DNA from: a virus
Taxonomy: Duplodnaviria > Caudoviricetes
Virus record (IMG/VR): IMGVR_UViG_3300033068_001495
Coordinates: 522 to 64,521 of that record
Reading direction: 5' to 3' (one strand)
Length of the DNA stretch: 64,000 bases
Part shown: piece by piece, positions 1-64,000 of the stretch
Numbering within the stretch: the first letter of the stretch is position 1
Layout of the letters: each line of letters opens with the position of its first letter
Program-made: the position numbers and the translations under genes
Notes under the pieces: generated by a model
Database searches by the model: none
Told to the model about the DNA's origin: nothing
The model's input: the letters and a program-made list of their open reading frames with translations, nothing else

Positions 1-1
1 A

Positions 2-277
2 TGGAAGGCGAACGAGGCGCCGGTCGAGCGCCTGTTCCGTCGCGACTGGCTCACGCAGGCCCGCGCCGCCCGGTCCATCCTCCCGCGCGACGGGTTCCCG
101 CGGCTGTGCGTGCGCTGCCACGAAGAAGAGCCCTGCATGGACGCCGCCGCCTACACAGCGCCCGGCCCCGAAGGCATGCCGTACCCGTCCGAGCTGGACG
201 ACCACTGCGTCGGCTGCCTGCCCGCCGGTCTGGACGACTACGTCTCTGGGTTCGACGGGAACGGCGACCGTGCCTGA
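2..277 (+). CDS. hypothetical protein, 5' truncated (Cys/His-containing)
   Basis: Frame 2 is open from the window edge (WKANEAPVERLF...CVRCHEEEPC...GNGDRA*); its stop overlaps the next GTG; not in the supplied ORF track. Confidence 0.6.
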   Translation, partial: WKANEAPVERLFRRDWLTQARAARSILPRDGFPRLCVRCHEEEPCMDAAAYTAPGPEGMPYPSELDDHCVGCLPAGLDDYVSGFDGNGDRA

Positions 278-461
278 CCGCCCCGAGCACGTGCGGATCG
301 ACGGGCGCGCCGTGTGGATGCGCGGCGACGTGCGCTGCGCCAACGCCCACGACACCACCCCCGAGCACCTCCAGAGCCGCGACGGCTACGACGCCGAGTG
401 CAACTACTGCTGGCTGAACATCGGCCACAGCCAGGCGCTCCACACGAAAGGCCGCCCATGA
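270..461 (+). CDS. hypothetical protein (63 aa)
   Basis: Overlaps both neighbours in the coupled-gene chain; CANAH and CNYC motifs. Confidence 0.6.
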   Translation: MPDRPEHVRIDGRAVWMRGDVRCANAHDTTPEHLQSRDGYDAECNYCWLNIGHSQALHTKGRP

Positions 462-1111
462 GCCCCCGAACCGAGGTCCAGATCGTGGCCGACACGATCC
501 TCACGCTGCGCCAAGCGAACGTCCTCGCCCGTCACCAGATGCCCGCCGCCGCCCGCGCTGTCGGCATCCAGAACGCCGACCTGCTTCAGGCGCTCGAACG
601 GTACCAACTGCGCGGCGACCGGCCCGTCCGTCCGACTGGCACGCCGCCGCCGGGAGCGCCCGCCGCGACACCAGTCAGCGCCCCGGCCGCAGCGCCCACC
701 CCGGCGCCGCCCACGCCGCCCACCCCCCGCCGCGGCGCGGCACCCACGCCGCCACGACCCATCCCGAAGCCGATGCAGCGCCGGGCCCGCCGCGAGATCG
801 ACGGGGTGTCGCACCTGCACTGCCCGGGCTGTGACGACTGGATCCCGGAGGCCGAGTTCATCGACCGGTCGGACAAGCCCGGCGTGAAGGTGTCGCGCTG
901 CTCGCCGTGCCGCGCCGAGTACCACCGCGAGCGCCGCGTCACGACCCGGGTGCTCGACGCCATGTCACAGGTCGGCGTCGCGTTCACGCTCGACGAGGAG
1001 TCGAACATCGTGGGTGTGGAGTGCGCGAAGTGCGGCCGAGGGTTCGCCCCGGGCGACATCGTCCACGGCGTCACCGAGCTGGCTCACCAGGGAGCGTGTC
1101 CCGGTGCCTGA
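458..1111 (+). CDS. hypothetical protein with Pro-rich linker and Cys motifs (putative Zn-finger DNA-binding protein)
   Basis: ATGA overlap at 458; HCPGC, CSPC and CAKC motifs. Confidence 0.6.
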   Translation: MSPRTEVQIVADTILTLRQANVLARHQMPAAARAVGIQNADLLQALERYQLRGDRPVRPTGTPPPGAPAATPVSAPAAAPTPAPPTPPTPRRGAAPTPPRPIPKPMQRRARREIDGVSHLHCPGCDDWIPEAEFIDRSDKPGVKVSRCSPCRAEYHRERRVTTRVLDAMSQVGVAFTLDEESNIVGVECAKCGRGFAPGDIVHGVTELAHQGACPGA

Positions 1112-1469
1112 ACGTGTGCAGCTGAGCCGAACCAAGGGGTGGCGCATGCCGCCCAACACCGTGAAGGTCGACCGGTCGACCGACCACGGCAACCCGTACC
1201 GCGTGCGCCGCAACGGGCATGGCCAGTACGAGGTCGTCGCCCCCGGTGACCGGGTCCGCCTGACGTGCACCACCAAGCGGGAAGCGGTCGGAGCAGCAGT
1301 CGACATGTTCCGTGACTGGATCACCGGTGGGTCGTATCCCGCCCAACGCCGGGCGATGCTCGCCATCGACCGGCTCCGCGGCCGCAACCTCGCATGCTGG
1401 TGCTCGCTCGACTCCCCGTGCCACGCCGAAGTCCTCCTCCAGATCGCCAACGAAGGGACCACTCCATGA
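1104..1469 (+). CDS. DUF4326-family protein
   Basis: VQLSRTKGWRMPPNTVKVDRST..GNPY and LRGRNLACWC..DSPCHAEVLL..AN match the family pattern as recalled. Confidence 0.8.
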   Translation: MPERVQLSRTKGWRMPPNTVKVDRSTDHGNPYRVRRNGHGQYEVVAPGDRVRLTCTTKREAVGAAVDMFRDWITGGSYPAQRRAMLAIDRLRGRNLACWCSLDSPCHAEVLLQIANEGTTP

Positions 1470-1909
1470 CCACCACCGACGACGCCGTGACCGACGGCCA
1501 CGACGACCCCGAGACGATCCGCCGTGAGGAGCGCGACCGGCGGGCCGTGTCGAAGGAGCAGCTGCGCAAGCTCGACCGGCTGATGCGCATCGGGTCAGCC
1601 AGGCTCACGGAGAGCGTGTCGGCCGAGCGCGGCAACACCGGCGACTCCCCTGGCGACTACCGGATCGCGTTCAGCCTGTCGCAGAAGGTTCCGTTCACGT
1701 GCCCGTACTCCGGTGCGTGGAACACGCCAGACCAGGGACCCCGACCGCCGGAGCGCATGGAAGCCGAGGCTGTGTGCATCAGCTCGAAGGGTGTCCACTT
1801 GCTGGCGCGCCCGGCCGCGTTGGTCGGCCAGGAACGGTCCGAGGAGCGCCGCCGTGAGTCGCGGTGGGTGTCCATCGACGCCGTCAATCACGTGGAGCAG
1901 GCGCTGTGA
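1466..1909 (+). CDS. hypothetical protein
   Basis: ATGA coupling at both ends; host-like codon use. Confidence 0.6.
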   Translation: MTTTDDAVTDGHDDPETIRREERDRRAVSKEQLRKLDRLMRIGSARLTESVSAERGNTGDSPGDYRIAFSLSQKVPFTCPYSGAWNTPDQGPRPPERMEAEAVCISSKGVHLLARPAALVGQERSEERRRESRWVSIDAVNHVEQAL

Positions 1910-2478
1910 CCGGCACCGTGGCGTTCATCGACACCGAGACCACAGGGCTCGACCCACGGCTCCACTGGGCATGGGAGATCGCTGTGATCCTCCCAGACGG
2001 CGACCACGAAGGCGAGCACGTCTGGCGGGTCCTCATGTACCCCGACCAGATGGCCGACGCCGACCCAGCCGCGCTGGACAACGGCGGCTTCCACACCCGC
2101 TACGACGAGGCCGACGCCGAGACCCCACTCCGCTCGGCCGAGATGCTGCGCGACCTGATCGACGGCCGCCACCTCATCGGCGCCAACCCCGGGTTCGACG
2201 TGTCCATGCTCGGCCGCCTGTTCAACGGGCCTGACGATGTCCCGTGGCACTACCACTATCTCGACGTCTCTGCCCTCGCGATCGGCTACCTCTACGGACT
2301 GGCCGACGAGTTCCTGCCCCACGAGGCTGAGGCCGAGCTGAGGGCGATGCCGCCGTACTCGTCGTCCCGTCTCGGCGAGCAGCTCGGCGTCGAACCCGCC
2401 ACCGAAGCCGAGCGCCACACCGCCCTCGGTGACGCCCGGTGGGCGCGCCGCATGTACGAGAGGATCACCCACGCATGA
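1906..2478 (+). CDS. DEDDh 3'-5' exonuclease (DnaQ-like)
   Basis: FIDTETTGLD (ExoI), GANPGFD (ExoII), HTALGDA (ExoIII). Confidence 0.9.
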   Translation: MTGTVAFIDTETTGLDPRLHWAWEIAVILPDGDHEGEHVWRVLMYPDQMADADPAALDNGGFHTRYDEADAETPLRSAEMLRDLIDGRHLIGANPGFDVSMLGRLFNGPDDVPWHYHYLDVSALAIGYLYGLADEFLPHEAEAELRAMPPYSSSRLGEQLGVEPATEAERHTALGDARWARRMYERITHA

Positions 2479-2924
2479 GCAACCACAGCATCAGCAACTA
2501 CATCGACCCCGCCAACTGGCGCCGCACCGGCAAGGTGCACATCCGTGTCGGCCACCTGCTGCAGCTGCTCGACTTCCCCGACGGCACCGACGTCCGGGTC
2601 GTCATGCCGTCGTACGACCCTGTCGGCCTGGACATCCTCGTCGAGCACGAGGATCTCCACGTCGTCCAGCCAGACAGCGAGTCCCCGTACGTCGGGCTCG
2701 TCAAGGAGTACGCAGCCGGGCAGCTCGTCGCGAGCCGGTGGCAGCCGGACGGCCACGGCTACACCACCATCACCGACGAGCCCCTCACCACCACCCGGCT
2801 CGCCGACCTGGAACGCACCTTCCGCAGCCTGACCGACGCGATCCGGTCGGCCCTCGAAGACCTGCCCGAGAAGCCCCACGACGCCGAAGCGACCCTCAGG
2901 CGGGCGCTCGGAGAGGAGAACTGA
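2475..2924 (+). CDS. hypothetical protein
   Basis: ATGA-coupled ORF, 149 aa. Confidence 0.6.
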   Translation: MSNHSISNYIDPANWRRTGKVHIRVGHLLQLLDFPDGTDVRVVMPSYDPVGLDILVEHEDLHVVQPDSESPYVGLVKEYAAGQLVASRWQPDGHGYTTITDEPLTTTRLADLERTFRSLTDAIRSALEDLPEKPHDAEATLRRALGEEN

Positions 2925-3973
2925 TGGGTGACAACACAGCGATCGAGTGGACAGACGCCACCTGGAACCCGATCATCGGGTGCTCGAAGGTCGGCCCCGG
3001 ATGCGACAACTGCTACGCCATCGACGTCGTGCACCGAGCCATGAGCCCTCAGCACGAGGGCATGACGATCCGCACACCGTCCGGGACCGACTGGACCGGT
3101 GAGGTGCGCGAGGTGCCGCATCTCCTCGATCAGCCCCTTCGCTGGCGCCGACCACGCCGTATCTTCGTCAACAGCCTGTCGGACCTGTTCCACCCGACCG
3201 TCTCCGAGGACTACATCGCCGAGGTGTTCGCCGTCATGGCGCTCGCCCGGCACCACACCTTCCAGGTGCTCACGAAGCGACCGCAGAGGATGGCCGAGCT
3301 TCTGAGCCGTGAGACGACCGGCACCTCGTTCTCAGACCGCCGCTGGGGATTCCACGATCTCGTCCTCGACCGCATCGGGAACCGCGGCCACTCCAACTAC
3401 GGCGAGTTCGGCGATGACCTCTGGCCGCTCCCGAACGTGTGGCTGGGCACGTCGATCGAGACAGACCGCTACTCGTTCCGTGCCGATCACCTCCGCCACA
3501 CCCCGGCCGCGGTCCGGTGGATCTCCGCCGAGCCCCTGCTGGGCCCGCTCGACAACCTGAACCTGATCGACATCGACTGGCTCGTCGTCGGCGGTGAGTC
3601 CGGGCCGGGCGCCCGTCCGATGCACCCCGACTGGGCCCGCGACCTGCGCGACCGCTGCACCGCCTACCTGTGCCCACGGTGCAAGGGCTCCTTCTCGATC
3701 CCGCTCGGCCACTCGTGCGCCGACCACCACCCGACGCGCGGGCCCGCGTTCCTGTTCAAGCAGTGGGGCAACTGGGTGTCGCAGTCGTCCCACGCGGTGA
3801 CGAACGAGATGTGCCGCACCGCCCAGCGCCACCCCGAGACGTCGTACACGATCCGCCACGACGGCACCTTGGAGAACCCCGGGGTGCTGGGCCATCACGC
3901 CATCTACCGCATGCCGAAGAAGGCCGCTGGGCGCGAGCTGGACGGCCGCACATGGGACGAGTACCCCTCATGA
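2924..3973 (+). CDS. DUF5131 / phage Gp37-Gp68 family radical-SAM-like protein
   Basis: IEWTDATWNPIIGCSKVGPGCDNCYA (CxxxxxxCxxC), IFVNSLSDLFH, HTFQVLTKRP, WISAEPLLG, WLVVGGESG, FLFKQWG, GRELDGRTWDEYP. Confidence 0.9.
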   Translation: MGDNTAIEWTDATWNPIIGCSKVGPGCDNCYAIDVVHRAMSPQHEGMTIRTPSGTDWTGEVREVPHLLDQPLRWRRPRRIFVNSLSDLFHPTVSEDYIAEVFAVMALARHHTFQVLTKRPQRMAELLSRETTGTSFSDRRWGFHDLVLDRIGNRGHSNYGEFGDDLWPLPNVWLGTSIETDRYSFRADHLRHTPAAVRWISAEPLLGPLDNLNLIDIDWLVVGGESGPGARPMHPDWARDLRDRCTAYLCPRCKGSFSIPLGHSCADHHPTRGPAFLFKQWGNWVSQSSHAVTNEMCRTAQRHPETSYTIRHDGTLENPGVLGHHAIYRMPKKAAGRELDGRTWDEYPS

Positions 3974-4194
3974 TGATCACGACGAAGTCCGGGTCCGAGT
4001 ACCACTACGACCCCGACGAACGCGTCGTCACGTGGACCGCCGCCGACGGCACCACCCGCGAGTACACGTGCATCACGCACACCGTCATCATCGTCGGCTA
4101 CCGGTTCGTCTACTCCGGGATCCGCGACATCGACGGCGCCCCCAACACCCGCATCACGACCCCGGTCGTGTCGATCGAGGACGACCCCACATGA
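3970..4194 (+). CDS. hypothetical protein
   Basis: ATGA-coupled, 74 aa. Confidence 0.6.
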   Translation: MMITTKSGSEYHYDPDERVVTWTAADGTTREYTCITHTVIIVGYRFVYSGIRDIDGAPNTRITTPVVSIEDDPT

Positions 4195-4277
4195 GCGCCA
4201 CGTACAACGCCGGAGGGCTGATCGTCGTCGCTGCCGTCGGCGTGATCCTGGCCGTCGCCCGCTGGAGGCACCGATGA
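4191..4277 (+). CDS. small membrane peptide (28 aa)
   Basis: MSATYNAGGLIVVAAVGVILAVARWRHR; ATGA overlaps at both ends; one hydrophobic helix. Confidence 0.5.
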   Translation: MSATYNAGGLIVVAAVGVILAVARWRHR

Positions 4278-5014
4278 AGCTCCACGTCCTGTCCCTCGAC
4301 GAACCCTACGCCACGCTGATCACCATCGGTAAGAAGCGATACGAGACACGCTCAGGGCCGCCCACCGGCGACATGCGCCCCGACGGCGTGAAGCCCGGGC
4401 TCGGTGGCCACAGCATCAACCGCGGCGACCGCATCGGCATCGCCAGCACCCGCCGCAAGCCGACCCCGACCGGCATGTGGGATCCGAGCGTCGCGGGGGG
4501 CATGATCGGCCGGTCCCGTCTGACCTACCACGACCGGGTCGAGGAGGAGTTCACGTGGAAGGCGCACGGCAGCGATGAGCTGAGGACCCTGACGCTCGGC
4601 GCGCTGCTGTGCACCGCCACGGTGGTCGACTGCCTGCCGATGGTCGAGCCCCTGGACGAGGCCCTGCCATGCGTCGAGATCAACGACGCCGGGCTGCACC
4701 GCTGGCACCCCGCGGACCCGGCACCCTCCGGTGAAGCCGACTACGTGGACATCAGCGACCAGCTGCCGTTCGGCTTCTGGGAGCCGGGCCGGTGGGCGAT
4801 CGAGCTGGCCGAAGTCGAACCCACGACCAAGATGTGCCCGTGGTGCCGTGGCTACCGCGGTGACCCCGATGTCGAGGGCGACCGCTACTTCGGTGTCGTG
4901 GAGCCCGGGAGCATCCCGCCGTGCCCGGTGTGCAACGGCGACGGGGCGTGCCCACCCGTGCCCGTCACTGGCCGCCAGGGTGTGTGGGCGTGGGACGGGA
5001 CGGTCCGCACGTGA
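4274..5014 (+). CDS. ASCH/PUA-like domain protein
   Basis: LSLDEPYATLITIGKKRYETRS, RIGIAS, LGALLCTATVVDC, GRWAIELAEVEP, PVTGRQGVW. Confidence 0.8.
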   Translation: MKLHVLSLDEPYATLITIGKKRYETRSGPPTGDMRPDGVKPGLGGHSINRGDRIGIASTRRKPTPTGMWDPSVAGGMIGRSRLTYHDRVEEEFTWKAHGSDELRTLTLGALLCTATVVDCLPMVEPLDEALPCVEINDAGLHRWHPADPAPSGEADYVDISDQLPFGFWEPGRWAIELAEVEPTTKMCPWCRGYRGDPDVEGDRYFGVVEPGSIPPCPVCNGDGACPPVPVTGRQGVWAWDGTVRT

Positions 5015-5074
5015 GACGCTTCCTGCTCTGGATCGTCGACCACTTCCCGTGGCGATGAGCACTCGCGGTACACC

Positions 5075-5104
5075 TGTGGACGAACCTGTGGACACTGTGG
5101 ACAA
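5075..5104. promoter_or_regulatory. cluster of three DnaA-box-like direct repeats
   Basis: TGTGGACGA 5075-5083, TGTGGACAC 5087-5095, TGTGGACAA 5096-5104; the last reverse-complements to TTGTCCACA, the actinobacterial DnaA box consensus. Confidence 0.5.
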
Positions 5105-5134
5105 CCCGTACCGCGCCCCCGGAGGTGCCACCCC

Positions 5135-5428
5135 ATGATCACCGTCGACGCAGAGTGGGTCGACCAACTCCCGCTCGGTGGCCGCATGGCCATCACCTAC
5201 TGGCTCCACGGCGTACCGCGCCGCGAGGGCTACCGGCACAATCCACAGGACATCCCCGAGGTCATGGCCGTCAGGTTCGACCCGCACGACCCCGACCACG
5301 GCGAACTGCTCCTCGCCCCTGATGACCCCGACGTCGAGCACCTCGACTGGGTACCGACCCGCTGGGAACGCCCGTTCCCCACCGCGTTCCTCACGACCGA
5401 CCAGCTCAGCGAAAGCGAGACACCATGA
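5135..5428 (+). CDS. hypothetical protein
   Basis: GGAGG upstream; ATGA coupling. Confidence 0.6.
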   Translation: MITVDAEWVDQLPLGGRMAITYWLHGVPRREGYRHNPQDIPEVMAVRFDPHDPDHGELLLAPDDPDVEHLDWVPTRWERPFPTAFLTTDQLSESETP

Positions 5429-5799
5429 CCACCTCCTACGACGAACCAGCGGACCCGCTCGAACGCCCCTCGAACGTGCCCGAAGGGTCGGTTCCGGTCG
5501 TGTGCTGGCTCACTCCGCGCAGCTCCGGCGACGACTTCCAGCGGATCGTCGGTCCGTCGGGCAACCTGATGACGACCCGCCACATCGACTTCGACAACGA
5601 GTGGGGCCTGCCCGAAGCACCACCAGTCCGGTACCCGGTGAAGATCCTGGCGTCCGCCCAAGAGGTGAACGACTGGTACAACGAACTCACCGCGCTCGAT
5701 ACACCGTGGTCGCGCCGCCTTGTCCCGGCCCTCATGCAGACCTGGCGGAACGTCCAAGAGAGCCTGCCGCCCGAGGCCGAAGACGGCGAAACGAAGTGA
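5425..5799 (+). CDS. hypothetical protein
   Basis: ATGA-coupled, 124 aa. Confidence 0.6.
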   Translation: MTTSYDEPADPLERPSNVPEGSVPVVCWLTPRSSGDDFQRIVGPSGNLMTTRHIDFDNEWGLPEAPPVRYPVKILASAQEVNDWYNELTALDTPWSRRLVPALMQTWRNVQESLPPEAEDGETK

Positions 5800-6017
5800 G
5801 CGGCGTCGCAGCGGTGAACCAACTCGCCCACCTGTTCGACGTCGCGATGACCCGACTCGAACAGGTCGACGCGTTGCACCAGCCGGTCCCCGCTCTCGGC
5901 GGTCGTGTCCAAGCGTGCTCAGCCGGATGCGGACAGTGGCCATGCGTGACCCGCCGGGTGCTCCACCCCGAGCTGAAGTACGCCGACGCAGGCATCACGC
6001 CGCCACCCGGCACGTGA
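5796..6017 (+). CDS. hypothetical protein (CxxGCxxWPC motif)
   Basis: GTGA-coupled; H..CSAGCGQWPC pattern. Confidence 0.55.
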   Translation: MSGVAAVNQLAHLFDVAMTRLEQVDALHQPVPALGGRVQACSAGCGQWPCVTRRVLHPELKYADAGITPPPGT

Positions 6018-6343
6018 GTGAGTCGACGGCCGAGGACTACCACGGCTGCTACTGGGCGAGAGGCCGCCAGAACAAGCGGTTCGTCCTCACGCACCTCTGC
6101 TCAGACCCGACCTGCCTGTGGCAGGTCGAGATCACCCGGGACGTGCTCGGCCAGTGGTACGCCCGACACGAGCACTCCGACTTCCGGCTCCCCACCCGCA
6201 CAGGCCCGTCCACCCGGACCAGTCCCCGCTACCCCGAGTGGCAGCAAGCAGCCGAATGGGCCCTCACCCACGGACTCCTCGCCCCCGACCAACCCGCCTG
6301 GCCGATCGACCCCACACCCCGCCAACCTGGAGCACGACCATGA
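6014..6343 (+). CDS. hypothetical protein
   Basis: GTGA-coupled, Trp-rich. Confidence 0.55.
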   Translation: MSESTAEDYHGCYWARGRQNKRFVLTHLCSDPTCLWQVEITRDVLGQWYARHEHSDFRLPTRTGPSTRTSPRYPEWQQAAEWALTHGLLAPDQPAWPIDPTPRQPGARP

Positions 6344-6672
6344 ACACCACCTGGATCCCGTACGACTACGACCACCCCGAAGCCAACCCGCGCCCACCAC
6401 TCGACCACTGGGTCTGGGTCTACTCCGACGACAAGTACGGCGTCACCATGGCGGCCCGACCCGGGTACGTCCACTGGATCCACGTCACCGGAGACGACGA
6501 CCTCCACGTCACCCACTGGGCCCCCGTCGACCCTCCCGAACCACCACCCTCCGAGTACACGCCATTCCAACCAACCCCGTTCACCACCACACCCCTCCCC
6601 CCAGGCTGCACCGGCGAATGCGACATCATGAACCACCCCGACGAAGGATGCACCTGCCCACACCCCGACTGA
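6340..6672 (+). CDS. hypothetical protein (W..........P...HWVWV...VTHWAP pattern, Cys/His tail)
   Basis: GGAG RBS and ATGA coupling; extremely C-rich DNA. Confidence 0.55.
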   Translation: MNTTWIPYDYDHPEANPRPPLDHWVWVYSDDKYGVTMAARPGYVHWIHVTGDDDLHVTHWAPVDPPEPPPSEYTPFQPTPFTTTPLPPGCTGECDIMNHPDEGCTCPHPD

Positions 6673-6710
6673 CCACCCCGCAACACGACGCAGCACCCCG
6701 AAGGCCACGC

Positions 6711-6723
6711 AACGTCCTACGAT
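6711..6723 (+). promoter_or_regulatory. 13-bp operator copy overlapping a -10 box (TACGAT) of a leaderless promoter
   Basis: AACGTCCTACGAT; ATG at 6731 lies 7 nt after TACGAT. Confidence 0.6.
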
Positions 6724-6730
6724 GCCGGAC

Positions 6731-7477
6731 ATGGCACCACGCACGAAGACCCCGCCCGCCCACCTGACGAACATGGCGAGGGGCCGAGTCGCTCCTCTGG
6801 CTGATCTGACGTTGCTGGAGGGCAACCCGAACCAGGGTGATGTCCATGCGGTGGCCCGGTCGTTGCGCAGGTTCGGGCAGAAGACGCCGATCGTGTTGAC
6901 GCCGGATGGTGTGGTCGTGAAGGGGAACACGACGACCGCGGCGGCGCGGCTGCTGCTGGCGGGTGGGCTCGATGGTGATGAGCCTCGCCCGGAGTGGGCC
7001 GATGTGTGGGTGGTCGACGACCCGGAGGAGGCGGCGGCGGAGCAGATCGCGTACGCGCTGGCCGACAACCGGACGGGCAGGCTGGGCGAGGACGACCCGG
7101 AGCTGTTGCTGCAGATGCTCGGTCGGGTCGATGACCTGGACGGGCTCGGCTACGACGATGACGACCTGGCCGACCTGCGTGCGCTCGGTGAGGAGAAGCT
7201 GGGCCAGTACGGCGACAACGGGTCGGTCGACGACGCGAAGTCGTTCGACGACCAGCTCGACGACTACGGCGCGAAGGCGGTCCGGTCGCTCGTGTTCGAC
7301 CTGCAGATCCCCGTGTTCGCGTGGTTCGTGGAGCAGGCACCGAAGGCCCGGACCGACCTGCAGGTCCACACGAACGCCGACCTGCTCATCGCCTTGCTGG
7401 CCGAGCACCTCGGGGTCGACCGCCCCGCGGTGGAGCCCGCGGTGGAGCCCGTCGCCGAGCAGGACACGCCGGAGTGA
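6731..7477 (+). CDS. ParB/Sulfiredoxin-like N-terminal domain protein (modification-locus associated)
   Basis: PLADLTLLEGNPNQGDVHAVARSLRRFGQKTPIV...VVKGN...ALADNRTGRL; directly upstream of the TET/JBP gene. Confidence 0.8.
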   Translation: MAPRTKTPPAHLTNMARGRVAPLADLTLLEGNPNQGDVHAVARSLRRFGQKTPIVLTPDGVVVKGNTTTAAARLLLAGGLDGDEPRPEWADVWVVDDPEEAAAEQIAYALADNRTGRLGEDDPELLLQMLGRVDDLDGLGYDDDDLADLRALGEEKLGQYGDNGSVDDAKSFDDQLDDYGAKAVRSLVFDLQIPVFAWFVEQAPKARTDLQVHTNADLLIALLAEHLGVDRPAVEPAVEPVAEQDTPE

Positions 7478-8346
7478 ACGTCCTCCACGCCGAGCGGGTG
7501 ATGTCGGAGGACGACGCGCTGGCCCTGTGGCGGTCCGACACGACAGCGATCGGGCACTCGGCCAACGTGCGGCTCCGCCCTGAGGACGGCGACGCGGTCA
7601 CCGTGATGGTCGACGGCGTGCCCGAGGTCGTGATCTGCCGGTTCCCGCTGGCCGAGCTGGCCCCGCTACGCCGCGCGCTGGTCGGGCTGCCGACGTCCGA
7701 GGTGCGCCGCACCGCCGGGATCCGCACCGACTCCACCGGGTTCGGGTACGTCGCCCGGCTCGGCGCCTTCCAGCGGAACACCTGCCGTGTCGCCGCGCTG
7801 TCGCAGACGCACGGACCCCAGCACGCCACCATCTGCGCCGCCGCCGCGACCCTGGCCGAGCTGCTGGAGCACCACCACCCCGCCCAGTACCGGGCCAACC
7901 TCGCGGCCGTCGCGTCGGTCGGGCCCGACTGGCTGCTCCCCGGGCTGCTGTGGACGTCCGGTGTGATCAACCGGACCACGCAGTTCCCCTACCACCGGGA
8001 CCGCAACAACTTCGACGCGTGGTCGGCCATGCCGGTGGTGCGCCGCCACGTGCGCGGCGGCCATCTCCATTTCCCCGAGCTGGCCGTCGACGGGCAGCCC
8101 CTTGTGGCCGCGTGCGGTGACGGTGACGTGCTGCTCTTCAACGGGCAACGCTGGATGCATGGCGTGACCCCCATGAAGAAGCTGAGCAAGGACGCGTACC
8201 GCATCAGCGCGGTGTACTACCCGGTCCGGAACATGGCCCAGTGCCTGCCGCCAGACGAGGAACTCGCGCAGGCGGGCATCCGGCGCACCGAGACGGAAGC
8301 CACTCTGCTCGACCGCCAGCGCGCCGCCGGGCTGTTGAACTATTGA
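7474..8346 (+). CDS. TET/JBP-family 2OG-Fe(II) dioxygenase (DNA base hydroxylase)
   Basis: WTSGVIN..QFPYHRDRNNF (HxD), GGHLHFPEL, GDVLLFNG..WMHGVTP (distal His), RISAVYY (2OG-binding Arg). Confidence 0.88.
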   Translation: MNVLHAERVMSEDDALALWRSDTTAIGHSANVRLRPEDGDAVTVMVDGVPEVVICRFPLAELAPLRRALVGLPTSEVRRTAGIRTDSTGFGYVARLGAFQRNTCRVAALSQTHGPQHATICAAAATLAELLEHHHPAQYRANLAAVASVGPDWLLPGLLWTSGVINRTTQFPYHRDRNNFDAWSAMPVVRRHVRGGHLHFPELAVDGQPLVAACGDGDVLLFNGQRWMHGVTPMKKLSKDAYRISAVYYPVRNMAQCLPPDEELAQAGIRRTETEATLLDRQRAAGLLNY

Positions 8347-8372
8347 CACAGGGGTGATGGTGGACGCATGCT
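8338..8372 (+). promoter_or_regulatory. housekeeping-sigma-type promoter, class AACTATTGACA
   Basis: AACTATTGACA 8338-8348, CATGCT 18 nt downstream, GTACCTGGCA box and GAGGAG RBS before ATG 8411. Confidence 0.7.
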
Positions 8373-8410
8373 GGCTGGGTACCTGGCACCCCAGCACGAG
8401 GAGCACCACC

Positions 8411-8512
8411 ATGGCCACCGAATCCCCCTTCGTCGGAGCACCCGACCGCTGCCCCGCCGCCGAGCGGGCCGCCCGCCGGGAGCGTGAGGCCTCAACGCAG
8501 GCGCAGTCGTGA
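8411..8512 (+). CDS. small hypothetical protein (33 aa)
   Basis: GAGGAG RBS; stop overlaps the next GTG; not in the ORF track. Confidence 0.5.
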   Translation: MATESPFVGAPDRCPAAERAARREREASTQAQS

Positions 8513-8748
8513 CCACTCAGGTGTTCGCCCGCCGCCCCGTCCCGACGCCGCACAGGGCCGACCCGGGCGCCCGGTTCAGCCTCATCCCGTTCGACGGGTT
8601 CGACTTCCGGCGCGCTGACGCCTTGTGCTCGTACTGCGCCCAGCCCATCGGGATGCGCACCGACCTCACGATGACGGCGAGCCACCGGCCGTCGCACACC
8701 GAGTGCGTCGAGATGTTCGCCCCCGACGAGATCGACCTCCCCCGATGA
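8509..8748 (+). CDS. small Zn-finger-like protein
   Basis: CSYCAQPI...HTEC. Confidence 0.55.
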   Translation: MTTQVFARRPVPTPHRADPGARFSLIPFDGFDFRRADALCSYCAQPIGMRTDLTMTASHRPSHTECVEMFAPDEIDLPR

Positions 8749-9035
8749 GCGCCATCACTGTGGAGTGCGACGGCGCGTCGTACACGGCAACCTTCGAGGC
8801 GCTCGTCCGCCACCTGCTGGGCGACCTGACCGGCGACAAGGTGCCCACCCTCATGATCGCATCCGTGACGGCCGACGCCGTCGGCGCGGATACGCCACCG
8901 CGCTTCAGGCCGGTCTACCTGACCGGCGTCACCTCCACGCACGCGTTGTTCGCCATGGAGGGCTCCGAGCCACAGATGGGCGAGCACGACTGGCAAGTGC
9001 TGTTCGAAGACCTCGTCAGGATCGAGGTGCTCTGA
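8745..9035 (+). CDS. hypothetical protein
   Basis: ATGA-coupled, 96 aa. Confidence 0.55.
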   Translation: MSAITVECDGASYTATFEALVRHLLGDLTGDKVPTLMIASVTADAVGADTPPRFRPVYLTGVTSTHALFAMEGSEPQMGEHDWQVLFEDLVRIEVL

Positions 9036-9048
9036 TGGACAGGCTCAA

Positions 9049-9798
9049 GTGAAGGCCGCTGACGTGTGCACCGCGGTGCGCCGCCGGTACGGGTGCGAGC
9101 GCGACAACCTCGGGCCCGAGTGGGCGTCCCTCGCCGAGTTCACCCTCCGTCCCGGTGCTGGGGCGCAGCGCATCGACCTGCTGATGGTGCGCGCGTGGTC
9201 GGGCCGACCGAAGGGCCACGAGCGTGTCGCCATCGAGGTCAAGGTGTCCCGCTCGGACTTCCTCGCTGAGGTCGCAGCGCCGCACAAGCGGGCCCCGTTC
9301 GAGGCGATCAGCCACCGGTTCTACTTCGCCACCCCCGCGGGCCTCGTCCGCCCCGACGAGATGCCCGCGGGGTGTGGCCTGATCGAGGTGACCGACCGCC
9401 ACTCCGTCGTCTCGGTCGCGGCGCCCCGCCGCGCTGACCCCGACCCCGTCCCGGAGGAGGCGTTCGTCGAGGCGTTCCGCCGGGCGTCGCGCTTGGAGGC
9501 CAGGATCCGCCACGCCGACGGCAACGCCGAGCAGGTCGTCTCGCTGACCGCTGAGGTGGCGTCGCTGACGCAGAGCCTGACCAACCGGGACACAGCGCTC
9601 AGCGTCGAGCGTCGCCGCAGCCGTGAGCTGCTGGCCCTGCTGGCCGACGAGTTCGACGTCTTGTGCGCACGCTGCCAGGGGCCGCTCGTCGCGAAGCGTA
9701 CGGCAGGCAGGAGCTACTACTCGCTCAGCTGGGAGCACCGCGACGACGTCGACCACTTCCCGGAACCGGACGCTGTGACAGCGACGCGGCGATCGTAG
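9049..9798 (+). CDS. MmcB-like PD-(D/E)XK nuclease with coiled-coil C-terminus
   Basis: RIDLL...VAIEVKVSRSDFLAE...K...HRFYFATPAGLV..DEMP.GCGLIEV. Confidence 0.75.
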   Translation: MKAADVCTAVRRRYGCERDNLGPEWASLAEFTLRPGAGAQRIDLLMVRAWSGRPKGHERVAIEVKVSRSDFLAEVAAPHKRAPFEAISHRFYFATPAGLVRPDEMPAGCGLIEVTDRHSVVSVAAPRRADPDPVPEEAFVEAFRRASRLEARIRHADGNAEQVVSLTAEVASLTQSLTNRDTALSVERRRSRELLALLADEFDVLCARCQGPLVAKRTAGRSYYSLSWEHRDDVDHFPEPDAVTATRRS

Positions 9799-9804
9799 GA
9801 CGAT
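9792..9804 (-). promoter_or_regulatory. 13-bp operator copy upstream of a leaderless promoter
   Basis: ATCGTAGGACGAT is the reverse complement of ATCGTCCTACGAT; TACCAT at 9811-9816, ATG at 9824. Confidence 0.65.
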
Positions 9805-9823
9805 GACGGCTACCATCCGGCCT

Positions 9824-10693
9824 ATGGATCCCCACGCTGCAGCAGCGGTCGGCTTGGTCGAGCACTACCGGGACCACCCGCCCGACTACCGGGTGGTCGT
9901 CCCGTCGTACCAGCGGGCCGAGGCGTGCGGCGCGATGACGCTGACGATGCTGGAGCAGCACGACGTCGACCCCGACAAGGTCACCGTGTTCGTCGCCGAC
10001 GACGCCGAGGCCGAGACGTACCGTGAGGTGCTGGGCGACTGGCGGGTGGTCGTCGCCGCGCTGGGCACCGGGCACGCGCGCCGGTTCATCAGCGAGCACT
10101 ACCCGCCCGGGACCCGCCTGATCAGCTTCGACGACGACGTCTCGGAGATCCAGGCGAAGACCCCGGACGACAAGCTGGAGCCGTGGACCGGCACGATCGA
10201 CCACCTCGCGGCGCTCGGGTTCGGGCTCGCCGACGCCATCGACGCACGCCTGTGGGGCATCAACCCCACGGCCAACGGGCTGTTCCTCAGCCACGCCGCC
10301 ACGCTGGGCGAGCGGTTCGTCTGCGGGATCATGCACGGCTCGTACGCCGGTGACCCCGCGACCGTCGGCCCCGACCGATCGTTCCGGTCGTCAGGGGAGG
10401 ACTACGTGACGTGCCTCCGGTCGCTCGACCTGTACCGGAACGTCGCCCGGATCGAGTGGCTCGCCCCGAAGACCCGCTACTTCGCCGCCGGTGGCATCCA
10501 AGGCGAGTTGGGCGGGAAGCCCGAACGCCAGGCCGACAACACCGCGGCCCTCACCGAGATCGCCGAGCAGTGGCCACGCCGGGTGCGGCTCGTCGAGAAG
10601 GCAGGCGGCGTCACGTCGCTCAGGTTCCGATCGACTCGGGTCGTGGCCAAGGTGCCGCGCACCCCACTGGAGGAGGCAGCCGGTGTCGGATGA
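9824..10693 (+). CDS. TET-associated glycosyltransferase (TAGT / GREB1-C-like, GT-A fold)
   Basis: VVVPSYQRA, KVTVFV..AE..Y, GHARRFI, LISFDDD (DxD), LWGINP, EDYV..LRSL, GGIQ; near TET/JBP and ParB. Confidence 0.82.
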   Translation: MDPHAAAAVGLVEHYRDHPPDYRVVVPSYQRAEACGAMTLTMLEQHDVDPDKVTVFVADDAEAETYREVLGDWRVVVAALGTGHARRFISEHYPPGTRLISFDDDVSEIQAKTPDDKLEPWTGTIDHLAALGFGLADAIDARLWGINPTANGLFLSHAATLGERFVCGIMHGSYAGDPATVGPDRSFRSSGEDYVTCLRSLDLYRNVARIEWLAPKTRYFAAGGIQGELGGKPERQADNTAALTEIAEQWPRRVRLVEKAGGVTSLRFRSTRVVAKVPRTPLEEAAGVG

Positions 10694-11291
10694 ACGCTCG
10701 CTGGGCCACGGCCCCGCACCGAAGAAGGAGGACGGCGCCGCTCAGCAGCTGATCGACGCGCACCTCGAAGCGCGCCGGATCCGGGTGGAGAACCTGGAGC
10801 TGCAGGGCCTGTCGCAGCGGCGCATCGCTGACGCTGTCGGGGTGAACGTCGCGCAGGTCAACCGGGACCTCGCCGTGGTCCGTGCGGCCCGCCGGGAGGC
10901 GTTCGGTGCGTCGACGGTGCTGCACAACCGGGACCTCAGCGCCGCCCGCCTGGAGAACGAGCGTCGCCAGGTGCTCGTCGACATGGCCGGTGACCCCGGC
11001 GACCCCACCGCGACACCGCCCCGCCCGGCGAAGGCCCCGTCCCTCACGGCGTGGCAGGGCCACCGACTGCTGCTGCAGATCGAGAAGCAGCGCGCCGAGC
11101 TGATGGGCCTGAACGTACCCACCCGGATCCACCTGGCGGAGATCCCCGCTGGCGAGGCCGACACGTCGGGTCTGGAAGAGGCGCCCCGCGCCCGCACGCT
11201 GGCCGACCTGCTCGGCGACGACGCAGGCACGGTGAAGCCGTCCGAGTTGGCCAAGGTGCTGCACATGGCCACCCACCGGAGCGCATCATGA
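10683..11291 (+). CDS. terS: terminase small subunit (N-terminal HTH)
   Basis: RRIRVENLELQGLSQRRIADAVGVNVAQVNRDL HTH; coiled coil then LLQIEKQRAELMGLNVP; upstream of the terL ATPase gene. Confidence 0.7.
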   Translation: MSDERSLGHGPAPKKEDGAAQQLIDAHLEARRIRVENLELQGLSQRRIADAVGVNVAQVNRDLAVVRAARREAFGASTVLHNRDLSAARLENERRQVLVDMAGDPGDPTATPPRPAKAPSLTAWQGHRLLLQIEKQRAELMGLNVPTRIHLAEIPAGEADTSGLEEAPRARTLADLLGDDAGTVKPSELAKVLHMATHRSAS

Positions 11292-11422
11292 TCCGGGCGT
11301 CGGTCATCGCGTTCTTCGTGTCGCTGCTGCTGCTGTCGTCGGCGCAACTGTTCGGGTGCGACCCGGCCGCCCTGCCGTGCCCACCGGCATCGTGCATCGT
11401 GAACGTGCCGGGCCCGCCGTGA
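11288..11422 (+). CDS. small secreted or lipoprotein-like peptide
   Basis: Hydrophobic N-terminus ending LFGC; ATGA/GTGA coupling. Confidence 0.5.
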   Translation: MIRASVIAFFVSLLLLSSAQLFGCDPAALPCPPASCIVNVPGPP

Positions 11423-11631
11423 CCCCCGACCTGTCCGCCCTGTTCTACGCGGCGTGCGCCGAGGTGGCCGACGGGCGCATCGCCGAGATCGAGATCGACG
11501 ACGTCACCGAGAACTCACTCGAAGGCACCGAGCGGCGCGTCACGATCGTCGTGCGCCGCGAGGCCCGCCCCATGGTGGTGATGGGCCCGATGCGCTCGGA
11601 CGGCACGATCGGCGATACCGACGACACGTAA
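11419..11631 (+). CDS. hypothetical protein
   Basis: GTGA-coupled, 70 aa. Confidence 0.55.
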   Translation: MTPDLSALFYAACAEVADGRIAEIEIDDVTENSLEGTERRVTIVVRREARPMVVMGPMRSDGTIGDTDDT

Positions 11632-11637
11632 GACGTT
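11625..11637 (-). promoter_or_regulatory. 13-bp operator copy
   Basis: CACGTAAGACGTT (reverse complement AACGTCTTACGTG); TACGCT at 11642-11647; ATG at 11655. Confidence 0.6.
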
Positions 11638-11654
11638 GGGGTACGCTCCCACGC

Positions 11655-11999
11655 ATGGCGAAACCGTTCAACGTGCGCATGGAAGACGACCTCCGAGCAG
11701 CGATCGACGAGCGCGTCGCGGCCGGTGAGGCGACGAACGCATCCCAGTGGGCCCGTGAGGCGCTGGCCGGAGTCATCGAACTCGGTGGGCTCGACACGCT
11801 GCGCAGCGCGACGGAGATGGTCGGCCGCACCGGCACCGGCCCCCAGCCCCATCCCGCCCGGGCGCTCCAGCTGCAGGGCCGTGAGCAGCCCGGCACGCTG
11901 GGCCGCAGCGTCGTGGCCACCGACGGGCCCCGCGCCGGGGTGACCCGCCAGCCCGACGCCGAGCCCCGACGCCAGTTCGGCCTGAGCCAGCGCTCGTGA
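11655..11999 (+). CDS. ribbon-helix-helix (Arc/CopG-like) DNA-binding protein
   Basis: MAKPFNVRMEDDLRAAIDERVAAGEATNASQWAREAL fits the strand-helix-turn-helix RHH pattern. Confidence 0.75.
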   Translation: MAKPFNVRMEDDLRAAIDERVAAGEATNASQWAREALAGVIELGGLDTLRSATEMVGRTGTGPQPHPARALQLQGREQPGTLGRSVVATDGPRAGVTRQPDAEPRRQFGLSQRS

Positions 12000-12772
12000 C
12001 ACTCCTGGAGGACCCGCCGCCGCCCGAGCTGGCCCTCCCTCCGGCGCTGCTGGAGCTGCCCCTCGACGAGCTGAACGAGTACCTACGCCGCGAGAACCTC
12101 GGTGTGTGGGTGGAGCAGGTGCGAGGCCTGGACAACTCGGCGCTCCACTGGGAGTGGGCCGACCTCGCCATGACCGAACGCCGCCTGTGCGTCGTCGCTC
12201 CCCGCGACCACGCGAAGACCGAGACGTTCACCGTGAACCAGCTGGCATGGCGGATCGTCTACACCCCGGGGATCAAGTGCCTGGCGTTCACGTCGGAAGG
12301 CGAGTTGGCCAAGGAGCTGAAGGCCCGGATCGACGAGGCCGTCGCGCAGGCCCGCCCGGAGCTGCTCGCCGAGGCCGTCGAGCGGTCAGCGAAGAAGACG
12401 ATCTACGGGAACGGCGCGACGCTGCAGGTGCGGTCCACCGGCCAGAAGGTGCGCGGCATGCACCCGGACGTCATCGTCGGCGACGACGTGCTGGAGGAGG
12501 GCAACACGCTGACCCACTACCAGCGGCTGAAGGTCCAGCGGTGGTGGTTCGGCACGGTCGAGGGCATGGGCCATCCCGGAACGTGGCGCGTCGTCGGCCG
12601 CCACCGGGTGTGGTTCCCCGCGACGGTCATCCATCTTGTCGGCACCCCGTTCCACGCGTCGGACCTGCTGATGGGCATGCGGACGAACCCCGTCTACCGG
12701 TTCCGCCGGTACGCTGCCGAGTTCCATCCCGGCGACCTCGTCCCCGGGACCATGGCCGTCGAGGCGCTGTGA
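11996..12772 (+). CDS. terL: terminase large subunit, ATPase half only (split gene)
   Basis: VVAPRDHAKT (Walker A), VRGMHPDVIVGDD (Walker B), HLVGTPFHASDLL (motif III); 258 aa with no nuclease domain. Confidence 0.88.
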   Translation: MTLLEDPPPPELALPPALLELPLDELNEYLRRENLGVWVEQVRGLDNSALHWEWADLAMTERRLCVVAPRDHAKTETFTVNQLAWRIVYTPGIKCLAFTSEGELAKELKARIDEAVAQARPELLAEAVERSAKKTIYGNGATLQVRSTGQKVRGMHPDVIVGDDVLEEGNTLTHYQRLKVQRWWFGTVEGMGHPGTWRVVGRHRVWFPATVIHLVGTPFHASDLLMGMRTNPVYRFRRYAAEFHPGDLVPGTMAVEAL

Positions 12773-12951
12773 CCGTCTGCGAGAGCTGCCAGATCCCGTC
12801 GACCTGCGAGGGCGGGCTGGAGGTCGACCCCGACACCGGTCTGTGCCTGGCGTGCCAGCCGTGCCCCGACTGCGGCCGGTCCGACACCGACTGCGACTTC
12901 TCCATGTGCCGGACTCTCGATCGCCCCGTCTCGGATCGGTTCACCGGTTGA
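12769..12951 (+). CDS. Cys-rich small protein
   Basis: CESC, CLAC, CPDC and further Cys residues in 60 aa. Confidence 0.55.
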   Translation: MTVCESCQIPSTCEGGLEVDPDTGLCLACQPCPDCGRSDTDCDFSMCRTLDRPVSDRFTG

Positions 12952-13295
12952 TGCCGACTATGACGTTGGACCTGCCAGAGGACGAGGACCGCGGCCCGCA
13001 CGTCGACGACATCGTCGTGACGTGCACGCGGGTCTACCGGGTGGCCGACGTGCGCCCGGTCGATTCCCGGCAGTGGTGCAACCGGTGGCGGCTCACGACC
13101 GAGCTGATCGGTGTGCGCACCTTCCGAGCGCGGGCGGGCGAGTGGGCCCGGTTCTCGGCGCTGGAGGTAGAAGTCCCGGGCAAGCCCGGGGTGACCGGGT
13201 TCCCGACCGTCGAGCACGACACGAAGATCCACTGGACGATCCGGGCGCTGCCCCACGAGACGCCCGCTGAGTTCTTCGCTCGCGTCAGGGGCTGA
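12951..13295 (+). CDS. hypothetical protein
   Basis: TGATG-coupled, 114 aa. Confidence 0.55.
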   Translation: MPTMTLDLPEDEDRGPHVDDIVVTCTRVYRVADVRPVDSRQWCNRWRLTTELIGVRTFRARAGEWARFSALEVEVPGKPGVTGFPTVEHDTKIHWTIRALPHETPAEFFARVRG

Positions 13296-13334
13296 TACCC
13301 CGCCCACCTGCGCCGGGTGGGTACCCTCGTGGTT

Positions 13335-13646
13335 GTGGCTGCTGACGACGTCCCGCTTCGTGAGTACGTGGACATGCGGTTCCAGCAGTCCCAGCAGGCC
13401 GTCGACCGTGCCCTGGCCGCAGCCGACCGGGAGACTGCCGCTGCGCTCGCTGCAGCAGAGAAGGCGGTCGACAAGGCCGAGGCCGCGGCGAACGAGTGGC
13501 GCAAATCGGCCAACGAGTGGCGTGGCGCGATGACGGACCGTGAGCGCAACTTCTTGCCGCGCCGCGAGTTCTACGTGATCGTGGGCACGATGGCCGTCGT
13601 CATCGGGCTGGGCGTGTCGATCCTCTCGATCCTCAGACCCATCTGA
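13335..13646 (+). CDS. coiled-coil protein with C-terminal TM helix
   Basis: PLREYVDMRF...AEKAVDKAEAAANEW...NEWRGAM then TM helix; leaderless start 7 nt after TACCCT (13322-13327). Confidence 0.65.
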   Translation: MAADDVPLREYVDMRFQQSQQAVDRALAAADRETAAALAAAEKAVDKAEAAANEWRKSANEWRGAMTDRERNFLPRREFYVIVGTMAVVIGLGVSILSILRPI

Positions 13647-13649
13647 GGT

Positions 13650-13662
13650 ATCGTCTTACGAC
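13650..13662 (+). promoter_or_regulatory. 13-bp operator copy overlapping -10 (TATCGT)
   Basis: ATCGTCTTACGAC directly before ATG 13663. Confidence 0.65.
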
Positions 13663-14139
13663 ATGAACTCAACCACACGCACCCGCTCCGTCCTCACCTT
13701 GCTCTCGACGAGCACCCACGTCGACGAGTTCGACGACGGGACCGTCATGGCCACGTACGGCAACACCGACACCGAGCGGGAGGAGAACCCCGCCCGGTAC
13801 CGCACGGTCATCGTCGACCAGGAACTGCGCGGCGAGCTGGGCGACCCGGAGCTGATCACCATCACGATCGAGCCCGGCGACCGGCTCAACATCGAGGACG
13901 AGGACATCCCCGAGCCGACCTACGGCAACGCGACGTTCGAGGTGTACCAGCGCGAGGACAACAAGTTCGACTGGCGCCTGAAGCACGAGAACGGGAACGT
14001 CGTCGCGACGTCGGGCGGGCAGGGCTACGAGACGGCCGGGTCCGCGTTCGAGATCGGCCGCCGGGTCATCAGCAGCGGGTACAACATCTCCCTGGAGCCC
14101 ACCGGGCCGCTGCACTTCACGAAGCCCTCCGACACGTAA
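13663..14139 (+). CDS. protein with C-terminal YegP/DUF1508-like domain
   Basis: FEVYQREDNKFDWRLKHENGNVVATSGGQGYE fits the YegP pattern; N-terminal half unrelated. Confidence 0.65.
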   Translation: MNSTTRTRSVLTLLSTSTHVDEFDDGTVMATYGNTDTEREENPARYRTVIVDQELRGELGDPELITITIEPGDRLNIEDEDIPEPTYGNATFEVYQREDNKFDWRLKHENGNVVATSGGQGYETAGSAFEIGRRVISSGYNISLEPTGPLHFTKPSDT

Positions 14140-14167
14140 GCCATGGCCGTAGGCGCCCCTTCGGGGT

Positions 14168-14180
14168 AGTGTCTTACGCA
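14168..14180 (+). promoter_or_regulatory. 13-bp operator copy overlapping -10 (TAGTGT)
   Basis: AGTGTCTTACGCA; ATG at 14180. Confidence 0.55.
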
Positions 14181-14347
14181 TGGTCGAGGTTGACCCGCTG
14201 CTCGTCGAGGAGATCGAAGAGGCCATGAGCCTCCCGATCGGCCACGTGAAGGACGTCCTCCCGGACGGCCACATCCGCGTGCTCCTCACGGGCGACGGGC
14301 TCGACCTGTTGGCCTTCGGCTTCCTGGCTATCAACAACGAGGAGTGA
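14180..14347 (+). CDS. small hypothetical protein (55 aa)
   Basis: MVEVDPLLVEEIEEAMSLPIGH...INNEE*; leaderless start; not in the ORF track. Confidence 0.55.
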   Translation: MVEVDPLLVEEIEEAMSLPIGHVKDVLPDGHIRVLLTGDGLDLLAFGFLAINNEE

Positions 14348-14350
14348 CAG

Positions 14351-14848
14351 ATGCGTGGAGAGAGCGGGACCCAGCTGGGCCTCGGGCTCGACGTGCGACA
14401 GGTCGGCGAGATCCGGACGTACCAGTTCGTGTTCCCGTTCCTGCCGCCGTCGAAGAACCAGTACGACTCATGGCAGGGCCCATGGAAGTCCTCTGCGAAG
14501 GCGAAGTGGATCAAGCACACGGCGCGCATCGCCGACGAGCTGGGCGTCACCGACGCCGGGTTCACCCGCATCGGGCTGTCGGCCCGGCTCGTGTTCCCCA
14601 CGAACCAGCGGCGCGACCCCCAGAACTACGCGCAGACGCTGTGGCACTTCTTCCCCGACGCGCTGCAGCGGTGCGGGGTGCTCGTCGACGACCGCGACGG
14701 CGCGATCGACTGGGGCCCGAACCTTGGGCTGCAGCTCCACGTCGACAACCGGCCGGGCAAGGCGAAGACGTCACGCAAGCGCACGATCGTGATCGTGTCG
14801 GCACGGGTGCTGCCGGACCGCACCTCCGAGCACCTGGAGCGTGGATGA
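14351..14848 (+). CDS. rusA: RusA-like Holliday junction resolvase / endodeoxyribonuclease
   Basis: LPPSKN, RRDPQN (RRDxDN variant), DALQRCGVLVDD. Confidence 0.6.
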   Translation: MRGESGTQLGLGLDVRQVGEIRTYQFVFPFLPPSKNQYDSWQGPWKSSAKAKWIKHTARIADELGVTDAGFTRIGLSARLVFPTNQRRDPQNYAQTLWHFFPDALQRCGVLVDDRDGAIDWGPNLGLQLHVDNRPGKAKTSRKRTIVIVSARVLPDRTSEHLERG

Positions 14849-15381
14849 TGGGCTTCGACCCCAGCAGGGTGACGGCCAGGAAGTCGACCCTGAAACCGGT
14901 GCACGTCACGGACCTCCCGACGGAGCCGACCCCCGTGGTCATCTGCTTCGACGACGGCCGAGACGACGTCCACTGCTACGCGACGGCCGAGGGCGGGAAC
15001 CTTCACCTGTCGGGGCTGCCCGACATGACCTTCCCGATCGGCAACGGCCGCATCGTGCTCGAAGGAGCACCCGGCGTCGTGCTCGGGGCCTTCGACGACA
15101 GCGCGATGGCGGTCATGCCACCACTCGACGACCCGCCCCCACATCTCCAGCAGACCCACCTCTTCCAGTGGTTCCCCGAGGGCATGATGACGGGCTCCGG
15201 CCGGGTGCCGCCGCACGGCCCCGACTACGGCGTCACGCTGACCGTCGGCCGCCTGCGCGCGCTGATGGCAGACCTGCCCGAGGCGATGCCCGTTGGGATC
15301 GTGTACGACGACGGCACCGGCAACGCCATCGTCACGTCGGTGTTCGTGCAGGGCGACGAGATGCACATCGGGCAGGACTGA
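14845..15381 (+). CDS. hypothetical protein
   Basis: ATGA-coupled; ends in a LTVGRLRALMADLP domain. Confidence 0.55.
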   Translation: MMGFDPSRVTARKSTLKPVHVTDLPTEPTPVVICFDDGRDDVHCYATAEGGNLHLSGLPDMTFPIGNGRIVLEGAPGVVLGAFDDSAMAVMPPLDDPPPHLQQTHLFQWFPEGMMTGSGRVPPHGPDYGVTLTVGRLRALMADLPEAMPVGIVYDDGTGNAIVTSVFVQGDEMHIGQD

Positions 15382-15518
15382 TGGGCCTCGTCCAGCGCGT
15401 GAACGAGTGGGGTCAGAAGCCTGCGTACGGCGGCAAGTGGTGGTTCGAGCTGTCCATCGTGGTGGGTGCCCTCGCCGGATTCTCGATGGCGATGCTGGCC
15501 TTGTCGGTGATGCGCTGA
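15381..15518 (+). CDS. small membrane protein
   Basis: C-terminal TM helix; TGATG coupling. Confidence 0.5.
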   Translation: MGLVQRVNEWGQKPAYGGKWWFELSIVVGALAGFSMAMLALSVMR

Positions 15519-15718
15519 TGGGCCGCCCCGATGACACCGTGCTGTGGGAGCCGAAGCCGGTTGGCCGCCAGCTGACCGTCAGCGACCTGCGGGCCGTGCT
15601 CGCGGGTCTTCCAGATGGCATGGCCGTCGTGATCGCCCAGCAGGGCGGCGGCCAGGAAGTCGACCCCGAGACGATCTACGTCTACCGTGGCCGCCTACGC
15701 ATCGAGTCGAGCTACTGA
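15518..15718 (+). CDS. hypothetical protein
   Basis: LTVSDLRAVLAGLPDGMAV domain; TGATG coupling. Confidence 0.55.
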   Translation: MGRPDDTVLWEPKPVGRQLTVSDLRAVLAGLPDGMAVVIAQQGGGQEVDPETIYVYRGRLRIESSY

Positions 15719-16089
15719 TGGAGGATCCGTACGCCGATCTGATGCGCCGTGCGCTCGGTGCCGGGCAGTCCCCGAAGGGCCCGGACCACAAGCCGAGCCC
15801 GGACCACGACGACGCCGAGTCGATCCGGGCGAACATCCGTGTCCTCCGCCCGGGCGCGCCGCCGTTCGACTGCACCGCGGAGATGGTGATCGAGCCCGAC
15901 GTCGTGAAGGTCCGCCGGTTCAAGGCCTCGGGGCTCCCGGCCGGGCCGTTCCCGACAGGCACCCGGTATCAGCTGCCCGCGACGATGCGGTTCAACGTGC
16001 CGGTCGTGATCGACGACGGGTCCGGCATGCCGGTCCGCATGGGTCGCGTGAACCGGGCGGATCGCCGGAAGGCCGCACGCCGCCGGTGA
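15718..16089 (+). CDS. hypothetical protein
   Basis: Coupled ORF ending NRADRRKAARRR. Confidence 0.55.
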   Translation: MEDPYADLMRRALGAGQSPKGPDHKPSPDHDDAESIRANIRVLRPGAPPFDCTAEMVIEPDVVKVRRFKASGLPAGPFPTGTRYQLPATMRFNVPVVIDDGSGMPVRMGRVNRADRRKAARRR

Positions 16090-16391
16090 GCACACCCGTC
16101 GTCTCCTATGCCGAACTCCGGAATCTCGACCCAGCAGATCGGCAGGACGTGAACGTGTGGATCGCGGAGACGTTCGACTGGGCGGTCGTGTCGATACGGC
16201 TGTTCGGAGAAGGCGCGGTCGAGCTGATGTGTGTGGCGGGCGCGAAACGGTCGGACGTCGTTGACGGGTGCCTGCACACATTCACCGCCTACGAAGACGG
16301 CTGTGCCCGCGGCGTGCTCACTACGCGCCGGGTCGTGAACGTCTCGGCGATGCCCCCTCCGCTCCTGAGGCTGCTCGTCGGCGTAGCCTGA
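16086..16391 (+). CDS. hypothetical protein
   Basis: GTGA-coupled; more A/T-ending codons than its neighbours. Confidence 0.5.
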   Translation: MSTPVVSYAELRNLDPADRQDVNVWIAETFDWAVVSIRLFGEGAVELMCVAGAKRSDVVDGCLHTFTAYEDGCARGVLTTRRVVNVSAMPPPLLRLLVGVA

Positions 16392-16396
16392 ACGGC

Positions 16397-16585
16397 ATGG
16401 CCGTCAGCCGTCACGGGAAGTCGATCAAGCTGCCTCGGGTGTACGAGGCGCTGCGCCGCAAGGGCTACACGAAGGCGAAGGCCGCCGCGATCAGCAACGG
16501 GCTGTGGCGCCGGAAGCGTGGGCTGCCACCGAAGTCGGCCCGCGGTGCCAAGGGCCGGACACGCCGCCGAAGTCGTCGACGCTGA
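16397..16585 (+). CDS. small highly basic protein (SIK...YEALRRKG..KAKAAAISN motif)
   Basis: Motif typical of a small actinobacterial and phage family; Arg/Lys-rich tail. Confidence 0.65.
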   Translation: MAVSRHGKSIKLPRVYEALRRKGYTKAKAAAISNGLWRRKRGLPPKSARGAKGRTRRRSRRR

Positions 16586-16597
16586 GCGTAAGACGCG
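16585..16597 (-). promoter_or_regulatory. 13-bp operator copy
   Basis: AGCGTAAGACGCG; TACCGT at 16599-16604; ATG at 16612. Confidence 0.6.
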
Positions 16598-16611
16598 CTA
16601 CCGTGACCCGC

Positions 16612-17202
16612 ATGGCCCAGACGATCGTGATCAACCTCCCCGGGTGCGACGACGACACGGACGGGTCGCAGCCATCCGAGCGTGAACTCCTCACGCTCCT
16701 CATCTCACAGAACGAGGCTCTGATGACCGAACTGCTCGAACTCCGCGAAGCCGTCGCACGCGTCGACACCGTCACGCACTCCGCGGTGGCCCTCATCGAA
16801 GGGCTCGCTGCCCGCCTGGAAGAGGTCGCCGGTGACGAGGCCGCCGTCCGCGCCCTCGCCGCCGAGCTGACTGAGGACGCCGGTGCGCTCGGTGCAGCGG
16901 TCGAGGCGAACACCCCGGCCCCGCCCGCCGACGTGCCCGTCGAGGACCCGGGCGAGCCGACGCAGCCCGTCGACGAGGTGCCCGCCGACACCGAGGGCGA
17001 GACGTCCGACCCGCCGGTCGAGACGCCCGCCGTGCCCACCCCCGACGCTCCCGTCGAGGATCCGGGCCCGGTCGAGAACCCCGCCCCCGCGGACGAGAAC
17101 TCCACGGAGACGATCATCGAGCCGGACGCACCGACGACCGAGACGGTCACCGACGGCGAGGCTCCGGCCACCGCCGACCGCGCCGCCCTGCGCGACATCT
17201 GA
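16612..17202 (+). CDS. helical phage protein with Pro/acidic tail
   Basis: LREAVARVDTVTHSAVALIEGLAARL...LAAEL...LGAAVEANTP, a pattern common in phage virion-associated hypotheticals. Confidence 0.65.
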   Translation: MAQTIVINLPGCDDDTDGSQPSERELLTLLISQNEALMTELLELREAVARVDTVTHSAVALIEGLAARLEEVAGDEAAVRALAAELTEDAGALGAAVEANTPAPPADVPVEDPGEPTQPVDEVPADTEGETSDPPVETPAVPTPDAPVEDPGPVENPAPADENSTETIIEPDAPTTETVTDGEAPATADRAALRDI

Positions 17203-17265
17203 CTCGCTGCCCCGCTCGCATACCGGCTAGGGCCGCGCGGGGCGCACAGCTACACCACATAGAGC

Positions 17266-17397
17266 GCCCCGGCCACGTCGCCGGGGCCGAGGGAAGGGAC
17301 GGGTCACCACGGATGGTGGCCCGTTCCCGCGCCCGGGCTGGTATCGTCGCCGGTGCCCACCCCGGGTGAGCAGTGCTCGGTCTGGCCCGGGGTGGGC
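17266..17397 (+). ncRNA. tandem hairpin region (candidate structured RNA or terminator set)
   Basis: Stems 17266-17273/17280-17287, 17296-17309/17314-17328 and 17355-17366/17386-17397. Confidence 0.35.
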
Positions 17398-17405
17398 GCC
17401 CCCTC

Positions 17406-17418
17406 ATCGTCCTACGCG
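17406..17418 (+). promoter_or_regulatory. 13-bp operator copy
   Basis: ATCGTCCTACGCG; TATCGT at 17433-17438; ATG at 17446. Confidence 0.6.
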
Positions 17419-17445
17419 GCGTGCGCATCCTGTATCGTCCGACCG

Positions 17446-18183
17446 ATGGCGACGACACTGGCTGTGGGGCTGAACGCGAACAACCGGCCCGAGTACCTAC
17501 TCGAAGTGCTGCGCTCCTGGCACGTGGCGTTCAGCTTCACGATGTGGCCGACCGCCGCGATCCTGCGGAACGAGCCCGGCGACCAGGCTGGGAAGTGCCA
17601 TGACTACGGCGGGGTGTTCGAGTGGGGCGTCGTGCAGAACACCGAACGGCTCGGAGTGCTGCGGAACCCGTGGCACACCATGGAGCACGACCTGCTCCCG
17701 CTGGAACCCGACCTCATGGTCCTGGCTGAGGACGACACGGTCGTCGCCCGGGACGCGCTGGCGTGTCTGATGGCGATGCACCACACGGCGCAGGAGCAGC
17801 CCGGCTGGGACCCCGACCGGACGTTCTACTGCCTGAACCAGCGGTGGGCGCGCCCGCTCGTCGACGACGAGCACCCCGACGACGTCCTGTGCCCGGGCCC
17901 CCAGTTCTACCCGTCGGTGTGGGCGTGCACCCCGGCGATGTGGTCCGAGGTGCTGGGCCCGACGTGGGACCACGACTACTCGCACCGTGGCTGGGACTGG
18001 AACATCCAGCTCCGCCTCATGGGCGAGCACGGGCTCCGGGTGATGTGCCCCGCGGTGTCGCGGTCGAACCACATCGGGGTCGAAGGCGGCGCGCACATGA
18101 CCCCGGAGTTGGCGCCCGAAGCAGTCGCGCACACGTTCAACGCTGAGCTGGCACACCGCCGGTTCCGATACCAGGAGGCATAG
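17446..18183 (+). CDS. GT-A fold glycosyltransferase (GT2/GT13-like)
   Basis: NRPEYLLEVLRSW, QN.ERLGVLRN, VLAEDD (DxD-like), GWDWNI, PAVSRSNHIG..G.H. Confidence 0.75.
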   Translation: MATTLAVGLNANNRPEYLLEVLRSWHVAFSFTMWPTAAILRNEPGDQAGKCHDYGGVFEWGVVQNTERLGVLRNPWHTMEHDLLPLEPDLMVLAEDDTVVARDALACLMAMHHTAQEQPGWDPDRTFYCLNQRWARPLVDDEHPDDVLCPGPQFYPSVWACTPAMWSEVLGPTWDHDYSHRGWDWNIQLRLMGEHGLRVMCPAVSRSNHIGVEGGAHMTPELAPEAVAHTFNAELAHRRFRYQEA

Positions 18184-19025
18184 TGGAGATCACCGTCACG
18201 GGCGGGCACGGGTTCATCGGGTCGGCCACGGTCGACGTCGGCAAGAGCCGCGGGCACAGCATGCGGCCGTTCGACCGGACCACCGGCAACGACGTGCACT
18301 ACATCCGCCCGGAGGACTGCGGCGACGCCGTGATCCACCTCGCGGGCATGCTCGGCACCGCTGAGCTGTTCGACGACCCCTACGCGGCGGTCCACGAGAA
18401 CGTGAACGGCACCCTCGCCGTGATCCAGGCGTGCGAGGTGGCCGGGGCGAAGCTGGTGCTGATCGGGATGCCGATGGTCTGGCGGAACGTGTACCAGACG
18501 ACGAAGGCGTGCGCAGCGGGCCTGGCCAACGCGTGGATGGAACACCGGGGCCTGCACGTGTCGCACGTCCGGGCGTTCAACGCCTACGGGCCCGGCCAGC
18601 ACCTCCACCCGGTGCGCAAGATCCTGCCGACGTTCGCCAACGCAGCGTGGCGCGGCGAACCGATCGAGATCTGGGGCTCGGGCGAGTCGCTCGTCGATCT
18701 GATCTACGTCGATGCTCTCGCCGAGGTGCTGGTCCGCACCGCCGAGATGGCCCCCGGCAAGGGCGAGGTCATCGAAGCGGGCACCGGTGTCGGCCAGACC
18801 GTCAACTCGGTGGCCGACACCGTGAACCACCACGTGTGGTTGGCCGGGTCCGCCACGGACATCGTGCACGCGCCGATGCGCCCCGGTGAGGCTGAGTTCA
18901 CCGACGGCACCGTGGCCACCGGCGAGGGCCTCGACCTGATCGGGATGACGCTCGCCGATCTGCGCGACCCGTACGGCGAGGCGTTCGGCAGGACGGTCGA
19001 CTGGTACCGCGAGGACCGGCCGTGA
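18183..19025 (+). CDS. NAD-dependent nucleotide-sugar epimerase/dehydratase (extended SDR)
   Basis: VTGGHGFIG, VIHLAG, YQTTK (YxxxK), RAFNAYGPGQ, DLIYVD. Confidence 0.9.
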   Translation: MEITVTGGHGFIGSATVDVGKSRGHSMRPFDRTTGNDVHYIRPEDCGDAVIHLAGMLGTAELFDDPYAAVHENVNGTLAVIQACEVAGAKLVLIGMPMVWRNVYQTTKACAAGLANAWMEHRGLHVSHVRAFNAYGPGQHLHPVRKILPTFANAAWRGEPIEIWGSGESLVDLIYVDALAEVLVRTAEMAPGKGEVIEAGTGVGQTVNSVADTVNHHVWLAGSATDIVHAPMRPGEAEFTDGTVATGEGLDLIGMTLADLRDPYGEAFGRTVDWYREDRP

Positions 19026-19360
19026 CCACGACCCCGGCGCGCCGGGTCGACTCTCGGGAGGCACTGTCCCAGCCCGGCGACTACGCCTTGATCAGCGTCC
19101 GCGTCGGCGAGCCCGATGACGAGCGTCGCGTCCCGTACCTCGCCTGCCTGCTCCCGATCAGCTCCGGCGACCAGTTCGACGACCGGGCCGGGCACGGCCT
19201 GATCATGCTCCCGCTGGGCGGGGACTCCGGATGGACCTTCACCGAGCACCCCGACGGGTCGGTCAGCGTGCAGCCGTCGATCTTGGTCCACGGCAAGGAG
19301 GGCGACCCCGACGCCTGGCACGGGTACCTGGAGCCCGGGAACGTGTGGCGCGAGTGCTGA
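19022..19360 (+). CDS. DUF6527-like protein
   Basis: WTF.....SVSVQPSIL......WHGYL..G..W..C pattern. Confidence 0.5.
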   Translation: MTTTPARRVDSREALSQPGDYALISVRVGEPDDERRVPYLACLLPISSGDQFDDRAGHGLIMLPLGGDSGWTFTEHPDGSVSVQPSILVHGKEGDPDAWHGYLEPGNVWREC

Positions 19361-19536
19361 AGCGCGTGCTCTGCTGCTTCCTCGGGCACCTCTACGTCAC
19401 CGGCACCGCGCTCGACGGCCACGCCACCGCCTGCCGCCGGTGCGATCTGCCCCGCTCCCGGGATCGCCGCCGCCTGCCGCCGCTCGACGCGACCACGGAC
19501 CTGCGCCCGGACCATCGGTTTTCCCCCCACGATTGA
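19354..19536 (+). CDS. small Cys/His protein (LCCFLGH...CRRC)
   Basis: Motif typical of small prophage proteins. Confidence 0.5.
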   Translation: MLKRVLCCFLGHLYVTGTALDGHATACRRCDLPRSRDRRRLPPLDATTDLRPDHRFSPHD

Positions 19537-19571
19537 GGGGTGGTGCGGGTCTGGCGTCCCACCACCGACTG

Positions 19572-19584
19572 ATCGTCCTACGAT
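19572..19584 (+). promoter_or_regulatory. 13-bp operator copy overlapping -10 (TACGAT) of the terL nuclease gene
   Basis: ATCGTCCTACGAT; GTG start at 19591, 6 nt after the -10. Confidence 0.65.
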
Positions 19585-19590
19585 GCCCCG

Positions 19591-20514
19591 GTGGAGACGA
19601 CCGGGAACGTGACGACGTCGCTGTGGCCGGAGCGTTGGCCCGCGATCGCGAAGCAGGAGTGCATCGACATCGTGCTCGCGGCGCCGCCCGAGGACCGCAC
19701 CGTCGTGAAGTTCGGGCTGCCATGCGACACGTGCGAGCTGGCATCGGCGTGCCTCAACGCCAAGCGCAAGGTGATGGGCCCCCTCCTGTACGACCGGGAG
19801 ATCCAGACGGTGCCCCGCTCGTCCGAGTCGTCGATGTTCCCTCGGGAGCTGTTCGAGCCGGACATGCTGCGCGACGAGGAGTTCCTCCGCTACTACGTGA
19901 AGCCCTACTCGTTCGAGGACCGGTTCGCGGTGGCCAGCGCGTGGGACATCGCGTGGTCGGAGCGGTCCGGTGGCGACTGGATGGTGAAGATGACCGCGGT
20001 GCTCGACCGCGAGACGGGCAAGCGGAAGCTGATCGACATCCTCCGGGTGCAGAAGCTGTCGTTCAAGCAGCAGGTCGAGTTGGTCCAGGACGAGTGGCGC
20101 AAGTACCACGACGACGCCGTCGTGATGGAGGCCGACGCCGCGCAGAAGGTGTGGGGCCAGTACATCGGCGAGACGACCGCGGTGCCGATCATGCGGCACG
20201 AGGCCGGGGCGTCGCAGGAGGACGGCGGCAAGCGCGACCTCACGACCGGTGTCCCGTCGCTCATCATGCAGCTGGAGGCCCACCGGTGGCAGTGGCCGAA
20301 CCAGCGCGGCACCTTCCACAACGAGAACATGGAGGTGTTCCTGTCCGAGGCCGAGAACTTCGGTTGGGTCGACGGGAAGCTCGAAGGCGTCGGCGAGCAC
20401 GACGACACCGTCATGGCGTGGTACCACCTGCAGTGGGTGATGAACCTGCTGGAGGCCTCCCCCAACATGCCGAAGCGCATCCCGCGGAAGGGCCGCCCGG
20501 GCGCCATGATGTAG
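19591..20514 (+). CDS. terL: terminase large subunit, lid + RNase H-like nuclease half (split gene)
   Basis: SLWPERW, YDREIQTVP..SESSMF, AWDIAWSERSGGDW (first acidic residue), MEADAAQ, HDDTVMA (C-terminal acidic motif). Confidence 0.88.
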   Translation: METTGNVTTSLWPERWPAIAKQECIDIVLAAPPEDRTVVKFGLPCDTCELASACLNAKRKVMGPLLYDREIQTVPRSSESSMFPRELFEPDMLRDEEFLRYYVKPYSFEDRFAVASAWDIAWSERSGGDWMVKMTAVLDRETGKRKLIDILRVQKLSFKQQVELVQDEWRKYHDDAVVMEADAAQKVWGQYIGETTAVPIMRHEAGASQEDGGKRDLTTGVPSLIMQLEAHRWQWPNQRGTFHNENMEVFLSEAENFGWVDGKLEGVGEHDDTVMAWYHLQWVMNLLEASPNMPKRIPRKGRPGAMM

Positions 20515-20517
20515 CCG

Positions 20518-20569
20518 AACTATTGACATGGGTGGAGAGCGGACCCATGATGGCCTCGTACCTGGCTGA
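20518..20569 (+). promoter_or_regulatory. AACTATTGACA promoter plus GTACCTGGCTGA UTR box
   Basis: TTGACA 20523-20528, 17 nt, CATGAT 20546-20551; box 20558-20569; GAGAGGA RBS. Confidence 0.75.
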
Positions 20570-20586
20570 CCACGAGAGGACCACCG

Positions 20587-20772
20587 ATGACCGACACGCA
20601 GGCCCGTAGGCTCGCACGGCTGATGAACCGCACCATCGTGCGGCTCGGCGCCCTGTACGCCGAAGCCCCACCCTCCGCCGATGTCGAGCAGGCGCTGCTC
20701 CGCCGGTTCGACGCCACCTGCCAGACGTCGTCGTTCCTCGACGCCGACCTGTTCGTGGGCACGTGGTCATGA
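20587..20772 (+). CDS. hypothetical protein
   Basis: RBS-led first gene after the promoter. Confidence 0.6.
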   Translation: MTDTQARRLARLMNRTIVRLGALYAEAPPSADVEQALLRRFDATCQTSSFLDADLFVGTWS

Positions 20773-21626
20773 GCTGCCAGACCGCCGTCTGCGGACCCGA
20801 CCTCCCGTGCGAGCCCTGCACCATCGACATCCTGATCGCCCGCGGCACGTGGGACACCGAACGCCAGCGGGCCATCTGGCGCAACGTCACCCCCGAAGAC
20901 ATCGCCCCCGAGCTGGCCGACCAGCCCCGCGGCACCGGCACCGGGTCGGGCCGATCGCTCGGCCGTGGGTTCCGGCCCGCGACAGAGAAGCAGATCGCCT
21001 TCCTGATCCACCTCGCCACCGAGCTGGGCACCCTGAACGAGCTGGCCGAGTCTGAGCTGGCCGTCGGACTGTCGTCCGCCGAGGCCTCCGAGCTGATCGA
21101 CCTGGCGAAGGCAGAGCTGGACCGCCGCCCGGCACCGGCCGCCGCCGTCCCGGTCGCCCGCTGGAAGAAGCACCAGGGCGCGTGGGTGCTCGTCGCCACC
21201 GGCGCGACCACCGGCGACACCATCACGGTGCGCCGCTCGTCCGGCGAGGAGCGCGAGGTGACCCTCGGAGCGGAGGTCGCGCCGGGCATGTTCGAGGAGG
21301 CTCGTGCACGCAAGGCGCCGCGCGACCCCAACGGCGGCGCCCGGGTCGAGCTGATCGCCGGTCGGGTGTACGCCACCGCCGACGGCACCGTCGTCAGGGT
21401 CCAGGAGTCACGGACGAGCGGCAAGCTCTACGGCAAGGTCTGGCAGGACGGATCGTTCGAGTACGCCGCTGGTGCGCTGCGCGACATCGTCCGCCCGCTC
21501 ACGCTCGAAGAAGCCGCGGCGTTCGGTCACGAGACGGGCCGCTGCTGTGTGTGCGCCCGTGAGCTGACCGACCCCGCATCGATCGCAGCTGGGATCGGCC
21601 CGGTCTGCGCAGGGAGGTTCGCATGA
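20769..21626 (+). CDS. DUF6011-like Zn-finger domain protein
   Basis: C-terminal GRCCVCARELTDPASIAAGIGPVCA; internal PATEKQIAFL motif. Confidence 0.75.
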   Translation: MSCQTAVCGPDLPCEPCTIDILIARGTWDTERQRAIWRNVTPEDIAPELADQPRGTGTGSGRSLGRGFRPATEKQIAFLIHLATELGTLNELAESELAVGLSSAEASELIDLAKAELDRRPAPAAAVPVARWKKHQGAWVLVATGATTGDTITVRRSSGEEREVTLGAEVAPGMFEEARARKAPRDPNGGARVELIAGRVYATADGTVVRVQESRTSGKLYGKVWQDGSFEYAAGALRDIVRPLTLEEAAAFGHETGRCCVCARELTDPASIAAGIGPVCAGRFA

Positions 21627-21988
21627 ACATCGAGATGCAGATCATCAGCTGGGAGCGCAAGTCCAGCGGCGAGATCACGGTGTGGGTCCGGCTGATGGGC
21701 GTCTACCGGTCGACCACCGCCGGGCCCGAGTTGCAGCTGAAGATGGTCAGCCCGCACCGCGAATCGCCGCGTGCATGGCGGCACGAGTCCATGAAGCAGT
21801 CGCTCGATCCGGCCGCCGCCGACGTCCTCGACCGGCTGTGCGCGGAGGATGCCGCCCTGAGCGCTGCCCTTGTGGACGCCGGGTGGCAGCCACCGGTGGC
21901 CGACCCGGAGGTGGTCGATGCGTGCCCGTTCCACGCCGAGGAGTTCGACGACGATGGCCGCTGCCGCTCCTGCGACCTGGAGGAGTGA
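21623..21988 (+). CDS. hypothetical protein
   Basis: ATGA-coupled; C-terminal CPFH..CRSC. Confidence 0.55.
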   Translation: MNIEMQIISWERKSSGEITVWVRLMGVYRSTTAGPELQLKMVSPHRESPRAWRHESMKQSLDPAAADVLDRLCAEDAALSAALVDAGWQPPVADPEVVDACPFHAEEFDDDGRCRSCDLEE

Positions 21989-22425
21989 TGGGCGACGAGC
22001 TGTTCGAGGAGGCGGCGCGCCGCACCCGAGCCCGGATGCGCGAGCGCGAGGAGTTCCTCGCCGAGTGCCTGACGGCGCACCGGTCGTGGCCGCCGGAGAT
22101 CCAGATCGTCATCGGCAACGACGGGTCATGGGGTGTCGCGTCGGTGTGGCCGAAGCCTCCGCAGTGGCGCGGGTTCGCCGTCGGCGACCCTGTCGTCAGC
22201 GACGAGCTGATGATCGCGGACGGGCGCGTGCGGTTGGTGATGGGCGACACGACACCCGGGGCCGACCCGGGCGCGCTGCTCCTCGCGGTCGAAGTCGACC
22301 GCGGGTCTGCGGCCCCGACCATCTGGATCGGGCCAGCGCACTACTGGGCGCCCGCCGCCGACCCGATCCGGCTGTGCGCGTGCGGGCGGATCCACAGGGC
22401 ATCCGAGCCCTGCCCGACGCTGTGA
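21988..22425 (+). CDS. hypothetical protein
   Basis: Coupled; C-terminal CACGRIH...C. Confidence 0.55.
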   Translation: MGDELFEEAARRTRARMREREEFLAECLTAHRSWPPEIQIVIGNDGSWGVASVWPKPPQWRGFAVGDPVVSDELMIADGRVRLVMGDTTPGADPGALLLAVEVDRGSAAPTIWIGPAHYWAPAADPIRLCACGRIHRASEPCPTL

Positions 22426-22658
22426 GCCCGACCTGTCCCCACGGCATGGGGTCGCCGTCGTCGTGCATCGACTGCATGGACGAGGGCAACTTGCCGGTCC
22501 CGAAGGTCGAGCGCGAGCGGCGCGACCCTGACGCCCCGCGGGTCCTCACCCGGTTCGAGGGCATCTGTGGGATCTGCGACATGCCCATGACCGGCGGCGG
22601 CCACTGGATCGTGCTCACGACTCGCGGCCGGTGGGTGCACGAAGGGTGCATCTCGTGA
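22422..22658 (+). CDS. double Zn-finger small protein
   Basis: CPHG...CIDC and CGIC...HEGC. Confidence 0.6.
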   Translation: MSPTCPHGMGSPSSCIDCMDEGNLPVPKVERERRDPDAPRVLTRFEGICGICDMPMTGGGHWIVLTTRGRWVHEGCIS

Positions 22659-22834
22659 CCGTCGACGGCACCCCTGGCGCCCGGCACCTGACCTGCATGG
22701 ACTGCGGCGCGACCTCACCCCCAGCGCCCAACTGCCGCGCTGCTCGCGCTGTTGCGAAGGCGGCCGGGTGGGTGCGCCTGTACCCTCGTGGCCGTGGCGA
22801 GGACTTCCGCTGTCCGAGGTGCCGCAAGTCGTAA
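22655..22834 (+). CDS. Zn-ribbon small protein
   Basis: LTCMDCG...AKAAGWV...DFRCPRC. Confidence 0.6.
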   Translation: MTVDGTPGARHLTCMDCGATSPPAPNCRAARAVAKAAGWVRLYPRGRGEDFRCPRCRKS

Positions 22835-22897
22835 CGGAGGTGGGTGTAGCCGGGTTCCTGCCGGTGCCTCTGTCCCGCGAGTGGCGGGCGAACACCC

Positions 22898-22944
22898 CGA
22901 AGCCTCAGCCCGGCACGGAGCGATCCGTGCCGGTGCTTCGTTTT
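22898..22944 (+). terminator. intrinsic terminator-like hairpin
   Basis: CCGGCACGGA-GCGA-TCCGTGCCGG (22910-22933) inside a CGAAGC/GCTTCG stem, followed by TTTT. Confidence 0.6.
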
Positions 22945-23044
22945 CGAGCTACGGTCCGACCGCGGATGGCAGCCACGGTCGGGGTCGGGGGTCCGGGGAG
23001 GACGTCCCCCGGCCGTGGCACCTCCGACGGCTACGCTCCGGCGC

Positions 23045-24673
23045 ATGGCCTTCGTCCCCATCCGCATCGGCGAGAAGCTCCGCATCATCGAGACGTCTCG
23101 CAAGGATCCGCTCCAGCGTGAGATCGATGAGCAGGTCGCCGAGCAGTGGCGGGTCCACGGGGTGGTCCAGCGGCGCAAGTACGCCGACGGCGAGCAGTAC
23201 GCCGACGACAACCTGAACAAGTTCTACGAGCTGAAGCTCGACCCGCTGTCGGGGTGTCTGCTGCCCGAGCACGAGAAGAAGCACGCCTACTCGACGCAGA
23301 TCGGTGAGTCCGTGAAGTTCATCGCGGACCAGCTCGCCGAGTCGTTCGAGGTCGTCGCGATCGACGACGCTGTGCAGGCCATCATCGACGACGCGCTGCG
23401 CCTGTCGGGGCAGCTGTCGGGCACCGGCGAGGACGACGACGTGTCGATCGAGGAGGTGCTCGAAGACGTGCTCACCGCGGGCGACGTCGCGGTGGAGCTG
23501 CGCTGGGACCCCGATCAGCAGGCCGTGTTCTACGACCTGTGGGAGTCCGAGGTCGTCGAGGTGGTGTGGGCCGACCGCGACAACGTCGAGCAGGTGCTGC
23601 TCCGTGAGTTCGTGTGGCGCTTCGACGAAGACCTCGGTGAGGAGCGCCAGGTCGAGGAGCGCACCGAGTGGGAGATGGCGGTGCGCCGGTCGGCCACCGA
23701 CGAAGGCGTCGAGTGGCTGGAGTGCCAGCGATCGGTCTTCTGGGACAACGAGGAGGAGCCCCACGAGCAGGAGTGGACCGGGTTCCCGTTCATCCCGTGG
23801 GCGCTACTCCGCTGCCAGAAGAAGGGGCTCCGTGCCCAGCGCGGCTCGTCGATGATCACCGATCAGGTCATGTCGGCCGCCGACCGGTACAACGCGAACG
23901 AGAACCTCGGGTACCTGATCGCTCGGTTCAACTCGCACGCCAGCCTCGCCGTCACCGGCGACGCCGCGACACTGAAGATGGACGCCGTCGGCTACCTCGA
24001 CAAGGACATCGACGACGTGCTCGGGTTCCCCGGTGGCACCGACCTGAAGGTGCTGCAGCTGCCGACCGACCCGAAGATGATCGAGCACCAGCGCGCGGTC
24101 CTGTCGGAGTCGATCTACGCGGCGTTCGGGCTGACACGCATCGAGCCCGACACCATCCAGGGGCTCGGCCAGGTGTCGGGCTACGCGCTGGAGATCCTGA
24201 ACCGCAAGACGGAGGGCACCTTCCGGAAGATCAAGCGGCACTTCGTCCGCGACCTGCGCTCGCTGTTCGCCATGACGATCGACCTGTACGAGGCCCTCGC
24301 CGCCGAGGACCCCGTGAACGACGCCGACGCGCTCGACCAGCTGATGGACTCCGACGCGCAGGGCTCGGATGTCCCGGCGTGGGTCACCCAAGAAGAGCTG
24401 GTCTACGCGGACCGCACGATGGAGATCCGCATGGGCTCCGGCTACGTCGTCGACGACGTGCTCACCCGCGAGGACTTCACGGCCAACCTGACCTCCCGGT
24501 CGTACGCGCTGAAGGAGCGTGGCATCGGCCCGGAGGACATCAAGCAGATCGAGCTGCAGATCACCGAAGAGGCGAAGGCGAAGACCGCGGCGGTGCTCGG
24601 CGAGTCGAGCCGGTTCGGGTCGCAGCGCGGAACCTCCACCGGGACGGCGCCGTCGGATACGGTGGGCGCATGA
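23045..24673 (+). CDS. portal protein (SPP1 gp6-like)
   Basis: About 540 aa, acidic; GFPFIPW, G.S.ITDQV...DRYN, LKVLQLP, VSGYALEI; leaderless start 7 nt after TACGCT; first gene of the head module. Confidence 0.8.
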   Translation: MAFVPIRIGEKLRIIETSRKDPLQREIDEQVAEQWRVHGVVQRRKYADGEQYADDNLNKFYELKLDPLSGCLLPEHEKKHAYSTQIGESVKFIADQLAESFEVVAIDDAVQAIIDDALRLSGQLSGTGEDDDVSIEEVLEDVLTAGDVAVELRWDPDQQAVFYDLWESEVVEVVWADRDNVEQVLLREFVWRFDEDLGEERQVEERTEWEMAVRRSATDEGVEWLECQRSVFWDNEEEPHEQEWTGFPFIPWALLRCQKKGLRAQRGSSMITDQVMSAADRYNANENLGYLIARFNSHASLAVTGDAATLKMDAVGYLDKDIDDVLGFPGGTDLKVLQLPTDPKMIEHQRAVLSESIYAAFGLTRIEPDTIQGLGQVSGYALEILNRKTEGTFRKIKRHFVRDLRSLFAMTIDLYEALAAEDPVNDADALDQLMDSDAQGSDVPAWVTQEELVYADRTMEIRMGSGYVVDDVLTREDFTANLTSRSYALKERGIGPEDIKQIELQITEEAKAKTAAVLGESSRFGSQRGTSTGTAPSDTVGA

Positions 24674-24909
24674 CCACGAACGCGCGAGTCGACCCCAGCC
24701 GTCCCCCGACCGCCCCGGTCACCGACCTGGACGCGCACGTCACCGGTGGTGGGATCCTCACGAACCAGTGGCGTGGCATCCAGAACGGCGTCCCCTACGG
24801 CGAGCAGCTCCTGAACGAGCGCGCCGACCTCGCCCGGACCCACCGGTTCTCGCCGGGGCTGGTGAACAGACTCCGTGGCGCGACTCGCAAGGCGCTCCGC
24901 CGGGGCTGA
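24670..24909 (+). CDS. hypothetical virion-module protein (79 aa)
   Basis: ATGA-coupled to the portal gene. Confidence 0.55.
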   Translation: MTTNARVDPSRPPTAPVTDLDAHVTGGGILTNQWRGIQNGVPYGEQLLNERADLARTHRFSPGLVNRLRGATRKALRRG

Positions 24910-24931
24910 CGTCGCGTCCTCTGCGGAGGAC

Positions 24932-26038
24932 ATGAGCGACGCCACCCTCGACATGGAACTCGCGGCGTTCGAGGAGATCGACGCCACCTACGCCGGGCTC
25001 GCCGAGCAGGTCGCGGCCGCTGTGCGCGAGGCCCGGTCGACCGAGCCGAACTCCGACCTGTGGACAGAGATCGCGCTGCTGATCGCTGGGGCGTCGGCCG
25101 CGGTCGCGGTCATCGTGAACCGGCTGATCGGCGACACCGTGAACGCGTCGATCGGGTCGCTGTCCACGGAGCTGGGCCTCGTCGAAGCGTCCATGGCGGC
25201 GCCGTACGCCGGGCTGGCCGCGGTCGCGGTGTCGACCGTCGCCGTTGACGACCTCGTAGCGCAGGCCGCCGACGGGTTCACCACCGAGACGGACGGGATC
25301 ACGGCGTACGCGCTGACGGAGGCGAAGCGCATCGAGGAGCTGTGGCGCCGTGCCCAAGAGGACCGTGATGCCCTCGTCGAGCGTCTGACTGCCGAGGAGG
25401 TGCGTCGCCCCGGGCAGACCGGCCGCGGGATCGTGCGTCGCCCGGCGACCGTTGCCCAGCAGCGGGCCCGCGCGGTCGCGGTCGGCGCTGGCAACGACGC
25501 CCGGGGCGCCGCGATGGAGGCCTTCAACGCTGAGGCCAGCGACCGCGGTGCCGACACCGACAGCGTCTACAAGCAGGTCGTCGCCAAGATCGACTCCCGC
25601 ACCACGGTGGTGTGCCTCCACGCCGCCGGGCAGATCCGCCCGCTCGACGAGCCGTTCGACACCCTGAACGGCGATGTGCAGGTGCCGCCGTTCCACTGGG
25701 GGTGCCGGTCGGTCATCATCCCGTGGGCGCCCGGCATGATCCAGCGGTACCGCGACGAGGCGAACACCGAGCTGCGCGCCCGGCCGATCGAGGAACGAAG
25801 GCTGGGCCCGGACGGCGAGATCGGTGGCCGGGTGCCGGGGCTGCCCGAACCCGCCGAGGTCGTGCCGCTCCCCGACGACTTGGCCGCCAACCCGGGGCTC
25901 CCGATCGACGACGTGCCGCCCGAGCACCGCGTGCAGTACATGCGCGCGAACGCCGCTCGGTTCGACATCCACTCGAACCAGAAGGGCTCGTGGTGGGTGA
26001 AGGACGGCGACCGCCGGTACAACCTCCGCCAGGAGTGA
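24932..26038 (+). CDS. MuF-like minor head protein (SPP1 gp7 family)
   Basis: KQVVAKIDSRTTVVCLHAAGQI...PPFHWGCRS. Confidence 0.85.
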   Translation: MSDATLDMELAAFEEIDATYAGLAEQVAAAVREARSTEPNSDLWTEIALLIAGASAAVAVIVNRLIGDTVNASIGSLSTELGLVEASMAAPYAGLAAVAVSTVAVDDLVAQAADGFTTETDGITAYALTEAKRIEELWRRAQEDRDALVERLTAEEVRRPGQTGRGIVRRPATVAQQRARAVAVGAGNDARGAAMEAFNAEASDRGADTDSVYKQVVAKIDSRTTVVCLHAAGQIRPLDEPFDTLNGDVQVPPFHWGCRSVIIPWAPGMIQRYRDEANTELRARPIEERRLGPDGEIGGRVPGLPEPAEVVPLPDDLAANPGLPIDDVPPEHRVQYMRANAARFDIHSNQKGSWWVKDGDRRYNLRQE

Positions 26039-26094
26039 CGCTCGCCTTCCTGATGTGTTACGTTGCGGGCTCCAAAACGAAGCGCCGACGCGGA

Positions 26095-26260
26095 GTCAGA
26101 ACCAGTGGCATAGTCGACGTTGAGTGAGTAGGGCCGGTGCGATGGCGTTCTGACCCTCCGAAACGCAGTGCTCAGAGGGATCGAGCTGTTTCGGAGGCAG
26201 CCTGCACCGGCCCGATCCTCTTTTCCGCGAGGATTTCGCCGGTCAGCACATAGAACGTCA
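26095..26260 (+). ncRNA. candidate structured RNA with alternative or pseudoknot pairings
   Basis: Stems 26132-26140/26204-26212, 26156-26164/26188-26196 and 26215-26220/26229-26234; 26143-26155 can pair with 26095-26102 or with 26241-26260. Confidence 0.45.
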
Positions 26261-26308
26261 CCGAACGGGTGGCGTACAACGGGCGGCCGTCGTACTCTCC
26301 GTCCCACG

Positions 26309-26896
26309 ATGACGACGTGGGCGAGCACGGTTCTGAACCTGGCGATCGTGGCGAAGCTACGCCAGCTGCTGGAGCTGCCCGCCGGTGACGTGCTCCTCGT
26401 CGAGGACGGCGACGTGGGCGGGGTGATGGTCCCGCACGTGTCCGACGTGTGGGGACTGCCGATCGAGGGGTCGTGCCCGGGTCAGCAGGCCGTCGCCGAG
26501 ATGGGCTCCCGGCTGGTCACTTCGGACGACGCGACGGACATCGTGGTGGTCGACTGGCTGACTGACCAGGCCAACCGCCGCGGTTCGACCGTGATGATGC
26601 TGACCTCGGGGCGCCGGGTGCGGCTCGCTCCGGCGGAGGACGGCGCAGCGTTCGAGGGCCGCCAGCTGCGGTGGGGCGACTGGATCCGGACGCCGGGCGC
26701 GCCCGCGGGGTTCGCCAAGCTCGCGACCCGCGACCGGGTGAACGAGCTGGCCGACCGCGCCGACGGCATCGAGCGCGATCTCCTCGACTGGCTCGAAGAG
26801 CTGGGCTCGCGCACCGACCCCGACCACACCGACTGGGCGGCCGAGGTGTTCGTCGATCAGCTCATCGCGCTGCAGCGCGGGGAGGTGCGGGTGTGA
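26309..26896 (+). CDS. hypothetical protein
   Basis: 195 aa, host-like codon use, GTGA-coupled to the next gene. Confidence 0.6.
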   Translation: MTTWASTVLNLAIVAKLRQLLELPAGDVLLVEDGDVGGVMVPHVSDVWGLPIEGSCPGQQAVAEMGSRLVTSDDATDIVVVDWLTDQANRRGSTVMMLTSGRRVRLAPAEDGAAFEGRQLRWGDWIRTPGAPAGFAKLATRDRVNELADRADGIERDLLDWLEELGSRTDPDHTDWAAEVFVDQLIALQRGEVRV

Positions 26897-27306
26897 GTAA
26901 GCCGGGGCTCTCGAAGAAGCAGCGCAAGCGGGTCGGCCGGTACGTGCGCGACGTCGCCGATGGGCTCAACCTGCGCGACTGGACGTTCGAGATCATGCAC
27001 GAGCCGATCAGCTCGGACCAGCCCACTGCAGCGGCCATCACGACGACCTTCGGCCGCCACTTCGCCCAGATCGAGTTCAGCGCCCAGTTCCCGCACCTGC
27101 CGCCCCACACGCAGCGCGAGGTCATCGTTCACGAGGTGATCCACTGCTGGCTGCCATCGGCGCGCCCGCTGTACTGGGGCCTGGAGGAGCTGCTGGGGGA
27201 GCCGACGCTGACGGTGTTCAAGGCCGCGTACCGCCAAGAGGTGGAGCTTGTGGTCGACGGGCTGGCGAACGCGATCGCGCCGTCGTTCCCGCTGCCGAAG
27301 CTCTAG
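26893..27306 (+). CDS. HExxH zincin-like metalloprotein
   Basis: QREVIVHEVIHC followed by a distal Glu (EVELVVDGLA). Confidence 0.6.
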   Translation: MSKPGLSKKQRKRVGRYVRDVADGLNLRDWTFEIMHEPISSDQPTAAAITTTFGRHFAQIEFSAQFPHLPPHTQREVIVHEVIHCWLPSARPLYWGLEELLGEPTLTVFKAAYRQEVELVVDGLANAIAPSFPLPKL

Positions 27307-27605
27307 ATCCCGTGCGCCTTGGCGATGGCGTCGAGCCCGTCGAGGTTGCCCTCCGCCTGGAACGGGCCGACCACCGTGAAGTAGCTGAGCCCGCGGGTCA
27401 GCGTGCCGATGCGTGTCTCCGGATCGTCGCCGATGACGCCGTCGTCGAGCACGTCGCGTAGGTCGTCCGCGAGGTTGCCCTCACCGATCACCTGAGGGCC
27501 GGTGCCGTCGTCGCCGATGACCGCCAGGATGTCCGAGTGGCCGATGCCCTCGGGTGCTCCGAAGACTGCTGCGTAAGACAACACGGGGTCGAGTATCGCG
27601 CACAC
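27303..27605 (-). CDS. acidic hypothetical protein; the only convincing minus-strand gene (start uncertain)
   Basis: Fills an otherwise empty gap; stop overlaps the convergent TAG of the HExxH gene; plausible globular sequence. Confidence 0.5.
   Translation of the reverse strand: MCAILDPVLSYAAVFGAPEGIGHSDILAVIGDDGTGPQVIGEGNLADDLRDVLDDGVIGDDPETRIGTLTRGLSYFTVVGPFQAEGNLDGLDAIAKAHGI
27570..27582 (-). promoter_or_regulatory. 13-bp operator copy
   Basis: TGCGTAAGACAAC (reverse complement GTTGTCTTACGCA) in the divergent region upstream of the scaffold gene. Confidence 0.5.
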
Positions 27606-27724
27606 CGCGTGATCTGTGTGCTGTACTCACGGACGACGACACAACCGATTCCAGGACCGGACCGGGACAGGTAACCACGTGGGGACCGCCGCCGAGGACT
27701 GACGACGATGGGGGTGCGTGGAGG

Positions 27725-28546
27725 ATGAACATGCAGGCGATCTTGGACGAGATGCTGGAACCCGAGGGGACCAGGGTCATCGACGGGAAGCTCCGCTACT
27801 ACTGGGCCGACGGCACCACGTGCTTGGTCGTTCGAGGAGGCGCCACCGATGACGATGGCGACGACGACGACGACGGCGACGATGCCGACGGCGAAGAGGA
27901 TGCGGACGGCGAAGGCGACGACGACGGCGACGGTGCCGACGACGACGGTGATGCCGACGGTGATGGCGAAGACGGTGACGACGATGCCGCTGCGGAAGCA
28001 TGGGCAGAGGACATCACCGACCGGGTCATGGACCGTGTGGAGCGGCTGTTCGATCGCCGGATCACCCGGCTGATGAAGAAGCTGGAGAACCGCCGGGACG
28101 ACGATGACGACGATGACCGTGGCAGCAGGGGCTCACGCTCCCGCGGCAAGGGGAACCGTCAGCAGCGCCGGACCGAGCCCGACTTCTCAGTGCGTGAGGC
28201 CCGCCTGGCGGGCCAGGAACACATCCGCGAGGAGCTGCCACGTCTGACGGCTGCGGAACGGGAGATCGCTCGCGATCTGCTGACCGCGGCGATCGAGCGT
28301 GACGCCGACTCCGGAGACGACGAGGACGAGGTCGGTTTGGCCGCCGCGAAGACCGTCGTCAAGCGCATCCAGGCGATCCGCAAGACCGCCAAGACCAGCA
28401 AGCGATCATCCGCCAGCAGCAAGGCACCGGCGACACAACGCCGCCGGACCCCTTCCACCCGCAACCGGGATGCGAAGGCGGGCCTGAAGGCTGGCGCCAC
28501 ACGAGCGGCACGGTGGAACCCACCGGCCCCCAGCAGCAAGGAGTAG
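27725..28546 (+). CDS. capsid scaffolding protein
   Basis: RYYWADGTT..VVRGG N-terminus, Asp-rich tract, helical basic C-terminus; immediately before decoration and capsid genes (start 27725 or 27731). Confidence 0.75.
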   Translation: MNMQAILDEMLEPEGTRVIDGKLRYYWADGTTCLVVRGGATDDDGDDDDDGDDADGEEDADGEGDDDGDGADDDGDADGDGEDGDDDAAAEAWAEDITDRVMDRVERLFDRRITRLMKKLENRRDDDDDDDRGSRGSRSRGKGNRQQRRTEPDFSVREARLAGQEHIREELPRLTAAEREIARDLLTAAIERDADSGDDEDEVGLAAAKTVVKRIQAIRKTAKTSKRSSASSKAPATQRRRTPSTRNRDAKAGLKAGATRAARWNPPAPSSKE

Positions 28547-28549
28547 TCC

Positions 28550-28948
28550 ATGGGTGGAGGCGGCTTTCGGCCGTCGCTGAAGAACGAGTCCGACGACGGG
28601 CTCGGGTACGAGGCAGCGTTCCTCGCGTCCGAGCACATGATGAAGAAGCGTGGCGGCATCACCGTCGACGCTTCGACCGTCGGAGCGGACTCGAACGGCG
28701 ACAAGATCCTTCGAGCAGGCACGGTGATGGCCAAGGTGGACTCCACCGGCAAGTACCGCGCCTACCTCAACTCGCTCGACGCCGACGCCGGTGGCGTCGC
28801 ATCCGGCTTCCTGCTGGAGAGCATCAACCTCCGTGATGGTGATCAGATCTGCGGTCTGGTGATCCACGGTTCCGTCCTGTCCGCCCGAGTCTCCGGACTC
28901 GACTCCAATGCGCGCACCGATCTCGGTGAGCGCATCGTGTACCAGTAG
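28550..28948 (+). CDS. head decoration (cement) protein
   Basis: KILRAGTVMAK..STGKYRAY...GFLLE; located between scaffold and capsid genes. Confidence 0.75.
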   Translation: MGGGGFRPSLKNESDDGLGYEAAFLASEHMMKKRGGITVDASTVGADSNGDKILRAGTVMAKVDSTGKYRAYLNSLDADAGGVASGFLLESINLRDGDQICGLVIHGSVLSARVSGLDSNARTDLGERIVYQ

Positions 28949-28962
28949 GAGGACCGGAACAC

Positions 28963-30075
28963 ATGACCGCTCTCTACGAACTCGACGAGCTTCAGGGCCC
29001 CGAATTCCTCGGATTCATCCGGGCGATCGAGGAGCCCAACAACTTCCTCGGGACCAACTGGCTCCCGAACAAGACCGTCAACGACCTGGAGTTCGAGTAC
29101 ATCCTCGGCGCGACCCAGCAGCAGGTCATGGCGACGATCCTCGGCTGGGACTCCGAGGCTCCGCTCCACGCTCGCCAGCGTCAGGGCTCGCGCGTGTCCG
29201 GCGAACTCCCCCCGATCAAGCGCAAGGCGCGTTTCGGTGAGAAGACGCTGATCCGCTTCCTCCAGCCCCGCGCGGGATCGGCTGACGTGCAGCAGGCCAT
29301 CGACGACGTGCTGGACATGACCGTCGACCTGATCCGCTCGGTGCAGGCTCGTGCCGAGTGGCTGCGCATGCAGGCCCTCTCGGAGGACTCCGTCGTCTAC
29401 AACGCCGACGGTGTCATCTTCGACTTCAACTTCGGGATCACCGACGAGTTCCAGATCAACCTCGTGACCCAGCAGGACGGCAACGGTGACAGCGTCGCCT
29501 CCGCCTACGGGCCGGTGTGGACCGATCACGCGAACTCGACGCCGATCCAGGACATGATCACGATCTGCGACACGATCGAGGCCACGGGCAAGCCCCGTCC
29601 GGTCGAGTTCGTGGCGGGCACCGCGGCCATGGGGCACCTGCTCCAGTCGGCATCGGTGCGCGACATGATCCGTGGTTCGTCCGCCCCGGACATCATCCTC
29701 ACGACGCAGGAGTTGCAGGTCATCTTCGACCTCTACAACCTGCCGAAGCTGACCCCGTACTCGACGGTCCTCCAGATGGAGAACGCCGACGGGTCGATCA
29801 GCGACGTGCGGCCGATGGCGGCGAACAAGGCGTTCCTCGTGCCGGGTGGCGGTCCCATCGCCCCCGGGCAGTCGTCCATCGGTGCCACCCTGTGGGGCCC
29901 GACGGCCGAGTCCCGCGAGCTGATCGGCACGCCGCTCGTCACGGAGGCCCCTGGCATCTACGCCAAGACCTACGGCAAGGACGAGCCCCCGGAGGAGTAC
30001 GTCAAGGCCGCCGCGGTCCTGTTCCCATCGATGCCGGGAGCCGATCGCCTCGGCCAGATGACCCTCTGGTCGTGA
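28963..30075 (+). CDS. major capsid protein (lambda gpE-like family)
   Basis: GWDSEAPL, LPPIKRK, RAEWLRMQALS..V, DFNFG, WTD.ANSTPIQD, LWGPTAE, VKAAAVLFP; strong AGGAGG RBS. Confidence 0.88.
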   Translation: MTALYELDELQGPEFLGFIRAIEEPNNFLGTNWLPNKTVNDLEFEYILGATQQQVMATILGWDSEAPLHARQRQGSRVSGELPPIKRKARFGEKTLIRFLQPRAGSADVQQAIDDVLDMTVDLIRSVQARAEWLRMQALSEDSVVYNADGVIFDFNFGITDEFQINLVTQQDGNGDSVASAYGPVWTDHANSTPIQDMITICDTIEATGKPRPVEFVAGTAAMGHLLQSASVRDMIRGSSAPDIILTTQELQVIFDLYNLPKLTPYSTVLQMENADGSISDVRPMAANKAFLVPGGGPIAPGQSSIGATLWGPTAESRELIGTPLVTEAPGIYAKTYGKDEPPEEYVKAAAVLFPSMPGADRLGQMTLWS

Positions 30076-30093
30076 GTCTGGCGCTCTGAGTTC

Positions 30094-30135
30094 GGAACCC
30101 CCGGTGAGGCCTCGCAGCCACCCACCGGGGGTTCC
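30094..30135 (+). terminator. 13-bp stem hairpin after the capsid gene
   Basis: GGAACCCCCGGTG (30094-30106) / CACCGGGGGTTCC (30123-30135). Confidence 0.55.
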
Positions 30136-30187
30136 GTCGCGTCTGGGGTCGAGCCGCGCCGTGGGGCGGCCGTCTACCATCGGCGCC

Positions 30188-30610
30188 ATGGTCAAGGCGC
30201 GGCTCCACGACGGGCGACTCAGCAGCGGGCGCCGGGCCCGGGTCGCGACGGGCGAGCCCGTGTGCTGCGACCCGTGCGCCGACGACGGGCCAGCGATCAC
30301 GATCAACCCGACGATCACGGTGAAGATGCGCCAGCGCGACGGCTACACCGACGAGGGCGACAAGCGGTACGTGTGGTTCACGGTGGTCGAGGGTGAGGCG
30401 ATCCTGTGGGACGATCGCACCGAGGTGGATGGCTCGGCCGGGCTGACCGCGGTGAGCGCCGAAGCGACGATCCTGTACGACGGCCACGAGACGGTCGACG
30501 AGACGGCCGTCGTGCTCGTCGACGCGCAGGTGTACCGGGTGACGTCCGTCGCGCCGTGGCCCGATCGACTGGTGTTCCAGCTGGTGCGATCGTCCGACGC
30601 CGATGGCTAG
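30188..30610 (+). CDS. head-to-tail connector (stopper-like)
   Basis: Position; beta-rich with VDAQVYRVTSV; leaderless start after TACCAT (30175-30180). Confidence 0.55.
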   Translation: MVKARLHDGRLSSGRRARVATGEPVCCDPCADDGPAITINPTITVKMRQRDGYTDEGDKRYVWFTVVEGEAILWDDRTEVDGSAGLTAVSAEATILYDGHETVDETAVVLVDAQVYRVTSVAPWPDRLVFQLVRSSDADG

Positions 30611-31076
30611 GGGTTCGATGTCGCTCGACGACGGCGACCAGTTCGAGCGGTGGGCCCAGCTGTTCGAGGAGATCGGTCGGGGCCCCACCCCCGAGATGCG
30701 CGAGGAGTGGGCCGTCGCGGGCGAGATGTTCTTCGGCGAGTCCCAGTCGCAGGTCCATGTCCTGTCGGGGTTCCTGAAGGACTCCGGATCGTACGAGCTG
30801 TCCGAGGACCACGGCGACCTCGTCGTCGAGTTGACCTACGAAGCGTCGGCCGCTGATCTTGCCGCCGAGCGCGCACGCGCCGACGCGGCGGCTCGGGCCC
30901 GGAACCCACGGTGGAAGCCGAAGCGCAACCGGAAGCCCCCGACGAACTACGCCGAGTATGAGCACGAGCGCGGCGGCCAACACGCCTGGCTGAACAACTC
31001 GTTCGCCGTGTCAGCGCGCCGGTTCGAGCGGGCACTCGCCCGCGGGTATGAGAGGACGGTCAGACGATGGAGCTAG
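30603..31076 (+). CDS. HK97 gp10-like neck/tail-completion protein
   Basis: SQSQVHVLSGFLKDSG...YAEYEHERGGQHAWL. Confidence 0.7.
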   Translation: MARGSMSLDDGDQFERWAQLFEEIGRGPTPEMREEWAVAGEMFFGESQSQVHVLSGFLKDSGSYELSEDHGDLVVELTYEASAADLAAERARADAAARARNPRWKPKRNRKPPTNYAEYEHERGGQHAWLNNSFAVSARRFERALARGYERTVRRWS

Positions 31077-31564
31077 AAGCCGCGCTACGCCGCCAGCTGT
31101 TGTCGCTGCCCGTGGTCACCGGGTACGTCCAGGACAGGGTCTGGAAGTTCCGGCTGGAGGACGACATCGATGGCACCGGCCAGCGCGCCATCGTCGTGTC
31201 GCGCGCCGGTGGTTGGGCCTCTCCGTTGCCACGGAACACGCAGGAGTTCCCCGTCGCACGGATCCAGTTCTGGGCTGACCACACCCGCAACCCCGACGGC
31301 ACGATCGCCACCGAGGACGGCCAGACGTCCGCGTGGGCGATGTACCGGGCGACCGACCCGCTGTTCCACGGCGTGCGCGATGTGCGCTGGGGCGCCGACG
31401 GGGACGGCGAAGGCGGGATGTTCGTCATCGGGTGCTCCCGGTGGTCCGAACCGCGGGAGGACTCCGTTGCTGCGCTGGCGACGGGCCGCCCCGGGTCGAC
31501 CGACTCGGACCGGCTCGAAGCCGCGTGCGTCGTCGTCGACTATGCAGTCCAGGTGATCCACTGA
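31067..31564 (+). CDS. tail terminator protein
   Basis: Position; ALRRQLLSLPVV...RVW; VARIQFWA. Confidence 0.6.
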   Translation: MELEAALRRQLLSLPVVTGYVQDRVWKFRLEDDIDGTGQRAIVVSRAGGWASPLPRNTQEFPVARIQFWADHTRNPDGTIATEDGQTSAWAMYRATDPLFHGVRDVRWGADGDGEGGMFVIGCSRWSEPREDSVAALATGRPGSTDSDRLEAACVVVDYAVQVIH

Positions 31565-31583
31565 CCCCCGAGGAGGGGCTTCC

Positions 31584-32738
31584 ATGCGAGTGATGCTGTC
31601 CACCCAGTTCGACCGGTTCTCCGGGTACGGCAACGACGCCGTCGACATCGCGATCGGGCTGTCGAAGCTCGGTGTCGATGTGGTGCCGTGGCCGACGAAG
31701 ATCATCCCGGGCCTGCCCCGCGAGCTGACACGTCTGCTGGAGAAGGACCCGACCGGCGCGTACGACGTCGTGTTGTCGTTCGCTCCGCCGTTCGACGTCC
31801 ACCCCGACGAGTTGGTGCGGTTCGCCCCGAAGGCCGTCGGGTGGTCGATGTGGGAGACGAGCGCGATCACGACCGACGACCTGATGCACCACGGGTTCGG
31901 TGACCGCGCCGCGAACGTGGTGTACGACGACGAGGCCGACCCGGGCATCACGCACGAGTCCGACTACGTCGACCGGTGGTGGTCGTGGTCGAAGCACCGC
32001 AACCGCGACCACCGCGGGCTCGACCTGATGCTCGTCACCTGCCCGATGAACATCGACGCGTTCCACGCGGCCGACCCCGCGCTGCCGATCGAGGTGCTGC
32101 CATGCGGCGTCGACGTCGACAGGTTCGCCGAGATCGACCGTCCCACCGACCGGCCGATGCGGTTCGGGATGATCGGCATGCTCGCGGGCCGCAAGGACCC
32201 GATGACCATGATCGAGGCGTGGCGCCAACTGAAGGAGGAACACCCCGAGTTCGACGCGGTCCTCTCGATGAAGACGTCGTGCCCGGGCCTCCACCCGAAG
32301 CTCGTCGAGGTGTACCGCGACGTGGAGATCCACGACCGCGCGTGGACTCCCGATCAGGTGCTCGACTGGTACCACGGGATCGACGTGCTGGTGTCGGTCA
32401 GCCGCGGCGAGGGCAACAACAAACCGGCGATGGAGTTCATGGCCACCGGCGGCCCGGTCATCGCGACGAACTGGTCCGGTCACCAGAACTGGCTCTTCCC
32501 CGACTCGGGGTACCCGGTCGGTGGGGTGCTCCGCCCGGTGCACATGCACCGCGACGACGTGCTCGACTTCCGGGTCGACGTCGACGAGCTGAAGGCCACG
32601 ATCCTCCACACCTGGAAGGAGCGCCAGGAGGTGCGCCTGAAGGGCCAGCGCGCTGCCCGGCTGGTCCGCCAGTCCCTGAGCTGGGACGCCGTGTGTGCGA
32701 AGCTCGTCGGGGTCCTCGAACGGGTGGTCTACGGATGA
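31584..32738 (+). CDS. GT4-family (GT-B) glycosyltransferase
   Basis: SGYGN, LPCGVD, RKDP..MIEAW, DVLVSVSRGEGNNKPAMEFMATGGPVIATNWSG (ExxxxxxxE). Confidence 0.88.
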   Translation: MRVMLSTQFDRFSGYGNDAVDIAIGLSKLGVDVVPWPTKIIPGLPRELTRLLEKDPTGAYDVVLSFAPPFDVHPDELVRFAPKAVGWSMWETSAITTDDLMHHGFGDRAANVVYDDEADPGITHESDYVDRWWSWSKHRNRDHRGLDLMLVTCPMNIDAFHAADPALPIEVLPCGVDVDRFAEIDRPTDRPMRFGMIGMLAGRKDPMTMIEAWRQLKEEHPEFDAVLSMKTSCPGLHPKLVEVYRDVEIHDRAWTPDQVLDWYHGIDVLVSVSRGEGNNKPAMEFMATGGPVIATNWSGHQNWLFPDSGYPVGGVLRPVHMHRDDVLDFRVDVDELKATILHTWKERQEVRLKGQRAARLVRQSLSWDAVCAKLVGVLERVVYG

Positions 32739-32944
32739 GTGCGATGGTCGAGCTGCGCTGCGACGTGAACCCGTCCCGCCTGCTGGCCAAGGTCAACAAT
32801 CCGGTGATCGTCGAGGGCAACCTCATCGAGATCGCGTGTGACCACTGCAAGAAGTCCGCCCGCCGCGGTGACCCGACCGTCCGGCAGGTGCTCCACCGGT
32901 TCGACGTGACCGGCGAGCTGATCGAGAGCGAGGTCGTCAGGTGA
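32735..32944 (+). CDS. Mu Com-like zinc-finger protein
   Basis: ELRC...RLLAK....IEIACDHC. Confidence 0.55.
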   Translation: MSAMVELRCDVNPSRLLAKVNNPVIVEGNLIEIACDHCKKSARRGDPTVRQVLHRFDVTGELIESEVVR

Positions 32945-34749
32945 CGAACAGGTTCCCCCGCGTCGCCAGCGGTACGGACGAGCCGTCTTGGTACGGGCTG
33001 ACCATCGACGAGGTCCGGCAGCTGATCGTCGACTACTTCGAGGAGCACCCAGCGTTCGCCGGAGTGCACAACGATCTCGACGGGCGCGACGTGGCCGACG
33101 CGCACCCGATGAGCGCCATCCAAGGCCTCGTCGCAGCGCTCGCCGCCAAGGTCGGGATGATCTACACCGACTGGGGTCTGCACATCATCACGAACGATGT
33201 GTACCCGATCGCGGAGATCAACCCTGCGGTCAACTACTCGGCGTTCGACGTCGGCGGAGGCTTCGAGTTCTGGTCGATCCCGAGAACCGGTGTCACGGTC
33301 ACATGGATTCACGACGAGATGGACCGCACGAAGACCGGCATCTTCGTCCTCGACGCCGACGCGGGAACGTGTGAACGTCACCCCGACTTCCTCACCGCCA
33401 GGTCGCTGCAGAACCAGGACATCTTCACGATCACGTCGCGGAACCGCCCCGACGGCGCGCCCGCGACCAGTCCGCCGTGGCGCCCGATCAACTCGAAGGT
33501 CCGCACCGAAGACGCTCTCTCGGTCGGAGCGCCCGGCGAAGAAGTAGATGTCCTGGCCGGAGTAGTCGAGTGGTGGGTCGACGAGGCGCTCGACACCGAG
33601 ACGTTCAACGCGATCACCGGGTACCTGCAGTCTCAGATCGAGACCCTTCGCGTGAAGGTCGATGGCACCGCCCAAATCTTCGAACCTTCGATCTATCCCG
33701 GTGTCGGCCGTCCGCTCCTCATGGCCACTGACGGCGTCGATGGCACCGGCACCAAGGTGCGTCTGATCGAAGTCGCGTTGAGCGCGCCCGCCGCACCGGC
33801 TGTCGCTCCGCAGGTGGTCGACATCCCGGAAGGCTGGATTGACGCGGGGCTCGGCGAACTCAACATGTGGGAGTTCGCCGGGTTGCTCCTCGGCGGGTAC
33901 GGAGCCGCGGCCGACCCGGACAACACGAACACCGTCGTCATCCCCGGCGGCCCGTTCGCTCAGGTCTACCGGCCGACGGTCAGCGGCAGCAATGTCACCT
34001 GGAATCCGGCCGATTCTCCGGCGGGCCGCACCATCGCACTGTTCGACTTCTCCGACGCGGCGGCAGAGGCATTCGGCTCTCTGTGGATCGGCGTGCGCAC
34101 CAAGACCCGGTTCAAGACGATCGTTCCGAACATCGCCGACCTTCCCCATGAGATCGGTGACGGGCTCAGGATCAACACCGGCCATGAGCCGGAATGGGGT
34201 CCACACACTGCCGCTGGGGTCGACACGGACTCCACCGGGCTGACGGTCGTCACCGGCGACAACGTGCAAGAGCAGGTCGAGTCGATCGACGCTGCGCTCG
34301 CAGCAGCCAGCAGTGGCGGAGCACCGCCATGGCTGGTCAACATCGTCCCATGGGCCTCATGGGACGCGGCCACGACCGCCCCGACCCGCACCGCCGACTC
34401 GGCATCGTTCGGTGGTGGCTGGCTCGACATGCCGGTTTCGGGCGGTGCCGCGTCGATCGGTCGGACGGTGTCGTGGAAGGCCGTGTTGTCCGCTGGGACG
34501 TGGACGATCGACGCGCTCTCTACCGTCGGCGCCGCGCAGGGTGTCGCTGAGATCCTCATCGGCGGCGTCGTGGTCGGCACATGGGACCAGTACGCGGCGT
34601 CGACCACCCGGAACACGGTGGCGACGTTCTCCGGGATCTCCATTCCGACGACGGGGGTCTACACCCTCGCGGTCCGCGTGAAGTCGGCGGGCACCGGTGG
34701 CGGGTACACGCTCCGGGTGCAGAACCTCAGCCTCCGCCGCACCGCCTGA
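32941..34749 (+). CDS. minor virion or fibre protein with C-terminal beta-sandwich (CBM-like) domain
   Basis: 602 aa, Gly/Thr/Ala-rich C-terminus (WTIDALST...IGGVVVGTWDQY...LAVRVKS...VQNLSLRR). Confidence 0.55.
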   Translation: MTNRFPRVASGTDEPSWYGLTIDEVRQLIVDYFEEHPAFAGVHNDLDGRDVADAHPMSAIQGLVAALAAKVGMIYTDWGLHIITNDVYPIAEINPAVNYSAFDVGGGFEFWSIPRTGVTVTWIHDEMDRTKTGIFVLDADAGTCERHPDFLTARSLQNQDIFTITSRNRPDGAPATSPPWRPINSKVRTEDALSVGAPGEEVDVLAGVVEWWVDEALDTETFNAITGYLQSQIETLRVKVDGTAQIFEPSIYPGVGRPLLMATDGVDGTGTKVRLIEVALSAPAAPAVAPQVVDIPEGWIDAGLGELNMWEFAGLLLGGYGAAADPDNTNTVVIPGGPFAQVYRPTVSGSNVTWNPADSPAGRTIALFDFSDAAAEAFGSLWIGVRTKTRFKTIVPNIADLPHEIGDGLRINTGHEPEWGPHTAAGVDTDSTGLTVVTGDNVQEQVESIDAALAAASSGGAPPWLVNIVPWASWDAATTAPTRTADSASFGGGWLDMPVSGGAASIGRTVSWKAVLSAGTWTIDALSTVGAAQGVAEILIGGVVVGTWDQYAASTTRNTVATFSGISIPTTGVYTLAVRVKSAGTGGGYTLRVQNLSLRRTA

Positions 34750-34811
34750 CACCGCGTCGGCTGCGACGGCTCGCTACCCTTGCCAGAGCCGACCAACCAG
34801 GAGACACCGCG

Positions 34812-35798
34812 ATGAAGCAGATGCACCCGGCCGAGATCTTCATCCGCAACCTGTTCCGGTGGGCGGGGTGGTCGTTGCCTCCGGCGCCGGTGCTTCCTCC
34901 TCGCCCGTGGCACCCCGACGGCGACGCCGCGTTCTCGGCGGTGCCTCAGCGCAAGGTCGAGAAGTCGGCCGCGCACATCGCCCACATGAAGGCCGCTTCG
35001 GGCCGGTTCGTGTTCGACTCGGGGTCGGCCGTGCCCGAGTCCGATGGGGTGATCCGTGGCATCCGCACCAATCTCGCCACCGACAAGGACCCCTCGTTCG
35101 TGGTGTCGCGCGACGCCGGGCCGTGGAAGCTGTGGGTGAAGACCGGGTACACCGCGCCGTACGGGCTGAAGGTGCGCATCCCCGCCGACGCGATCCCGCA
35201 GGGCTACCCGATGAAGAACTACGCCGACCACAAGATGCACATCGTCGACGTCGCGTCGAGGGTCGTGATCGAGATCCAGTTCTGCGAGGAGCTGACCGGG
35301 CTGTTCGGCCCCGGCCAGCAGGCGTACAGCTGCCACGGCGTGAAGGTCTACTCATTGGACGTGCCGTCGACCGACCCGACAGTGCTCGGTTCGTCAGCGG
35401 CGCGGATCCCGTTGGCCGAGACGTCGGGCAGGTTCGACGACCTGATGGGCCCGCGCCCGTTCGTGCGTGCCCTGACGCTCGGGTGTCCGGCGGCGCACAA
35501 GTCGGAGTTCGTCGCGCCAGCGACCGGGACCGATGGGCCTTCGTCTGACCCCGACGCGATCCGGATGGGCATGGTGCTCCGGCTGCACCCGGAGGACTAC
35601 TCCGCGCTGATGGCGAAGTCGTCGACCGGCCCCCAGTCGCGCGCCGTGCTGCGCTGCCTGGCCGGACCAGGGCTCATCGTCGTGGACACATCGGCGAACA
35701 CGACGTTCGGTGTCGAGCCCGACGCACGCTGGAACCCGAAGGATCTTGCGACCATCAAGGCCCTCACGCTCGACCAGTTCGACGTCTACCAGCACTGA
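34812..35798 (+). CDS. hypothetical protein resembling a secreted bacterial beta-rich family
   Basis: DHKMHIVD...E, SSAARIPL, IRMGMVLRL, RAVLRCL..PGLIVVDT; GGAG RBS. Confidence 0.6.
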   Translation: MKQMHPAEIFIRNLFRWAGWSLPPAPVLPPRPWHPDGDAAFSAVPQRKVEKSAAHIAHMKAASGRFVFDSGSAVPESDGVIRGIRTNLATDKDPSFVVSRDAGPWKLWVKTGYTAPYGLKVRIPADAIPQGYPMKNYADHKMHIVDVASRVVIEIQFCEELTGLFGPGQQAYSCHGVKVYSLDVPSTDPTVLGSSAARIPLAETSGRFDDLMGPRPFVRALTLGCPAAHKSEFVAPATGTDGPSSDPDAIRMGMVLRLHPEDYSALMAKSSTGPQSRAVLRCLAGPGLIVVDTSANTTFGVEPDARWNPKDLATIKALTLDQFDVYQH

Positions 35799-35897
35799 GG
35801 GTCCCCCGAAGGAACCACCCGCTCTGACATGCTGTCGGACGTGACCCCTCCGAGGGGCGACCGGTAGACCCGAGCGGGTTGACCCCAGGAGACTCAC

Positions 35898-36485
35898 ATG
35901 GCACCCAGCACGATCGTCGAGGCGTTCAGCCTCACCCACGCCCAGATCCTCGACGGAGCGACCGCCTTCGGCTCGGTCGGCACCGGCGCCGGAGAGTGGG
36001 GCGACATCTACGGCGTCAACGACGCGTCGCTCGACCCCGACTCGGACAGCTACGACAACGAGGGTGACGACGCCGTCCTCTCGACGTGGAACTGGCTGAA
36101 CAAGGCCGAGCTGACCGTCCAGGCTGGCTACCTGTCGTTCGCTCTGATCTCGAACCTGACCGGTCGCGCCATCAGCTCCTCGGGCACGGACGACTCGATC
36201 GTGTACGGCATGGACCTCTGGCACGAGGACGACTTCAACACGCCGCGCCGCCCGATGATCATCCGCATGCCGTCGAAGGACCACCTCGGCGCCGTCCGGT
36301 ACCTCGACATCGGCCTGTACTCCGTGTCGTTCTCGCCGATCACGTTCGACGGCCCGACCTACAAGGACGGCCTGAAGATCAACTACGGCGGCCAGGCGCT
36401 GATGAGCACCGTCGACGAGCTGGGCGTCGCGTTCGCCGACGGCAAGAAGCGCATCGGCAAGCTCATCAGCAAGCCGATCAGCTGA
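35898..36485 (+). CDS. major tail (tube) protein
   Basis: DIYGVNDASLDPD.DSYDNEGDD..LS.W; AGGAG RBS; precedes the chaperone and tape measure genes. Confidence 0.8.
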   Translation: MAPSTIVEAFSLTHAQILDGATAFGSVGTGAGEWGDIYGVNDASLDPDSDSYDNEGDDAVLSTWNWLNKAELTVQAGYLSFALISNLTGRAISSSGTDDSIVYGMDLWHEDDFNTPRRPMIIRMPSKDHLGAVRYLDIGLYSVSFSPITFDGPTYKDGLKINYGGQALMSTVDELGVAFADGKKRIGKLISKPIS

Positions 36486-36510
36486 CCAACCGCAACACCA
36501 GGAGACAACC

Positions 36511-37062
36511 ATGACTGACACGATCAGCGACACTCCCACCCCGGACACCGCGGAGGCGACGCCACCGGCGCCACCCTCCCCGCCGTCCGAGTCTGACCTC
36601 GGCGAGATCCTGCCCGACCCCGGGGCCCCGTTCCGCATCGGCGCGGCGGCCCCGGACGGCGGGGTCATGGTGCAGGTGAACCGGCTGAAGACCCGCGAGT
36701 TCCTCGCTCTGATGAAGTTCCTCACCGCCGGGCTCGCGCCCACGCTCGGCGACCTGGACTTCAGCCAGGACCCCGAGGAGATGGCCGGGGAGATGCTCGG
36801 GATGCTCATCATCGCGGTGCCCAACGCCGCCGACGAGTTCATCGACTTCGTCGGGGCCGTCACGGTGCCGGTCGGCAAGAGCCCCGAGGACGCCGCGAAG
36901 GCGAAGCGCGAGTTGGACAACCTCGACCCGGACGACCTGCTGGAGATCGCCGAGCGCGTCGTCACGCAGGAAGCGCCCGACATCCAACGGCTCATGGGAA
37001 AAGTCCAGGCGATGTGGGGCCGGATGCAGAAGGTCTACGCGAGGTCCCGGCCCGCTGGCTGA
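36511..37062 (+). CDS. tail assembly chaperone (G-like)
   Basis: Position between tail tube and tape measure; contains a slippery site. Confidence 0.8.
   Translation: MTDTISDTPTPDTAEATPPAPPSPPSESDLGEILPDPGAPFRIGAAAPDGGVMVQVNRLKTREFLALMKFLTAGLAPTLGDLDFSQDPEEMAGEMLGMLIIAVPNAADEFIDFVGAVTVPVGKSPEDAAKAKRELDNLDPDDLLEIAERVVTQEAPDIQRLMGKVQAMWGRMQKVYARSRPAG
36996..37002 (+). other. -1 programmed ribosomal frameshift site GGGAAAA
   Basis: In-frame G GGA AAA; the -1 frame is open from 37002 to the stop at 37373. Confidence 0.8.
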
Positions 37063-37373
37063 ACCGGCCGTTCGCCGCGACGTTCGATCTGATCCTCTCC
37101 GAATACGCCGGGTACACCGACGAAACGATCCTCGACCTGACCCTCGGCCGTATTCACCAGATGCGGTCGGTGATCCTGGAGCGCCGCAAGGAAGAGCACC
37201 AGCGTGATCTCGAAGTGGAGGAGGTGAAACTTCAGCACATTTGCTCGGCGGTCCACGGGGCCGCGGGCTTCAAAGACGGGGTCAAGGCTGCGAGCAAGAT
37301 CCAACTGTACGAACGGGAGAAGCGCATCATCATCCCGTCCATGGCAGAGGTGACGAGGATGTTCGGTGTCTGA
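37002..37373 (+). CDS. tail assembly chaperone frameshift extension (T-like)
   Basis: -1 frame relative to 36511; ILSEYAGYTDETILDLTL pattern. Confidence 0.75.
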   Translation, partial: SPGDVGPDAEGLREVPARWLNRPFAATFDLILSEYAGYTDETILDLTLGRIHQMRSVILERRKEEHQRDLEVEEVKLQHICSAVHGAAGFKDGVKAASKIQLYEREKRIIIPSMAEVTRMFGV

Positions 37374-40300
37374 AGTAGGTTCCGCGAGTTTCAAGGCGAA
37401 GGGCGAGTTCCGCTCCCTGTTCACGCAGGCGAAGCGGCTCGCCGCCGCCCTCCGTGACGTCGCCGATGCCCGCCGTGAAGCGTCCGGCGATGTCGAGTTG
37501 GGGATCGACGCGAAGGGCCTGAAGAAGCGGGTCAAGGCGGCCGTCGAGGACGCGTCGAAGGGTGTCCAGGCAGACATCGAGGTCGAGCCCGACGCGTCGA
37601 AGTTCGAACGCAAGCTGCGCGCCGGGGCGGAGAAGGCCTCCAAGCGGGTCAAGGCGAACGTCGACGTCGACCCGAACCTCGACAGGTTCGAGGAGCAGGT
37701 CGACCAGCAGACCCGCAAGAAGCGCAAGCCGATCGAGGTCCCGGTCGCCCCCGACACCGGCGGGTTCAACGAGAAGGTCAAGCAGGAGACGCAGAAGCGT
37801 CAGGCGCCGGTCGAGGTCCCGGTCGAGCCGAAGACCGATCGGTTCATGGCCAGCCTGACCCGGGCCGTGAAGGACTTCGAGCGGCGCGCCGAGTCGATCA
37901 AGATCTCGACCGTCGTCGATCAGACCGGCGTGACGGAGGGGCTGCGCAGGCTGCAGGTCGAGACGGCGTCGGGCAAGTACACCATCACGATCCCGGCGGA
38001 TCTCGACGGTGACCATCTGGCGGCCGAGGTCGCGCGCCAAGTCAAGATCGCCGAGGCCCGCGCTGGGTCGATCGATGTCCCCGTCGACGCCAAGGACACG
38101 GGGCTGCGTCGCAAGGTCGGGCTGATGGCGCGGCTCGCCGGGGTGGGCCAGAAGATCAACGTCCCGGTCGACGCCGACACGACCCCGATCCGTGGTGCGT
38201 TCAAGGGGCTGGCCGCGTCGCTGAACATCGGCGCGCTGGGCTCCGCCATCGTGTCGCTCCTGAAGCTCCCTGCGATCGTCACCGGCGCGCAGCTGTTGTC
38301 GGGTGCCCTGTCGTCCGTCGGGTCGGCCGCGGTGGGCGCAGCGTCCGCCGTGGGCCCGCTGCTGGGCTTGCTGGCCACACTCCCGTCGCTGGCCGCCGGG
38401 ATCGGTGGTGCGGTCGGTGCCGTGAAGCTGGCGTTCATGGGCGTCGGCGATGCCCTGAAGGCGTACACGAAGCAGCAGGACGGCGCCGGGAAGGCCGCCG
38501 CGTCGTCGGCCAAGTCCGATGCGGCGTCGGCGAAGCAGCGGCAGGCAGCGGCCCGCCAGGTGCAGAAGGCGCAGGAGGCGCTCGGTGACGCGCAGAAGCG
38601 GGCCGCCGAGCTGCAGGTTGCCGCCCAAGAGCGCGTTGTTTCGGCTCAGCGCGGCGTCGTCGACGCGATCCGCCGGGTGGCCACCGCCGAGCGCGGGCTG
38701 GCGTCGGCGCAGAAGTCGAGCCTCCGGGCCCAGCAGGCGCTCAACGATGCTCGCGCCGAAGCAGTCGAACAGCTGGAGGATCTGCGGCGCACCACCGCTC
38801 GGAACGCGCTCGACGAGGAGCGCGCCGTCCTCGACATCGCCGACGCCCGAGCCAACCTGGCGAAGGTCAACGCCGACCCCGAGTCGTCGCCCGAGGACCG
38901 CCAGCGCGCGGTCCTCGACCTGCGCGACGCCGAGCTGAACCTCCTCGACGTCCAGGACCGCCGGGCAGATGACCTGGCTGACCTGAACAAGGCGGAGAAG
39001 AAGGGGATCGAGAACGCCGACGGTGTGATCGCGGCGAAGGAAGGCATCGTCGATGCCGACCAGGCCGTCGCCGACGCTGCACTCGAAGTGCAGGATGCGA
39101 ATCAGGGTGTGCTCGACGCGCAGGTCGAGTTGGCCAAGGCTCAGCAGGGCATCGCCGACGCGCAGGTCGAAGGCGCCCGGATGGTGCGCGACGCGCAAGA
39201 AGGCGTGGCCGACGCCATCCAGGCCGTCGCCGACGCCGCCGCGGACCTGGCGTCCGGCGGAGCGGGCGGGGTCGACGCGTTCGCCGAGGCCATGGCGAAG
39301 CTACCCCCCAGCGCGCAGGCGTTCGTCCGGTACCTGATCAGTCTGCAGCCGTTGCTCGAACGGCTGAAGACCATCGCCGCGGACAACCTGTTCCCGGGCC
39401 TCACCGTCGGCCTCAGCAACCTGATCACGCTGATGCCTATCGCGGAGCGGCTCACCGCCAGGTTCGCCAGCGCGGTCGGCGCCGCTGCGGCCGACATCTC
39501 GACGCTCGCGCTGGAGCCCCAGTTCCAGCGCGATCTCGAAGAGCTGGGCAACGCCGGTACCGACGCGCTGACCTCGGTCGCGCAGGGTGCGAAGGATCTG
39601 TTCCGCTCACTCGTCGGGGTCGGTGCCGAGGGCGGCAACCTGACGCGCTGGCTCGGCGACTACGTGAAGGGCCTGCTGCAGACGGAGTCGGCCAACCTCG
39701 ACGCCGGTCGCGCCAGCGGCAAGATGGCCGAGTTCTTCAAGGAGACGCAGTTCGTCACGGGCTCGCTGCTCGACTCGCTCGTCGATCTGATCCACGTCAT
39801 CATCGACGTCGGCGCCGAGGCCTACGACGTCATCGGCCGCGACCTCGTGACCCTCCTGAAGGAGGGCACCGCCCGGCTGCGCGAGTTCACCGGGAGCGTC
39901 GAGGGCAAGAACAAGATCCGCCAGTTCTTCGAGGACGCCAAGCCTGCCATCTGGGAGATGGGGCGGCTCGTCGGCGCGGTGGTCGAGATGTTCGCCCGCC
40001 TCGGTGCGAACAAGGATCTCGCCCCCCTCATCAAGCAGATCCGCGAGGATCTGTTGCCCGTCGTCGAGAAGTTGCTGTCCGGTGACAGCAGCGCGTTCGC
40101 CTCGTCGATCATCGACCTGGCCAAGTCCGTCGGCGAGCTGATCTCCGTGGCGGGCGGGCCGGGTGGGTCGCTGACCGTGTTCGTCGACACCATGGCGCAG
40201 ATCGTCGAGACAGTCGCGTGGCTGGCCGAGCACGTGCCCGGGTTCTCGAACTTCGTGACCGTCCTGGCGATCCTCGCTGGCGTGTCGAAGGCCGTGCAGT

Positions 40301-42189
40301 TCACCGGGTTCATCACTGGCGGCACGCAGCTCGTCAAGATTTTCTCGAAGAAGAACGCCGACGGGGTGTCGGCTTTCTCGAAGGCCATGGAGCTGGCGGG
40401 CGGCGCGAGCAAGAAGGCCGGTCAGGGGATCAGCTCGGCGCTCGGGTTCATCGCGAAGGGGTTCGCCTCGGCGTCGCGCGCCATCGCCGCCAACCCGATC
40501 GCCGCCGCGATCCTGATCATCATCGCGGCCATCATCGTCCTCGCCTACGTCGTCTATCGGAACTGGGACACGATCGTCGAGACGTGGAACACAGCGCTCA
40601 TCGCGCTCGGTCTGCTGTGGGGTAAGTACGGCCAGCCGATCGTCGACACCATCGTCGCCGCGTGGGACGTGCTGTTCGCCAAGACGAAGGAGGTCTGGGG
40701 CAAGATCAGCGACTTCCTGAAGGAGTGGTGGCCGACCGTCGTGGCCCTCATCGTCGGGGGACCCATCGGTGCACTCGTCGTCGCGATCGTCACCCACTGG
40801 GACGAGATCAAGGCGAAGACGTCCGAAATCTGGGAGTCGATCCGAGCCGTCATCGCCGAGAAGATCGATGCCATTCGGGCGACCGTCGAAGAGAAGATCG
40901 CCATCGTGCGGGGCCTGTGGGACGCCTTCCTGGCGTTCGTCGGCGCCAAGTGGGATGCAGCATGGCTGTGGGTCGAACAACGCATCCAGACGGCCGGTGC
41001 GATCATCAGCGGGATCGTCGCGTACATCGTCGGTTGGGTGCAGGGCCAGTGGGACTCGTTCCTGCAGTTCCTGTCGAACACCTGGAACGCGGCATGGACC
41101 TGGATCGTCGGGTCAGCATCGACCTTCGGTGAGCAGATCAAAGCGGCCATCGGCGATGCGCTCGGGTGGGTCCAGGATCGGTGGGACTCCGTGTGGGGCG
41201 GGCTCAGCAGCGGGTTCTCCGGGGTGTGGTCGACGCTGCAGCAGGCCACGCGCGACGGCATCAACGGGATCATCAGCATCCTGAACGGGCTGATCCGGGG
41301 TGCGAACTCGGTCATGTCGCGGCTGCCAGGCGGCATCCAGATCAGCGAGATCAGCACCCGGTTCGCCGAAGGTGGCGAGGTGCCCGGTCGTGGCCAGGGC
41401 GACACCGTGCCCGCCATGCTCACGCCGAAGGAGTACGTCAACACCGTCGACACCGTGCGCCGCGAGGGCGTCGGTGCGTTCCACGCGCTCAACCGCGGCA
41501 TGGCCACCATCACCCCGATCGACCAGGCGCGCCGCAAGAAGTACGCGAAGGGCGGCCAGGTCGGCCGGGCTCGCGGTACCCAGCGGTTCGCCAAGGGCGG
41601 CGTCGTCAAGGACGTCCTGTCGCTCCCCGTCGACATCGCGAAGGGCTCCGCGGCAGGGGCCACCTCGGCGCTCGTGAAGTCGGCGTGGTCGGCGGCGAAG
41701 GCAGCGGCCACCACCGCGCTGGACCAGATCCCGGCTCGGGACAAGATCCCCGGCGCGGTCGGAGCGGCATCGGGCGCCCGCATCCTGCAGCAGGTCGACA
41801 AGTACATCTCGGAGCAGACGGTCAACCTCGACCGTGCCGCCGTGCAGGCCGCGGTCGACATCGCGAAGCTCGCAGCGCAGGCGAAGAACGCAGCATCGAT
41901 CGTCGTCCGGCATCAGGGTGGCGGCGTCGGGATCAACCCGTCGACCGACGTGCTCGCGCTGCTACAGCGCGGCGAAGGTGTCATGTCGGCCAAGGCGGTC
42001 GGGGCCGCCGAGCAGAAGCTGTCGACCGGCGGCGCGACCCGCAGCCCCGTTGGCAACTCGACGAACCACACCGTCATCAACATCGAGATCAACAACCCGG
42101 TCGGCGAGACGTCGGAGCAGTCGCTGCACCGGTCGCTCCAGAAGCTCGCCGTGCACGGCGTGCTGCCCGACCTCGGAGAGACAGCATGA
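37366..42189 (+). CDS. tape measure protein (1607 aa)
   Basis: Ala-rich helical, TM segments, periodic Trp repeats, C-terminal FAEGG..PG.G..DTVPAMLTP.EYV. Confidence 0.93.
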   Translation: MSEVGSASFKAKGEFRSLFTQAKRLAAALRDVADARREASGDVELGIDAKGLKKRVKAAVEDASKGVQADIEVEPDASKFERKLRAGAEKASKRVKANVDVDPNLDRFEEQVDQQTRKKRKPIEVPVAPDTGGFNEKVKQETQKRQAPVEVPVEPKTDRFMASLTRAVKDFERRAESIKISTVVDQTGVTEGLRRLQVETASGKYTITIPADLDGDHLAAEVARQVKIAEARAGSIDVPVDAKDTGLRRKVGLMARLAGVGQKINVPVDADTTPIRGAFKGLAASLNIGALGSAIVSLLKLPAIVTGAQLLSGALSSVGSAAVGAASAVGPLLGLLATLPSLAAGIGGAVGAVKLAFMGVGDALKAYTKQQDGAGKAAASSAKSDAASAKQRQAAARQVQKAQEALGDAQKRAAELQVAAQERVVSAQRGVVDAIRRVATAERGLASAQKSSLRAQQALNDARAEAVEQLEDLRRTTARNALDEERAVLDIADARANLAKVNADPESSPEDRQRAVLDLRDAELNLLDVQDRRADDLADLNKAEKKGIENADGVIAAKEGIVDADQAVADAALEVQDANQGVLDAQVELAKAQQGIADAQVEGARMVRDAQEGVADAIQAVADAAADLASGGAGGVDAFAEAMAKLPPSAQAFVRYLISLQPLLERLKTIAADNLFPGLTVGLSNLITLMPIAERLTARFASAVGAAAADISTLALEPQFQRDLEELGNAGTDALTSVAQGAKDLFRSLVGVGAEGGNLTRWLGDYVKGLLQTESANLDAGRASGKMAEFFKETQFVTGSLLDSLVDLIHVIIDVGAEAYDVIGRDLVTLLKEGTARLREFTGSVEGKNKIRQFFEDAKPAIWEMGRLVGAVVEMFARLGANKDLAPLIKQIREDLLPVVEKLLSGDSSAFASSIIDLAKSVGELISVAGGPGGSLTVFVDTMAQIVETVAWLAEHVPGFSNFVTVLAILAGVSKAVQFTGFITGGTQLVKIFSKKNADGVSAFSKAMELAGGASKKAGQGISSALGFIAKGFASASRAIAANPIAAAILIIIAAIIVLAYVVYRNWDTIVETWNTALIALGLLWGKYGQPIVDTIVAAWDVLFAKTKEVWGKISDFLKEWWPTVVALIVGGPIGALVVAIVTHWDEIKAKTSEIWESIRAVIAEKIDAIRATVEEKIAIVRGLWDAFLAFVGAKWDAAWLWVEQRIQTAGAIISGIVAYIVGWVQGQWDSFLQFLSNTWNAAWTWIVGSASTFGEQIKAAIGDALGWVQDRWDSVWGGLSSGFSGVWSTLQQATRDGINGIISILNGLIRGANSVMSRLPGGIQISEISTRFAEGGEVPGRGQGDTVPAMLTPKEYVNTVDTVRREGVGAFHALNRGMATITPIDQARRKKYAKGGQVGRARGTQRFAKGGVVKDVLSLPVDIAKGSAAGATSALVKSAWSAAKAAATTALDQIPARDKIPGAVGAASGARILQQVDKYISEQTVNLDRAAVQAAVDIAKLAAQAKNAASIVVRHQGGGVGINPSTDVLALLQRGEGVMSAKAVGAAEQKLSTGGATRSPVGNSTNHTVINIEINNPVGETSEQSLHRSLQKLAVHGVLPDLGETA

Positions 42190-43004
42190 TCGAGACGTGG
42201 ACCGTCGACGGGACCCTCCTGAACCGGATGGCCTACAACATCGAGACGTTCACCGGGCGCTCGTCGACACCGCCGGTGCGCGGCGACAACGTGCGGATCC
42301 CGTACCGCGAGGGGTCGTTGTGGCAGCCGAAGATGTTCGACGAGAACAAGGTGCTCCTGTCGATGTTCATCCTCGGGTGCAACCCCGACGGAACGATGCC
42401 GACCACCCACTCGCGGCGCGCCCAGTTCAACAAGAACCTGGAGCAGCTGCAGAAGCTGTTCGCTGTGCGGCACCGCGAGCTGTCGATCGTGAAGGTGAAG
42501 GACATGCCCGACGGGCCGCTCACCCTCACAGGGAGCGCCGGGTGCGACGAGACGACCGACCCGACCACCATGGCCGGGGGCACACGCGGTGTGATGACGG
42601 CGACGCTCACGATGGCCGACCCGTTCTGGTACGCACCGACCGCGACACACATCGTGACGTCGGCCGGACTGACCGCGGAGAACTCCGGGACGACCATCGC
42701 GAAGGACATGACCATCACGCTGACGGGTCCTCTGCTGAACCCGGCGCTGACGAACACGACCCTCGGGATCGCGCTCCGGTACTCCGGTGAGCTGACCGGC
42801 GGCCAGACCGTCGTTCTCGACACGGACGCCTTCACCGCGGTGGAGGGAACCTCGAACCGGATCGGGAACGTGACACACTCCGGGTCGGACCGGTGGATGG
42901 CGTTGCTCGACGGCGCCAACGAGATGACGCTGACCAACTGGCAAGGCGGGTCGGTCGGCGCCGGTACCGCGACCATCTCGTACAACCCACCCCACTTCAA
43001 CTGA
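42186..43004 (+). CDS. distal tail protein (Dit-like)
   Basis: Follows the tape measure gene; ADPFWY, ITLTGPLLNP, W..LLDGAN. Confidence 0.75.
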   Translation: MIETWTVDGTLLNRMAYNIETFTGRSSTPPVRGDNVRIPYREGSLWQPKMFDENKVLLSMFILGCNPDGTMPTTHSRRAQFNKNLEQLQKLFAVRHRELSIVKVKDMPDGPLTLTGSAGCDETTDPTTMAGGTRGVMTATLTMADPFWYAPTATHIVTSAGLTAENSGTTIAKDMTITLTGPLLNPALTNTTLGIALRYSGELTGGQTVVLDTDAFTAVEGTSNRIGNVTHSGSDRWMALLDGANEMTLTNWQGGSVGAGTATISYNPPHFN

Positions 43005-43014
43005 GGGAGGCCCA

Positions 43015-43377
43015 ATGGCCGGACTGAAGACCACCGACGCGAATTCGATCCTCGACGGACTGCTCACGGGCACGATGTACCTGGCGCTCTACACCGTCGC
43101 GCCGACCGCGACGGCTGCTGGCACCGAGGTCACCGGCGGGTCGTACGCACGCCAGCCGATCACGTTCTCCAGCGCGTCCAGTGGCGTGAAGGCCTCGTCC
43201 AACGGCCAGACGTTCCCCGCTGCGACGGCGACATGGGGGACGGTCGTCGCGTGGGCGATCTGCACCGCCAGCACCGGCGGATCCCAGAAGGCGTTCCGGG
43301 CCATCACGAGCGTCGTCATCAACTCGGGCGATCAGGTGGCAGCGTCGTCCGGCGCCATCAGCGCGACCCTGTCCTAG
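43015..43377 (+). CDS. minor tail protein
   Basis: YLALYTVAPT...EVTGGSYARQPITF...TFPAAT..WGTV pattern. Confidence 0.7.
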   Translation: MAGLKTTDANSILDGLLTGTMYLALYTVAPTATAAGTEVTGGSYARQPITFSSASSGVKASSNGQTFPAATATWGTVVAWAICTASTGGSQKAFRAITSVVINSGDQVAASSGAISATLS

Positions 43378-43384
43378 GTCCCGT

Positions 43385-45802
43385 GTGATCCCGATCAGCG
43401 GTTCCGTCGATGCGCAGTTCGCCACCTCTGGCGACCTGTCGATCATCGCGAAGATCCCCGCTTCGTCCGCTCAGTTCCAGTTCGGCACGAGCGGATCCAT
43501 CGCCAAGCGCGTCGAGATCGGCGGCGCCGCTGAGATGACCTTCAACACGACCGGCACCGACAAGCTCGTGCGCCGCGAGTTGCTTGTCGGTGCCGGGATC
43601 GAAGCGCAGGTCTACGATCTCGCCGATCCGAACGGGCCGATGCTCGGCGTGCTGAAGTACGTCGACCTGAAGTTCGAGGACGTCCTCTCCGACACCGGCT
43701 CCGCGACGATCACCCTCGACTACGCGTGGATCGGGCATCCGTGGCTCCTGAAGGACAACGTCGTCCGGTTCCTCGTTGAGGGTGTCGAGCGGTTCGCGGT
43801 CTTCATCGAAGACGTCATCGAAGTGCCCGTCGAGGAGTCCGAGAAGAAGTCGATCCAGATCATCGGCCGTGGGACCGGCAAGGTGCTGGAGTGGGCGGCC
43901 GTCGCCCCGGCCAACTTCCCAGTGTCGACCACCACGAAGCGCATCTGGAACGGCACGTCGCGCGGGCAGGCGCTGTACGACCTGTTCGAGGAGTTCAAAG
44001 CCCGCGGTGTCACTCCGTACGCGACGCGGGATTCGTGGGATCGGATCAGCTCCTCGAACGGCACGCCGTGGTCGACGTTGGTGGACCTGGAGTTCGACGC
44101 CGGTGGCTCGTACTTGGAGCTGCTGCAGTCGTGGGTCGACTTCGGGCTGGAGTGGCACATGGACTCGCGGTTCGGGCTCGCGCTCGCCCCCGAGATCAGC
44201 CGCGACCTGACCGGCATCGTCCGGCTGTACCCGGCGAACACCATCACCGGCATCACCAACACCACCACCCGCCGCGAGTTGCGCACCCGGCTGCTGACCG
44301 AGGACGGCTCCGGCAACGTCGTGGCCATCAGCGACCCGACCGCTCTGGACGAGTGGGGTGTGCGCGAGCAGTACGTCGTGTTCTCCGACGCGCTCGGCGA
44401 AGCGACCAGCACCGCGTCGGGCTACGCGCTGATGAACCTGATCAAGAACCAGATCATCGAGCGCGCCGTGAAGATCAACCCGCTCGTCCCGGGCCGTCGC
44501 CCGTTCGTCGACTTCGACATCGGCGACCTCGTCGGCGTCGTCATCGGAGGGACTGCGTTCGCGTTCCGGGTGTTGGCCATCGCCATGGCCGTCGACGAGA
44601 ACGGCAAGCTCACCGCCGAGATCACTCTCGACTACCTGCTCGAAGCCCAGCGGAAGCGCCGCGCTGCGCTGCTCAACGCCAGCAGCGCCGGTGGTGGCAC
44701 CAGTTCCGGACCGCAGATGGTCTACAAGGTCGACGGCCCCTTCCGGGCGTCACCTTCATCGTCGATCGTGTGCACCATGTCGATCGAGGCGTTCACGCCG
44801 ACCTACGGCAAGATGGGCTACACGTTGCGCGGCGTCGCGTCGGACCCGATGACGGTCACGGTCGACTTCATCTACGACGGCATCACCGTGAAGTCCTTCC
44901 CTCAGCAGATCCCCGCCCCGGGGCTCGACACCGTCGAGATCTCGTGGCTGTGGCTGGGCATTCCGCAGGGCTCGAAGCAGGTCTGGCTCAGGGTGACAAC
45001 GTCGACCGGGACGTTCGATGTCGGCGCCCAAGACGCTCAGCTGTGGGTCGAAGCGAAGGGGATCGCGGGGGCGACCCTCAACGGTGGCAACATCACCGTC
45101 GACGACATCGTGCCCGGCGGCAAGGCCACCGATCTCGTGACCGTGACGGAGTCGGTCGAGTTCTCCGACCTCGGCCTCCCCTTCACAGAGATCGGCGAGA
45201 CGGTCACGACCACCCCGTATCCGTCGGTGACGGACACGGTAGGCCCTGATCTTGACGGGGCCATCGTCCTCGGGGTCGACGCTCCGGTTCTGCTTGCTGC
45301 AGAAGACGGCTACACCACCGCGACTCCTTCGTTCACGTCGACCGGTACCGAGACGATCACCGGCAACGTCGCCGGGGTCGCGAACGGCGCGTTCTACCGT
45401 TTCGATCTGCCCTCCGGGATCGACCTCTCAGGGGTGGTCATCACCGACGCCTACCTGACGCTCGTCAGCACGCTCACATCCGCGGTGCTGGCCCGCACCC
45501 GGCTCACTCTCGCTGACGAAGCGGACCCGGCGGCGCCCACATCACGGGCCGACTTCACCGGGCGCGCCCGGGTCGGCGGATCCGCGTCGTGGGAGTCGGC
45601 GATGACCTCGGGAACCACCTATCGCACACCGTCGCTGGCCACGATGGTGCAGAGTCTCGTCGACTCGTACGGCGATCTCGAAGCCATCCTCGTGTTCCAC
45701 GAGAACGACGCCAGCCCCACGAACGGTCAGATGCGGTTCCGCTCGAAGGAAAACCCTCTGAGCACCCCACCGGTCCTCACGATCCAGTACATCATCCCGT
45801 AG
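43385..45802 (+). CDS. baseplate hub / Tal-like minor tail protein with C-terminal DNRLRE-like domain
   Basis: 805 aa; PFVDFDIGDLV hub motif; C-terminal F.FDL...ITDAYLTL...FRSKE...PPVLTIQY. Confidence 0.7.
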   Translation: MIPISGSVDAQFATSGDLSIIAKIPASSAQFQFGTSGSIAKRVEIGGAAEMTFNTTGTDKLVRRELLVGAGIEAQVYDLADPNGPMLGVLKYVDLKFEDVLSDTGSATITLDYAWIGHPWLLKDNVVRFLVEGVERFAVFIEDVIEVPVEESEKKSIQIIGRGTGKVLEWAAVAPANFPVSTTTKRIWNGTSRGQALYDLFEEFKARGVTPYATRDSWDRISSSNGTPWSTLVDLEFDAGGSYLELLQSWVDFGLEWHMDSRFGLALAPEISRDLTGIVRLYPANTITGITNTTTRRELRTRLLTEDGSGNVVAISDPTALDEWGVREQYVVFSDALGEATSTASGYALMNLIKNQIIERAVKINPLVPGRRPFVDFDIGDLVGVVIGGTAFAFRVLAIAMAVDENGKLTAEITLDYLLEAQRKRRAALLNASSAGGGTSSGPQMVYKVDGPFRASPSSSIVCTMSIEAFTPTYGKMGYTLRGVASDPMTVTVDFIYDGITVKSFPQQIPAPGLDTVEISWLWLGIPQGSKQVWLRVTTSTGTFDVGAQDAQLWVEAKGIAGATLNGGNITVDDIVPGGKATDLVTVTESVEFSDLGLPFTEIGETVTTTPYPSVTDTVGPDLDGAIVLGVDAPVLLAAEDGYTTATPSFTSTGTETITGNVAGVANGAFYRFDLPSGIDLSGVVITDAYLTLVSTLTSAVLARTRLTLADEADPAAPTSRADFTGRARVGGSASWESAMTSGTTYRTPSLATMVQSLVDSYGDLEAILVFHENDASPTNGQMRFRSKENPLSTPPVLTIQYIIP

Positions 45803-45815
45803 CTTGGAGCACGCC

Positions 45816-47066
45816 ATGACCGTCCTCGACAGCCCACTACGCGCCGAAGTGCTCCTGGAGTTGTTCGACGCCGACACCGGCCGCAAGGTCGCCGACTCTG
45901 GCGGTGAGAACTACATCTCTCCCGCCGGACTCGCCTTCGCCAGATGGAAGACGCGCGACGCCTACATGAACGGGATGTCGACCATCGGCAACCAGGACAC
46001 AGCCCCGGGCGACCCGTTCCGCCAGGTGTACCTCAGCGACAGCGGCGCCACGATCGACACCGGATCGGACCATCCGGAAGGCGCCGTGATCGGCTGGGCC
46101 GACAAGACGGCTTATTCGGGTTCGGACCCCTACAGGGGTGGTCCGAACGTGACCGAATGCGAAGCGGACCTCGACCGGGCAAAGTGGGTGTTCGACTGGT
46201 CGACGAGCGCTGCGATTGGGACGATCAAGTCGGTCGGCTGGTGCTACAGCATCCGAGCGCCGGGCGGCACCTACCTGCCGTCGTTCAGCACCGACCCGGA
46301 TGACACCACTCCGCTCAATGGGTCGAGCATGGCCAGCACGCTGATGCCATCGGGGCTCGTGTACCGCGGCACCACGGGCACCACGCAACCGAAGTTGATC
46401 GACCCCGTCACCCTGGCCAACGCTGGAGACTTCGGGCCGACACCAGTTCAGGTCAACGCTGGCATGGTCGGGATCAAGGGCGCCGCCCACGACGGGGTAT
46501 CGATGTACGTGGTCGGCGCCGCGGCTGCTGCCACCATCTGGAAGTTCCCGTTGCCGACCGGAACCGGGGCCGTCACGGCCACATCGATCACCGTTCCAGG
46601 GGCCACGAACCTCCAGGGCATCGCGTACGACGGAACGATGCTCTGGGTGGCCGACAAGGGCACCGGCAAGATGTTCCGAGTCGACAAGACGACCGGTGCC
46701 ATCGACCGTCAGTTCTCGATCAGCACCGACGGAGTCTGCTCCGTTTCCTTCAACCCGGCCAGGAACACGCTCCTGCTCACCGACGGCGTCTCTAGCCCCG
46801 TGACGCTCGGTTCCTACTTCACCGAGTTCGACCTCGACGGCAATGTCGTTGGGCGGATCGTCCCGCCAGCCAGCGCGGGTGTGCCGACCACCTACAACAT
46901 CGTGCCGCTCGGCGGAACCGCGTACCTGTTCGACTACTACAACGGCTCGTTCACTCGGCTGGAGCGCAACGACGTCAAGGTCGGAAGCAGGATCTTGCTG
47001 CCATCCCCGGTGACGAAGTCGTCGCTCCAGACGATGAAGCTCACCTACACGTTCACGTACTCCTGA
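45816..47066 (+). CDS. minor tail / receptor-binding protein with beta-propeller repeats
   Basis: GIAYDGTMLWVAD..TGKMFRVD, GAAHDGVSMYVV; last structural gene. Confidence 0.65.
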   Translation: MTVLDSPLRAEVLLELFDADTGRKVADSGGENYISPAGLAFARWKTRDAYMNGMSTIGNQDTAPGDPFRQVYLSDSGATIDTGSDHPEGAVIGWADKTAYSGSDPYRGGPNVTECEADLDRAKWVFDWSTSAAIGTIKSVGWCYSIRAPGGTYLPSFSTDPDDTTPLNGSSMASTLMPSGLVYRGTTGTTQPKLIDPVTLANAGDFGPTPVQVNAGMVGIKGAAHDGVSMYVVGAAAAATIWKFPLPTGTGAVTATSITVPGATNLQGIAYDGTMLWVADKGTGKMFRVDKTTGAIDRQFSISTDGVCSVSFNPARNTLLLTDGVSSPVTLGSYFTEFDLDGNVVGRIVPPASAGVPTTYNIVPLGGTAYLFDYYNGSFTRLERNDVKVGSRILLPSPVTKSSLQTMKLTYTFTYS

Positions 47067-47070
47067 GCCG

Positions 47071-47502
47071 ATGCTGTGGCTCGCGATCGTCTTCGGGTGG
47101 ACCCCCTCGGCCGCCACTGTCACCGCGTGGATGCCTGCGCTGGTCTGCCTCGTGGGAGCTGGAGTCACACTGAAAGGGCGACGAGACGAGACGCGGTCGA
47201 AGACCGCGGCGGAGACGGCGGCTGCGCAGGCGAACAACGCCGCAGAGCGGACCAAGGCGAAGGCCCGGGACTCGGAGATGGCACTCCGCACGATGCAGCA
47301 GCTGCTCGACTCGGAGCGCCGCGAGAAGCAGGCGATGATCGACCAGTACCAGGAGGAGGTCGGCTCCTACCGTGCGGAGCTGATCTCGGTGCGGAACGCG
47401 TACCGCTCGTGTGAAGGGCGGTGCGACGAGGTACTGACGCTGAACAGGCAGCTCCAAGACCGGATCGCCGATCTCGAACGTCATACCGAAGGACCATCAT
47501 GA
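47071..47502 (+). CDS. membrane-anchored coiled-coil protein (lysis cassette)
   Basis: N-terminal TM helix followed by a long coiled coil. Confidence 0.6.
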   Translation: MLWLAIVFGWTPSAATVTAWMPALVCLVGAGVTLKGRRDETRSKTAAETAAAQANNAAERTKAKARDSEMALRTMQQLLDSERREKQAMIDQYQEEVGSYRAELISVRNAYRSCEGRCDEVLTLNRQLQDRIADLERHTEGPS

Positions 47503-47954
47503 ACAGGCCTCGCCCTCTCCACCGACTCGGCAAGATGTTCGACTGGACCGGTGACCTGCTGGCCAGGATGTTCCACCACCCATCGGTGTGGCTGGAACAG
47601 AAGCTGTCGCGGTATCCGCACATCTTCCAGACCGCCCGGGCAGCGTGCTGGGTGATCGGCGCGACGATCGTCGTGGCGTCGGTGATCCAGATCCAGCTCA
47701 TCGGGATCGGCAAGAGCGAAGAGCGGTTGGCCACCTCGGAGGAGAACCAAGAGATCCTCCGCGAGGTGCGCGACCTGGCCGAGGTCGCGGCGGACGTCAC
47801 CGGGCCCGACGCCGTCCAGCAGCAGGCTGACTACTTCGCGAAGATCCTCGCGGTGGCCGACTGCAACAACGCCGAGCGGTTCAACCAGTTCATCCGCGGG
47901 CTGGAGCAAGAGGGTCTACTCGTGCCCGGGCGGATTGTGCTCAACTGTCCGTGA
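47499..47954 (+). CDS. membrane protein (lysis cassette)
   Basis: One TM helix; ATGA-coupled. Confidence 0.55.
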   Translation: MNRPRPLHRLGKMFDWTGDLLARMFHHPSVWLEQKLSRYPHIFQTARAACWVIGATIVVASVIQIQLIGIGKSEERLATSEENQEILREVRDLAEVAADVTGPDAVQQQADYFAKILAVADCNNAERFNQFIRGLEQEGLLVPGRIVLNCP

Positions 47955-47969
47955 TCGACGGAGGTACCG

Positions 47970-48641
47970 ATGGCGACCGCAACCGACGTGGTAGGGCAGG
48001 CGCTGACGAAGCGAGGACGCCCGTACGTGTGGGGCGCCAAGGGCCCCGAGCAGTTCGACTGCTCCGGGCTGACGTGGTGGTCGTGCCGCCAGGAGGGCAT
48101 CGAGCTGCCCCACGGTGCGCAGAACCAGCGTGACTACCTCCGGCGCGCCGGGCTCCTGATCCCGGTGGCCGACGCGCTGCGCCAGGTGAGCATCTTGTTC
48201 CGCATCGACGAGGGCCCATCGAACGACCACGTCGCGTTCTCGCTGGGCAACGGGTCGACCATGGAAGCCCACTCGAAGGCGAAGGGCTGCAACATCTTCT
48301 CGGCGACTGTCGGCCGCCGGTGGACCCACGCCGCGCTGATCCCCGGCACGACCGCTACCCCCGAGGCCCCCGCCGCGCCGGTGCCCGGCCCGGTCGACCT
48401 CGCTGCCATCGCGTTCCTGCTCAGCGTCGCGAAGAAGCGGATCTACCGGTTCGGTGACGTCGACCCCGGCGTGAAGTTCATCCAGGCGGGCATCAACAAC
48501 CTCGACGCGTCACGCAACCTGGCCGTCGACGGCGCGTTCGGGCCCGACACCTGGAAGGCCATCGTCGACCTGCAGCGGTGGTTCGGGCTGAACATGGACG
48601 GCATCGTCGGCCCGCAGACGTGGGGCATCCTGTACCCGTGA
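47970..48641 (+). CDS. endolysin: NlpC/P60 peptidase plus peptidoglycan-binding domain
   Basis: GRPYVWGAKGPEQFDCSGL, HVAF; C-terminal VDG.FGPDT..AI..LQ...GL..DGIVGPQTW. Confidence 0.9.
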   Translation: MATATDVVGQALTKRGRPYVWGAKGPEQFDCSGLTWWSCRQEGIELPHGAQNQRDYLRRAGLLIPVADALRQVSILFRIDEGPSNDHVAFSLGNGSTMEAHSKAKGCNIFSATVGRRWTHAALIPGTTATPEAPAAPVPGPVDLAAIAFLLSVAKKRIYRFGDVDPGVKFIQAGINNLDASRNLAVDGAFGPDTWKAIVDLQRWFGLNMDGIVGPQTWGILYP

Positions 48642-48651
48642 GGAGCGACCG

Positions 48652-49128
48652 GTGAAGAAGATCCCGAAGAAGTGGCTCGACCTGCTGAAGGGCCTCGCCC
48701 GCACCGGCGTGCCCGTCGGCGTCGCCGCGGCCGTCACGTGGCTGCGAGCGCGCGGCATCATCGTCCCCGAGTGGGGCGGCCAGTACGCCATCCCGGTCGC
48801 GTCGGGCATCGCGTACTGGCTGATCGTCCGGCTCGGCGAGATCAAGCTGTCGCCGAGGTGGGGTGTCCTGCTGCTGGCCATCGGCCAACCGGTGTACGAG
48901 ACGGCCGCTCAGGCGCTCGACCCGACCACGAAGGCGGAGCTGATCGAGGTGCCCGCCACGTCCGCAACCCCCCGCGCAACCCCCCGCGTGTCGGTGTCCG
49001 GATCCGGGCCCGACGCGCAGGGCCTCGCCTCTGTTCTGGCGCCAGGTGACGACCCGAACGCCCTTGATCCAGAAGGCCCGCAGGCCCCCGGCGAACTCCC
49101 CGCGTGGGCAATTCCGCACGATCAGTAG
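48652..49128 (+). CDS. holin-like membrane protein
   Basis: Two to three TM segments directly after the endolysin. Confidence 0.65.
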   Translation: MKKIPKKWLDLLKGLARTGVPVGVAAAVTWLRARGIIVPEWGGQYAIPVASGIAYWLIVRLGEIKLSPRWGVLLLAIGQPVYETAAQALDPTTKAELIEVPATSATPRATPRVSVSGSGPDAQGLASVLAPGDDPNALDPEGPQAPGELPAWAIPHDQ

Positions 49129-49134
49129 CGCCCG

Positions 49135-49545
49135 CTGAGCGGTCCGCGATATACCTTCGCCCACGGGATCGAGGGTCCTGTACCTGGCTAGTAGCGGTCC
49201 CCCTGGCCTCCGGGGTAGGGTGACCGTCGAGGTGCTCCGTGAGGTCACTTCTCGTACCCAGCCAGGTACGCCCACGAGCCGTCACTCCTTCGGGGGTGGC
49301 GGCTCGTCTCGTTCCCCGGTAGGCGTCTCTCCGAATGCATGCGGCGAGTCCAGGCAGATCAGCACCCGCGGCCACAGGGGACGCCGGGTCCCGCCTGGCG
49401 TGCCCTCCCACGAGCATCGGAGCGTCGAGCCCCCCGGACCCCCCTGCATTGGTGGGGTTCTCCATCATCGATGGAAGGGCTCCCTCTGGGAGCCCGAACC
49501 ACCGCGACGGTGGAGGTAGAGAGTGACGCGCGCGGTACCCCGAGC
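49135..49545 (+). ncRNA. candidate large structured non-coding RNA
   Basis: About 420-nt gap without a credible ORF; stems 49180-49189/49260-49269; 15-bp hairpin with UUCG loop 49274-49307; multiloop 49456-49500; -10-like TACCTT at 49152-49157. Confidence 0.55.
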
Positions 49546-49550
49546 GACTC

Positions 49551-49610
49551 AACTATTGACACGTGTGGTAAGATGGTGGTGCGGTCGAGTTCTGGCCGCG
49601 ACCTGGCTGA
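49551..49610 (+). promoter_or_regulatory. AACTATTGACA motif plus ACCTGGCTGA UTR box
   Basis: AACTATTGACA 49551-49561; box 49601-49610; GAGGAG RBS; no clear -10 at the canonical spacing. Confidence 0.6.
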
Positions 49611-49631
49611 CATCGATACGAGGAGACGCTC

Positions 49632-49865
49632 ATGCAGTTCACCGTCACCATCCAGACCCGAGGAGGGTCGATGGAGTTCCACCGGCACGGCGAGTCCGCG
49701 GCCGGTACCACCGCCCGGCACTTCCGGGCGCTCGGCTACCCGACCGTCGTGACCGACGTGCACGGCACCCCGGTCGACATTCCGGTCGCGCCGTTCACCC
49801 CGGCCGAGCAGGCCCACTACGACCAGATGGCCGCCGCCGCCCAGCACGAGGAGGTGAACGCGTGA
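49632..49865 (+). CDS. hypothetical early protein
   Basis: GAGGAG RBS. Confidence 0.65.
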   Translation: MQFTVTIQTRGGSMEFHRHGESAAGTTARHFRALGYPTVVTDVHGTPVDIPVAPFTPAEQAHYDQMAAAAQHEEVNA

Positions 49866-50014
49866 CGAACCCACTGATCTACCCGGCGCTGTTCGCCGCC
49901 TTCGGGCTGCTGCTCGTTGCCGGTGACCTCGTGCTGGCCGCCGCCCAGCGCCGAGCCAGCACCCGCCGCCGGGCCGCACGTCGTGCGCATCCGTCTCGGG
50001 TGGGTGCACGATGA
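49862..50014 (+). CDS. small membrane protein
   Basis: GAGG RBS; TM helix plus basic tail. Confidence 0.55.
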   Translation: MTNPLIYPALFAAFGLLLVAGDLVLAAAQRRASTRRRAARRAHPSRVGAR

Positions 50015-50322
50015 TCGACCTCCTCCAGCCACCGGAGCTGCACCGCATCACCGAGCGCGACGGCGGCCCCGACCTCGATGACCTCGTCAACGTGATCCGC
50101 TACCTGCGCGAGAACGGCGTCCAGGTCGTGACGGGGACGATGGCCCGACGGATCGGTCACGAGTCCTACAACCGGCTCCACCTGTCGTGGTACCCGGGTG
50201 ACGCTTGGATGCGCCAGTTCCGACTGAACGAGGCGATCCCCGCTGAGGTCGACGAGGCCAGCAGCGCGGTGTTCGTCGGCCCGGACGGCACCGTGTACGA
50301 CGAGAACCGGGAGGCGCTGTGA
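50011..50322 (+). CDS. hypothetical protein
   Basis: ATGA-coupled. Confidence 0.6.
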   Translation: MIDLLQPPELHRITERDGGPDLDDLVNVIRYLRENGVQVVTGTMARRIGHESYNRLHLSWYPGDAWMRQFRLNEAIPAEVDEASSAVFVGPDGTVYDENREAL

Positions 50323-50624
50323 TGGACTGGCCGACCACCACCCGTGAGTTCGCCCGGATCTTCGGCCCGCATCAGCAGCGCGCGACCGTCCCCCGCGGGA
50401 TCTCCGGTCAGAACTTCATGACCCCGGACCTGCTCGGCTTCGTCGCGGCGTCCACCGGCGAGGTCGTCGAGGTCTCCACCGGCACCGGGTTCTCCGGTGA
50501 ACGGATCTTCGGCGTCACGTTCGCCAGGCTCGAAGGCGGCCGGGTCGATCCCCGGGACACCGCGCTGTGGTCGCTGACCGAGGTCGCCGAACTGCTCGGC
50601 ATCGACGCTCGGGAGGCGCTGTGA
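50322..50624 (+). CDS. hypothetical protein
   Basis: GGAGG RBS; coupled. Confidence 0.6.
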   Translation: MDWPTTTREFARIFGPHQQRATVPRGISGQNFMTPDLLGFVAASTGEVVEVSTGTGFSGERIFGVTFARLEGGRVDPRDTALWSLTEVAELLGIDAREAL

Positions 50625-50812
50625 GCCGCGCCCAACACTCCATCACGCCGAACGAGCGAGGTCAGTACCCGGTGTGGTGCGATCCGTGCGACATGTCCGG
50701 CGAGTTCCCGTCGATCGAGATGGCCATCCAGGCGCGCCGCGAGCACCTGTGCGTCGGTGAGGTCCCTTCGGCTTCATGGCCCGGTTGGGCCCACGCTGGG
50801 ATTCCGTCGTGA
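50621..50812 (+). CDS. small Zn-finger protein
   Basis: WCDPC...EHLC. Confidence 0.55.
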   Translation: MSRAQHSITPNERGQYPVWCDPCDMSGEFPSIEMAIQARREHLCVGEVPSASWPGWAHAGIPS

Positions 50813-51171
50813 AGCCGTTTCGGCTCGAAGCCGACATGGAGCACGACGGCTACGCCGTGGTCGACCGGGAGCGCGACGAGATCGCCGGGTGGGTCTGCCG
50901 ATCATCCGTGATCCGGTCCGCACCCTCCGGACGGATGACTTCCCGGGAGGTAACCGTCTGGGTCGTGCGCGACCATCGCGACGAGCCATGCCCTGCACTG
51001 CTCAGCGACACCCGCGCCGACGCTGCGGAGTCGGTCTGGACTGAGTGGCTGTCACACCTGGCGGCCGAAGACGTCGCCGTGGACAGCAATCTTGGACTCG
51101 AAGCGATCCCTATGCTGGACGCCGTGGATGGTGACGGTGACCTGATCGCCCAGTTCGGGGATCTCGGGTGA
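50809..51171 (+). CDS. hypothetical protein
   Basis: GTGA-coupled. Confidence 0.55.
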   Translation: MKPFRLEADMEHDGYAVVDRERDEIAGWVCRSSVIRSAPSGRMTSREVTVWVVRDHRDEPCPALLSDTRADAAESVWTEWLSHLAAEDVAVDSNLGLEAIPMLDAVDGDGDLIAQFGDLG

Positions 51172-51434
51172 CCGCGGTCGAGTTCGCTGAGATCGTCCGG
51201 CAGGAGACGACCGCTGCGCGCCGCAGAGACGTGCACGTGTCGATCGGGTTCCGTGTCGACCCGACGGCCGAGCACCGGTCCGCCCGGCGCGGCACGAACG
51301 GGTCGTCGTGGATCGTGACGCTGCCCGCGGTCAAGGACCGCGACGAGGACTCCGTCCGCAAGGATGTGCGCGACGGCATCGAGTACGCCGCCCGTCAGCC
51401 CGTCGTGTTCCTGTGCGCACGAGGTGCCCGGTGA
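51168..51434 (+). CDS. hypothetical protein
   Basis: GTGA-coupled. Confidence 0.55.
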   Translation: MTAVEFAEIVRQETTAARRRDVHVSIGFRVDPTAEHRSARRGTNGSSWIVTLPAVKDRDEDSVRKDVRDGIEYAARQPVVFLCARGAR

Positions 51435-51706
51435 CCGACACCGTCGACGACGACGCGTATCTCCGGGAACGCCAGATCAGGGTCGAGTCGCTGTTCCGCC
51501 AGGTGGTGGACGAACTCGACGAGTGCGACATCGAAGTAGTCCACGAGCTGAAGGTCAGGATCGCGGCGTCGAAGCCGATGACGGCCTGCCCGCCCGGGGT
51601 CACCGAGATGTGGTGGACCGAACTCCGTAGGCTGGTCGGTGGACCGGTCATGCGGAAACGACTGTGGTCGGTACTCATCGACCAGGAAGCGAGACGATCC
51701 AGATGA
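51431..51706 (+). CDS. hypothetical protein
   Basis: GAGG RBS; GTGA-coupled. Confidence 0.55.
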   Translation: MTDTVDDDAYLRERQIRVESLFRQVVDELDECDIEVVHELKVRIAASKPMTACPPGVTEMWWTELRRLVGGPVMRKRLWSVLIDQEARRSR

Positions 51707-51903
51707 CCGACGAAGTGCGCAGGGTGAGCCCCGGCTACGAGATCCGCCGCGACGACGGCGGGCTCACCGCACGCGAGCGCCAGGTCATCGGCCTTCTCCA
51801 CGAGGGCAAGACGCAGATCTCGATCGCTGAGGAGATGGGCCTGACCCGCCAGCGCGTGTCCGCGATCGCGAAGTCCGCACGAGCGAAGATCGCCGCCACC
51901 TAA
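51703..51903 (+). CDS. LuxR / sigma-70 region 4-type HTH protein
   Basis: LTARERQVIGLLHEGKTQISIAEEMGLTRQRVSAI. Confidence 0.8.
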   Translation: MTDEVRRVSPGYEIRRDDGGLTARERQVIGLLHEGKTQISIAEEMGLTRQRVSAIAKSARAKIAAT

Positions 51904-51958
51904 CTATTGACACGCGCTGAGGGCTCGCCGTAGCGTGAGTCCCGTAGTACCTGGCTGA
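51902..51958 (+). promoter_or_regulatory. AACTATTGACA promoter plus GTACCTGGCTGA UTR box
   Basis: TTGACA 51907-51912, 18 nt, TAGCGT 51931-51936; box 51947-51958; GAGGAG RBS. Confidence 0.75.
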
Positions 51959-51974
51959 ACAACCGAGGAGTCCC

Positions 51975-52427
51975 ATGACCACCATGTCCGATCACGCCAT
52001 CGCGCTGCTGTCGCCGAACGACCAGCGCACCATCCTGGCGGCGCCCGTCCTACGCAGCTTGCTGCCCGCATCGACCACGGTCACCGTCGGTGTGTGCGAG
52101 GAGTTCACCTACCCGTTCCTCGGCATCAAGCTGACCTCGCCGCTCGTCGACGACGGCGTGTACGAGGAGTGGCTGACCATCACCATCACGGAGGACACCA
52201 CCTACGGGATCGAGGCGCACTCCGACTGCGTGTTCGTCGCGGCGTCGGAGAACGACCCGCTGAAGATGGCCGAGCTGTTCCTCGGGCTGATCCGCAGCCA
52301 CCTGTTCGAGGTCGAGTCGCGGCGGGCCCGGTACTGCACCGGGTCGGTCGACGACCACGACGTGCTCCGCCACAACGTCGACGACGGCGCCTGCCCCATC
52401 CACCCCGACGCGGAGCTGGACCAGTGA
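51975..52427 (+). CDS. hypothetical protein
   Basis: GAGGAG RBS; C-terminal C...H....CPIH. Confidence 0.65.
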   Translation: MTTMSDHAIALLSPNDQRTILAAPVLRSLLPASTTVTVGVCEEFTYPFLGIKLTSPLVDDGVYEEWLTITITEDTTYGIEAHSDCVFVAASENDPLKMAELFLGLIRSHLFEVESRRARYCTGSVDDHDVLRHNVDDGACPIHPDAELDQ

Positions 52428-52681
52428 GAGGCCGCCTCGGTCGTCGACAGCTGGACGTCCTGCGTGCAGCTGAGAGCGGAAGAGCATCTACCGGCCATGC
52501 TGGTCGCGGAAGGATGCTCGTCTACGGAGCCAGCGAGGTCTATGAATCTGACGTCTTGGATTCGCTGCTCGATCGAGGCCTCGTGGATCTCGTAGACGAC
52601 GGCAAGCTCGTCAACGGTCACAAGGTGGTTCTGACAGAACAGGGACGCAAGGCCATGACAGATCTGAGGGGATCAGCGTGA
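52424..52681 (+). CDS. winged-helix-like small protein
   Basis: QLDVLRAA...LDSLLDRGLV...VLTEQGRKA. Confidence 0.55.
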   Translation: MRGRLGRRQLDVLRAAESGRASTGHAGRGRMLVYGASEVYESDVLDSLLDRGLVDLVDDGKLVNGHKVVLTEQGRKAMTDLRGSA

Positions 52682-53103
52682 CGGAGTGCAACGGGTGTGG
52701 CCAGTGCTGCTCGCCTGTCGTGTTGCCGTACACGCGGGAGCAGGCACAGATGCTGCCGCCGTGGGAACGCCAGAAGATGTTCACCGACCGCGAGTGGCGC
52801 TGGCTCATGGACGACCTCGTCCCCATCGGCCGCCCCGAAGGCTTGGCCCGCGCGCCGTACCTGACTACCGGCAAGACGACGGTCATGGTCGACGGCACCG
52901 GCGAGGTCGTCCTGTGGTCGAACTTCTACAGGTGCCGCCATTACGACGAAACCTCCCACCGGTGCGGTTCGTACGAGGACCGCCCCGAGGTCTGCGCGGA
53001 CTTCCCGTGGTACGGCGCCGGTCCTGACCCGTCGAAGGCGCTGCCTCCGGCGTGCTCGTTCAACGGTGACGTCGGCCGCCCGGTCGCCGTCGAGATCAGC
53101 TGA
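52678..53103 (+). CDS. YkgJ-family Cys-cluster (Zn or Fe-S) protein
   Basis: CNGCGQCC, YRCRHYD...RCGSYEDRPEVCADFPW. Confidence 0.85.
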   Translation: MTECNGCGQCCSPVVLPYTREQAQMLPPWERQKMFTDREWRWLMDDLVPIGRPEGLARAPYLTTGKTTVMVDGTGEVVLWSNFYRCRHYDETSHRCGSYEDRPEVCADFPWYGAGPDPSKALPPACSFNGDVGRPVAVEIS

Positions 53104-53120
53104 CTGTCTCACCCCACCCG

Positions 53121-53150
53121 TACGATTGTCTTACACCTGGCTCCGAGGAG
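53121..53150 (+). promoter_or_regulatory. -10 (TACGAT) plus degenerate operator plus ACCTGGCT box
   Basis: TACGAT 53121-53126, ATTGTCTTACACC 53125-53137, ACCTGGCT 53135-53142, GAGGAGG RBS. Confidence 0.55.
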
Positions 53151-53160
53151 GATCCCACCC

Positions 53161-54150
53161 ATGACCGACGACATCGCCCCGCCCGACCCATCACCTGAGC
53201 AGGAACCACCGCGCGTCGACGAAGACCCCGACGCGCTGGTCGAGGTGCCGACCAACTGGGAGTTCATCGGCGAACCCCCGACTGTCGAAGCGGTCGAGCT
53301 GCTGCTCACGTCGCTCGACGACCAGTGGGGCGTCCCCCCTGTCGCGTTCAAGGACTTCGTGCAGGCGCTCCCGACCCGCAAGAAGGTCAAGGTCGAGAGG
53401 GAGGTCGGCACCGGCGAGCGGCGCCGGGTGCAGAGCGTCGAGGAGTGGGTCGACGTGTGGACCCTCTACATGTCGGTCGCTGGGCGCATCGCCATGCTGA
53501 ACGCCTGCGCCGAGGTGAACCACTGGCGCGTCGACTTGGGCCCGTCGCTGACCGGCGTCAACGACCTGCCCATCGGCTTCATCGAGCACGGCCACACCAA
53601 CGAGGAGTTCCTCGTCTACCGCGAGGAGTGCACCATTTTCGTGGTCGGCTCTAGCACCGGCGACCAGGGCACCCCGCTCGGCACGAAGACCGGCACCGCG
53701 TGGGTCAAGGCGCGTGGCGGCCAGCAGGCGGCCGGGTCGAACCCGTACGAGAAGGTGGAGACGTCCGCCCGCGGCCGTGCGATCGGTGGCTGGGGCATCG
53801 GCATCCTCCCGGGCTCCGGTGTCGCGTCGGTCGAGGAGATGATGAACCGCACCAACCTGACGCCGTCGCAGAACCAGACGCCGTCCGGCCCGCGCAAGTC
53901 CCGCGAGGCGATGATCGAAGAGGCGCAGGGGCTCGTCGAGAAGGTGCGTGACCTGCGCGACGACGACCACGCGACGTCGCAGGAGAAGCTCATCGAGTTC
54001 GCCCACCGGGTCTACAAGCACGACGTGTCGACCGGCGGCGACGAGCCCGAGGTCGACTGGTCGAAGTGGCGCGACGGCCAGTTGCCCCTCCTGATCCAGA
54101 CGCTCGACGAGACGCGCCGCAAGCTGCTCGGCGACGACGCACCTGTCTAA
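53161..54150 (+). CDS. single-strand annealing recombinase (Rad52/Sak-like)
   Basis: YMSVAGRIAM...KTGTA...NPYEKVETSARGRAIGGWGIG. Confidence 0.65.
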   Translation: MTDDIAPPDPSPEQEPPRVDEDPDALVEVPTNWEFIGEPPTVEAVELLLTSLDDQWGVPPVAFKDFVQALPTRKKVKVEREVGTGERRRVQSVEEWVDVWTLYMSVAGRIAMLNACAEVNHWRVDLGPSLTGVNDLPIGFIEHGHTNEEFLVYREECTIFVVGSSTGDQGTPLGTKTGTAWVKARGGQQAAGSNPYEKVETSARGRAIGGWGIGILPGSGVASVEEMMNRTNLTPSQNQTPSGPRKSREAMIEEAQGLVEKVRDLRDDDHATSQEKLIEFAHRVYKHDVSTGGDEPEVDWSKWRDGQLPLLIQTLDETRRKLLGDDAPV

Positions 54151-54219
54151 CTATTGACACCGGGGGAACCCGCCCCCATGATGGCTGGGGTCGGGCTCCC
54201 GCCCGGCGCACCTGGCTGA
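54149..54219 (+). promoter_or_regulatory. AACTATTGACA promoter plus ACCTGGCTGA UTR box
   Basis: TTGACA 54154-54159, 17 nt, CATGAT 54177-54182; box 54210-54219; GAGAGGA RBS. Confidence 0.75.
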
Positions 54220-54239
54220 ACACCACGAGAGGACCATCC

Positions 54240-55400
54240 ATGACCACCACCCTGACCACCCGCAACGCGACGCTCGCCGACCTGGCGCTCATGCTCACCG
54301 AGCAGAACTCCCGCAAGGTCGACATCGTCGCCCCCGCCAGCAAGATCCGCTCCGAGCGCGGCGTCATCATCGTCGAGGGCACCGACGCCGAGATCACCGC
54401 CGATGGTGTCACGACGCTCGACGGCCGCTACGTGCCGACGTCGATCTTCGACGAGGGCATCGCCGACAAGCTCGGGATGCCGCTGGCGTACGTCCGCAAG
54501 CTGCGCGCCACCCGCCCCGACCTGTACGACGCCAACGTCAACGGCTGGCTGCACGGCGCGCCGCAGTTCATCACCGGCACCGAGATCGACGCCGACACCC
54601 GGTCCTTCATGCTCCGCTGCTTCAAAAGCGACGACGGCGACGGCATCGGCCGGGCGTTCCTGTCGGACTCGTACAAGGTCATCGACCACCTCGACGCTCT
54701 GACCGCGGCGCTGGACGGCGTGAAGCAGACCGGCACCGAGATCGAGATCGACGGGTGCGACCTCACCGACCGCCGCATGTACCTGCGCATCAAGGCCCCC
54801 GCCGTCCAGGCGCTCGCGCCGACGCTGCTCGCCGGATACCGGTCGCCGTTCTCCGGCAAGTCCGGCGCCGACAACCCGACGGTGTTCGCCGGGTTCGTCA
54901 TCAGCAACTCCGAGACGGGTGGCGGCGCCTTCACCATCACACCCCGCCTGATCGTCGAGGTCTGCTCGAACGGCATGAAGCTCACGAAGGACGCCGTGCG
55001 CGCCGTGCACCTCGGTGAGCGCCAGGACGAGGGCGTCATCCGCTGGTCCGAGGAGACGCAGCGCAAGACGCTGGAGCTGATCACCCTGAAGGCCCGCGAC
55101 GCGGTCACCACGTTCCTCGACGTCGCCTACATGGAGCGGGTCATCCGCGACATGGAGGCCGCCGCCGGGCACCCCATCTCCGACGCAGCGAAGGTCATCG
55201 AGTCGGTCGGCAAGAAGCTCTTCACGCAGGAGCAGACCGCCGGGATCCTCGACCACTTCATCAAGGGCGGCCAGCTCACCGCCGGTGGCGTCATGCACGC
55301 CGTCACCTCGTACGCCCAGACCGTCGACGACGCTGACGTCGCCGACGAGCTGGAGGCCAACGGCATCCGGGCGATGGAACTCGCCGCTGCCTCAGCCTGA
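54240..55400 (+). CDS. DUF932-family protein
   Basis: RNATLADLALML..Q..RKVDIV, RAFLSDSYKVIDH, GFVISNSETG.G...PRLIVEVCSNGM. Confidence 0.8.
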   Translation: MTTTLTTRNATLADLALMLTEQNSRKVDIVAPASKIRSERGVIIVEGTDAEITADGVTTLDGRYVPTSIFDEGIADKLGMPLAYVRKLRATRPDLYDANVNGWLHGAPQFITGTEIDADTRSFMLRCFKSDDGDGIGRAFLSDSYKVIDHLDALTAALDGVKQTGTEIEIDGCDLTDRRMYLRIKAPAVQALAPTLLAGYRSPFSGKSGADNPTVFAGFVISNSETGGGAFTITPRLIVEVCSNGMKLTKDAVRAVHLGERQDEGVIRWSEETQRKTLELITLKARDAVTTFLDVAYMERVIRDMEAAAGHPISDAAKVIESVGKKLFTQEQTAGILDHFIKGGQLTAGGVMHAVTSYAQTVDDADVADELEANGIRAMELAAASA

Positions 55401-55431
55401 CGTTCTCCCGGCCGCCGCCCGTGATGGGGTG

Positions 55432-55458
55432 GCGGTGGCCGGGCAACCGGCCCACCGC
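55432..55458 (+). terminator. GC hairpin with GCAA loop
   Basis: GCGGTGG-CCGG-GCAA-CCGG-C-CCACCGC; no U-tract. Confidence 0.4.
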
Positions 55459-55523
55459 GGGTGCCTCATCCACCCTTCCTCTCCCATGCCCGCGGTGGGC
55501 CCCTACCTCGCCAGGAGTCTGCC

Positions 55524-55838
55524 ATGGCCATGCATCCGCCACACACCATCCCGCCGCTGGTCATCGAGCGCGACACCACCCGCCGCGACCGTGTCCTGAA
55601 GGCCCTGGAGTACGCCGCCCAGCACCAGCAACTCCGGTTCCAGTCGATCGACGAGCCTGCTCGTGACGGCTGGGTCGACGGGTACCTGCTGTGCCACCCG
55701 GGCATCGGTGGCAGCGAAGGGCTCCGCCGGGTGCGCGAGCTGCGCGCCGCCGACCAGCCGATCGAGGTGCGCCCCCACCCTGTGCACGGCCGCACCACCC
55801 GCCAGTACCGCATCCGCCGACCCGGGACCCTGTTCTGA
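55524..55838 (+). CDS. winged-helix-like protein
   Basis: GGSEGLRRVRELR...IE.......QYRI; AGGAG RBS. Confidence 0.6.
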   Translation: MAMHPPHTIPPLVIERDTTRRDRVLKALEYAAQHQQLRFQSIDEPARDGWVDGYLLCHPGIGGSEGLRRVRELRAADQPIEVRPHPVHGRTTRQYRIRRPGTLF

Positions 55839-56203
55839 TGGCCAACGACCACGGCATCCGTGTCCCCGAAGTCGCCGACGAGTTGGGCGCCCGCCACCTG
55901 TCCCAGTGGGTGGTCCGAGAGATCGAGCTGCTCACCCCGTCGTGCGGGATCGAATCGCCCGGGTGCGGCCGACCGCACCGGCTGACCGACGCGCAGGTCG
56001 TCACGCTCGCTGCGCTCGTCGCGTGCTTCACCGGCGAGTTCGCACTCCAGGCACCCATGCGTCTCGCGCTCTACACGTCGGTGCACTCGGCGGCCACCAT
56101 CGGTGCCCCAGCGGTGATGATGAGCGGCGGCTACGGACTGTCGCTGACGTACTACCTCGACCTCGACCTGCCCGACCGCATCCGAAAGGCTCAGACCCCA
56201 TGA
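55838..56203 (+). CDS. MerR-like HTH protein (weak)
   Basis: VPEVADELGARHLSQWV...G.GRPHRLTDAQV. Confidence 0.45.
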   Translation: MANDHGIRVPEVADELGARHLSQWVVREIELLTPSCGIESPGCGRPHRLTDAQVVTLAALVACFTGEFALQAPMRLALYTSVHSAATIGAPAVMMSGGYGLSLTYYLDLDLPDRIRKAQTP

Positions 56204-56889
56204 TCCTCACGTACGCTCCCCTGACCACGTGGCCAGGAGAACTCACTCAGCACCGCGAGGAGCCCCGCTTCCGGTCCGACTGGGACAGCACACTCCGCCT
56301 GCTGGGCGACGAGGTCGACAAGTTGGTGTACCCGCCGCACGGCGACCGTCACGCCGTCGCGACGATGCACCTCCCGACGGACGCCCGGTTCATCCGCAAG
56401 GACGGCACGGGCCTGCTGGCCGGGGTCGAGTTCTACCACCCGGGGTGCATGCTCACGGTCCGCGACGCCGAAGGCCGCGAGCTGAAGTTCCCGTCCGACC
56501 GGTACGCCCGCACGTGGGGCCAGCGCCAGCCGTGGCGCGACAACGCCCACGCGATCGCGCTGACCCTGAAGCACCTGCGCGACCTCGAACGGTGGGGCGT
56601 GGCCAGCGAGTCGAAGCAGTACGCCGGGTTCCGGGCGATGCTCGGCTCCGGGATCGCGGTCGGCCAGGCTGAGGATCAGATGACCCCGGCCGAAGCTGCC
56701 GCCTACCTGGCCGAGGCGTCCGACGGGTTCAAGCTGCCCGCCGAGATCCAGTCGTCGGCCACCGTCGCCGACGAGACGTACCGGGTGGCCGCGCACCTGC
56801 ACCACCCCGACAAGCCCACGGGCAACTCGATCGTGTTCGCGAAGGCGGGCAAGGCGATCGCCGTGCTACGGAAGGAGAACCGACGATGA
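56200..56889 (+). CDS. phage protein with C-terminal J-domain (HPD)
   Basis: DNAHAIALTL..LRDLERWGV...QYAGF; YRVAAHLHHPDK..G....F. Confidence 0.75.
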   Translation: MILTYAPLTTWPGELTQHREEPRFRSDWDSTLRLLGDEVDKLVYPPHGDRHAVATMHLPTDARFIRKDGTGLLAGVEFYHPGCMLTVRDAEGRELKFPSDRYARTWGQRQPWRDNAHAIALTLKHLRDLERWGVASESKQYAGFRAMLGSGIAVGQAEDQMTPAEAAAYLAEASDGFKLPAEIQSSATVADETYRVAAHLHHPDKPTGNSIVFAKAGKAIAVLRKENRR

Positions 56890-57341
56890 ACAGGGTCGAG
56901 GTCAGCGGGGGTGTCACGAGGGACCCCGAGCTGCGCTACACCGACGGCGGTGCCGCGGTGATGAACCTCCAGCTCGCGGTGAACGGCGCCCGCTACGACA
57001 GCGACACCCGAACGCAGGTGGTCGACACCACCTACGTGACGGTCGAGCTGTGGGGCTCGCTCGCCGAGGACACCGCTGAGCAGGAACTGTCGAAGGGCTG
57101 CGAAGTCCACGTGCTCGGCACCCTCACGCAGCAGGAACGCGTGAAGCGCGACGGCACGAAGGAGTCGAAGACCCGTGTTCGTGGCATGGTGGTCAACGTG
57201 GTCCGGCGCCGCTCGGGTACCGCAGCGAAGGCCTCGGTCGTCACACCATCCACCCCTCGGGTGAAGCCGCCCAGGTCGTCCGGTCCGCCCCCGCACACCG
57301 AACCACCACCCGGGTACGCCGCCGACGAAGAGCCGTTCTGA
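56886..57341 (+). CDS. ssb: single-stranded DNA-binding protein
   Basis: VEVSGGVTRDPELRYT..G.AV.NLQLAVN...VELWG.LAE...LSKG..VHV.G.L.Q; acidic DEEPF tail. Confidence 0.93.
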   Translation: MNRVEVSGGVTRDPELRYTDGGAAVMNLQLAVNGARYDSDTRTQVVDTTYVTVELWGSLAEDTAEQELSKGCEVHVLGTLTQQERVKRDGTKESKTRVRGMVVNVVRRRSGTAAKASVVTPSTPRVKPPRSSGPPPHTEPPPGYAADEEPF

Positions 57342-57343
57342 GC

Positions 57344-57511
57344 GTGGCGTCCCGCTCGTACTACACCATCCGCCACGTGCCGATCATCGGCCTGACCATC
57401 GTCACACGCCGCGCCAGCTTCGACGGGCTACTCACCGTCGACGGCCGCCGCTTCTTCTGGGGTGACCACGGCCGACGTGAGGCCATCCGCTACGTCTACG
57501 GGAGACGATGA
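57344..57511 (+). CDS. small hypothetical protein (55 aa)
   Basis: Open frame between ssb and the exonuclease, ATGA-coupled; not in the ORF track. Confidence 0.45.
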   Translation: MASRSYYTIRHVPIIGLTIVTRRASFDGLLTVDGRRFFWGDHGRREAIRYVYGRR

Positions 57512-58803
57512 TGCTCATCCCCAACGGGCCCAAAGGCTCCGACGCCGAAGGGTTCCCCACGCTGTACCCGTCGAGGCTCCGTGCCTACGGCGCCGCCCCA
57601 CCCCACGATCGGTACCGCGGGTGCCCCGCCCAGTACCGCGCCCGCTACGTCGACTGCGTGTGCGGCCACCCCCGCGCCGACCACCACGACGGCGCCGACG
57701 CGTGTGTCCACGCCGACGACCCCCGCGAAGGATGCCTCTGCCTCCGGTGGCGGACGGCGGTCGTCGACGTCGTCGAGCCCAACGCACCCCGCGAGTTCGG
57801 CGGCGCGATCCACGACGCCCTGTTCCACATGGAAGAGCACGCCGTCGGCCCCGAAGAGGCGCTCCAAGCTGTCTGGGAACCATCGCTCGACGCAGACAGC
57901 TACCAGGACGCCGTCGAAGTGCTCGACTCGTACCTGGCCCGCGGCGGCCCGATGGCCAAGTACGGCACCCTCGCCGTCGAGATCGAACTCGTCGCGCCGC
58001 TGTACGTCGACGAGGACTTCGGCCCGGTGTACGCCGGTGGCATCATCGACTGGCTCGGCGTCGACGTCAACGAGACGCAGATCATCCACATGGTCGACTA
58101 CAAGTCGAACGCCCGGCCGCTCGACCCCGACGAGGTCCGGAAGGATCTCCAGATGCGGGAGTACGACTGGCTGATCCATCAGTGCTGGGCCGCGCTCGGC
58201 CTGCCCGGCCGCCCGCACACCGTCGCCCACATGGACGGCATCAGGTGGAACGACGTCGAGGTCCGCTACACCGACGGCGATCGCGCCGCCTGGCAGGAGT
58301 GGGCCATCGCGGTCGCGCGCCGCATCCTGCGCGACGACCGTGGCGCACCCCAGCTGACCACCGGGTGCCGGTGGTGTCCCGTCCGGCTCGACTGCCCCGC
58401 CTACCTCGACCTGCCCGGCGTAGCCCAGTCCATCGCGGCGCGCTCCACCGTCACGTCGCTCGACGACCTGTGGGCCTGGCGGAAGAAGGCCGACGAGGCC
58501 CGCAAGGTGCTGGAGGAAGGCGTCAAGGACGTCGACCGGGTGTTCCGCGAGCGCGTCATCGACGAAGGCCCAGTCTCCATGGACGGCCAGGTGTGGCGCG
58601 AGGAGGACGACCTGAAGGACACGCTCGACATGGAACAGCTCCACGACGTGCTCGGCGACGCCCTCTTCTACGACATCGCCAACGCCACGAAGAAGGACGT
58701 CGAACAGATCGCCCGTGCGCACCCCGACAAGAAGGCCGCGATCATGGACTGCTACACGAAGCTGATCACTGGCAAGAAGGTCACGAGGAAGAAGGCGAAA
58801 TGA
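57508..58803 (+). CDS. PD-(D/E)XK exonuclease (RecB/Cas4-like)
   Basis: SRL..Y...CPAQY..RY, GGAIHDAL, GIIDWL, VDYKS, QMREY, CRWCPV..DC. Confidence 0.88.
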   Translation: MMLIPNGPKGSDAEGFPTLYPSRLRAYGAAPPHDRYRGCPAQYRARYVDCVCGHPRADHHDGADACVHADDPREGCLCLRWRTAVVDVVEPNAPREFGGAIHDALFHMEEHAVGPEEALQAVWEPSLDADSYQDAVEVLDSYLARGGPMAKYGTLAVEIELVAPLYVDEDFGPVYAGGIIDWLGVDVNETQIIHMVDYKSNARPLDPDEVRKDLQMREYDWLIHQCWAALGLPGRPHTVAHMDGIRWNDVEVRYTDGDRAAWQEWAIAVARRILRDDRGAPQLTTGCRWCPVRLDCPAYLDLPGVAQSIAARSTVTSLDDLWAWRKKADEARKVLEEGVKDVDRVFRERVIDEGPVSMDGQVWREEDDLKDTLDMEQLHDVLGDALFYDIANATKKDVEQIARAHPDKKAAIMDCYTKLITGKKVTRKKAK

Positions 58804-58940
58804 CCACCGACGAGTCCGTCGAACAAGGCTGCTGGAACGCCGTCGGATGCGGGGTGCTCGTGTTCGTCGCGCTGCTGACGATGGCCGGGTGTGTGTGGGC
58901 CCTCGGCCTGCTCCTGTCGGCCATCAGGGCCCTGCCATGA
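58800..58940 (+). CDS. small membrane protein
   Basis: One TM helix; ATGA-coupled. Confidence 0.55.
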   Translation: MTTDESVEQGCWNAVGCGVLVFVALLTMAGCVWALGLLLSAIRALP

Positions 58941-59299
58941 CCGAGCCCCTGTTCGTGTCTGACGCCGACCCGATCGACGCCGCCCTCGGCGAGCTGCGCC
59001 AGATCCCCCGCTACCCCTTCGCCGACGAGATCGACCGGCCGTTCGTCCGCCGGTTCGTCGAGGACCATCCCACCCTGGACGTCGCCCTGGAGATCCGCAA
59101 GTGGGCCGCCTGGCTCACCGAGCACCCCGAGATCACCCGGCCCAAGCGGAAGAAGACGAACTACCGTGCCCGACTCCTCACGTGGATCACCCGAGCCTCC
59201 ACCTATCACGGCGCGACATCTGGTCGAACGGGTCCAGCGACTAGCGCAGCGAGCCCCGAGGCCTACGGCGCCACCTCCGAGGCGCTGGAGCGATGGTGA
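58937..59299 (+). CDS. putative replication initiator (C-terminal-domain-like)
   Basis: LDVALEIRKWAAWL...KTNYRARLLTWI.RA; directly before the DnaC-like loader. Confidence 0.5.
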   Translation: MTEPLFVSDADPIDAALGELRQIPRYPFADEIDRPFVRRFVEDHPTLDVALEIRKWAAWLTEHPEITRPKRKKTNYRARLLTWITRASTYHGATSGRTGPATSAASPEAYGATSEALERW

Positions 59300-59315
59300 T
59301 CTCCGTGCCGAACTC

Positions 59316-59846
59316 ATGCGCCGCGGTGTCCCCGAGAAGTACGCCGACGCCGAATGGGCCAAGTGCCGGGTCCGCGCACCGCTCCGCGAGTACATCGACG
59401 CACTCCCCCGGAACGTCGCCGACGGGCGCGGCCTGCTGCTGCTCGGCTCGGTTGGCACCGGCAAGTCGTCGTCCGCTGGGCTGCTGTGCCAGGCGGCCAT
59501 CCGTGCCGAGATCGGCTTCCGGTGGTGGTACGTGCCCGACCTCATCCCCCGGCTCGCTGACCGCCAACACGGCGAGTACGTCGCGAAGCAGTGCATCAGC
59601 ACACCGCTCCTCGTGTGGGACGACTTCGGTGTGCAAGGCCTCCGCGACTGGCAACTCGGGCTCCTCGACCGCGTCGTCGAAGGCCGGTACCGGAGGAACC
59701 GTCCGATGGTCGTGACGACCAACCTGACCCGCAAGGCGCTCGAAGACCCGTCGCTCGCACGCATGAACGACCGGTGGTCCGAACGCCGGTTCGTGCTCAC
59801 GATCGCCGGAGAATCCATGCGACGAGACTGGAGAGACGATGGCTGA
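59316..59846 (+). CDS. DnaC/IstB-like AAA+ helicase loader
   Basis: GLLLLGSVGTGKS (Walker A), LVWDDFG (Walker B), VEGRY..NRPMVVTTNL, R..DRW (start uncertain). Confidence 0.85.
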   Translation: MRRGVPEKYADAEWAKCRVRAPLREYIDALPRNVADGRGLLLLGSVGTGKSSSAGLLCQAAIRAEIGFRWWYVPDLIPRLADRQHGEYVAKQCISTPLLVWDDFGVQGLRDWQLGLLDRVVEGRYRRNRPMVVTTNLTRKALEDPSLARMNDRWSERRFVLTIAGESMRRDWRDDG

Positions 59847-60249
59847 CGACGACCCCATGGACGACGAGGAACTGACCGAGCTACGGCTCGCTCACCACGA
59901 GAAGCGAGCCACCGGCACCTGTGACGCCACCGGCGCGCCGTGGCCATGCGAGACGTCTCAGCTGATCGAGCGTCTCGACGCTGCTGTAGCCCGAGTCGCA
60001 GAACCACCCCGAAGGATGTCCTACGAGGAACTCGAAGCACTGCCCGATCTCGCCGTGGTCCTCGACAGCGAGGGCAACGCCTATCAGAAGCGCACGCCGG
60101 ACGGCCAGAAGCTGGGTCGTTGGTTCTCTCCGGCGATCGACGGCTCGGTCCCGACGAAGTGGATGACTGCCGACCTGCTGACGCTGCTCGGTCCGGTCCC
60201 CGCTGCTGCTCCCTCTACCCCAGCACCGACCGAGGAGGTCGAATCGTGA
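59839..60249 (+). CDS. hypothetical protein, two modules
   Basis: Ends with repeat-encoded AAAPSTPAP. Confidence 0.6.
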   Translation: MADDDPMDDEELTELRLAHHEKRATGTCDATGAPWPCETSQLIERLDAAVARVAEPPRRMSYEELEALPDLAVVLDSEGNAYQKRTPDGQKLGRWFSPAIDGSVPTKWMTADLLTLLGPVPAAAPSTPAPTEEVES

Positions 60250-60596
60250 GGAATCAACGCAAGGTGTTGCCGCCGTCCAACCCTCCAGCAAGAGATCGAG
60301 ACGACACCCCGCCACCGCCACCGCCAGAGGACCACGACCGGTGTCCGGACATTGAGTTCCTGAACCTGCATACCGCCATCGACCTTCTCGACGGCTGGGG
60401 TGTCGAGGTCACGGGGCTGGACGGGTGGACGGCCGTCGGGATCTTCCGTCGGGTGACCGAGCGGGGTGATGAGTTGGACGTCTCGCCGCTGTGGTCGAAG
60501 GACGACATCTACCTGATCGAGATCGTCGACACGTTGACGGATGAACTCATCACGAGGACCGATATCCGCAATCTACGAAAGGTGAAGTGCTTGTGA
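60246..60596 (+). CDS. hypothetical protein
   Basis: GAGGAGG RBS; GTGA coupling. Confidence 0.6.
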   Translation: MRNQRKVLPPSNPPARDRDDTPPPPPPEDHDRCPDIEFLNLHTAIDLLDGWGVEVTGLDGWTAVGIFRRVTERGDELDVSPLWSKDDIYLIEIVDTLTDELITRTDIRNLRKVKCL

Positions 60597-60871
60597 CTGA
60601 TGAACTGTTGGGTGCCGACACACGACCCGGAGTGGTGGAGGCAGCGGCTGACGCCCTCACCAACTGCTGGCATCTCGCCGCCCCAGAAGCGGCGGAGCTG
60701 ATGGTTGAACTACTGGCCGACGCCGGGTACGTGATTGTGCCTGCGGTTGAGCTGCTGGACCCAGACGACAGCGAGACGTGTCCGTGTCCGTCCTGCGTCC
60801 ATTACAGGGAGGTCAACGCCGTGCTCGCCGCTGCTGCCCCCTCTACCCCAGCACCGGAGACAGAGCGATGA
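60593..60871 (+). CDS. hypothetical protein
   Basis: CPCPSC; ends with repeat-encoded AAAPSTPAPETER. Confidence 0.6.
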   Translation: MTDELLGADTRPGVVEAAADALTNCWHLAAPEAAELMVELLADAGYVIVPAVELLDPDDSETCPCPSCVHYREVNAVLAAAAPSTPAPETER

Positions 60872-61467
60872 GCGACGAGTCCGTGTTCCTCAGCCTGCCG
60901 TCTGCCGGTGCGATCGCCCAGTGGTTCACCGAAGAGCACAGTGCTGGACGGTTCCAGAACCCCGGTGGTGACGCCACCCTGCTGTCCGATGACCCGCACT
61001 GCACGGTGTGGCTGATGGCGATGGTCGATCACGACGACCAGGAGTTCTACCTGCTCGACATCGCAACGACCCTCGACGAGTCCACAACCCACGATCTCCT
61101 GTTCGTCACCGCCGGACTGAATGAGCGGCTCGCCTGCGAGTGGCGGATGAAGCCGACACCGGCACAGCCGTGGGGCCGAGATGGCCTCGACTGGTTCGCT
61201 GACCGCATCGAGTTCTGGGAAGAGACCCTCGCCGCCTCTGCTCCCTCTACCCCAGCACCGGAGACACCGGGACTGACGCTCGACCCCGAGGACGAAGCTC
61301 TGATCGGTGAGGCGTTCGACTCCGACCCCGACGTCAGACGCCGCCGCTCGGATGCAGCACCGGAGACACCGGCAACGTGCCCGACATGCCGAGGACTCGA
61401 CCGCTACGGCCGATGCCCCGACTGCTTCAGTGCCGTCGCTGCTCCTGAGTCGGGAGACGTGCTGTGA
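60868..61467 (+). CDS. mosaic hypothetical protein (three modules joined by repeat linkers)
   Basis: Linkers ASAPSTPAPETP and AAPETP; terminal CPTC..CPDC module; ends AAPESGDVL. Confidence 0.6.
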   Translation: MSDESVFLSLPSAGAIAQWFTEEHSAGRFQNPGGDATLLSDDPHCTVWLMAMVDHDDQEFYLLDIATTLDESTTHDLLFVTAGLNERLACEWRMKPTPAQPWGRDGLDWFADRIEFWEETLAASAPSTPAPETPGLTLDPEDEALIGEAFDSDPDVRRRRSDAAPETPATCPTCRGLDRYGRCPDCFSAVAAPESGDVL

Positions 61468-61958
61468 GCGGCGGCGAGTTCATCCGTGAGATGCGGTTCC
61501 GGGCGATCCTCTCGCAAGCAGCGCTCGCCGAGGCTGTCGGAGTCGGCACGCCGCACATCTCGAAGATCGAAACTGGGGCCGAGCGACCGTCTGTGGAGCT
61601 GTGCTACGCGATCGCCGAGGTGCTCCCATGTGACGGTGAGCGGCTGGCAGCGATGTTCGGCTACCTGCCCGAGTGGGCCGACCGAGCGCTACGCGAGCAC
61701 CCGATGCTCGCGCTCCTCATGCTAGCCAAGACCGCCCAGTCCGTCGGGCTGCCCAGCGTGAACAGGCAGGACGTGTTCCGCCAGGCGATCTGCGATCTCG
61801 ACGGCGTCTGCGTGGCTGAGGGGTGCAGCGAGGCGGGGCGACCGCTGATGTGTCCTGACCACTGGCGCGCTACACCGAAGCTCGTTCGGGAGGCGTGGTG
61901 GGACGCCACAGCTGCTCTCGTGTCCGCTGCTGCTCCTGAATCGGGAGACGTGCTGTGA
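61464..61958 (+). CDS. XRE-family HTH protein fused to a C..GC...MCPDHW module
   Basis: IREMRFRAILSQAALAEAVGVGTPHISKIETGAERPS..LC..IAEVL. Confidence 0.75.
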   Translation: MSGGEFIREMRFRAILSQAALAEAVGVGTPHISKIETGAERPSVELCYAIAEVLPCDGERLAAMFGYLPEWADRALREHPMLALLMLAKTAQSVGLPSVNRQDVFRQAICDLDGVCVAEGCSEAGRPLMCPDHWRATPKLVREAWWDATAALVSAAAPESGDVL

Positions 61959-62128
61959 GCGGCCGACCTCCGATGGTGGGTGGCCGCGAGATCACCGATT
62001 CGATGGCCCGTGAGCACGCCGCGCACCTGGCCGAGATCGACCGTGCACCGAACCCGAACTGCCCGGTGTGCACCCGCGCCAAGGAGCTGGCCACCACCGA
62101 TCGGGCATCGTCCTACGATGACGAGTAG
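61955..62128 (+). CDS. small hypothetical protein (CPVC)
   Basis: GTGA-coupled after repeat family B; not in the ORF track. Confidence 0.5.
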   Translation: MSGRPPMVGGREITDSMAREHAAHLAEIDRAPNPNCPVCTRAKELATTDRASSYDDE

Positions 62129-62147
62129 GGTTCCGTGACCTGGCTGA
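62107..62147 (+). promoter_or_regulatory. perfect 13-bp operator plus ACCTGGCTGA box
   Basis: ATCGTCCTACGAT 62107-62119; box 62138-62147; GAGGAG RBS before ATG 62161. Confidence 0.65.
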
Positions 62148-62160
62148 CGAGGAGATTCCG

Positions 62161-62994
62161 ATGGTGAAGCACGCGAAGAGCGACGGTCCTTGGCGGCTCG
62201 AATGCATCCTGAAGCGCGGCTCGTTCTGCCGGGCGTGCGGCTCGACGAAGCACTTCGAGATGGACCACATCTGGCCGAAGGGCCAAGGCGGCCCGTCCGT
62301 CGTCGAGAACGGGCTCGCGCTGTGCGGCGCGTGGGGCGACTGCCAAGCGCACGCGCTGAAGACCGCGGGCAGCATCCAGATCCACCGCGAGTGGCTCGAC
62401 GACGATCAGATCGAGTGGCTCGAACAGGTCGGGTGGGTCGCATGGGCCCCCGCCGACGGCGCCGTCACAGGCCGCGGGTGGCGCCACTTCGCACCGATCG
62501 ACCCCGCCACCGGGATCACCCGCCCACCGCGCGAAGGCGAGACGCTGATCCAGGGCCGCAGCATCGACACGATCATGATCGACACAACGACCGCAACAGC
62601 AACACAGGAGGAGCCACCCATGGCACCGGATGATGAAGGAACCGACTTCCCCACGGACGAGGACGGCTTCGCCGACCCCGCCCTCGCCGCCGTCCCCGAC
62701 CCGGACGACGACGATGACGGCACCCTGCCCGAAGACGACCTCGCCGGTGCCGCCGGTGACGCCCTCGACGAGGTCGGGGAGGTCACTCAGGACCACCTCG
62801 AAGGGACCGACTACGCCAAGACGAAGTTCGTCGGCATGGCGTACGAGTCGCCCGAGCGGCCCGGCCTGAAGGACGAGGTCCAGTACGTGATCCGCGGCAC
62901 CTGTGTGGGCCACGAGGAACAGGTCATGGCCGACGGCGACATCCGCCAGGTCGCGAAGATCAAGGTCACGTCCGTCGAGCGGACCTTCGACTGA
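62161..62994 (+). CDS. HNH endonuclease fused in frame to an acidic C-terminal domain (possible internal start at 62620)
   Basis: CRACG....EMDHIWPKGQGG.SVVENGLALC......H; internal GGAGGAG RBS before ATG 62620. Confidence 0.75.
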   Translation: MVKHAKSDGPWRLECILKRGSFCRACGSTKHFEMDHIWPKGQGGPSVVENGLALCGAWGDCQAHALKTAGSIQIHREWLDDDQIEWLEQVGWVAWAPADGAVTGRGWRHFAPIDPATGITRPPREGETLIQGRSIDTIMIDTTTATATQEEPPMAPDDEGTDFPTDEDGFADPALAAVPDPDDDDDGTLPEDDLAGAAGDALDEVGEVTQDHLEGTDYAKTKFVGMAYESPERPGLKDEVQYVIRGTCVGHEEQVMADGDIRQVAKIKVTSVERTFD

Positions 62995-63055
62995 TCGCAC
63001 CGTCCGGCCCTGCTTCCCCCAGGACGGGGCCGGACGCTGTGTTCCACGTGGAACC

Positions 63056-63544
63056 ATGACCACACGACTCACCCTCCGCCACGCCGGGCGCGCGTTCCTC
63101 GACCGCCGCGGCTTCGAGTGCCGCTGGTTCGGCATCTACCTGCACCGCATCGACGCGCCTGACCCGGGCCGCGACCTGCACGACCACCCATGGCCGTTCG
63201 TCAGCATCATCCTGCGCGGTGGCTACGAGGAGAAGTACGCCGACACCCGCGAGGCGCCGTTCCTCGCGCTGGCCGCCGAGCAGAACGAACGCTGCGTCGG
63301 GCCCGACCGTGCGACCTGCCGCCGCGGGTTCCGCACCGGCTGGGCCGTCGGCTCGATCCACCGCATGCCGCTCACGATGTGTCACCGCATCGTGGCGGTC
63401 CACCCCGGCACGATGACGCTCGTGCTGCGTGGCCGCAAGTCCCGGCAGTGGGGCTTCTACCAGCCGATCGGGTGGGTCAGCCATCGCCGCTACGACTACC
63501 AGACCCGCCGACCCGTGGACGTGACCCGTGACCAGCCAGACTGA
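63056..63544 (+). CDS. cupin-fold (RmlC-like) phage protein
   Basis: IYLHRI..PD..RDLHDHPWPFVSIIL.GGYEE...HRI...TLVLRG...RQWGF. Confidence 0.75.
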   Translation: MTTRLTLRHAGRAFLDRRGFECRWFGIYLHRIDAPDPGRDLHDHPWPFVSIILRGGYEEKYADTREAPFLALAAEQNERCVGPDRATCRRGFRTGWAVGSIHRMPLTMCHRIVAVHPGTMTLVLRGRKSRQWGFYQPIGWVSHRRYDYQTRRPVDVTRDQPD

Positions 63545-64000
63545 CGTCGACCTCGACGCCATCCGGAAGAAGTTCCCCGCCAAGTTCTCCCCGTCGATCA
63601 TCGAAGCGATCGCCCGCGAGCTACGCCAGCGGCTGATCCGGGGTACCACGATCCTCGACCAGTACGCCGGGATCGGCGGCGGCGCCGTGCTCGCCGAGAT
63701 GACCGACAACGAGTGGGTCGGGTCGGAGATCGAGCCCGAGTTCGCCGCGTGCCATCCGGCCATCCTGTGCGGCGACTCCCGGCGCATGTCGGAGCGACCC
63801 GAGCTGGCCAAGTACCGCGGGAAGATCGGCGTCGCAGCGACTTCACCGGACTACGGGAACCGGTTCGCTGACCAGTACCTCGGCAGCGACGACGAGAAGT
63901 GTCGGGCCTGCATGGGCCTCTGTGGCGCCACCGACGAGGACGGTGCGGAACTGCGCCAGCTTGGAGAACGCGGCGAACGCCGCGCGGGACATGAGAATGC
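63528..64000 (+). CDS. SAM-dependent DNA amino-methyltransferase (N4-C or N6-A type), 3' truncated
   Basis: Manual translation: FPAKFS, ILDQYAGIG (motif I), GSEIEPEF, GDSR, TSPDYGN (SPPY variant); frame open to the window end. Confidence 0.75.
   Translation, partial: MTSQTDVDLDAIRKKFPAKFSPSIIEAIARELRQRLIRGTTILDQYAGIGGGAVLAEMTDNEWVGSEIEPEFAACHPAILCGDSRRMSERPELAKYRGKIGVAATSPDYGNRFADQYLGSDDEKCRACMGLCGATDEDGAELRQLGERGERRAGHEN

Follow-up and report, generated by a model that had tools for sequence, protein, structure and literature searches.

Every mechanistic study of viral packaging motors that we know of has used a large terminase (TerL) made as one chain. The solved TerLs, namely T4 gp17 (3cpe, 2o0j), Sf6 gp2 (4idh), P74-26/G20c (4znl, 5m1f), PhiV-1 (8dgc) and HK97 (6z6d), are one chain in every example. 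TerL genes interrupted by inteins have been described in actinobacteriophages (Kelley et al. 2016, PMC5050341). Two terminase genes of Arthrobacter phages were noted in a 2017 paper (PMC5513430), and Klyczek et al. is cited for the comparison of these two-gene TerLs. In GenBank, the products of KellEzio and Kitkat (Cluster AT) and of DanielleIgnace are named 'terminase large subunit, ATPase domain' and 'terminase large subunit, nuclease domain', and PHROGs holds one family for each half (phrog_28155 and phrog_31692). The two-gene TerL itself is thus not new, since a whole clade has it and cultured Arthrobacter phages are already annotated so, and the novelty implied for the split by the sequence-only reading falls away. 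New in our DNA are only an unusually long gap between the genes and a candidate promoter element.

The window, a stretch of 64,000 nt, comes from an uncultured actinobacterial phage. In this window the large terminase is encoded by two separate genes with 6.8 kb between them, at the positions where the sequence-only reading had placed them. Features of the region are as follows.

11454..11999, + strand, small conserved gene upstream, abutting the ATPase half through a GTGA stop/start overlap
11996..12772, + strand, TerL chain 1 (258 aa), N-terminal helices and RecA-like ATPase core
12769..19536, + strand, gap cargo, about 16 ORFs on the same strand, delimited by GC3 frame analysis and choice of start
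12769-12951, + strand, Cys-rich ORF of 60 aa, gap cargo
13663-14139, + strand, DUF1508 protein (PHROGs/Pfam)
14351-14848, + strand, RusA-like resolvase (PHROGs/Pfam)
14845-15381 and 15544-16089, + strand, two paralogous ORFs (paralogue repeats D4, D11)
16397-16585, + strand, DUF7218 protein (PHROGs/Pfam)
17353-18183, + strand, ORF without family, gap cargo
18183-19025, + strand, NAD-dependent sugar epimerase (PHROGs/Pfam)
19022-19360, + strand, DUF6527-like protein (PHROGs/Pfam)
19572..19584, + strand, palindromic 13-mer ATCGT-CCT-ACGAT, ATCGTCCTACGAT, containing the -10-like TACGAT
19591..20514, + strand, TerL chain 2 (307 aa), ATPase lid, hinge and RNase H-like nuclease
20523..20551, + strand, sigma-70-like promoter match (TTGACA, 17 nt, CATGAT; consensus match only)
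23015..24673, + strand, portal protein (phrog_33334, E 7e-120)

Chain 1 starts with a GTG in the overlap with the upstream gene and matches phrog_28155 ('terminase large subunit') from end to end (E 2.3e-76; residues 18-256 on profile positions 16-258 of 260). It is an ASCE ATPase with the Walker A lysine (APRDHAKT, K74), the Walker B acidic pair (VIVGDD, D163/D164) and motif III (GTP, G216-T217-P218) of TerL, and these residues occupy invariant columns in an alignment of 50 homologues. The gene stops 17 residues past the last core strand, RYAAEF, and includes neither lid nor nuclease. Its AF2 model has pLDDT 93, and the best Foldseek matches are PhiV-1 TerL (8dgc_E, TMq 0.67), the T4 gp17 ATPase (2o0j) and the P74-26 ATPase. 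Chain 2 consists of the lid (residues about 9-70), the hinge (about 69-80) and a C-terminal RNase H-like nuclease (about 110-290) with the acidic metal-binding triad D119, E180 and D271/D272. Both the triad and LWPERW (W12/R15/W16) fall on invariant columns of its own 50-sequence family alignment. All TerL motifs claimed from the sequence are present. Chain 2 matches phrog_31692 (E 3.3e-106; residues 6-287 on profile positions 32-307 of 328) and Pfam Terminase_6C (31.7 bits, cut-off 22.6). Its AF2 model has pLDDT 83, with residues 71-79 disordered when modelled alone, and Foldseek matches it to the TerL nucleases of G20c, P22, RB49, Sf6 and T4. Both halves thus resemble solved TerLs in fold (ATPase TMq 0.53-0.67, nuclease probability 1.0), whereas a sequence search with either half detected no meaningful match to any PDB chain.

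The pair tiles the one-chain profile phrog_38 without overlap, the ATPase half on positions 289-470 and the nuclease half on 498-696. The window record has exactly two such tiling matches, as has each of two cultured phages with complete genomes, and neither the window nor any close relative holds ATPase and nuclease in one polypeptide. KellEzio and DanielleIgnace, whose records name Arthrobacter as the host of isolation, have no other TerL ATPase (Terminase_6N, TerL_ATPase, Terminase_3) in their complete genomes; viable phages therefore rely on the two-gene form. The same search was negative in the window record, which is 73% complete by CheckV, so the full-length terL elsewhere that was named as fatal to the split is absent from it; a second terminase on the missing DNA is formally possible.

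The closest one-chain sequence relatives are the phrog_38 TerLs of Mu-like and related phages (D3112, BalMu-1, FP_Mushu; metagenomic P0170, P0156 and others), with 24-38% identity in the ATPase, 25-33% in the nuclease and identical motif order. P0170 reads 'YCFRKYQA', 5 further residues and then 'ALWPERY', and this is the cut site of the window gene. LWPER does follow directly on the region where the first ORF ends, as had been proposed, and the cut lies between the last RecA-like core strand and the LWPER start of the lid, with chain 2 beginning about 10 residues ahead of LWPER. In comparison with one-chain TerLs, the split clade adds a 17-residue C-terminal tail to the core and a short N-terminal tail to the lid. 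In comparison with P0170, it has an insertion of about 19 residues in the lid and four clade-invariant cysteines (C24/C45/C48/C54) without counterpart. An exhaustive representative search with the ATPase half returned one-chain forms only at 38% identity or less, and the close relatives are all split. Every match with E<1e-30 ends at the core or within about 90 residues after it, so none of them has a nuclease domain. In L011 and L006, the 3' end of the ATPase gene has received a free-standing LAGLIDADG-like gene (in L011 the call rests on a GFFDGEGSF motif read by eye, with Pfam match absent), accompanied by a second, recoded copy of the final 24 codons. The two copies share the ending '...AVEAL-stop', which indicates that this 3' end was already a true gene end.

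KellEzio, Kitkat and DanielleIgnace have the same two chains (49-53% identity each) with the same split point. The genus of KellEzio is Kelleziovirus. Gene order in the Arthrobacter two-gene phages is that of the window: small conserved gene, ATPase half, RusA-like and small ORFs, nuclease half, and portal further on. Synteny was assessed by tblastn of window genes against KellEzio, DanielleIgnace, L005, L009 and L011. Full-length matches to both PHROGs families, the shared split point and the syntenic module place the window, as judged from sequence, within the two-gene clade. The clade is large, with 234 protein clusters for the ATPase half and 247 for the nuclease half, half-length in all those listed. 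A megablast search of phage genomes with 11000-21500 as query gave no match. In the window, 6.8 kb and about 16 ORFs separate the halves, as against 0.9-1.8 kb and 3-6 ORFs in the Arthrobacter phages. Among 23 loci located by alignment-based scan, the gap ranges from 0.3 to 9.2 kb and that of the window is the second largest. The two genes come within 0.3-0.4 kb of each other in L010, L037 and L038. The widest gaps are 9.2 kb in L027 and, in the relative G001, >22 kb. With a further relative at 5.1 kb, the separation in the window is long and not the exception that it had seemed.

Across loci, the gap is a variable cargo slot with a RusA resolvase as its usual occupant. The sequence-only reading had counted about 17 unrelated ORFs here; our own count is about 16. 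DUF1508, a 55-aa ORF, RusA and DUF7218 are common to the window, L011 and L005, and the epimerase and its upstream gene to the window and L008. Relative to the Arthrobacter phages, the extra cargo of the window comprises DUF1508, DUF7218, the sugar epimerase and the paralogous ORFs. The ORF at 17353-18183 matched nothing in Pfam or PHROGs. Downstream, the portal gene stands directly 3' of the nuclease half in L011 and L005, and about 2.5 kb of extra genes precede it in the window, unlike in the Arthrobacter two-gene phages. Upstream, the product of 11454-11999 has homologues in the same position in L011, L006, L005, L008, KellEzio and DanielleIgnace and matches phrog_36257, to which PHROGs assigns no function. 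Our guess is a small terminase or DNA-binding partner; its leads in the protein atlas, ribbon-helix-helix or antitoxin-like, are weak, with a score of 0.87 that falls short of the useful range.

The nuclease half begins with a GTG 6 nt after TACGAT, the geometry of a leaderless promoter. In the window, ATCGTCCTACGAT has 6 copies with <=2 mismatches against 1.65 expected, a number reached by 0/100 shuffles. In L011 and L005, metagenomic relatives closer to the window, the nuclease half is preceded by the same 12-mer, TCGTCCTACGAT, and starts with an ATG 6 nt downstream of it; the Arthrobacter phages are without the palindrome. In L010 and L012 the nuclease half overlaps the preceding gene, with no room for its own promoter. 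The 70 nt upstream of the element in the window fold no better than shuffles (z +0.86), and we claim no terminator there; at the same place L011 (z -3.7) and L005 (z -3.3) have strong hairpins. Of the promoter and operator previously assigned to the nuclease half, a promoter-like and over-represented element is present, and its function is suggested by geometry. Regulation of the nuclease half separately from the first gene is plausible, and from the element we infer a separate transcription of chain 2. Separate promoters might let cutting and translocation be tuned independently, as first proposed.

Both halves are conserved. Against the closest relative, L011, dN/dS is 0.24 for the ATPase and 0.27 for the nuclease, rough NG86 values from genes with GC3 of about 95% in which dS is underestimated. 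Relaxed selection or loss of catalytic residues in one half, which would have spoken against a working pair, was seen in neither, and purifying selection is similar on the two. Over 22 loci, the identity of one half tracks that of the other (r = 0.94). Complex prediction of chain 1 with chain 2 scored 0.76, while the best of 3 controls scored 0.00. This mark was reached by 58/80 solved complexes and 2/110 mismatched pairs, counts that are only roughly valid because the alignments used in the prediction were self-made. At least 84% of the contacts recur between runs, and partner pLDDT is at least 74. The predicted interface joins chain 2 residues 3-18, 55 and 69-80 to chain 1 residues 46-50, 67-73, 217-226 and 238-245, largely invariant columns of both families, and the model has the lid docked on the ATPase core. 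The model can also owe its success to likeness to solved one-chain TerLs, in which the equivalent contacts are intramolecular. We infer physical association and the stoichiometry of the two chains. With conserved and co-varying halves and a complex model that passes its controls, assembly of the motor in trans, as proposed earlier, remains the best reading. Counting against it, we know of no restoration of packaging by mixed isolated ATPase and nuclease domains of T4 gp17; the cut position there is different.

Probably, then, TerL here is two polypeptides that are never rejoined and assemble non-covalently, a state ancestral in the clade, with the gap as an insertion slot. Chain 1 would supply the ATPase core, and chain 2 the lid, hinge and nuclease. 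Because the cut falls between core and lid, an active ATPase must be completed non-covalently. Lid and hinge of chain 2 would dock on the core beside the Walker A loop, motif III and the last core strand, and the resulting heterodimer presumably builds the usual ring on the portal. The split state would be ancestral to a large clade of actinobacterial phages and prophages, in which the space between the genes may have become a tolerated insertion slot. Its usual occupant, a RusA-type junction resolvase, is plausibly related to packaging, and in the sub-lineage of the window the slot may have grown to 4-7 kb by added accessory genes.

The halves might instead form no stable complex, with the core alone as the translocating ring and the lid-nuclease recruited for initiation and headful cuts via TerS, portal or DNA. 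phi29 gp16, a terminase ATPase without nuclease, is a model for such a core-only ring. Halves as far apart as in L027 and G001 are compatible with this, the promoter-like element shared with L011 and L005 fits different timing or dosage, and titles of papers on full-length TerL structures speak of flexible, variable ATPase-nuclease contacts. However, chain 2 holds the ATPase lid as well as the nuclease, and chain 1 alone would thus lack a part always present in one-chain TerLs. Moreover, the predicted contacts set lid and hinge against the Walker A/motif III region, the interface residues are invariant in both families, and the close spacing in L010, L037 and L038 suggests co-expression. We regard separately working halves as improbable.

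Restoration of one polypeptide, whether through RNA (trans-splicing or a giant intron), through a split intein or by recombination that removes the 6.8-kb insert from the DNA, has precedents in the introns or inteins that interrupt other phage terminase genes and in real inteins of relatives of the ATPase half. The homologues P0010, P0011, P0126, P0127, P0131 and P0125 resemble the TerLs of Kelley et al. in being interrupted, with insertions after the Walker A lysine that begin with Ala or Cys and end with HN followed by Ser. However, these lie away from the split, and the window gene has no intein, is divided at another site and is not rejoined. With chain 1 ending 17 residues past the core and chain 2 starting about 10 before LWPER, there is no room for split intein pieces, and the chain ends form no Cys/Ser+1 or HN junction. 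No Rfam intron family lies within 11000-21500, where the sole match at a permissive E-value, to IRES_Bip, is a chance one below gathering score; the earlier statement that no intein or intron features are visible thus holds at the junction. The insert is about 16 same-strand coding ORFs with no recognisable recombinase and without flanking direct repeats (best candidate, a 42-nt pair with 71% identity), and the split persists across gaps of 0.3 kb to >22 kb with quite different cargo. We hold rejoining to be very unlikely. Still less credible is an artefact of chimeric assembly, or a decaying terL that an insertion has broken in a defective element. The record is an incomplete metagenomic contig, and in the MAG relative G003 an internal TGA interrupts the ATPase half and the query used detected no nuclease half, so decay does occur in prophage remnants. 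Against this, one 22.4-kb Logan contig, perhaps from the same sample, spans 10500-22500 at even depth with 0 differences. Independently assembled relatives from other samples repeat the order ATPase, DUF1508, RusA, DUF7218, nuclease and portal, so that a chimera at the junctions, raised earlier as a danger, is not indicated. In addition, neither ORF is disrupted, the catalytic residues of both are invariant, dN/dS is about 0.25, and cultured phages have the same layout.

We give a rather low chance to a stronger form of the two-chain reading, in which the core/lid cut is a functional design: chain 2, perhaps stabilised by a clade-specific four-cysteine metal site, would have a leaderless promoter to itself and be produced on another schedule than the ATPase core, and the gap would be a protected slot for packaging-linked and DNA-modification cargo. 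If so, the phage could control when a packaging- and cutting-competent motor exists. A natural, widespread two-chain TerL, cut at the core-lid junction and represented by cultured Arthrobacter phages, would allow the lid-lever force model and ATPase-nuclease cross-talk to be tested by mixing, titrating and mutating subunits. Moreover, half-length genes, possibly many kilobases apart, should be reckoned with in annotation, in terminase-based phage detection, in completeness estimates and in terL phylogenies. In addition, the sigma-70-like match at 20523-20551 follows immediately after the stop of the nuclease half and stands ahead of the next gene at 20587.

Profile searches and structure models identified the two open reading frames, present as the sequence-only reading had placed them, as complementary parts of a large terminase (TerL).

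11996-12772: ATPase half (chain 1), 258 aa
19591-20514: lid and nuclease half (chain 2), 307 aa

Chain 1 matched the phrog_28155 profile ('terminase large subunit', 260 positions) end to end (E 2e-76) and positions 289-470 of phrog_38, a one-chain TerL profile of Mu-like and related phages. Chain 2 matched phrog_31692 (328 positions, E 3e-106) and positions 498-696 of phrog_38, and scored above the cut-off for Pfam Terminase_6C. A PDB sequence search gave no sequence-level match for either half. Confident AlphaFold models (pLDDT 93 for chain 1 and 83 for chain 2) matched TerL ATPase domains (PhiV-1 8dgc_E, T4 gp17, P74-26) and TerL nuclease domains (G20c, P22, RB49, Sf6), respectively. Moreover, catalytic positions of the ATPase (K74, D163/D164, G216-T217-P218) and of the nuclease (D119, E180, D271/D272) were invariant in 50-sequence alignments.

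Both halves align in order to their nearest one-chain relatives, which are of the Mu-like type with 24–38% identity. In P0170, a metagenomic one-chain TerL of 639 aa, 'YCFRKYQA' pairs with RFRRYAA(241) of chain 1, and 'ALWPERY', 5 residues later, pairs with residues 10-16 of chain 2; this short spacing bears out the claim that LWPER directly follows the region where the first ORF ends. Because the alignment places both ends there, the cut lies after the last RecA-like core strand and before the lid subdomain, and the lid goes with the nuclease chain. Chain 2 differs from P0170 by a lid insertion of ~19 residues. Four lid cysteines (C24, C45, C48, C54) are invariant in 50 homologues and lack counterparts in P0170, and may be a structural metal site peculiar to the clade with split TerL.

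A complex prediction built on the two family alignments scored 0.76, and the best of three controls scored 0.00. Of 80 solved complexes, 58 reached this mark, as did 2 of 110 mismatched pairs. Split-gene halves can, however, pass through contacts that the model saw inside one-chain TerL structures, and the score shows likeness to such structures rather than binding. At least 84% of contacts agreed between runs, and partner pLDDT was at least 74. On chain 1, the predicted contacts fall on the Walker A loop (67-73), motif III (217-226), the last core strand (238-245) and residues 46-50; on chain 2, they fall on residues 3-18 (LWPERW), the hinge (69-80) and residue 55. Many of the contact positions are invariant in both families; chain 2 residues 71-79 are disordered when chain 2 is modelled alone. 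Assembly of the two chains in trans is the best-supported reading, and we regard it as likely.

No intron family was detected around the split, no flanking repeats are present around the insert, and a split intein was rejected, as the chain ends have neither room nor motifs for it; the absence of intein and intron features noted from the sequence is thus upheld. Intein-like insertions of 120–330 residues do occur in chain 1 homologues (P0010, P0011, P0125, P0126, P0127, P0131), directly after the Walker A lysine (...HAK / ALALDT...VVTHN / SE). The first residue is Ala in some of them, as in class 3 inteins, and Cys in one; they end in HN followed by Ser, and P0125 has a weak LAGLIDADG_3 match. 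The ATPase-half gene of the window itself is without an intein. Two related loci, L011 (the closest relative) and L006, carry a different kind of insertion.

L011:4930-5593 and L006:6190-6851: region behind the ATPase gene, with a free-standing gene (163 aa, LAGLIDADG-like GFFDGEGSF motif)

Downstream of this gene lies a leftover copy of the last 24 codons of the ATPase gene, 83% identical at the protein level, the functional copy being recoded, and both copies finish with AVEAL-stop. This looks like intron-less homing, with a homing-endonuclease gene inserted and the gene end left in two copies, and it shows that the ATPase gene truly ended here before the insertion. 

The sequence-only reading had named an assembly chimera, a full-length terL elsewhere, or inactivation and relaxed selection in one half as refuting it. 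A Logan contig of 22.4 kb with even depth spans 10500-22500 with 0 differences; it may share the sample and therefore shows only the agreement of a second assembler, and independent samples have the same gene order. No second full-length terL was found in the window genome, of which 27% is missing. Values of dN/dS were 0.24 (ATPase) and 0.27 (nuclease) against L011, and 0.45 and 0.29 against the related locus L005, so that neither half is degraded relative to the other. In addition, the two halves vary together in identity from locus to locus (r = 0.94). In an Actinomycetota MAG (record G003, loci L039/L046), an ATPase-half homologue at G003:C23:1494301-1494912 has an internal TGA, and this query did not find the nuclease half in the 5.2-Mb genome; the homologue is probably a decayed prophage remnant.

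The arrangement, whose novelty had been implied, is already annotated in cultured phages and is clade-wide. When GenBank phages were searched with tblastn, both halves turned up, ~50% identical, in the Arthrobacter phages KellEzio (gp4 and gp10), Kitkat, BeatusComedenti and DanielleIgnace (gp4 and gp8). Their products are named 'terminase large subunit, ATPase domain' and 'terminase large subunit, nuclease domain', and the two genes are separated by a RusA-like resolvase and small ORFs. Klyczek et al. (PMC5513430) remarked on the two TerL genes. The same paper (genometrics section) states that the termini of the KellEzio and Kitkat genomes could not be determined readily, which might relate to the unusual terminase. 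Our literature search found no functional study of two-gene TerL. For the ATPase half the protein collection contained 234 clusters, and for the nuclease half 247; among the matches listed, all are half-length. In an exhaustive representative search, no match with E<1e-30 carried a nuclease domain, because all of them end at the ATPase core or within ~90 residues after it. Moreover, phrog_38 gave exactly two complementary matches each in the window record, KellEzio and DanielleIgnace, and Terminase_6N, TerL_ATPase and Terminase_3 revealed none further in these three; therefore, the cultured phages rely on two genes. The split clade would make a good natural system for studying packaging-motor mechanics.

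The width of the separation, claimed as unusual, is not unique either. A total of 40 related loci were fetched, and the gap was taken as the distance between the RYAA and LWP codons. In 23 loci it was 0.30–9.17 kb (median 1.85 kb); the 6.9 kb of the window ranks 22nd of 23. Gaps are long throughout its sub-lineage: 5.1 kb with 14 genes in L011 (79% and 86% identity), 4.5 kb in L005, >4.3 kb in L008 and >2.6 kb in L012. In G001, a 66-kb contig that is the record of locus L026, the halves lie on the same strand >22.7 kb apart.

22700-23452, minus strand: ATPase half of G001, ~40 kb further downstream than the nuclease half
64188-65015, minus strand: nuclease half of G001, adjoining the portal

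Thus, from this spread of gap lengths, the wide separation is the upper end of a continuum and not a one-off event.

Gap cargo has a core in common with relatives, comprising a DUF1508 protein, a 55-aa ORF, RusA and a DUF7218 protein. In the window, this core is joined by a Cys-rich mini-ORF, a DUF6527-like protein and two paralogous ORFs (repeats D4, D11), together with an unknown gene and an NAD-dependent sugar epimerase that are also in L008. The neighbouring ORFs at 14845-15381 and 15544-16089 are tandem paralogues because of their common 65-nt and 37-nt repeats (71–89% identity). RusA is found again and again in the gap across the clade. T4 endonuclease VII clears branched DNA, and by analogy the recurrent RusA may have a packaging-linked role of this kind.

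A promoter-like element before the nuclease half had been proposed, and a palindrome with TACGAT is indeed located there.

19572-19584: ATCGTCCTACGAT, a 5-3-5 palindrome containing TACGAT, GTG start 6 nt later
6711, 9792 (minus strand), 13650, 17406, 19572 and 62107: copies of the 13-mer ATCGTCYTACGAT, mostly just before gene starts

In actinobacterial leaderless promoters the start codon stands shortly after a -10-like element, and the TACGAT-to-GTG spacing matches this geometry. L011 and L005 also have TCGTCCTACGAT before the nuclease half, there followed by ATG after 6 nt; it is conserved non-coding sequence, and the flanking proteins of these phages differ by 14–22%. The six copies of ATCGTCYTACGAT at ≤2 mismatches (1.65 expected), of which three are perfect and the one at 6711 has ATG 7 nt after TACGAT, are a candidate family of phage promoters or operators. 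Strong hairpins lie upstream of the element in L011 and L005, and none was seen there in the window. A sigma-70-like promoter match directly follows the nuclease-half stop codon. Because the nuclease half overlaps the preceding gene in the related loci L010 and L012, a putative promoter of its own is a trait of the window sub-lineage and not of the split itself. Separate regulation of the two halves may be regarded as a reasonable hypothesis.

The window is nearly all of a 64.5-kb linear IMG/VR viral contig (73% complete by CheckV), with a G+C content of ~69% and nearly every gene on the plus strand. From its head genes and nearest relatives it belongs with the siphovirus-like phages of Actinomycetota, and related prophages are carried by Saccharopolyspora, Actinosynnema and Actinomycetospora genomes.

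23015-24673: portal, a head gene

Unlike in L011 and L005, where the portal comes directly after the nuclease half, ~2.5 kb of extra genes (20587-22425), including a DUF6011/DUF3072 protein (20763-21626), lie between them in the window. A short way upstream of the ATPase half are DNA-modification gene sets whose content varies between relatives: QueC, PTPS, a radical SAM enzyme and GTP cyclohydrolase I, a 7-deazaguanine set, in L005:1940-4702 and L008:495-3245, and a C5 methylase, an Asn-synthase-like gene and a methyltransferase in L006:714-4275. Modification genes of the window are a TET-associated glycosyltransferase (TAGT, 9803-10693) and the sugar epimerase inside the gap (18183-19025).

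What the first reader, a model, noticed from the sequence alone, without database searches (positions are those of the whole stretch)
49135..49545. About 400-nt structured non-coding region carrying the antisense of the early-gene 5'-UTR box
Seen: between the holin and the first early promoter there is no credible ORF but dense pairing, including a 15-bp hairpin with a UUCG loop (49274-49307), a GGTTC/GAACC multiloop with GGGCTCCC/GGGAGCCC (49456-49500), and a -10-like TACCTT at 49152. It contains CCAGCCAGGTAC (49258-49269), complementary at 11 of 12 positions to GTACCTGGCTGA in the UTRs at 20558 and 51947, and an internal copy of the box (49180-49189) that can sequester it in cis. Inference: a phage regulatory RNA made with the late or lysis transcript could pair next to the RBS of box-containing early genes and silence them, with a built-in cis switch. 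I do not recognise it as a known Rfam family.
Basis: partly seen in the sequence, partly recalled or inferred. Interest (0 to 1): 0.78.

Follow-up and report, generated by a model that had tools for sequence, protein, structure and literature searches.

The report
Leader/anti-leader RNA hairpin plus terminator
After the lysis genes of this uncultured soil-type phage lies a non-coding, folded RNA module that holds both a copy and a mirror copy of the short tag in front of the phage's operon-first genes; two cultured Arthrobacter phage lineages have the same layout built on their own different tag, so it probably controls those genes, but no experiment shows this.

Summary
The gap 49129-49631 is non-coding: GC is 0.66-0.68 at all three codon positions, against GC3 0.88-0.94 in genes. 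It holds a sense box copy (49180-49189) and an antisense copy (49258-49269); both together appeared in 0 of 5,000 shuffles.

The antisense stretch is longer than reported. 49241-49272 mirrors a whole leader, from box to Shine-Dalgarno. Its best predicted partners among 7,966 windows are the phage's own leaders.

The structured core is 49165-49316. A decoy-leader/anti-leader hairpin is followed directly by the strongest hairpin of the window (49274-49307), which is more stable as + strand RNA.

No close relative could be fetched, so there is no covariation test. However, Arthrobacter phages KellEzio and DanielleIgnace carry the same layout at the same genome junction, built on their own tag (GGCGAAAGG). 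The KellEzio unit is 100% identical in Kitkat between diverged flanks.

The anti-leader is fully paired in cis. If the decoy arm is blocked, it pairs with the next gene's leader in all three phages.

Best reading: an RNA switch tied to the leader tags, doubling as the end of the late transcript. The mechanism is unproven.

The scan has flagged loop-type anti-leader RNAs in other phages before. This is a closed-stem variant.

The parts
48652..49128 (+). Last gene of the late/lysis block: 158-aa membrane-type protein, holin-like by position only
   Evidence: It follows the NlpC/P60 plus PG-binding endolysin 47970-48641. It has a coding GC3 of 0.88. No Pfam family matches; one PHROG of unknown function does. 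Its only relative among 5.8 billion proteins is P0002 at 58% identity.
49152..49157 (+). Candidate -10 element TACCTT (TANNNT type) for a separate start of the module
   Evidence: TACCTT plus 7 nt plus GGGATCGAG parallels TAAGAT plus 7 nt plus CGGTCGAG at the 49554 promoter (sequence). In KellEzio and DanielleIgnace a TAGACT, identical to the -10 of their own promoters, lies 31-42 nt before the sense box. This is inference only; the consensus scan finds no sigma-70 promoter here.
49165..49316 (+). The RNA module (152 nt): closing helix 49165-72/49309-16, decoy/anti-leader hairpin, then the strong hairpin
   Evidence: MFE is -93.2 kcal/mol with z = -5.7 on +, against -76.5 and z = -4.5 on -. 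There are 6 G.U pairs on + and 2 on -. The fold is stable in three sequence contexts.
49180..49189 (+). Sense ('decoy') copy of the leader box GTACCTGGCT
   Evidence: It is a perfect 10-bp inverted repeat with 49260-49269. Its probability of being unpaired is 0.
49229..49234 (+). SD-like GAGGUG of the decoy arm, paired with CACUUC 49246-51
   Evidence: Pairing table of the MFE. It is separated from the box by an inserted hairpin at 49191-49227.
49241..49272 (+). Anti-leader arm: the reverse complement reads as box + spacer + ACGAGAAG (SD-like) + GACC
   Evidence: 23 of 28 positions match the leader at 20555, and 19-27 matches are found with the other leaders. RNAduplex against 7,966 + strand windows ranks leaders 20545 and 54201 first and second; 51945, 14313, 62121 and 49593 fall in the top 14 (background mean -18.9, sd 4.7).
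49274..49307 (+). 15-bp hairpin with a C(UUCG)G loop: terminator-like end of the late transcript, or a clamp
   Evidence: It is the strongest perfect hairpin on either strand of the 64-kb window, at -29.2 kcal/mol on + against -19.9 on -, because of two G.U pairs. No T tract follows.
49317..49449 (+). Linker with no significant structure, mildly C-rich
   Evidence: z = -0.1 to -1.5. The C/G ratio reaches at most 1.55, below the window's 95th percentile of 1.65, so it is not a convincing rut site.
49450..49512 (.). Three-way junction made of two perfect palindromes (CCATC..GATGG; GGGCTCCC..GGGAGCCC), function open
   Evidence: z = -4.1 on + and -3.6 on -, equal on both strands; inverted repeat I9. 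It ends about 40 nt before the promoter. It could be a second hairpin terminator or a set of DNA sites.
49551..49561 (+). AACTATTGACA promoter element of the next operon
   Evidence: One of five identical copies in the window. The same motif occurs 9 times in DanielleIgnace.
49599..49631 (+). True leader of the first gene after the gap (box 49601-49610, SD GAGGAG 49621-26, ATG 49632)
   Evidence: When the decoy arm is blocked, 49241-49267 pairs with 49601-49631. The anti:decoy duplex is -35.9 and the anti:leader duplex -37.0 kcal/mol.

Best explanation
49165-49316 encodes a + strand RNA module of about 150 nt that sits at the end of the late (lysis) transcript and may also have its own start. 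It has three parts. The first is a decoy copy of the phage's operon leader (box 49180-89, SD-like 49229-34). The second is a contiguous mirror copy of a whole leader (49241-72), which pairs with the decoy. The third, directly behind it, is the strongest hairpin of the window (49274-49307), which ends or clamps the transcript. I read this as a leader/anti-leader RNA switch. In the ground state the anti-leader is held by the decoy. When the decoy is displaced, the anti-leader can cover the box and Shine-Dalgarno sequence of a true leader: in cis that of the next gene (49601-49631) on read-through or own-promoter transcripts, and possibly in trans those of the six or seven other box genes. Possible triggers are whatever binds leaders, such as a 30S subunit or a box-binding protein, or processing. 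Shown: the anatomy, the non-coding status, the strand bias, the statistical link to the leaders, and the recurrence of the layout in kin phages. Inferred: transcription, the trigger, and any effect on translation.
For: Non-coding status. Sense plus antisense box together in 0 of 5,000 shuffles. The anti arm mirrors a full leader, 23 of 28 positions, and its top predicted targets genome-wide are the leaders. + strand RNA is favoured: -93.2 against -76.5 kcal/mol, and the 15-bp hairpin -29.2 against -19.9. The same layout occurs at the same late-to-early junction in KellEzio (30400-30541) and DanielleIgnace (29227-29372), with their own tag GGCGAAAGG(T): a sense-like arm, an exact antisense arm and a 15-16-bp hairpin, units of 142-152 nt, each more stable on +. 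In KellEzio the antisense 8-mer occurs once on the + strand of the 58.9-kb genome, in this gap, against 16 sense copies. The KellEzio unit is 181/181 identical in Kitkat while the flanks are 63% and 40% identical. With the decoy blocked, the anti arm pairs with the next gene's RBS in all three phages. In the window the two states are nearly isoenergetic, -35.9 against -37.0. Cofolding with leaders gains 3.4-11.5 kcal/mol with 10-31 intermolecular pairs.
Against: There is no transcript data. There is no covariation test, because no close relative could be retrieved. The anti-leader is 100% paired in cis, with an opening cost of 15.8 kcal/mol. In DanielleIgnace and KellEzio the closed hairpin is far more stable than any alternative (-45/-21 and -32/-21), and cofolding with leaders gains nothing through the box; a trigger or processing step must therefore be assumed. 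In the window the next gene has its own promoter between the module and its leader, so most of its mRNAs would lack the module. The hairpin has no U tract. The shared layout could reflect a structural hairpin whose arms came from a leader duplication.
Confidence: 0.42

Rival explanations
1. It is a plain end-of-operon element. The long hairpin and the 15-bp hairpin terminate the late transcript, protect its 3' end or serve as an RNase III processing site. The arms look like a leader only because the hairpin arose by inverted duplication of a nearby promoter-leader. There is no regulatory link to the box genes.
For: Position directly after the last late gene. The strongest hairpin in the window. 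The anti-leader is never exposed. In kin phages the closed form is overwhelmingly stable. Long imperfect hairpins are typical RNase III substrates (T7 early region, lambda sib; my own knowledge).
Against: It does not explain why three lineages with two different tags each keep a sense and an exact antisense copy of their own tag at this one place. It does not explain why the antisense motif is otherwise absent from the + strand of KellEzio. KellEzio already has a canonical T-tract terminator right after gp39, upstream of the unit. The unit is 100% conserved between mosaic flanks.
Confidence: 0.28
2. It is a stand-alone small RNA acting purely in trans. Made late, it pairs with the box and SD of all tagged leaders and shuts them off, the decoy arm being a lid opened by a helicase, a nuclease or strand invasion.
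For: Top-ranked predicted targets are the leaders. Net cofold gains in the window. A candidate -10 lies upstream. DanielleIgnace has a second antisense copy in the loop region of a hairpin at 36061. Cluster K1 mycobacteriophages carry one reverse start-associated sequence in the apical loop of a covarying hairpin (PMC3203893).
Against: The seed is buried in a 10-bp perfect helix. There is no net gain in the two kin phages. Actinobacteria have no known Hfq-type chaperone (my own knowledge).
Confidence: 0.15
3. It works at the DNA level. The two box copies are an inverted pair of binding sites for a phage regulator that also binds the box near transcription starts; or the region is an origin or packaging site.
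For: In four or five of seven leaders the box lies 4-10 nt after a -10-like hexamer, so it could be an operator over the start site. A 79-aa sigma-70 region 4 / LuxR-type HTH gene lies nearby at 51664-51903. The ends of cluster AT genomes could not be determined (PMC5513430).
Against: G.U pairs make all three units 10-17 kcal/mol more stable as + strand RNA than as the complement. In the Arthrobacter phages the tag is the ribosome-binding site itself, an RNA-level signal. The box keeps a closer spacing to the SD (3-12 nt) than to the -10 (4-24 nt). There is no AT-rich stretch, no iterons and no skew change.
Confidence: 0.08
4. It is a decoy or sponge. The sense arm titrates a factor that binds leaders, such as a translational regulator or the 30S subunit, and the antisense arm only tunes its availability.
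For: The sense arm copies the box and an SD-like element without a usable start codon. The same holds in kin phages.
Against: The decoy is double-stranded in the ground state. The antisense arm is the better-conserved, contiguous copy of a leader.
Confidence: 0.05

Closest known systems
c4 antisense RNA of phages P1/P7 (immI operon; Citron & Schuster 1990, as cited in PMC8198154)
   Same: It is a regulatory RNA encoded on the same strand as, and upstream of, its target. It pairs with a leader or RBS region further down the same transcription unit and blocks expression of the genes behind it.
   Different: No match to any Rfam family, C4 included. By my own knowledge, c4 shows its antisense segments in exposed regions and has one target operon. 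Here the antisense is locked by a decoy arm and matches 7-8 dispersed leaders.
Start-associated sequences (SAS/ESAS) of Cluster K mycobacteriophages (Pope et al. 2011, PMC3203893; function still called unknown in PMC11373665 and PMC12699233)
   Same: A conserved asymmetric tag lies just upstream of the start codons of a subset of operon-first, non-structural genes in one orientation. One unexplained reverse copy per K1 genome is not linked to a gene start. In Adephagia it sits in a non-coding gap, in a hairpin loop.
   Different: The tag sequence differs (GGGATAGGAGCCC against ACCTGGCTGA or GGCGAAAGG). The cluster K reverse copy is loop-exposed near the right genome end, whereas here it is stem-locked at the late-to-early junction. 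Homology between the two was not tested.
Fold-back and anti-antisense RNA switches (hok mRNA tac/fbi elements; RBS-sequestering expression platforms of riboswitches and RNA thermometers); from my own knowledge
   Same: Three-element logic: sequestering element, competitor element and RBS, with two mutually exclusive helices.
   Different: No ligand, temperature element or processing site has been identified. Here the competitor is a copy of a regulon-wide tag.
Highly expressed non-coding RNAs in intergenic gaps of actinobacteriophages (Rhodococcus phage WC1 nc_1-3; D29, Kampy, L5; PMC10986025)
   Same: Non-coding, intergenic and in actinophages. One of them (WC1 nc_2) lies mid-genome, between WC1_29 and WC1_30. 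Function is unknown.
   Different: Those were found by RNA-seq, and no leader complementarity was reported. No sequence comparison was made here.
Intrinsic (factor-independent) terminator
   Same: A G+C-rich perfect hairpin directly behind the last gene of an operon, more stable in the transcript's sense.
   Different: No U tract follows. A second long hairpin with leader content is fused to it.

Membership tests
Rfam C4 antisense RNA (P1/P7) | Match to the family covariance model | tested here: not met
   No Rfam family reaches its gathering score in the window. At E up to 10 only mascRNA-menRNA (E 1.5) and Actino-pnp (E 6.7) appear.
Rfam C4 antisense RNA (P1/P7) | Antisense segments encoded on the same strand as, and upstream of, the target leader | tested here: met
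   49241-49272 is complementary to 49601-49631 on the same strand, 330 nt downstream.
Rfam C4 antisense RNA (P1/P7) | Antisense segments accessible for pairing | tested here: not met
   The probability of being unpaired is 0 for 49260-49269, and the opening energy is 15.8 kcal/mol.
Intrinsic terminator | Stable G+C-rich hairpin at the end of an operon | tested here: met
   15 bp, -29.2 kcal/mol, the strongest in the window.
Intrinsic terminator | Run of U directly after the stem | tested here: not met
   The tail is CUCGUUCCCC; the terminator scan finds 0 sites in 48900-49800.
SAS-type start-associated tag system (Cluster K) | Conserved asymmetric motif in one orientation shortly before the start codons of several genes | tested here: met
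   ACCTGGC(TGA) lies 3-12 nt before the SD at 8382, 20561, 49602, 51950, 53136, 54211 and 62139. There are 17 copies with up to 2 mismatches against 3.4 expected.
SAS-type start-associated tag system (Cluster K) | The SAS consensus GGGATAGGAGCCC itself | tested here: not met
   The tag here is GTACCTGGCTGA.
Base-pairing small RNA (trans-acting or 3'-UTR-derived) | A discrete transcript is made | not testable with these tools
   The phage is uncultured and no RNA data are available.
Base-pairing small RNA (trans-acting or 3'-UTR-derived) | Structure supported by compensatory changes among relatives | tested here: inconclusive
   No alignable relative was found in IMG/VR, metagenomes, GTDB genomes or the phage collection. 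The KellEzio unit is invariant in Kitkat and BeatusComedenti, so it carries no information either.
tRNA / tmRNA | ARAGORN detection | tested here: not met
   0 genes in the window.
Protein-coding gene | Codon-position GC pattern of this genome | tested here: not met
   0.66-0.68 in all frames. All gap ORFs have GC3 of 0.60-0.79, against 0.88-0.94 in genes.

The most novel reading that the evidence does not exclude
A distinct class of phage riboregulator. A single 'decoy-leader / anti-leader / clamp hairpin' RNA at the late-to-early boundary reads or sets the translational state of all operon-first genes that carry a shared leader tag. It co-evolves with that tag across phage lineages: ACCTGGCTGA here, GGCGAAAGG in KellEzio-like Arthrobacter phages, and perhaps the SAS of Cluster K mycobacteriophages, whose single reverse copy has been unexplained since 2011.
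Probability: 0.3. Interest if true: 0.8.

Novelty: new variant of a known kind. Interest (0 to 1): 0.62.

Why it matters
Conserved tags in front of start codons (SAS in Cluster K, and the tags seen here) are a long-noted, unexplained feature of actinobacteriophage genomes. If each such phage also carries one RNA that mirrors its tag, that would explain how a phage switches a whole set of genes together after transcription. The link made here to KellEzio, Kitkat, DanielleIgnace and Adephagia matters because these phages are cultured and have tractable hosts. The idea can therefore be tested directly at the bench, which is not possible for the uncultured phage of this window.

Tried and rejected
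1. Close relatives for covariation. Megablast and blastn of 48600-50100 against phages gave nothing. The holin, endolysin and portal proteins and a portal profile against IMG/VR gave only unrelated lysins and Kitkat itself. A holin profile and a promoter-box pattern gave only chance hits in metagenomes and GTDB genomes.

2. A scan of IMG/VR for GGCGAAAGG..CCTTTCGCC hairpins gave only unrelated repeats.

3. Rfam at permissive thresholds gave chance-level matches only.

4. Coding gene: rejected. This includes a 27-codon ORF at 49239-49322 with GC3 of 0.59, counted by hand.

5. Origin or packaging site: there is no AT-rich stretch, no iterons and no skew change.

6. Rho-utilisation site in 49340-49450: the C/G ratio reaches only 1.55, which is unexceptional for this genome, so the idea was dropped.

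7. Transcription attenuator: the strong hairpin persists in both states in all three phages, so alternative pairing does not remove it.

8. Viral contig L026 shares CGGTCGAGTT..CGACCTGGCTGA with the 49554 leader but is otherwise unlike this phage and has no antisense copy.

Full report
CONTEXT. The window is almost the whole of a 64.5-kb IMG/VR virus record. It has about 69% G+C, and every gene with a coding signature lies on the + strand. Its portal protein is 39-43% identical to those of Arthrobacter phages KellEzio, Kitkat, BeatusComedenti (cluster AT) and DanielleIgnace, and to nothing else in the phage collection. The finding lies in the 503-nt gap between a holin-like gene (48652-49128), which follows the endolysin, and the next gene (49632-49865).

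OBSERVATION.
- The gap is non-coding. GC at the three codon positions is 0.66-0.68 in every frame, while six real genes show GC3 of 0.88-0.94 and GC2 of 0.39-0.53. No gap ORF approaches that pattern.
- The box is over-represented in the window: 17 copies with up to 2 mismatches against 3.4 expected.
- In seven places ACCTGGC(TGA) lies 3-12 nt before a GAGGAG-type ribosome-binding site and a start codon. Five of these are behind the identical promoter element AACTATTGACA. An eighth, weaker leader of this kind is at 14323.
- In 5,000 dinucleotide shuffles of the gap, a sense copy as good as the one at 49180 arose in 1.5%, an antisense copy as good as the one at 49258 in 0.1%, and both together never.

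ANATOMY. Structure is not spread evenly over the 400 nt.
- The core is 49165-49316, with -93.2 kcal/mol and z = -5.7 on the + strand, against -76.5 and z = -4.5 on the - strand.
- Its fold is the same in three sequence contexts. An 8-bp closing helix (49165-72 with 49309-16) encloses two arms.
- Arm 1 is a long interrupted hairpin. The sense box (49180-89) pairs perfectly with 49260-69, and an SD-like GAGGUG (49229-34) pairs with CACUUC (49246-51).
- Arm 2 is the 15-bp C(UUCG)G hairpin at 49274-49307. It is the strongest perfect hairpin on either strand of the whole window. It is 9 kcal/mol better in the + sense because of two G.U pairs.
- 49317-49420 is no more structured than shuffles.
- 49450-49512 is a three-way junction of two perfect palindromes, equally stable on both strands, and its role is open.

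THE ANTISENSE STRETCH IS A MIRRORED LEADER. The reverse complement of 49241-49272 reads as box, spacer, ACGAGAAG and GACC. That is a whole leader, matching the one at 20555 in 23 of 28 positions. I scanned this arm against 7,966 40-nt windows of the + strand with RNAduplex. The two best partners are the leaders at 20545 (-40.5 kcal/mol) and 54201 (-39.5). Four more leaders rank within the top 14 (background mean -18.9, sd 4.7). So the link to the leaders is stronger than the 11-of-12 match first reported.

IS THE ANTISENSE AVAILABLE? No. In the ensemble, 49260-69 is paired with the decoy at probability 1, and opening it costs 15.8 kcal/mol. Cofolding the module with each leader still gives a net gain of 3.4-11.5 kcal/mol with 10-31 intermolecular pairs.

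RELATED SEQUENCES. No close relative could be obtained. A covariation test on this RNA was therefore impossible. The distant, cultured kin are informative in another way.

KellEzio:
- It has a 497-nt gap at the same junction, between tail fibre gp39 and gp40, which is highly structured (z = -6.5 on +, -4.8 on -).
- Its promoters carry a different leader tag, ccGGCGAAAGGa, which includes the ribosome-binding site. There are 16 + strand copies.
- The antisense 8-mer CTTTCGCC occurs once on the + strand of the whole genome, inside this gap, as a 12-of-12 mirror of the tag. There it pairs with a sense-like copy in a long hairpin, followed two bases later by a 16-bp hairpin.

DanielleIgnace:
- It shares AACTATTGACA promoters with the window.
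- At the same junction it has TTGGCGAAAGGT paired with ACCTTTCGCCAA in a long hairpin, again followed two bases later by a strong hairpin.

Common features of the three units:
- They are 142-152 nt long, and each is 10-17 kcal/mol more stable as + strand RNA, with more G.U pairs.
- The KellEzio unit is 181/181 identical in Kitkat, although the flanking gp39 end is 63% identical and the downstream genes are different (40%).
- In both Arthrobacter phages a TAGACT, the -10 of their own promoters, lies 31-42 nt before the sense arm. The window has TACCTT at a comparable distance (22 nt), and the leader-like sequence behind it resembles that of the 49554 promoter.

Two lineages with different tags thus keep a sense copy and a mirror copy of their own tag at the same genomic place. 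That is the main argument that the hairpin is functionally tied to the leaders and is not only a structural stem.

MECHANISM.
- When the decoy arm is made unavailable in silico, the anti-leader arm pairs with the leader and ribosome-binding site of the next gene in all three phages, with the strong hairpin held in the loop of that helix.
- In the window the two states are nearly isoenergetic: anti:decoy -35.9 and anti:true leader -37.0 kcal/mol.
- In the Arthrobacter phages the closed state wins by 11-24 kcal/mol, and cofolding with leaders gives no gain through the tag.
- I therefore favour a three-element RNA switch (decoy, anti-leader, true leader) that needs a trigger acting on the decoy, or a processing step.
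- It would act in cis on the first gene after the junction, and perhaps in trans on the other tagged leaders.
- In the window the module would also serve as the end of the late transcript, since no other hairpin follows the holin-like gene.
- None of this has been shown experimentally. My confidence in this specific mechanism is about 0.4. My confidence that the module works as + strand RNA and is linked to the leader tags is higher, about 0.7.

RIVALS.
- A plain terminator, stabiliser or RNase III site whose arms derive from a duplicated leader. This remains a serious rival at about 0.28. It explains the buried antisense but not why the arm tracks each phage's own tag.
- A DNA-level pair of protein sites, or an origin: about 0.08. 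This is disfavoured by the strand asymmetry, by the tag being the ribosome-binding site in the kin phages, and by the absence of origin-like features.
- A decoy for a leader-binding factor: about 0.05.

COMPARISON WITH WHAT IS KNOWN.
- The closest mechanism is the c4 antisense RNA of P1/P7, which lies on the same strand upstream of its target leader (Citron & Schuster 1990, cited in PMC8198154). The module is not a member of that family: Rfam gives no match, and the antisense is not exposed.
- The tags themselves resemble the start-associated sequences of Cluster K mycobacteriophages, whose function is still unknown (PMC3203893, PMC11373665, PMC12699233).
- Pope et al. noted one reverse-oriented SAS per K1 genome with no gene start beside it.
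- In Adephagia I find that copy at 58682, in the 432-nt non-coding gap between gp92 and gp93, in the apical loop of a hairpin.
- The region is conserved in 182 phage records.
- In an 11-phage alignment the stem shows five pairs with double changes. The loop is CCTCCTATCC in K1 phages and a different pyrimidine run in Amgine and Unicorn, and it is absent in Yuna and MacnCheese. This is a lead, not proof.
- Highly expressed non-coding RNAs in actinophage gaps are on record without a known function (PMC10986025).

EARLIER NOTES OF THIS SCAN. The scan has flagged loop-type 'anti-leader' RNA hairpins in several unrelated phages. Those are unchecked AI notes, and I do not count them as evidence. They do mean that the general idea is not new to the scan. 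The case here differs in that the anti-leader is locked by a decoy arm, and in that it can be tied to cultured phages.

VERDICT. This is a new variant of a known kind (same-strand anti-leader RNA). Interest is moderate to high, because it offers a bench-testable explanation for start-associated tags in actinobacteriophages.

Noticed in passing
window 51664-51903: A 79-aa protein matching sigma-70 region 4 (E 1e-8) and LuxR/GerE HTH domains. It ends exactly where the AACTATTGACA promoter at 51902 begins. It is a candidate phage factor for the TTGACA-type promoters.
   Followed up: no
window 14313-14350: An eighth leader of the box type, TTCCTGGCT..ACGAGGAG..ATG, without the AACTATTGACA element. 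It ranks fifth among predicted partners of the anti-leader arm.
   Followed up: partly
L050 (DanielleIgnace MT889387) record 29116-29349: The annotated 'gp33' overlaps the leader/anti-leader hairpin and the hairpin behind it. The true next start is probably the ATG at about 29407, behind AGGCGAAAGAG. The ORF may not be a gene.
   Followed up: partly
DanielleIgnace record 36027-36218: A second antisense copy of the RBS tag (TCCTTTCGCCGGG) lies in the apical part of a long hairpin, right after gp51 and before the promoter at 36174. The motif GTTTCACGGGAAAC is shared with the junction region at 29103.
   Followed up: no
L081 (Adephagia JF704105) record 58560-58800, and alignment A5: The single reverse-oriented SAS of Cluster K1 phages sits in the loop of a covarying hairpin downstream of an invariant TAGACT. 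Late transcription is reported to begin near this right end (PMC11373665). The region is conserved in 182 records.
   Followed up: partly
L046 (KellEzio) 30365-30545 against L051 (Kitkat): A non-coding unit that is 100% identical between two phages whose flanking genes are 63% identical on one side and replaced on the other: an island of conservation at a mosaic boundary.
   Followed up: yes
L026 (IMGVR_UViG_3300028837_003278) 6375-6450: An unrelated 53% G+C viral contig has AACTATTGACA, a TATAAA -10 and a leader CGGTCGAGTT..CGACCTGGCTGA almost identical to the window's 49554 leader. The match goes beyond what the search pattern required and is unexplained.
   Followed up: partly
window 22910-22933: A canonical intrinsic terminator (10-bp stem, GCGA loop, T-rich tail) just before the portal gene. 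The phage therefore does use T-tract terminators elsewhere, unlike at 49274-49307.
   Followed up: no
window 49554-49600: At this promoter the spacing from TTGACA to the best -10-like hexamers (TAAGAT, GATGGT) is only 7-10 nt, against 17-18 nt at the other four copies. Either the -10 is elsewhere or AACTATTGACA is not acting as a -35 here.
   Followed up: no
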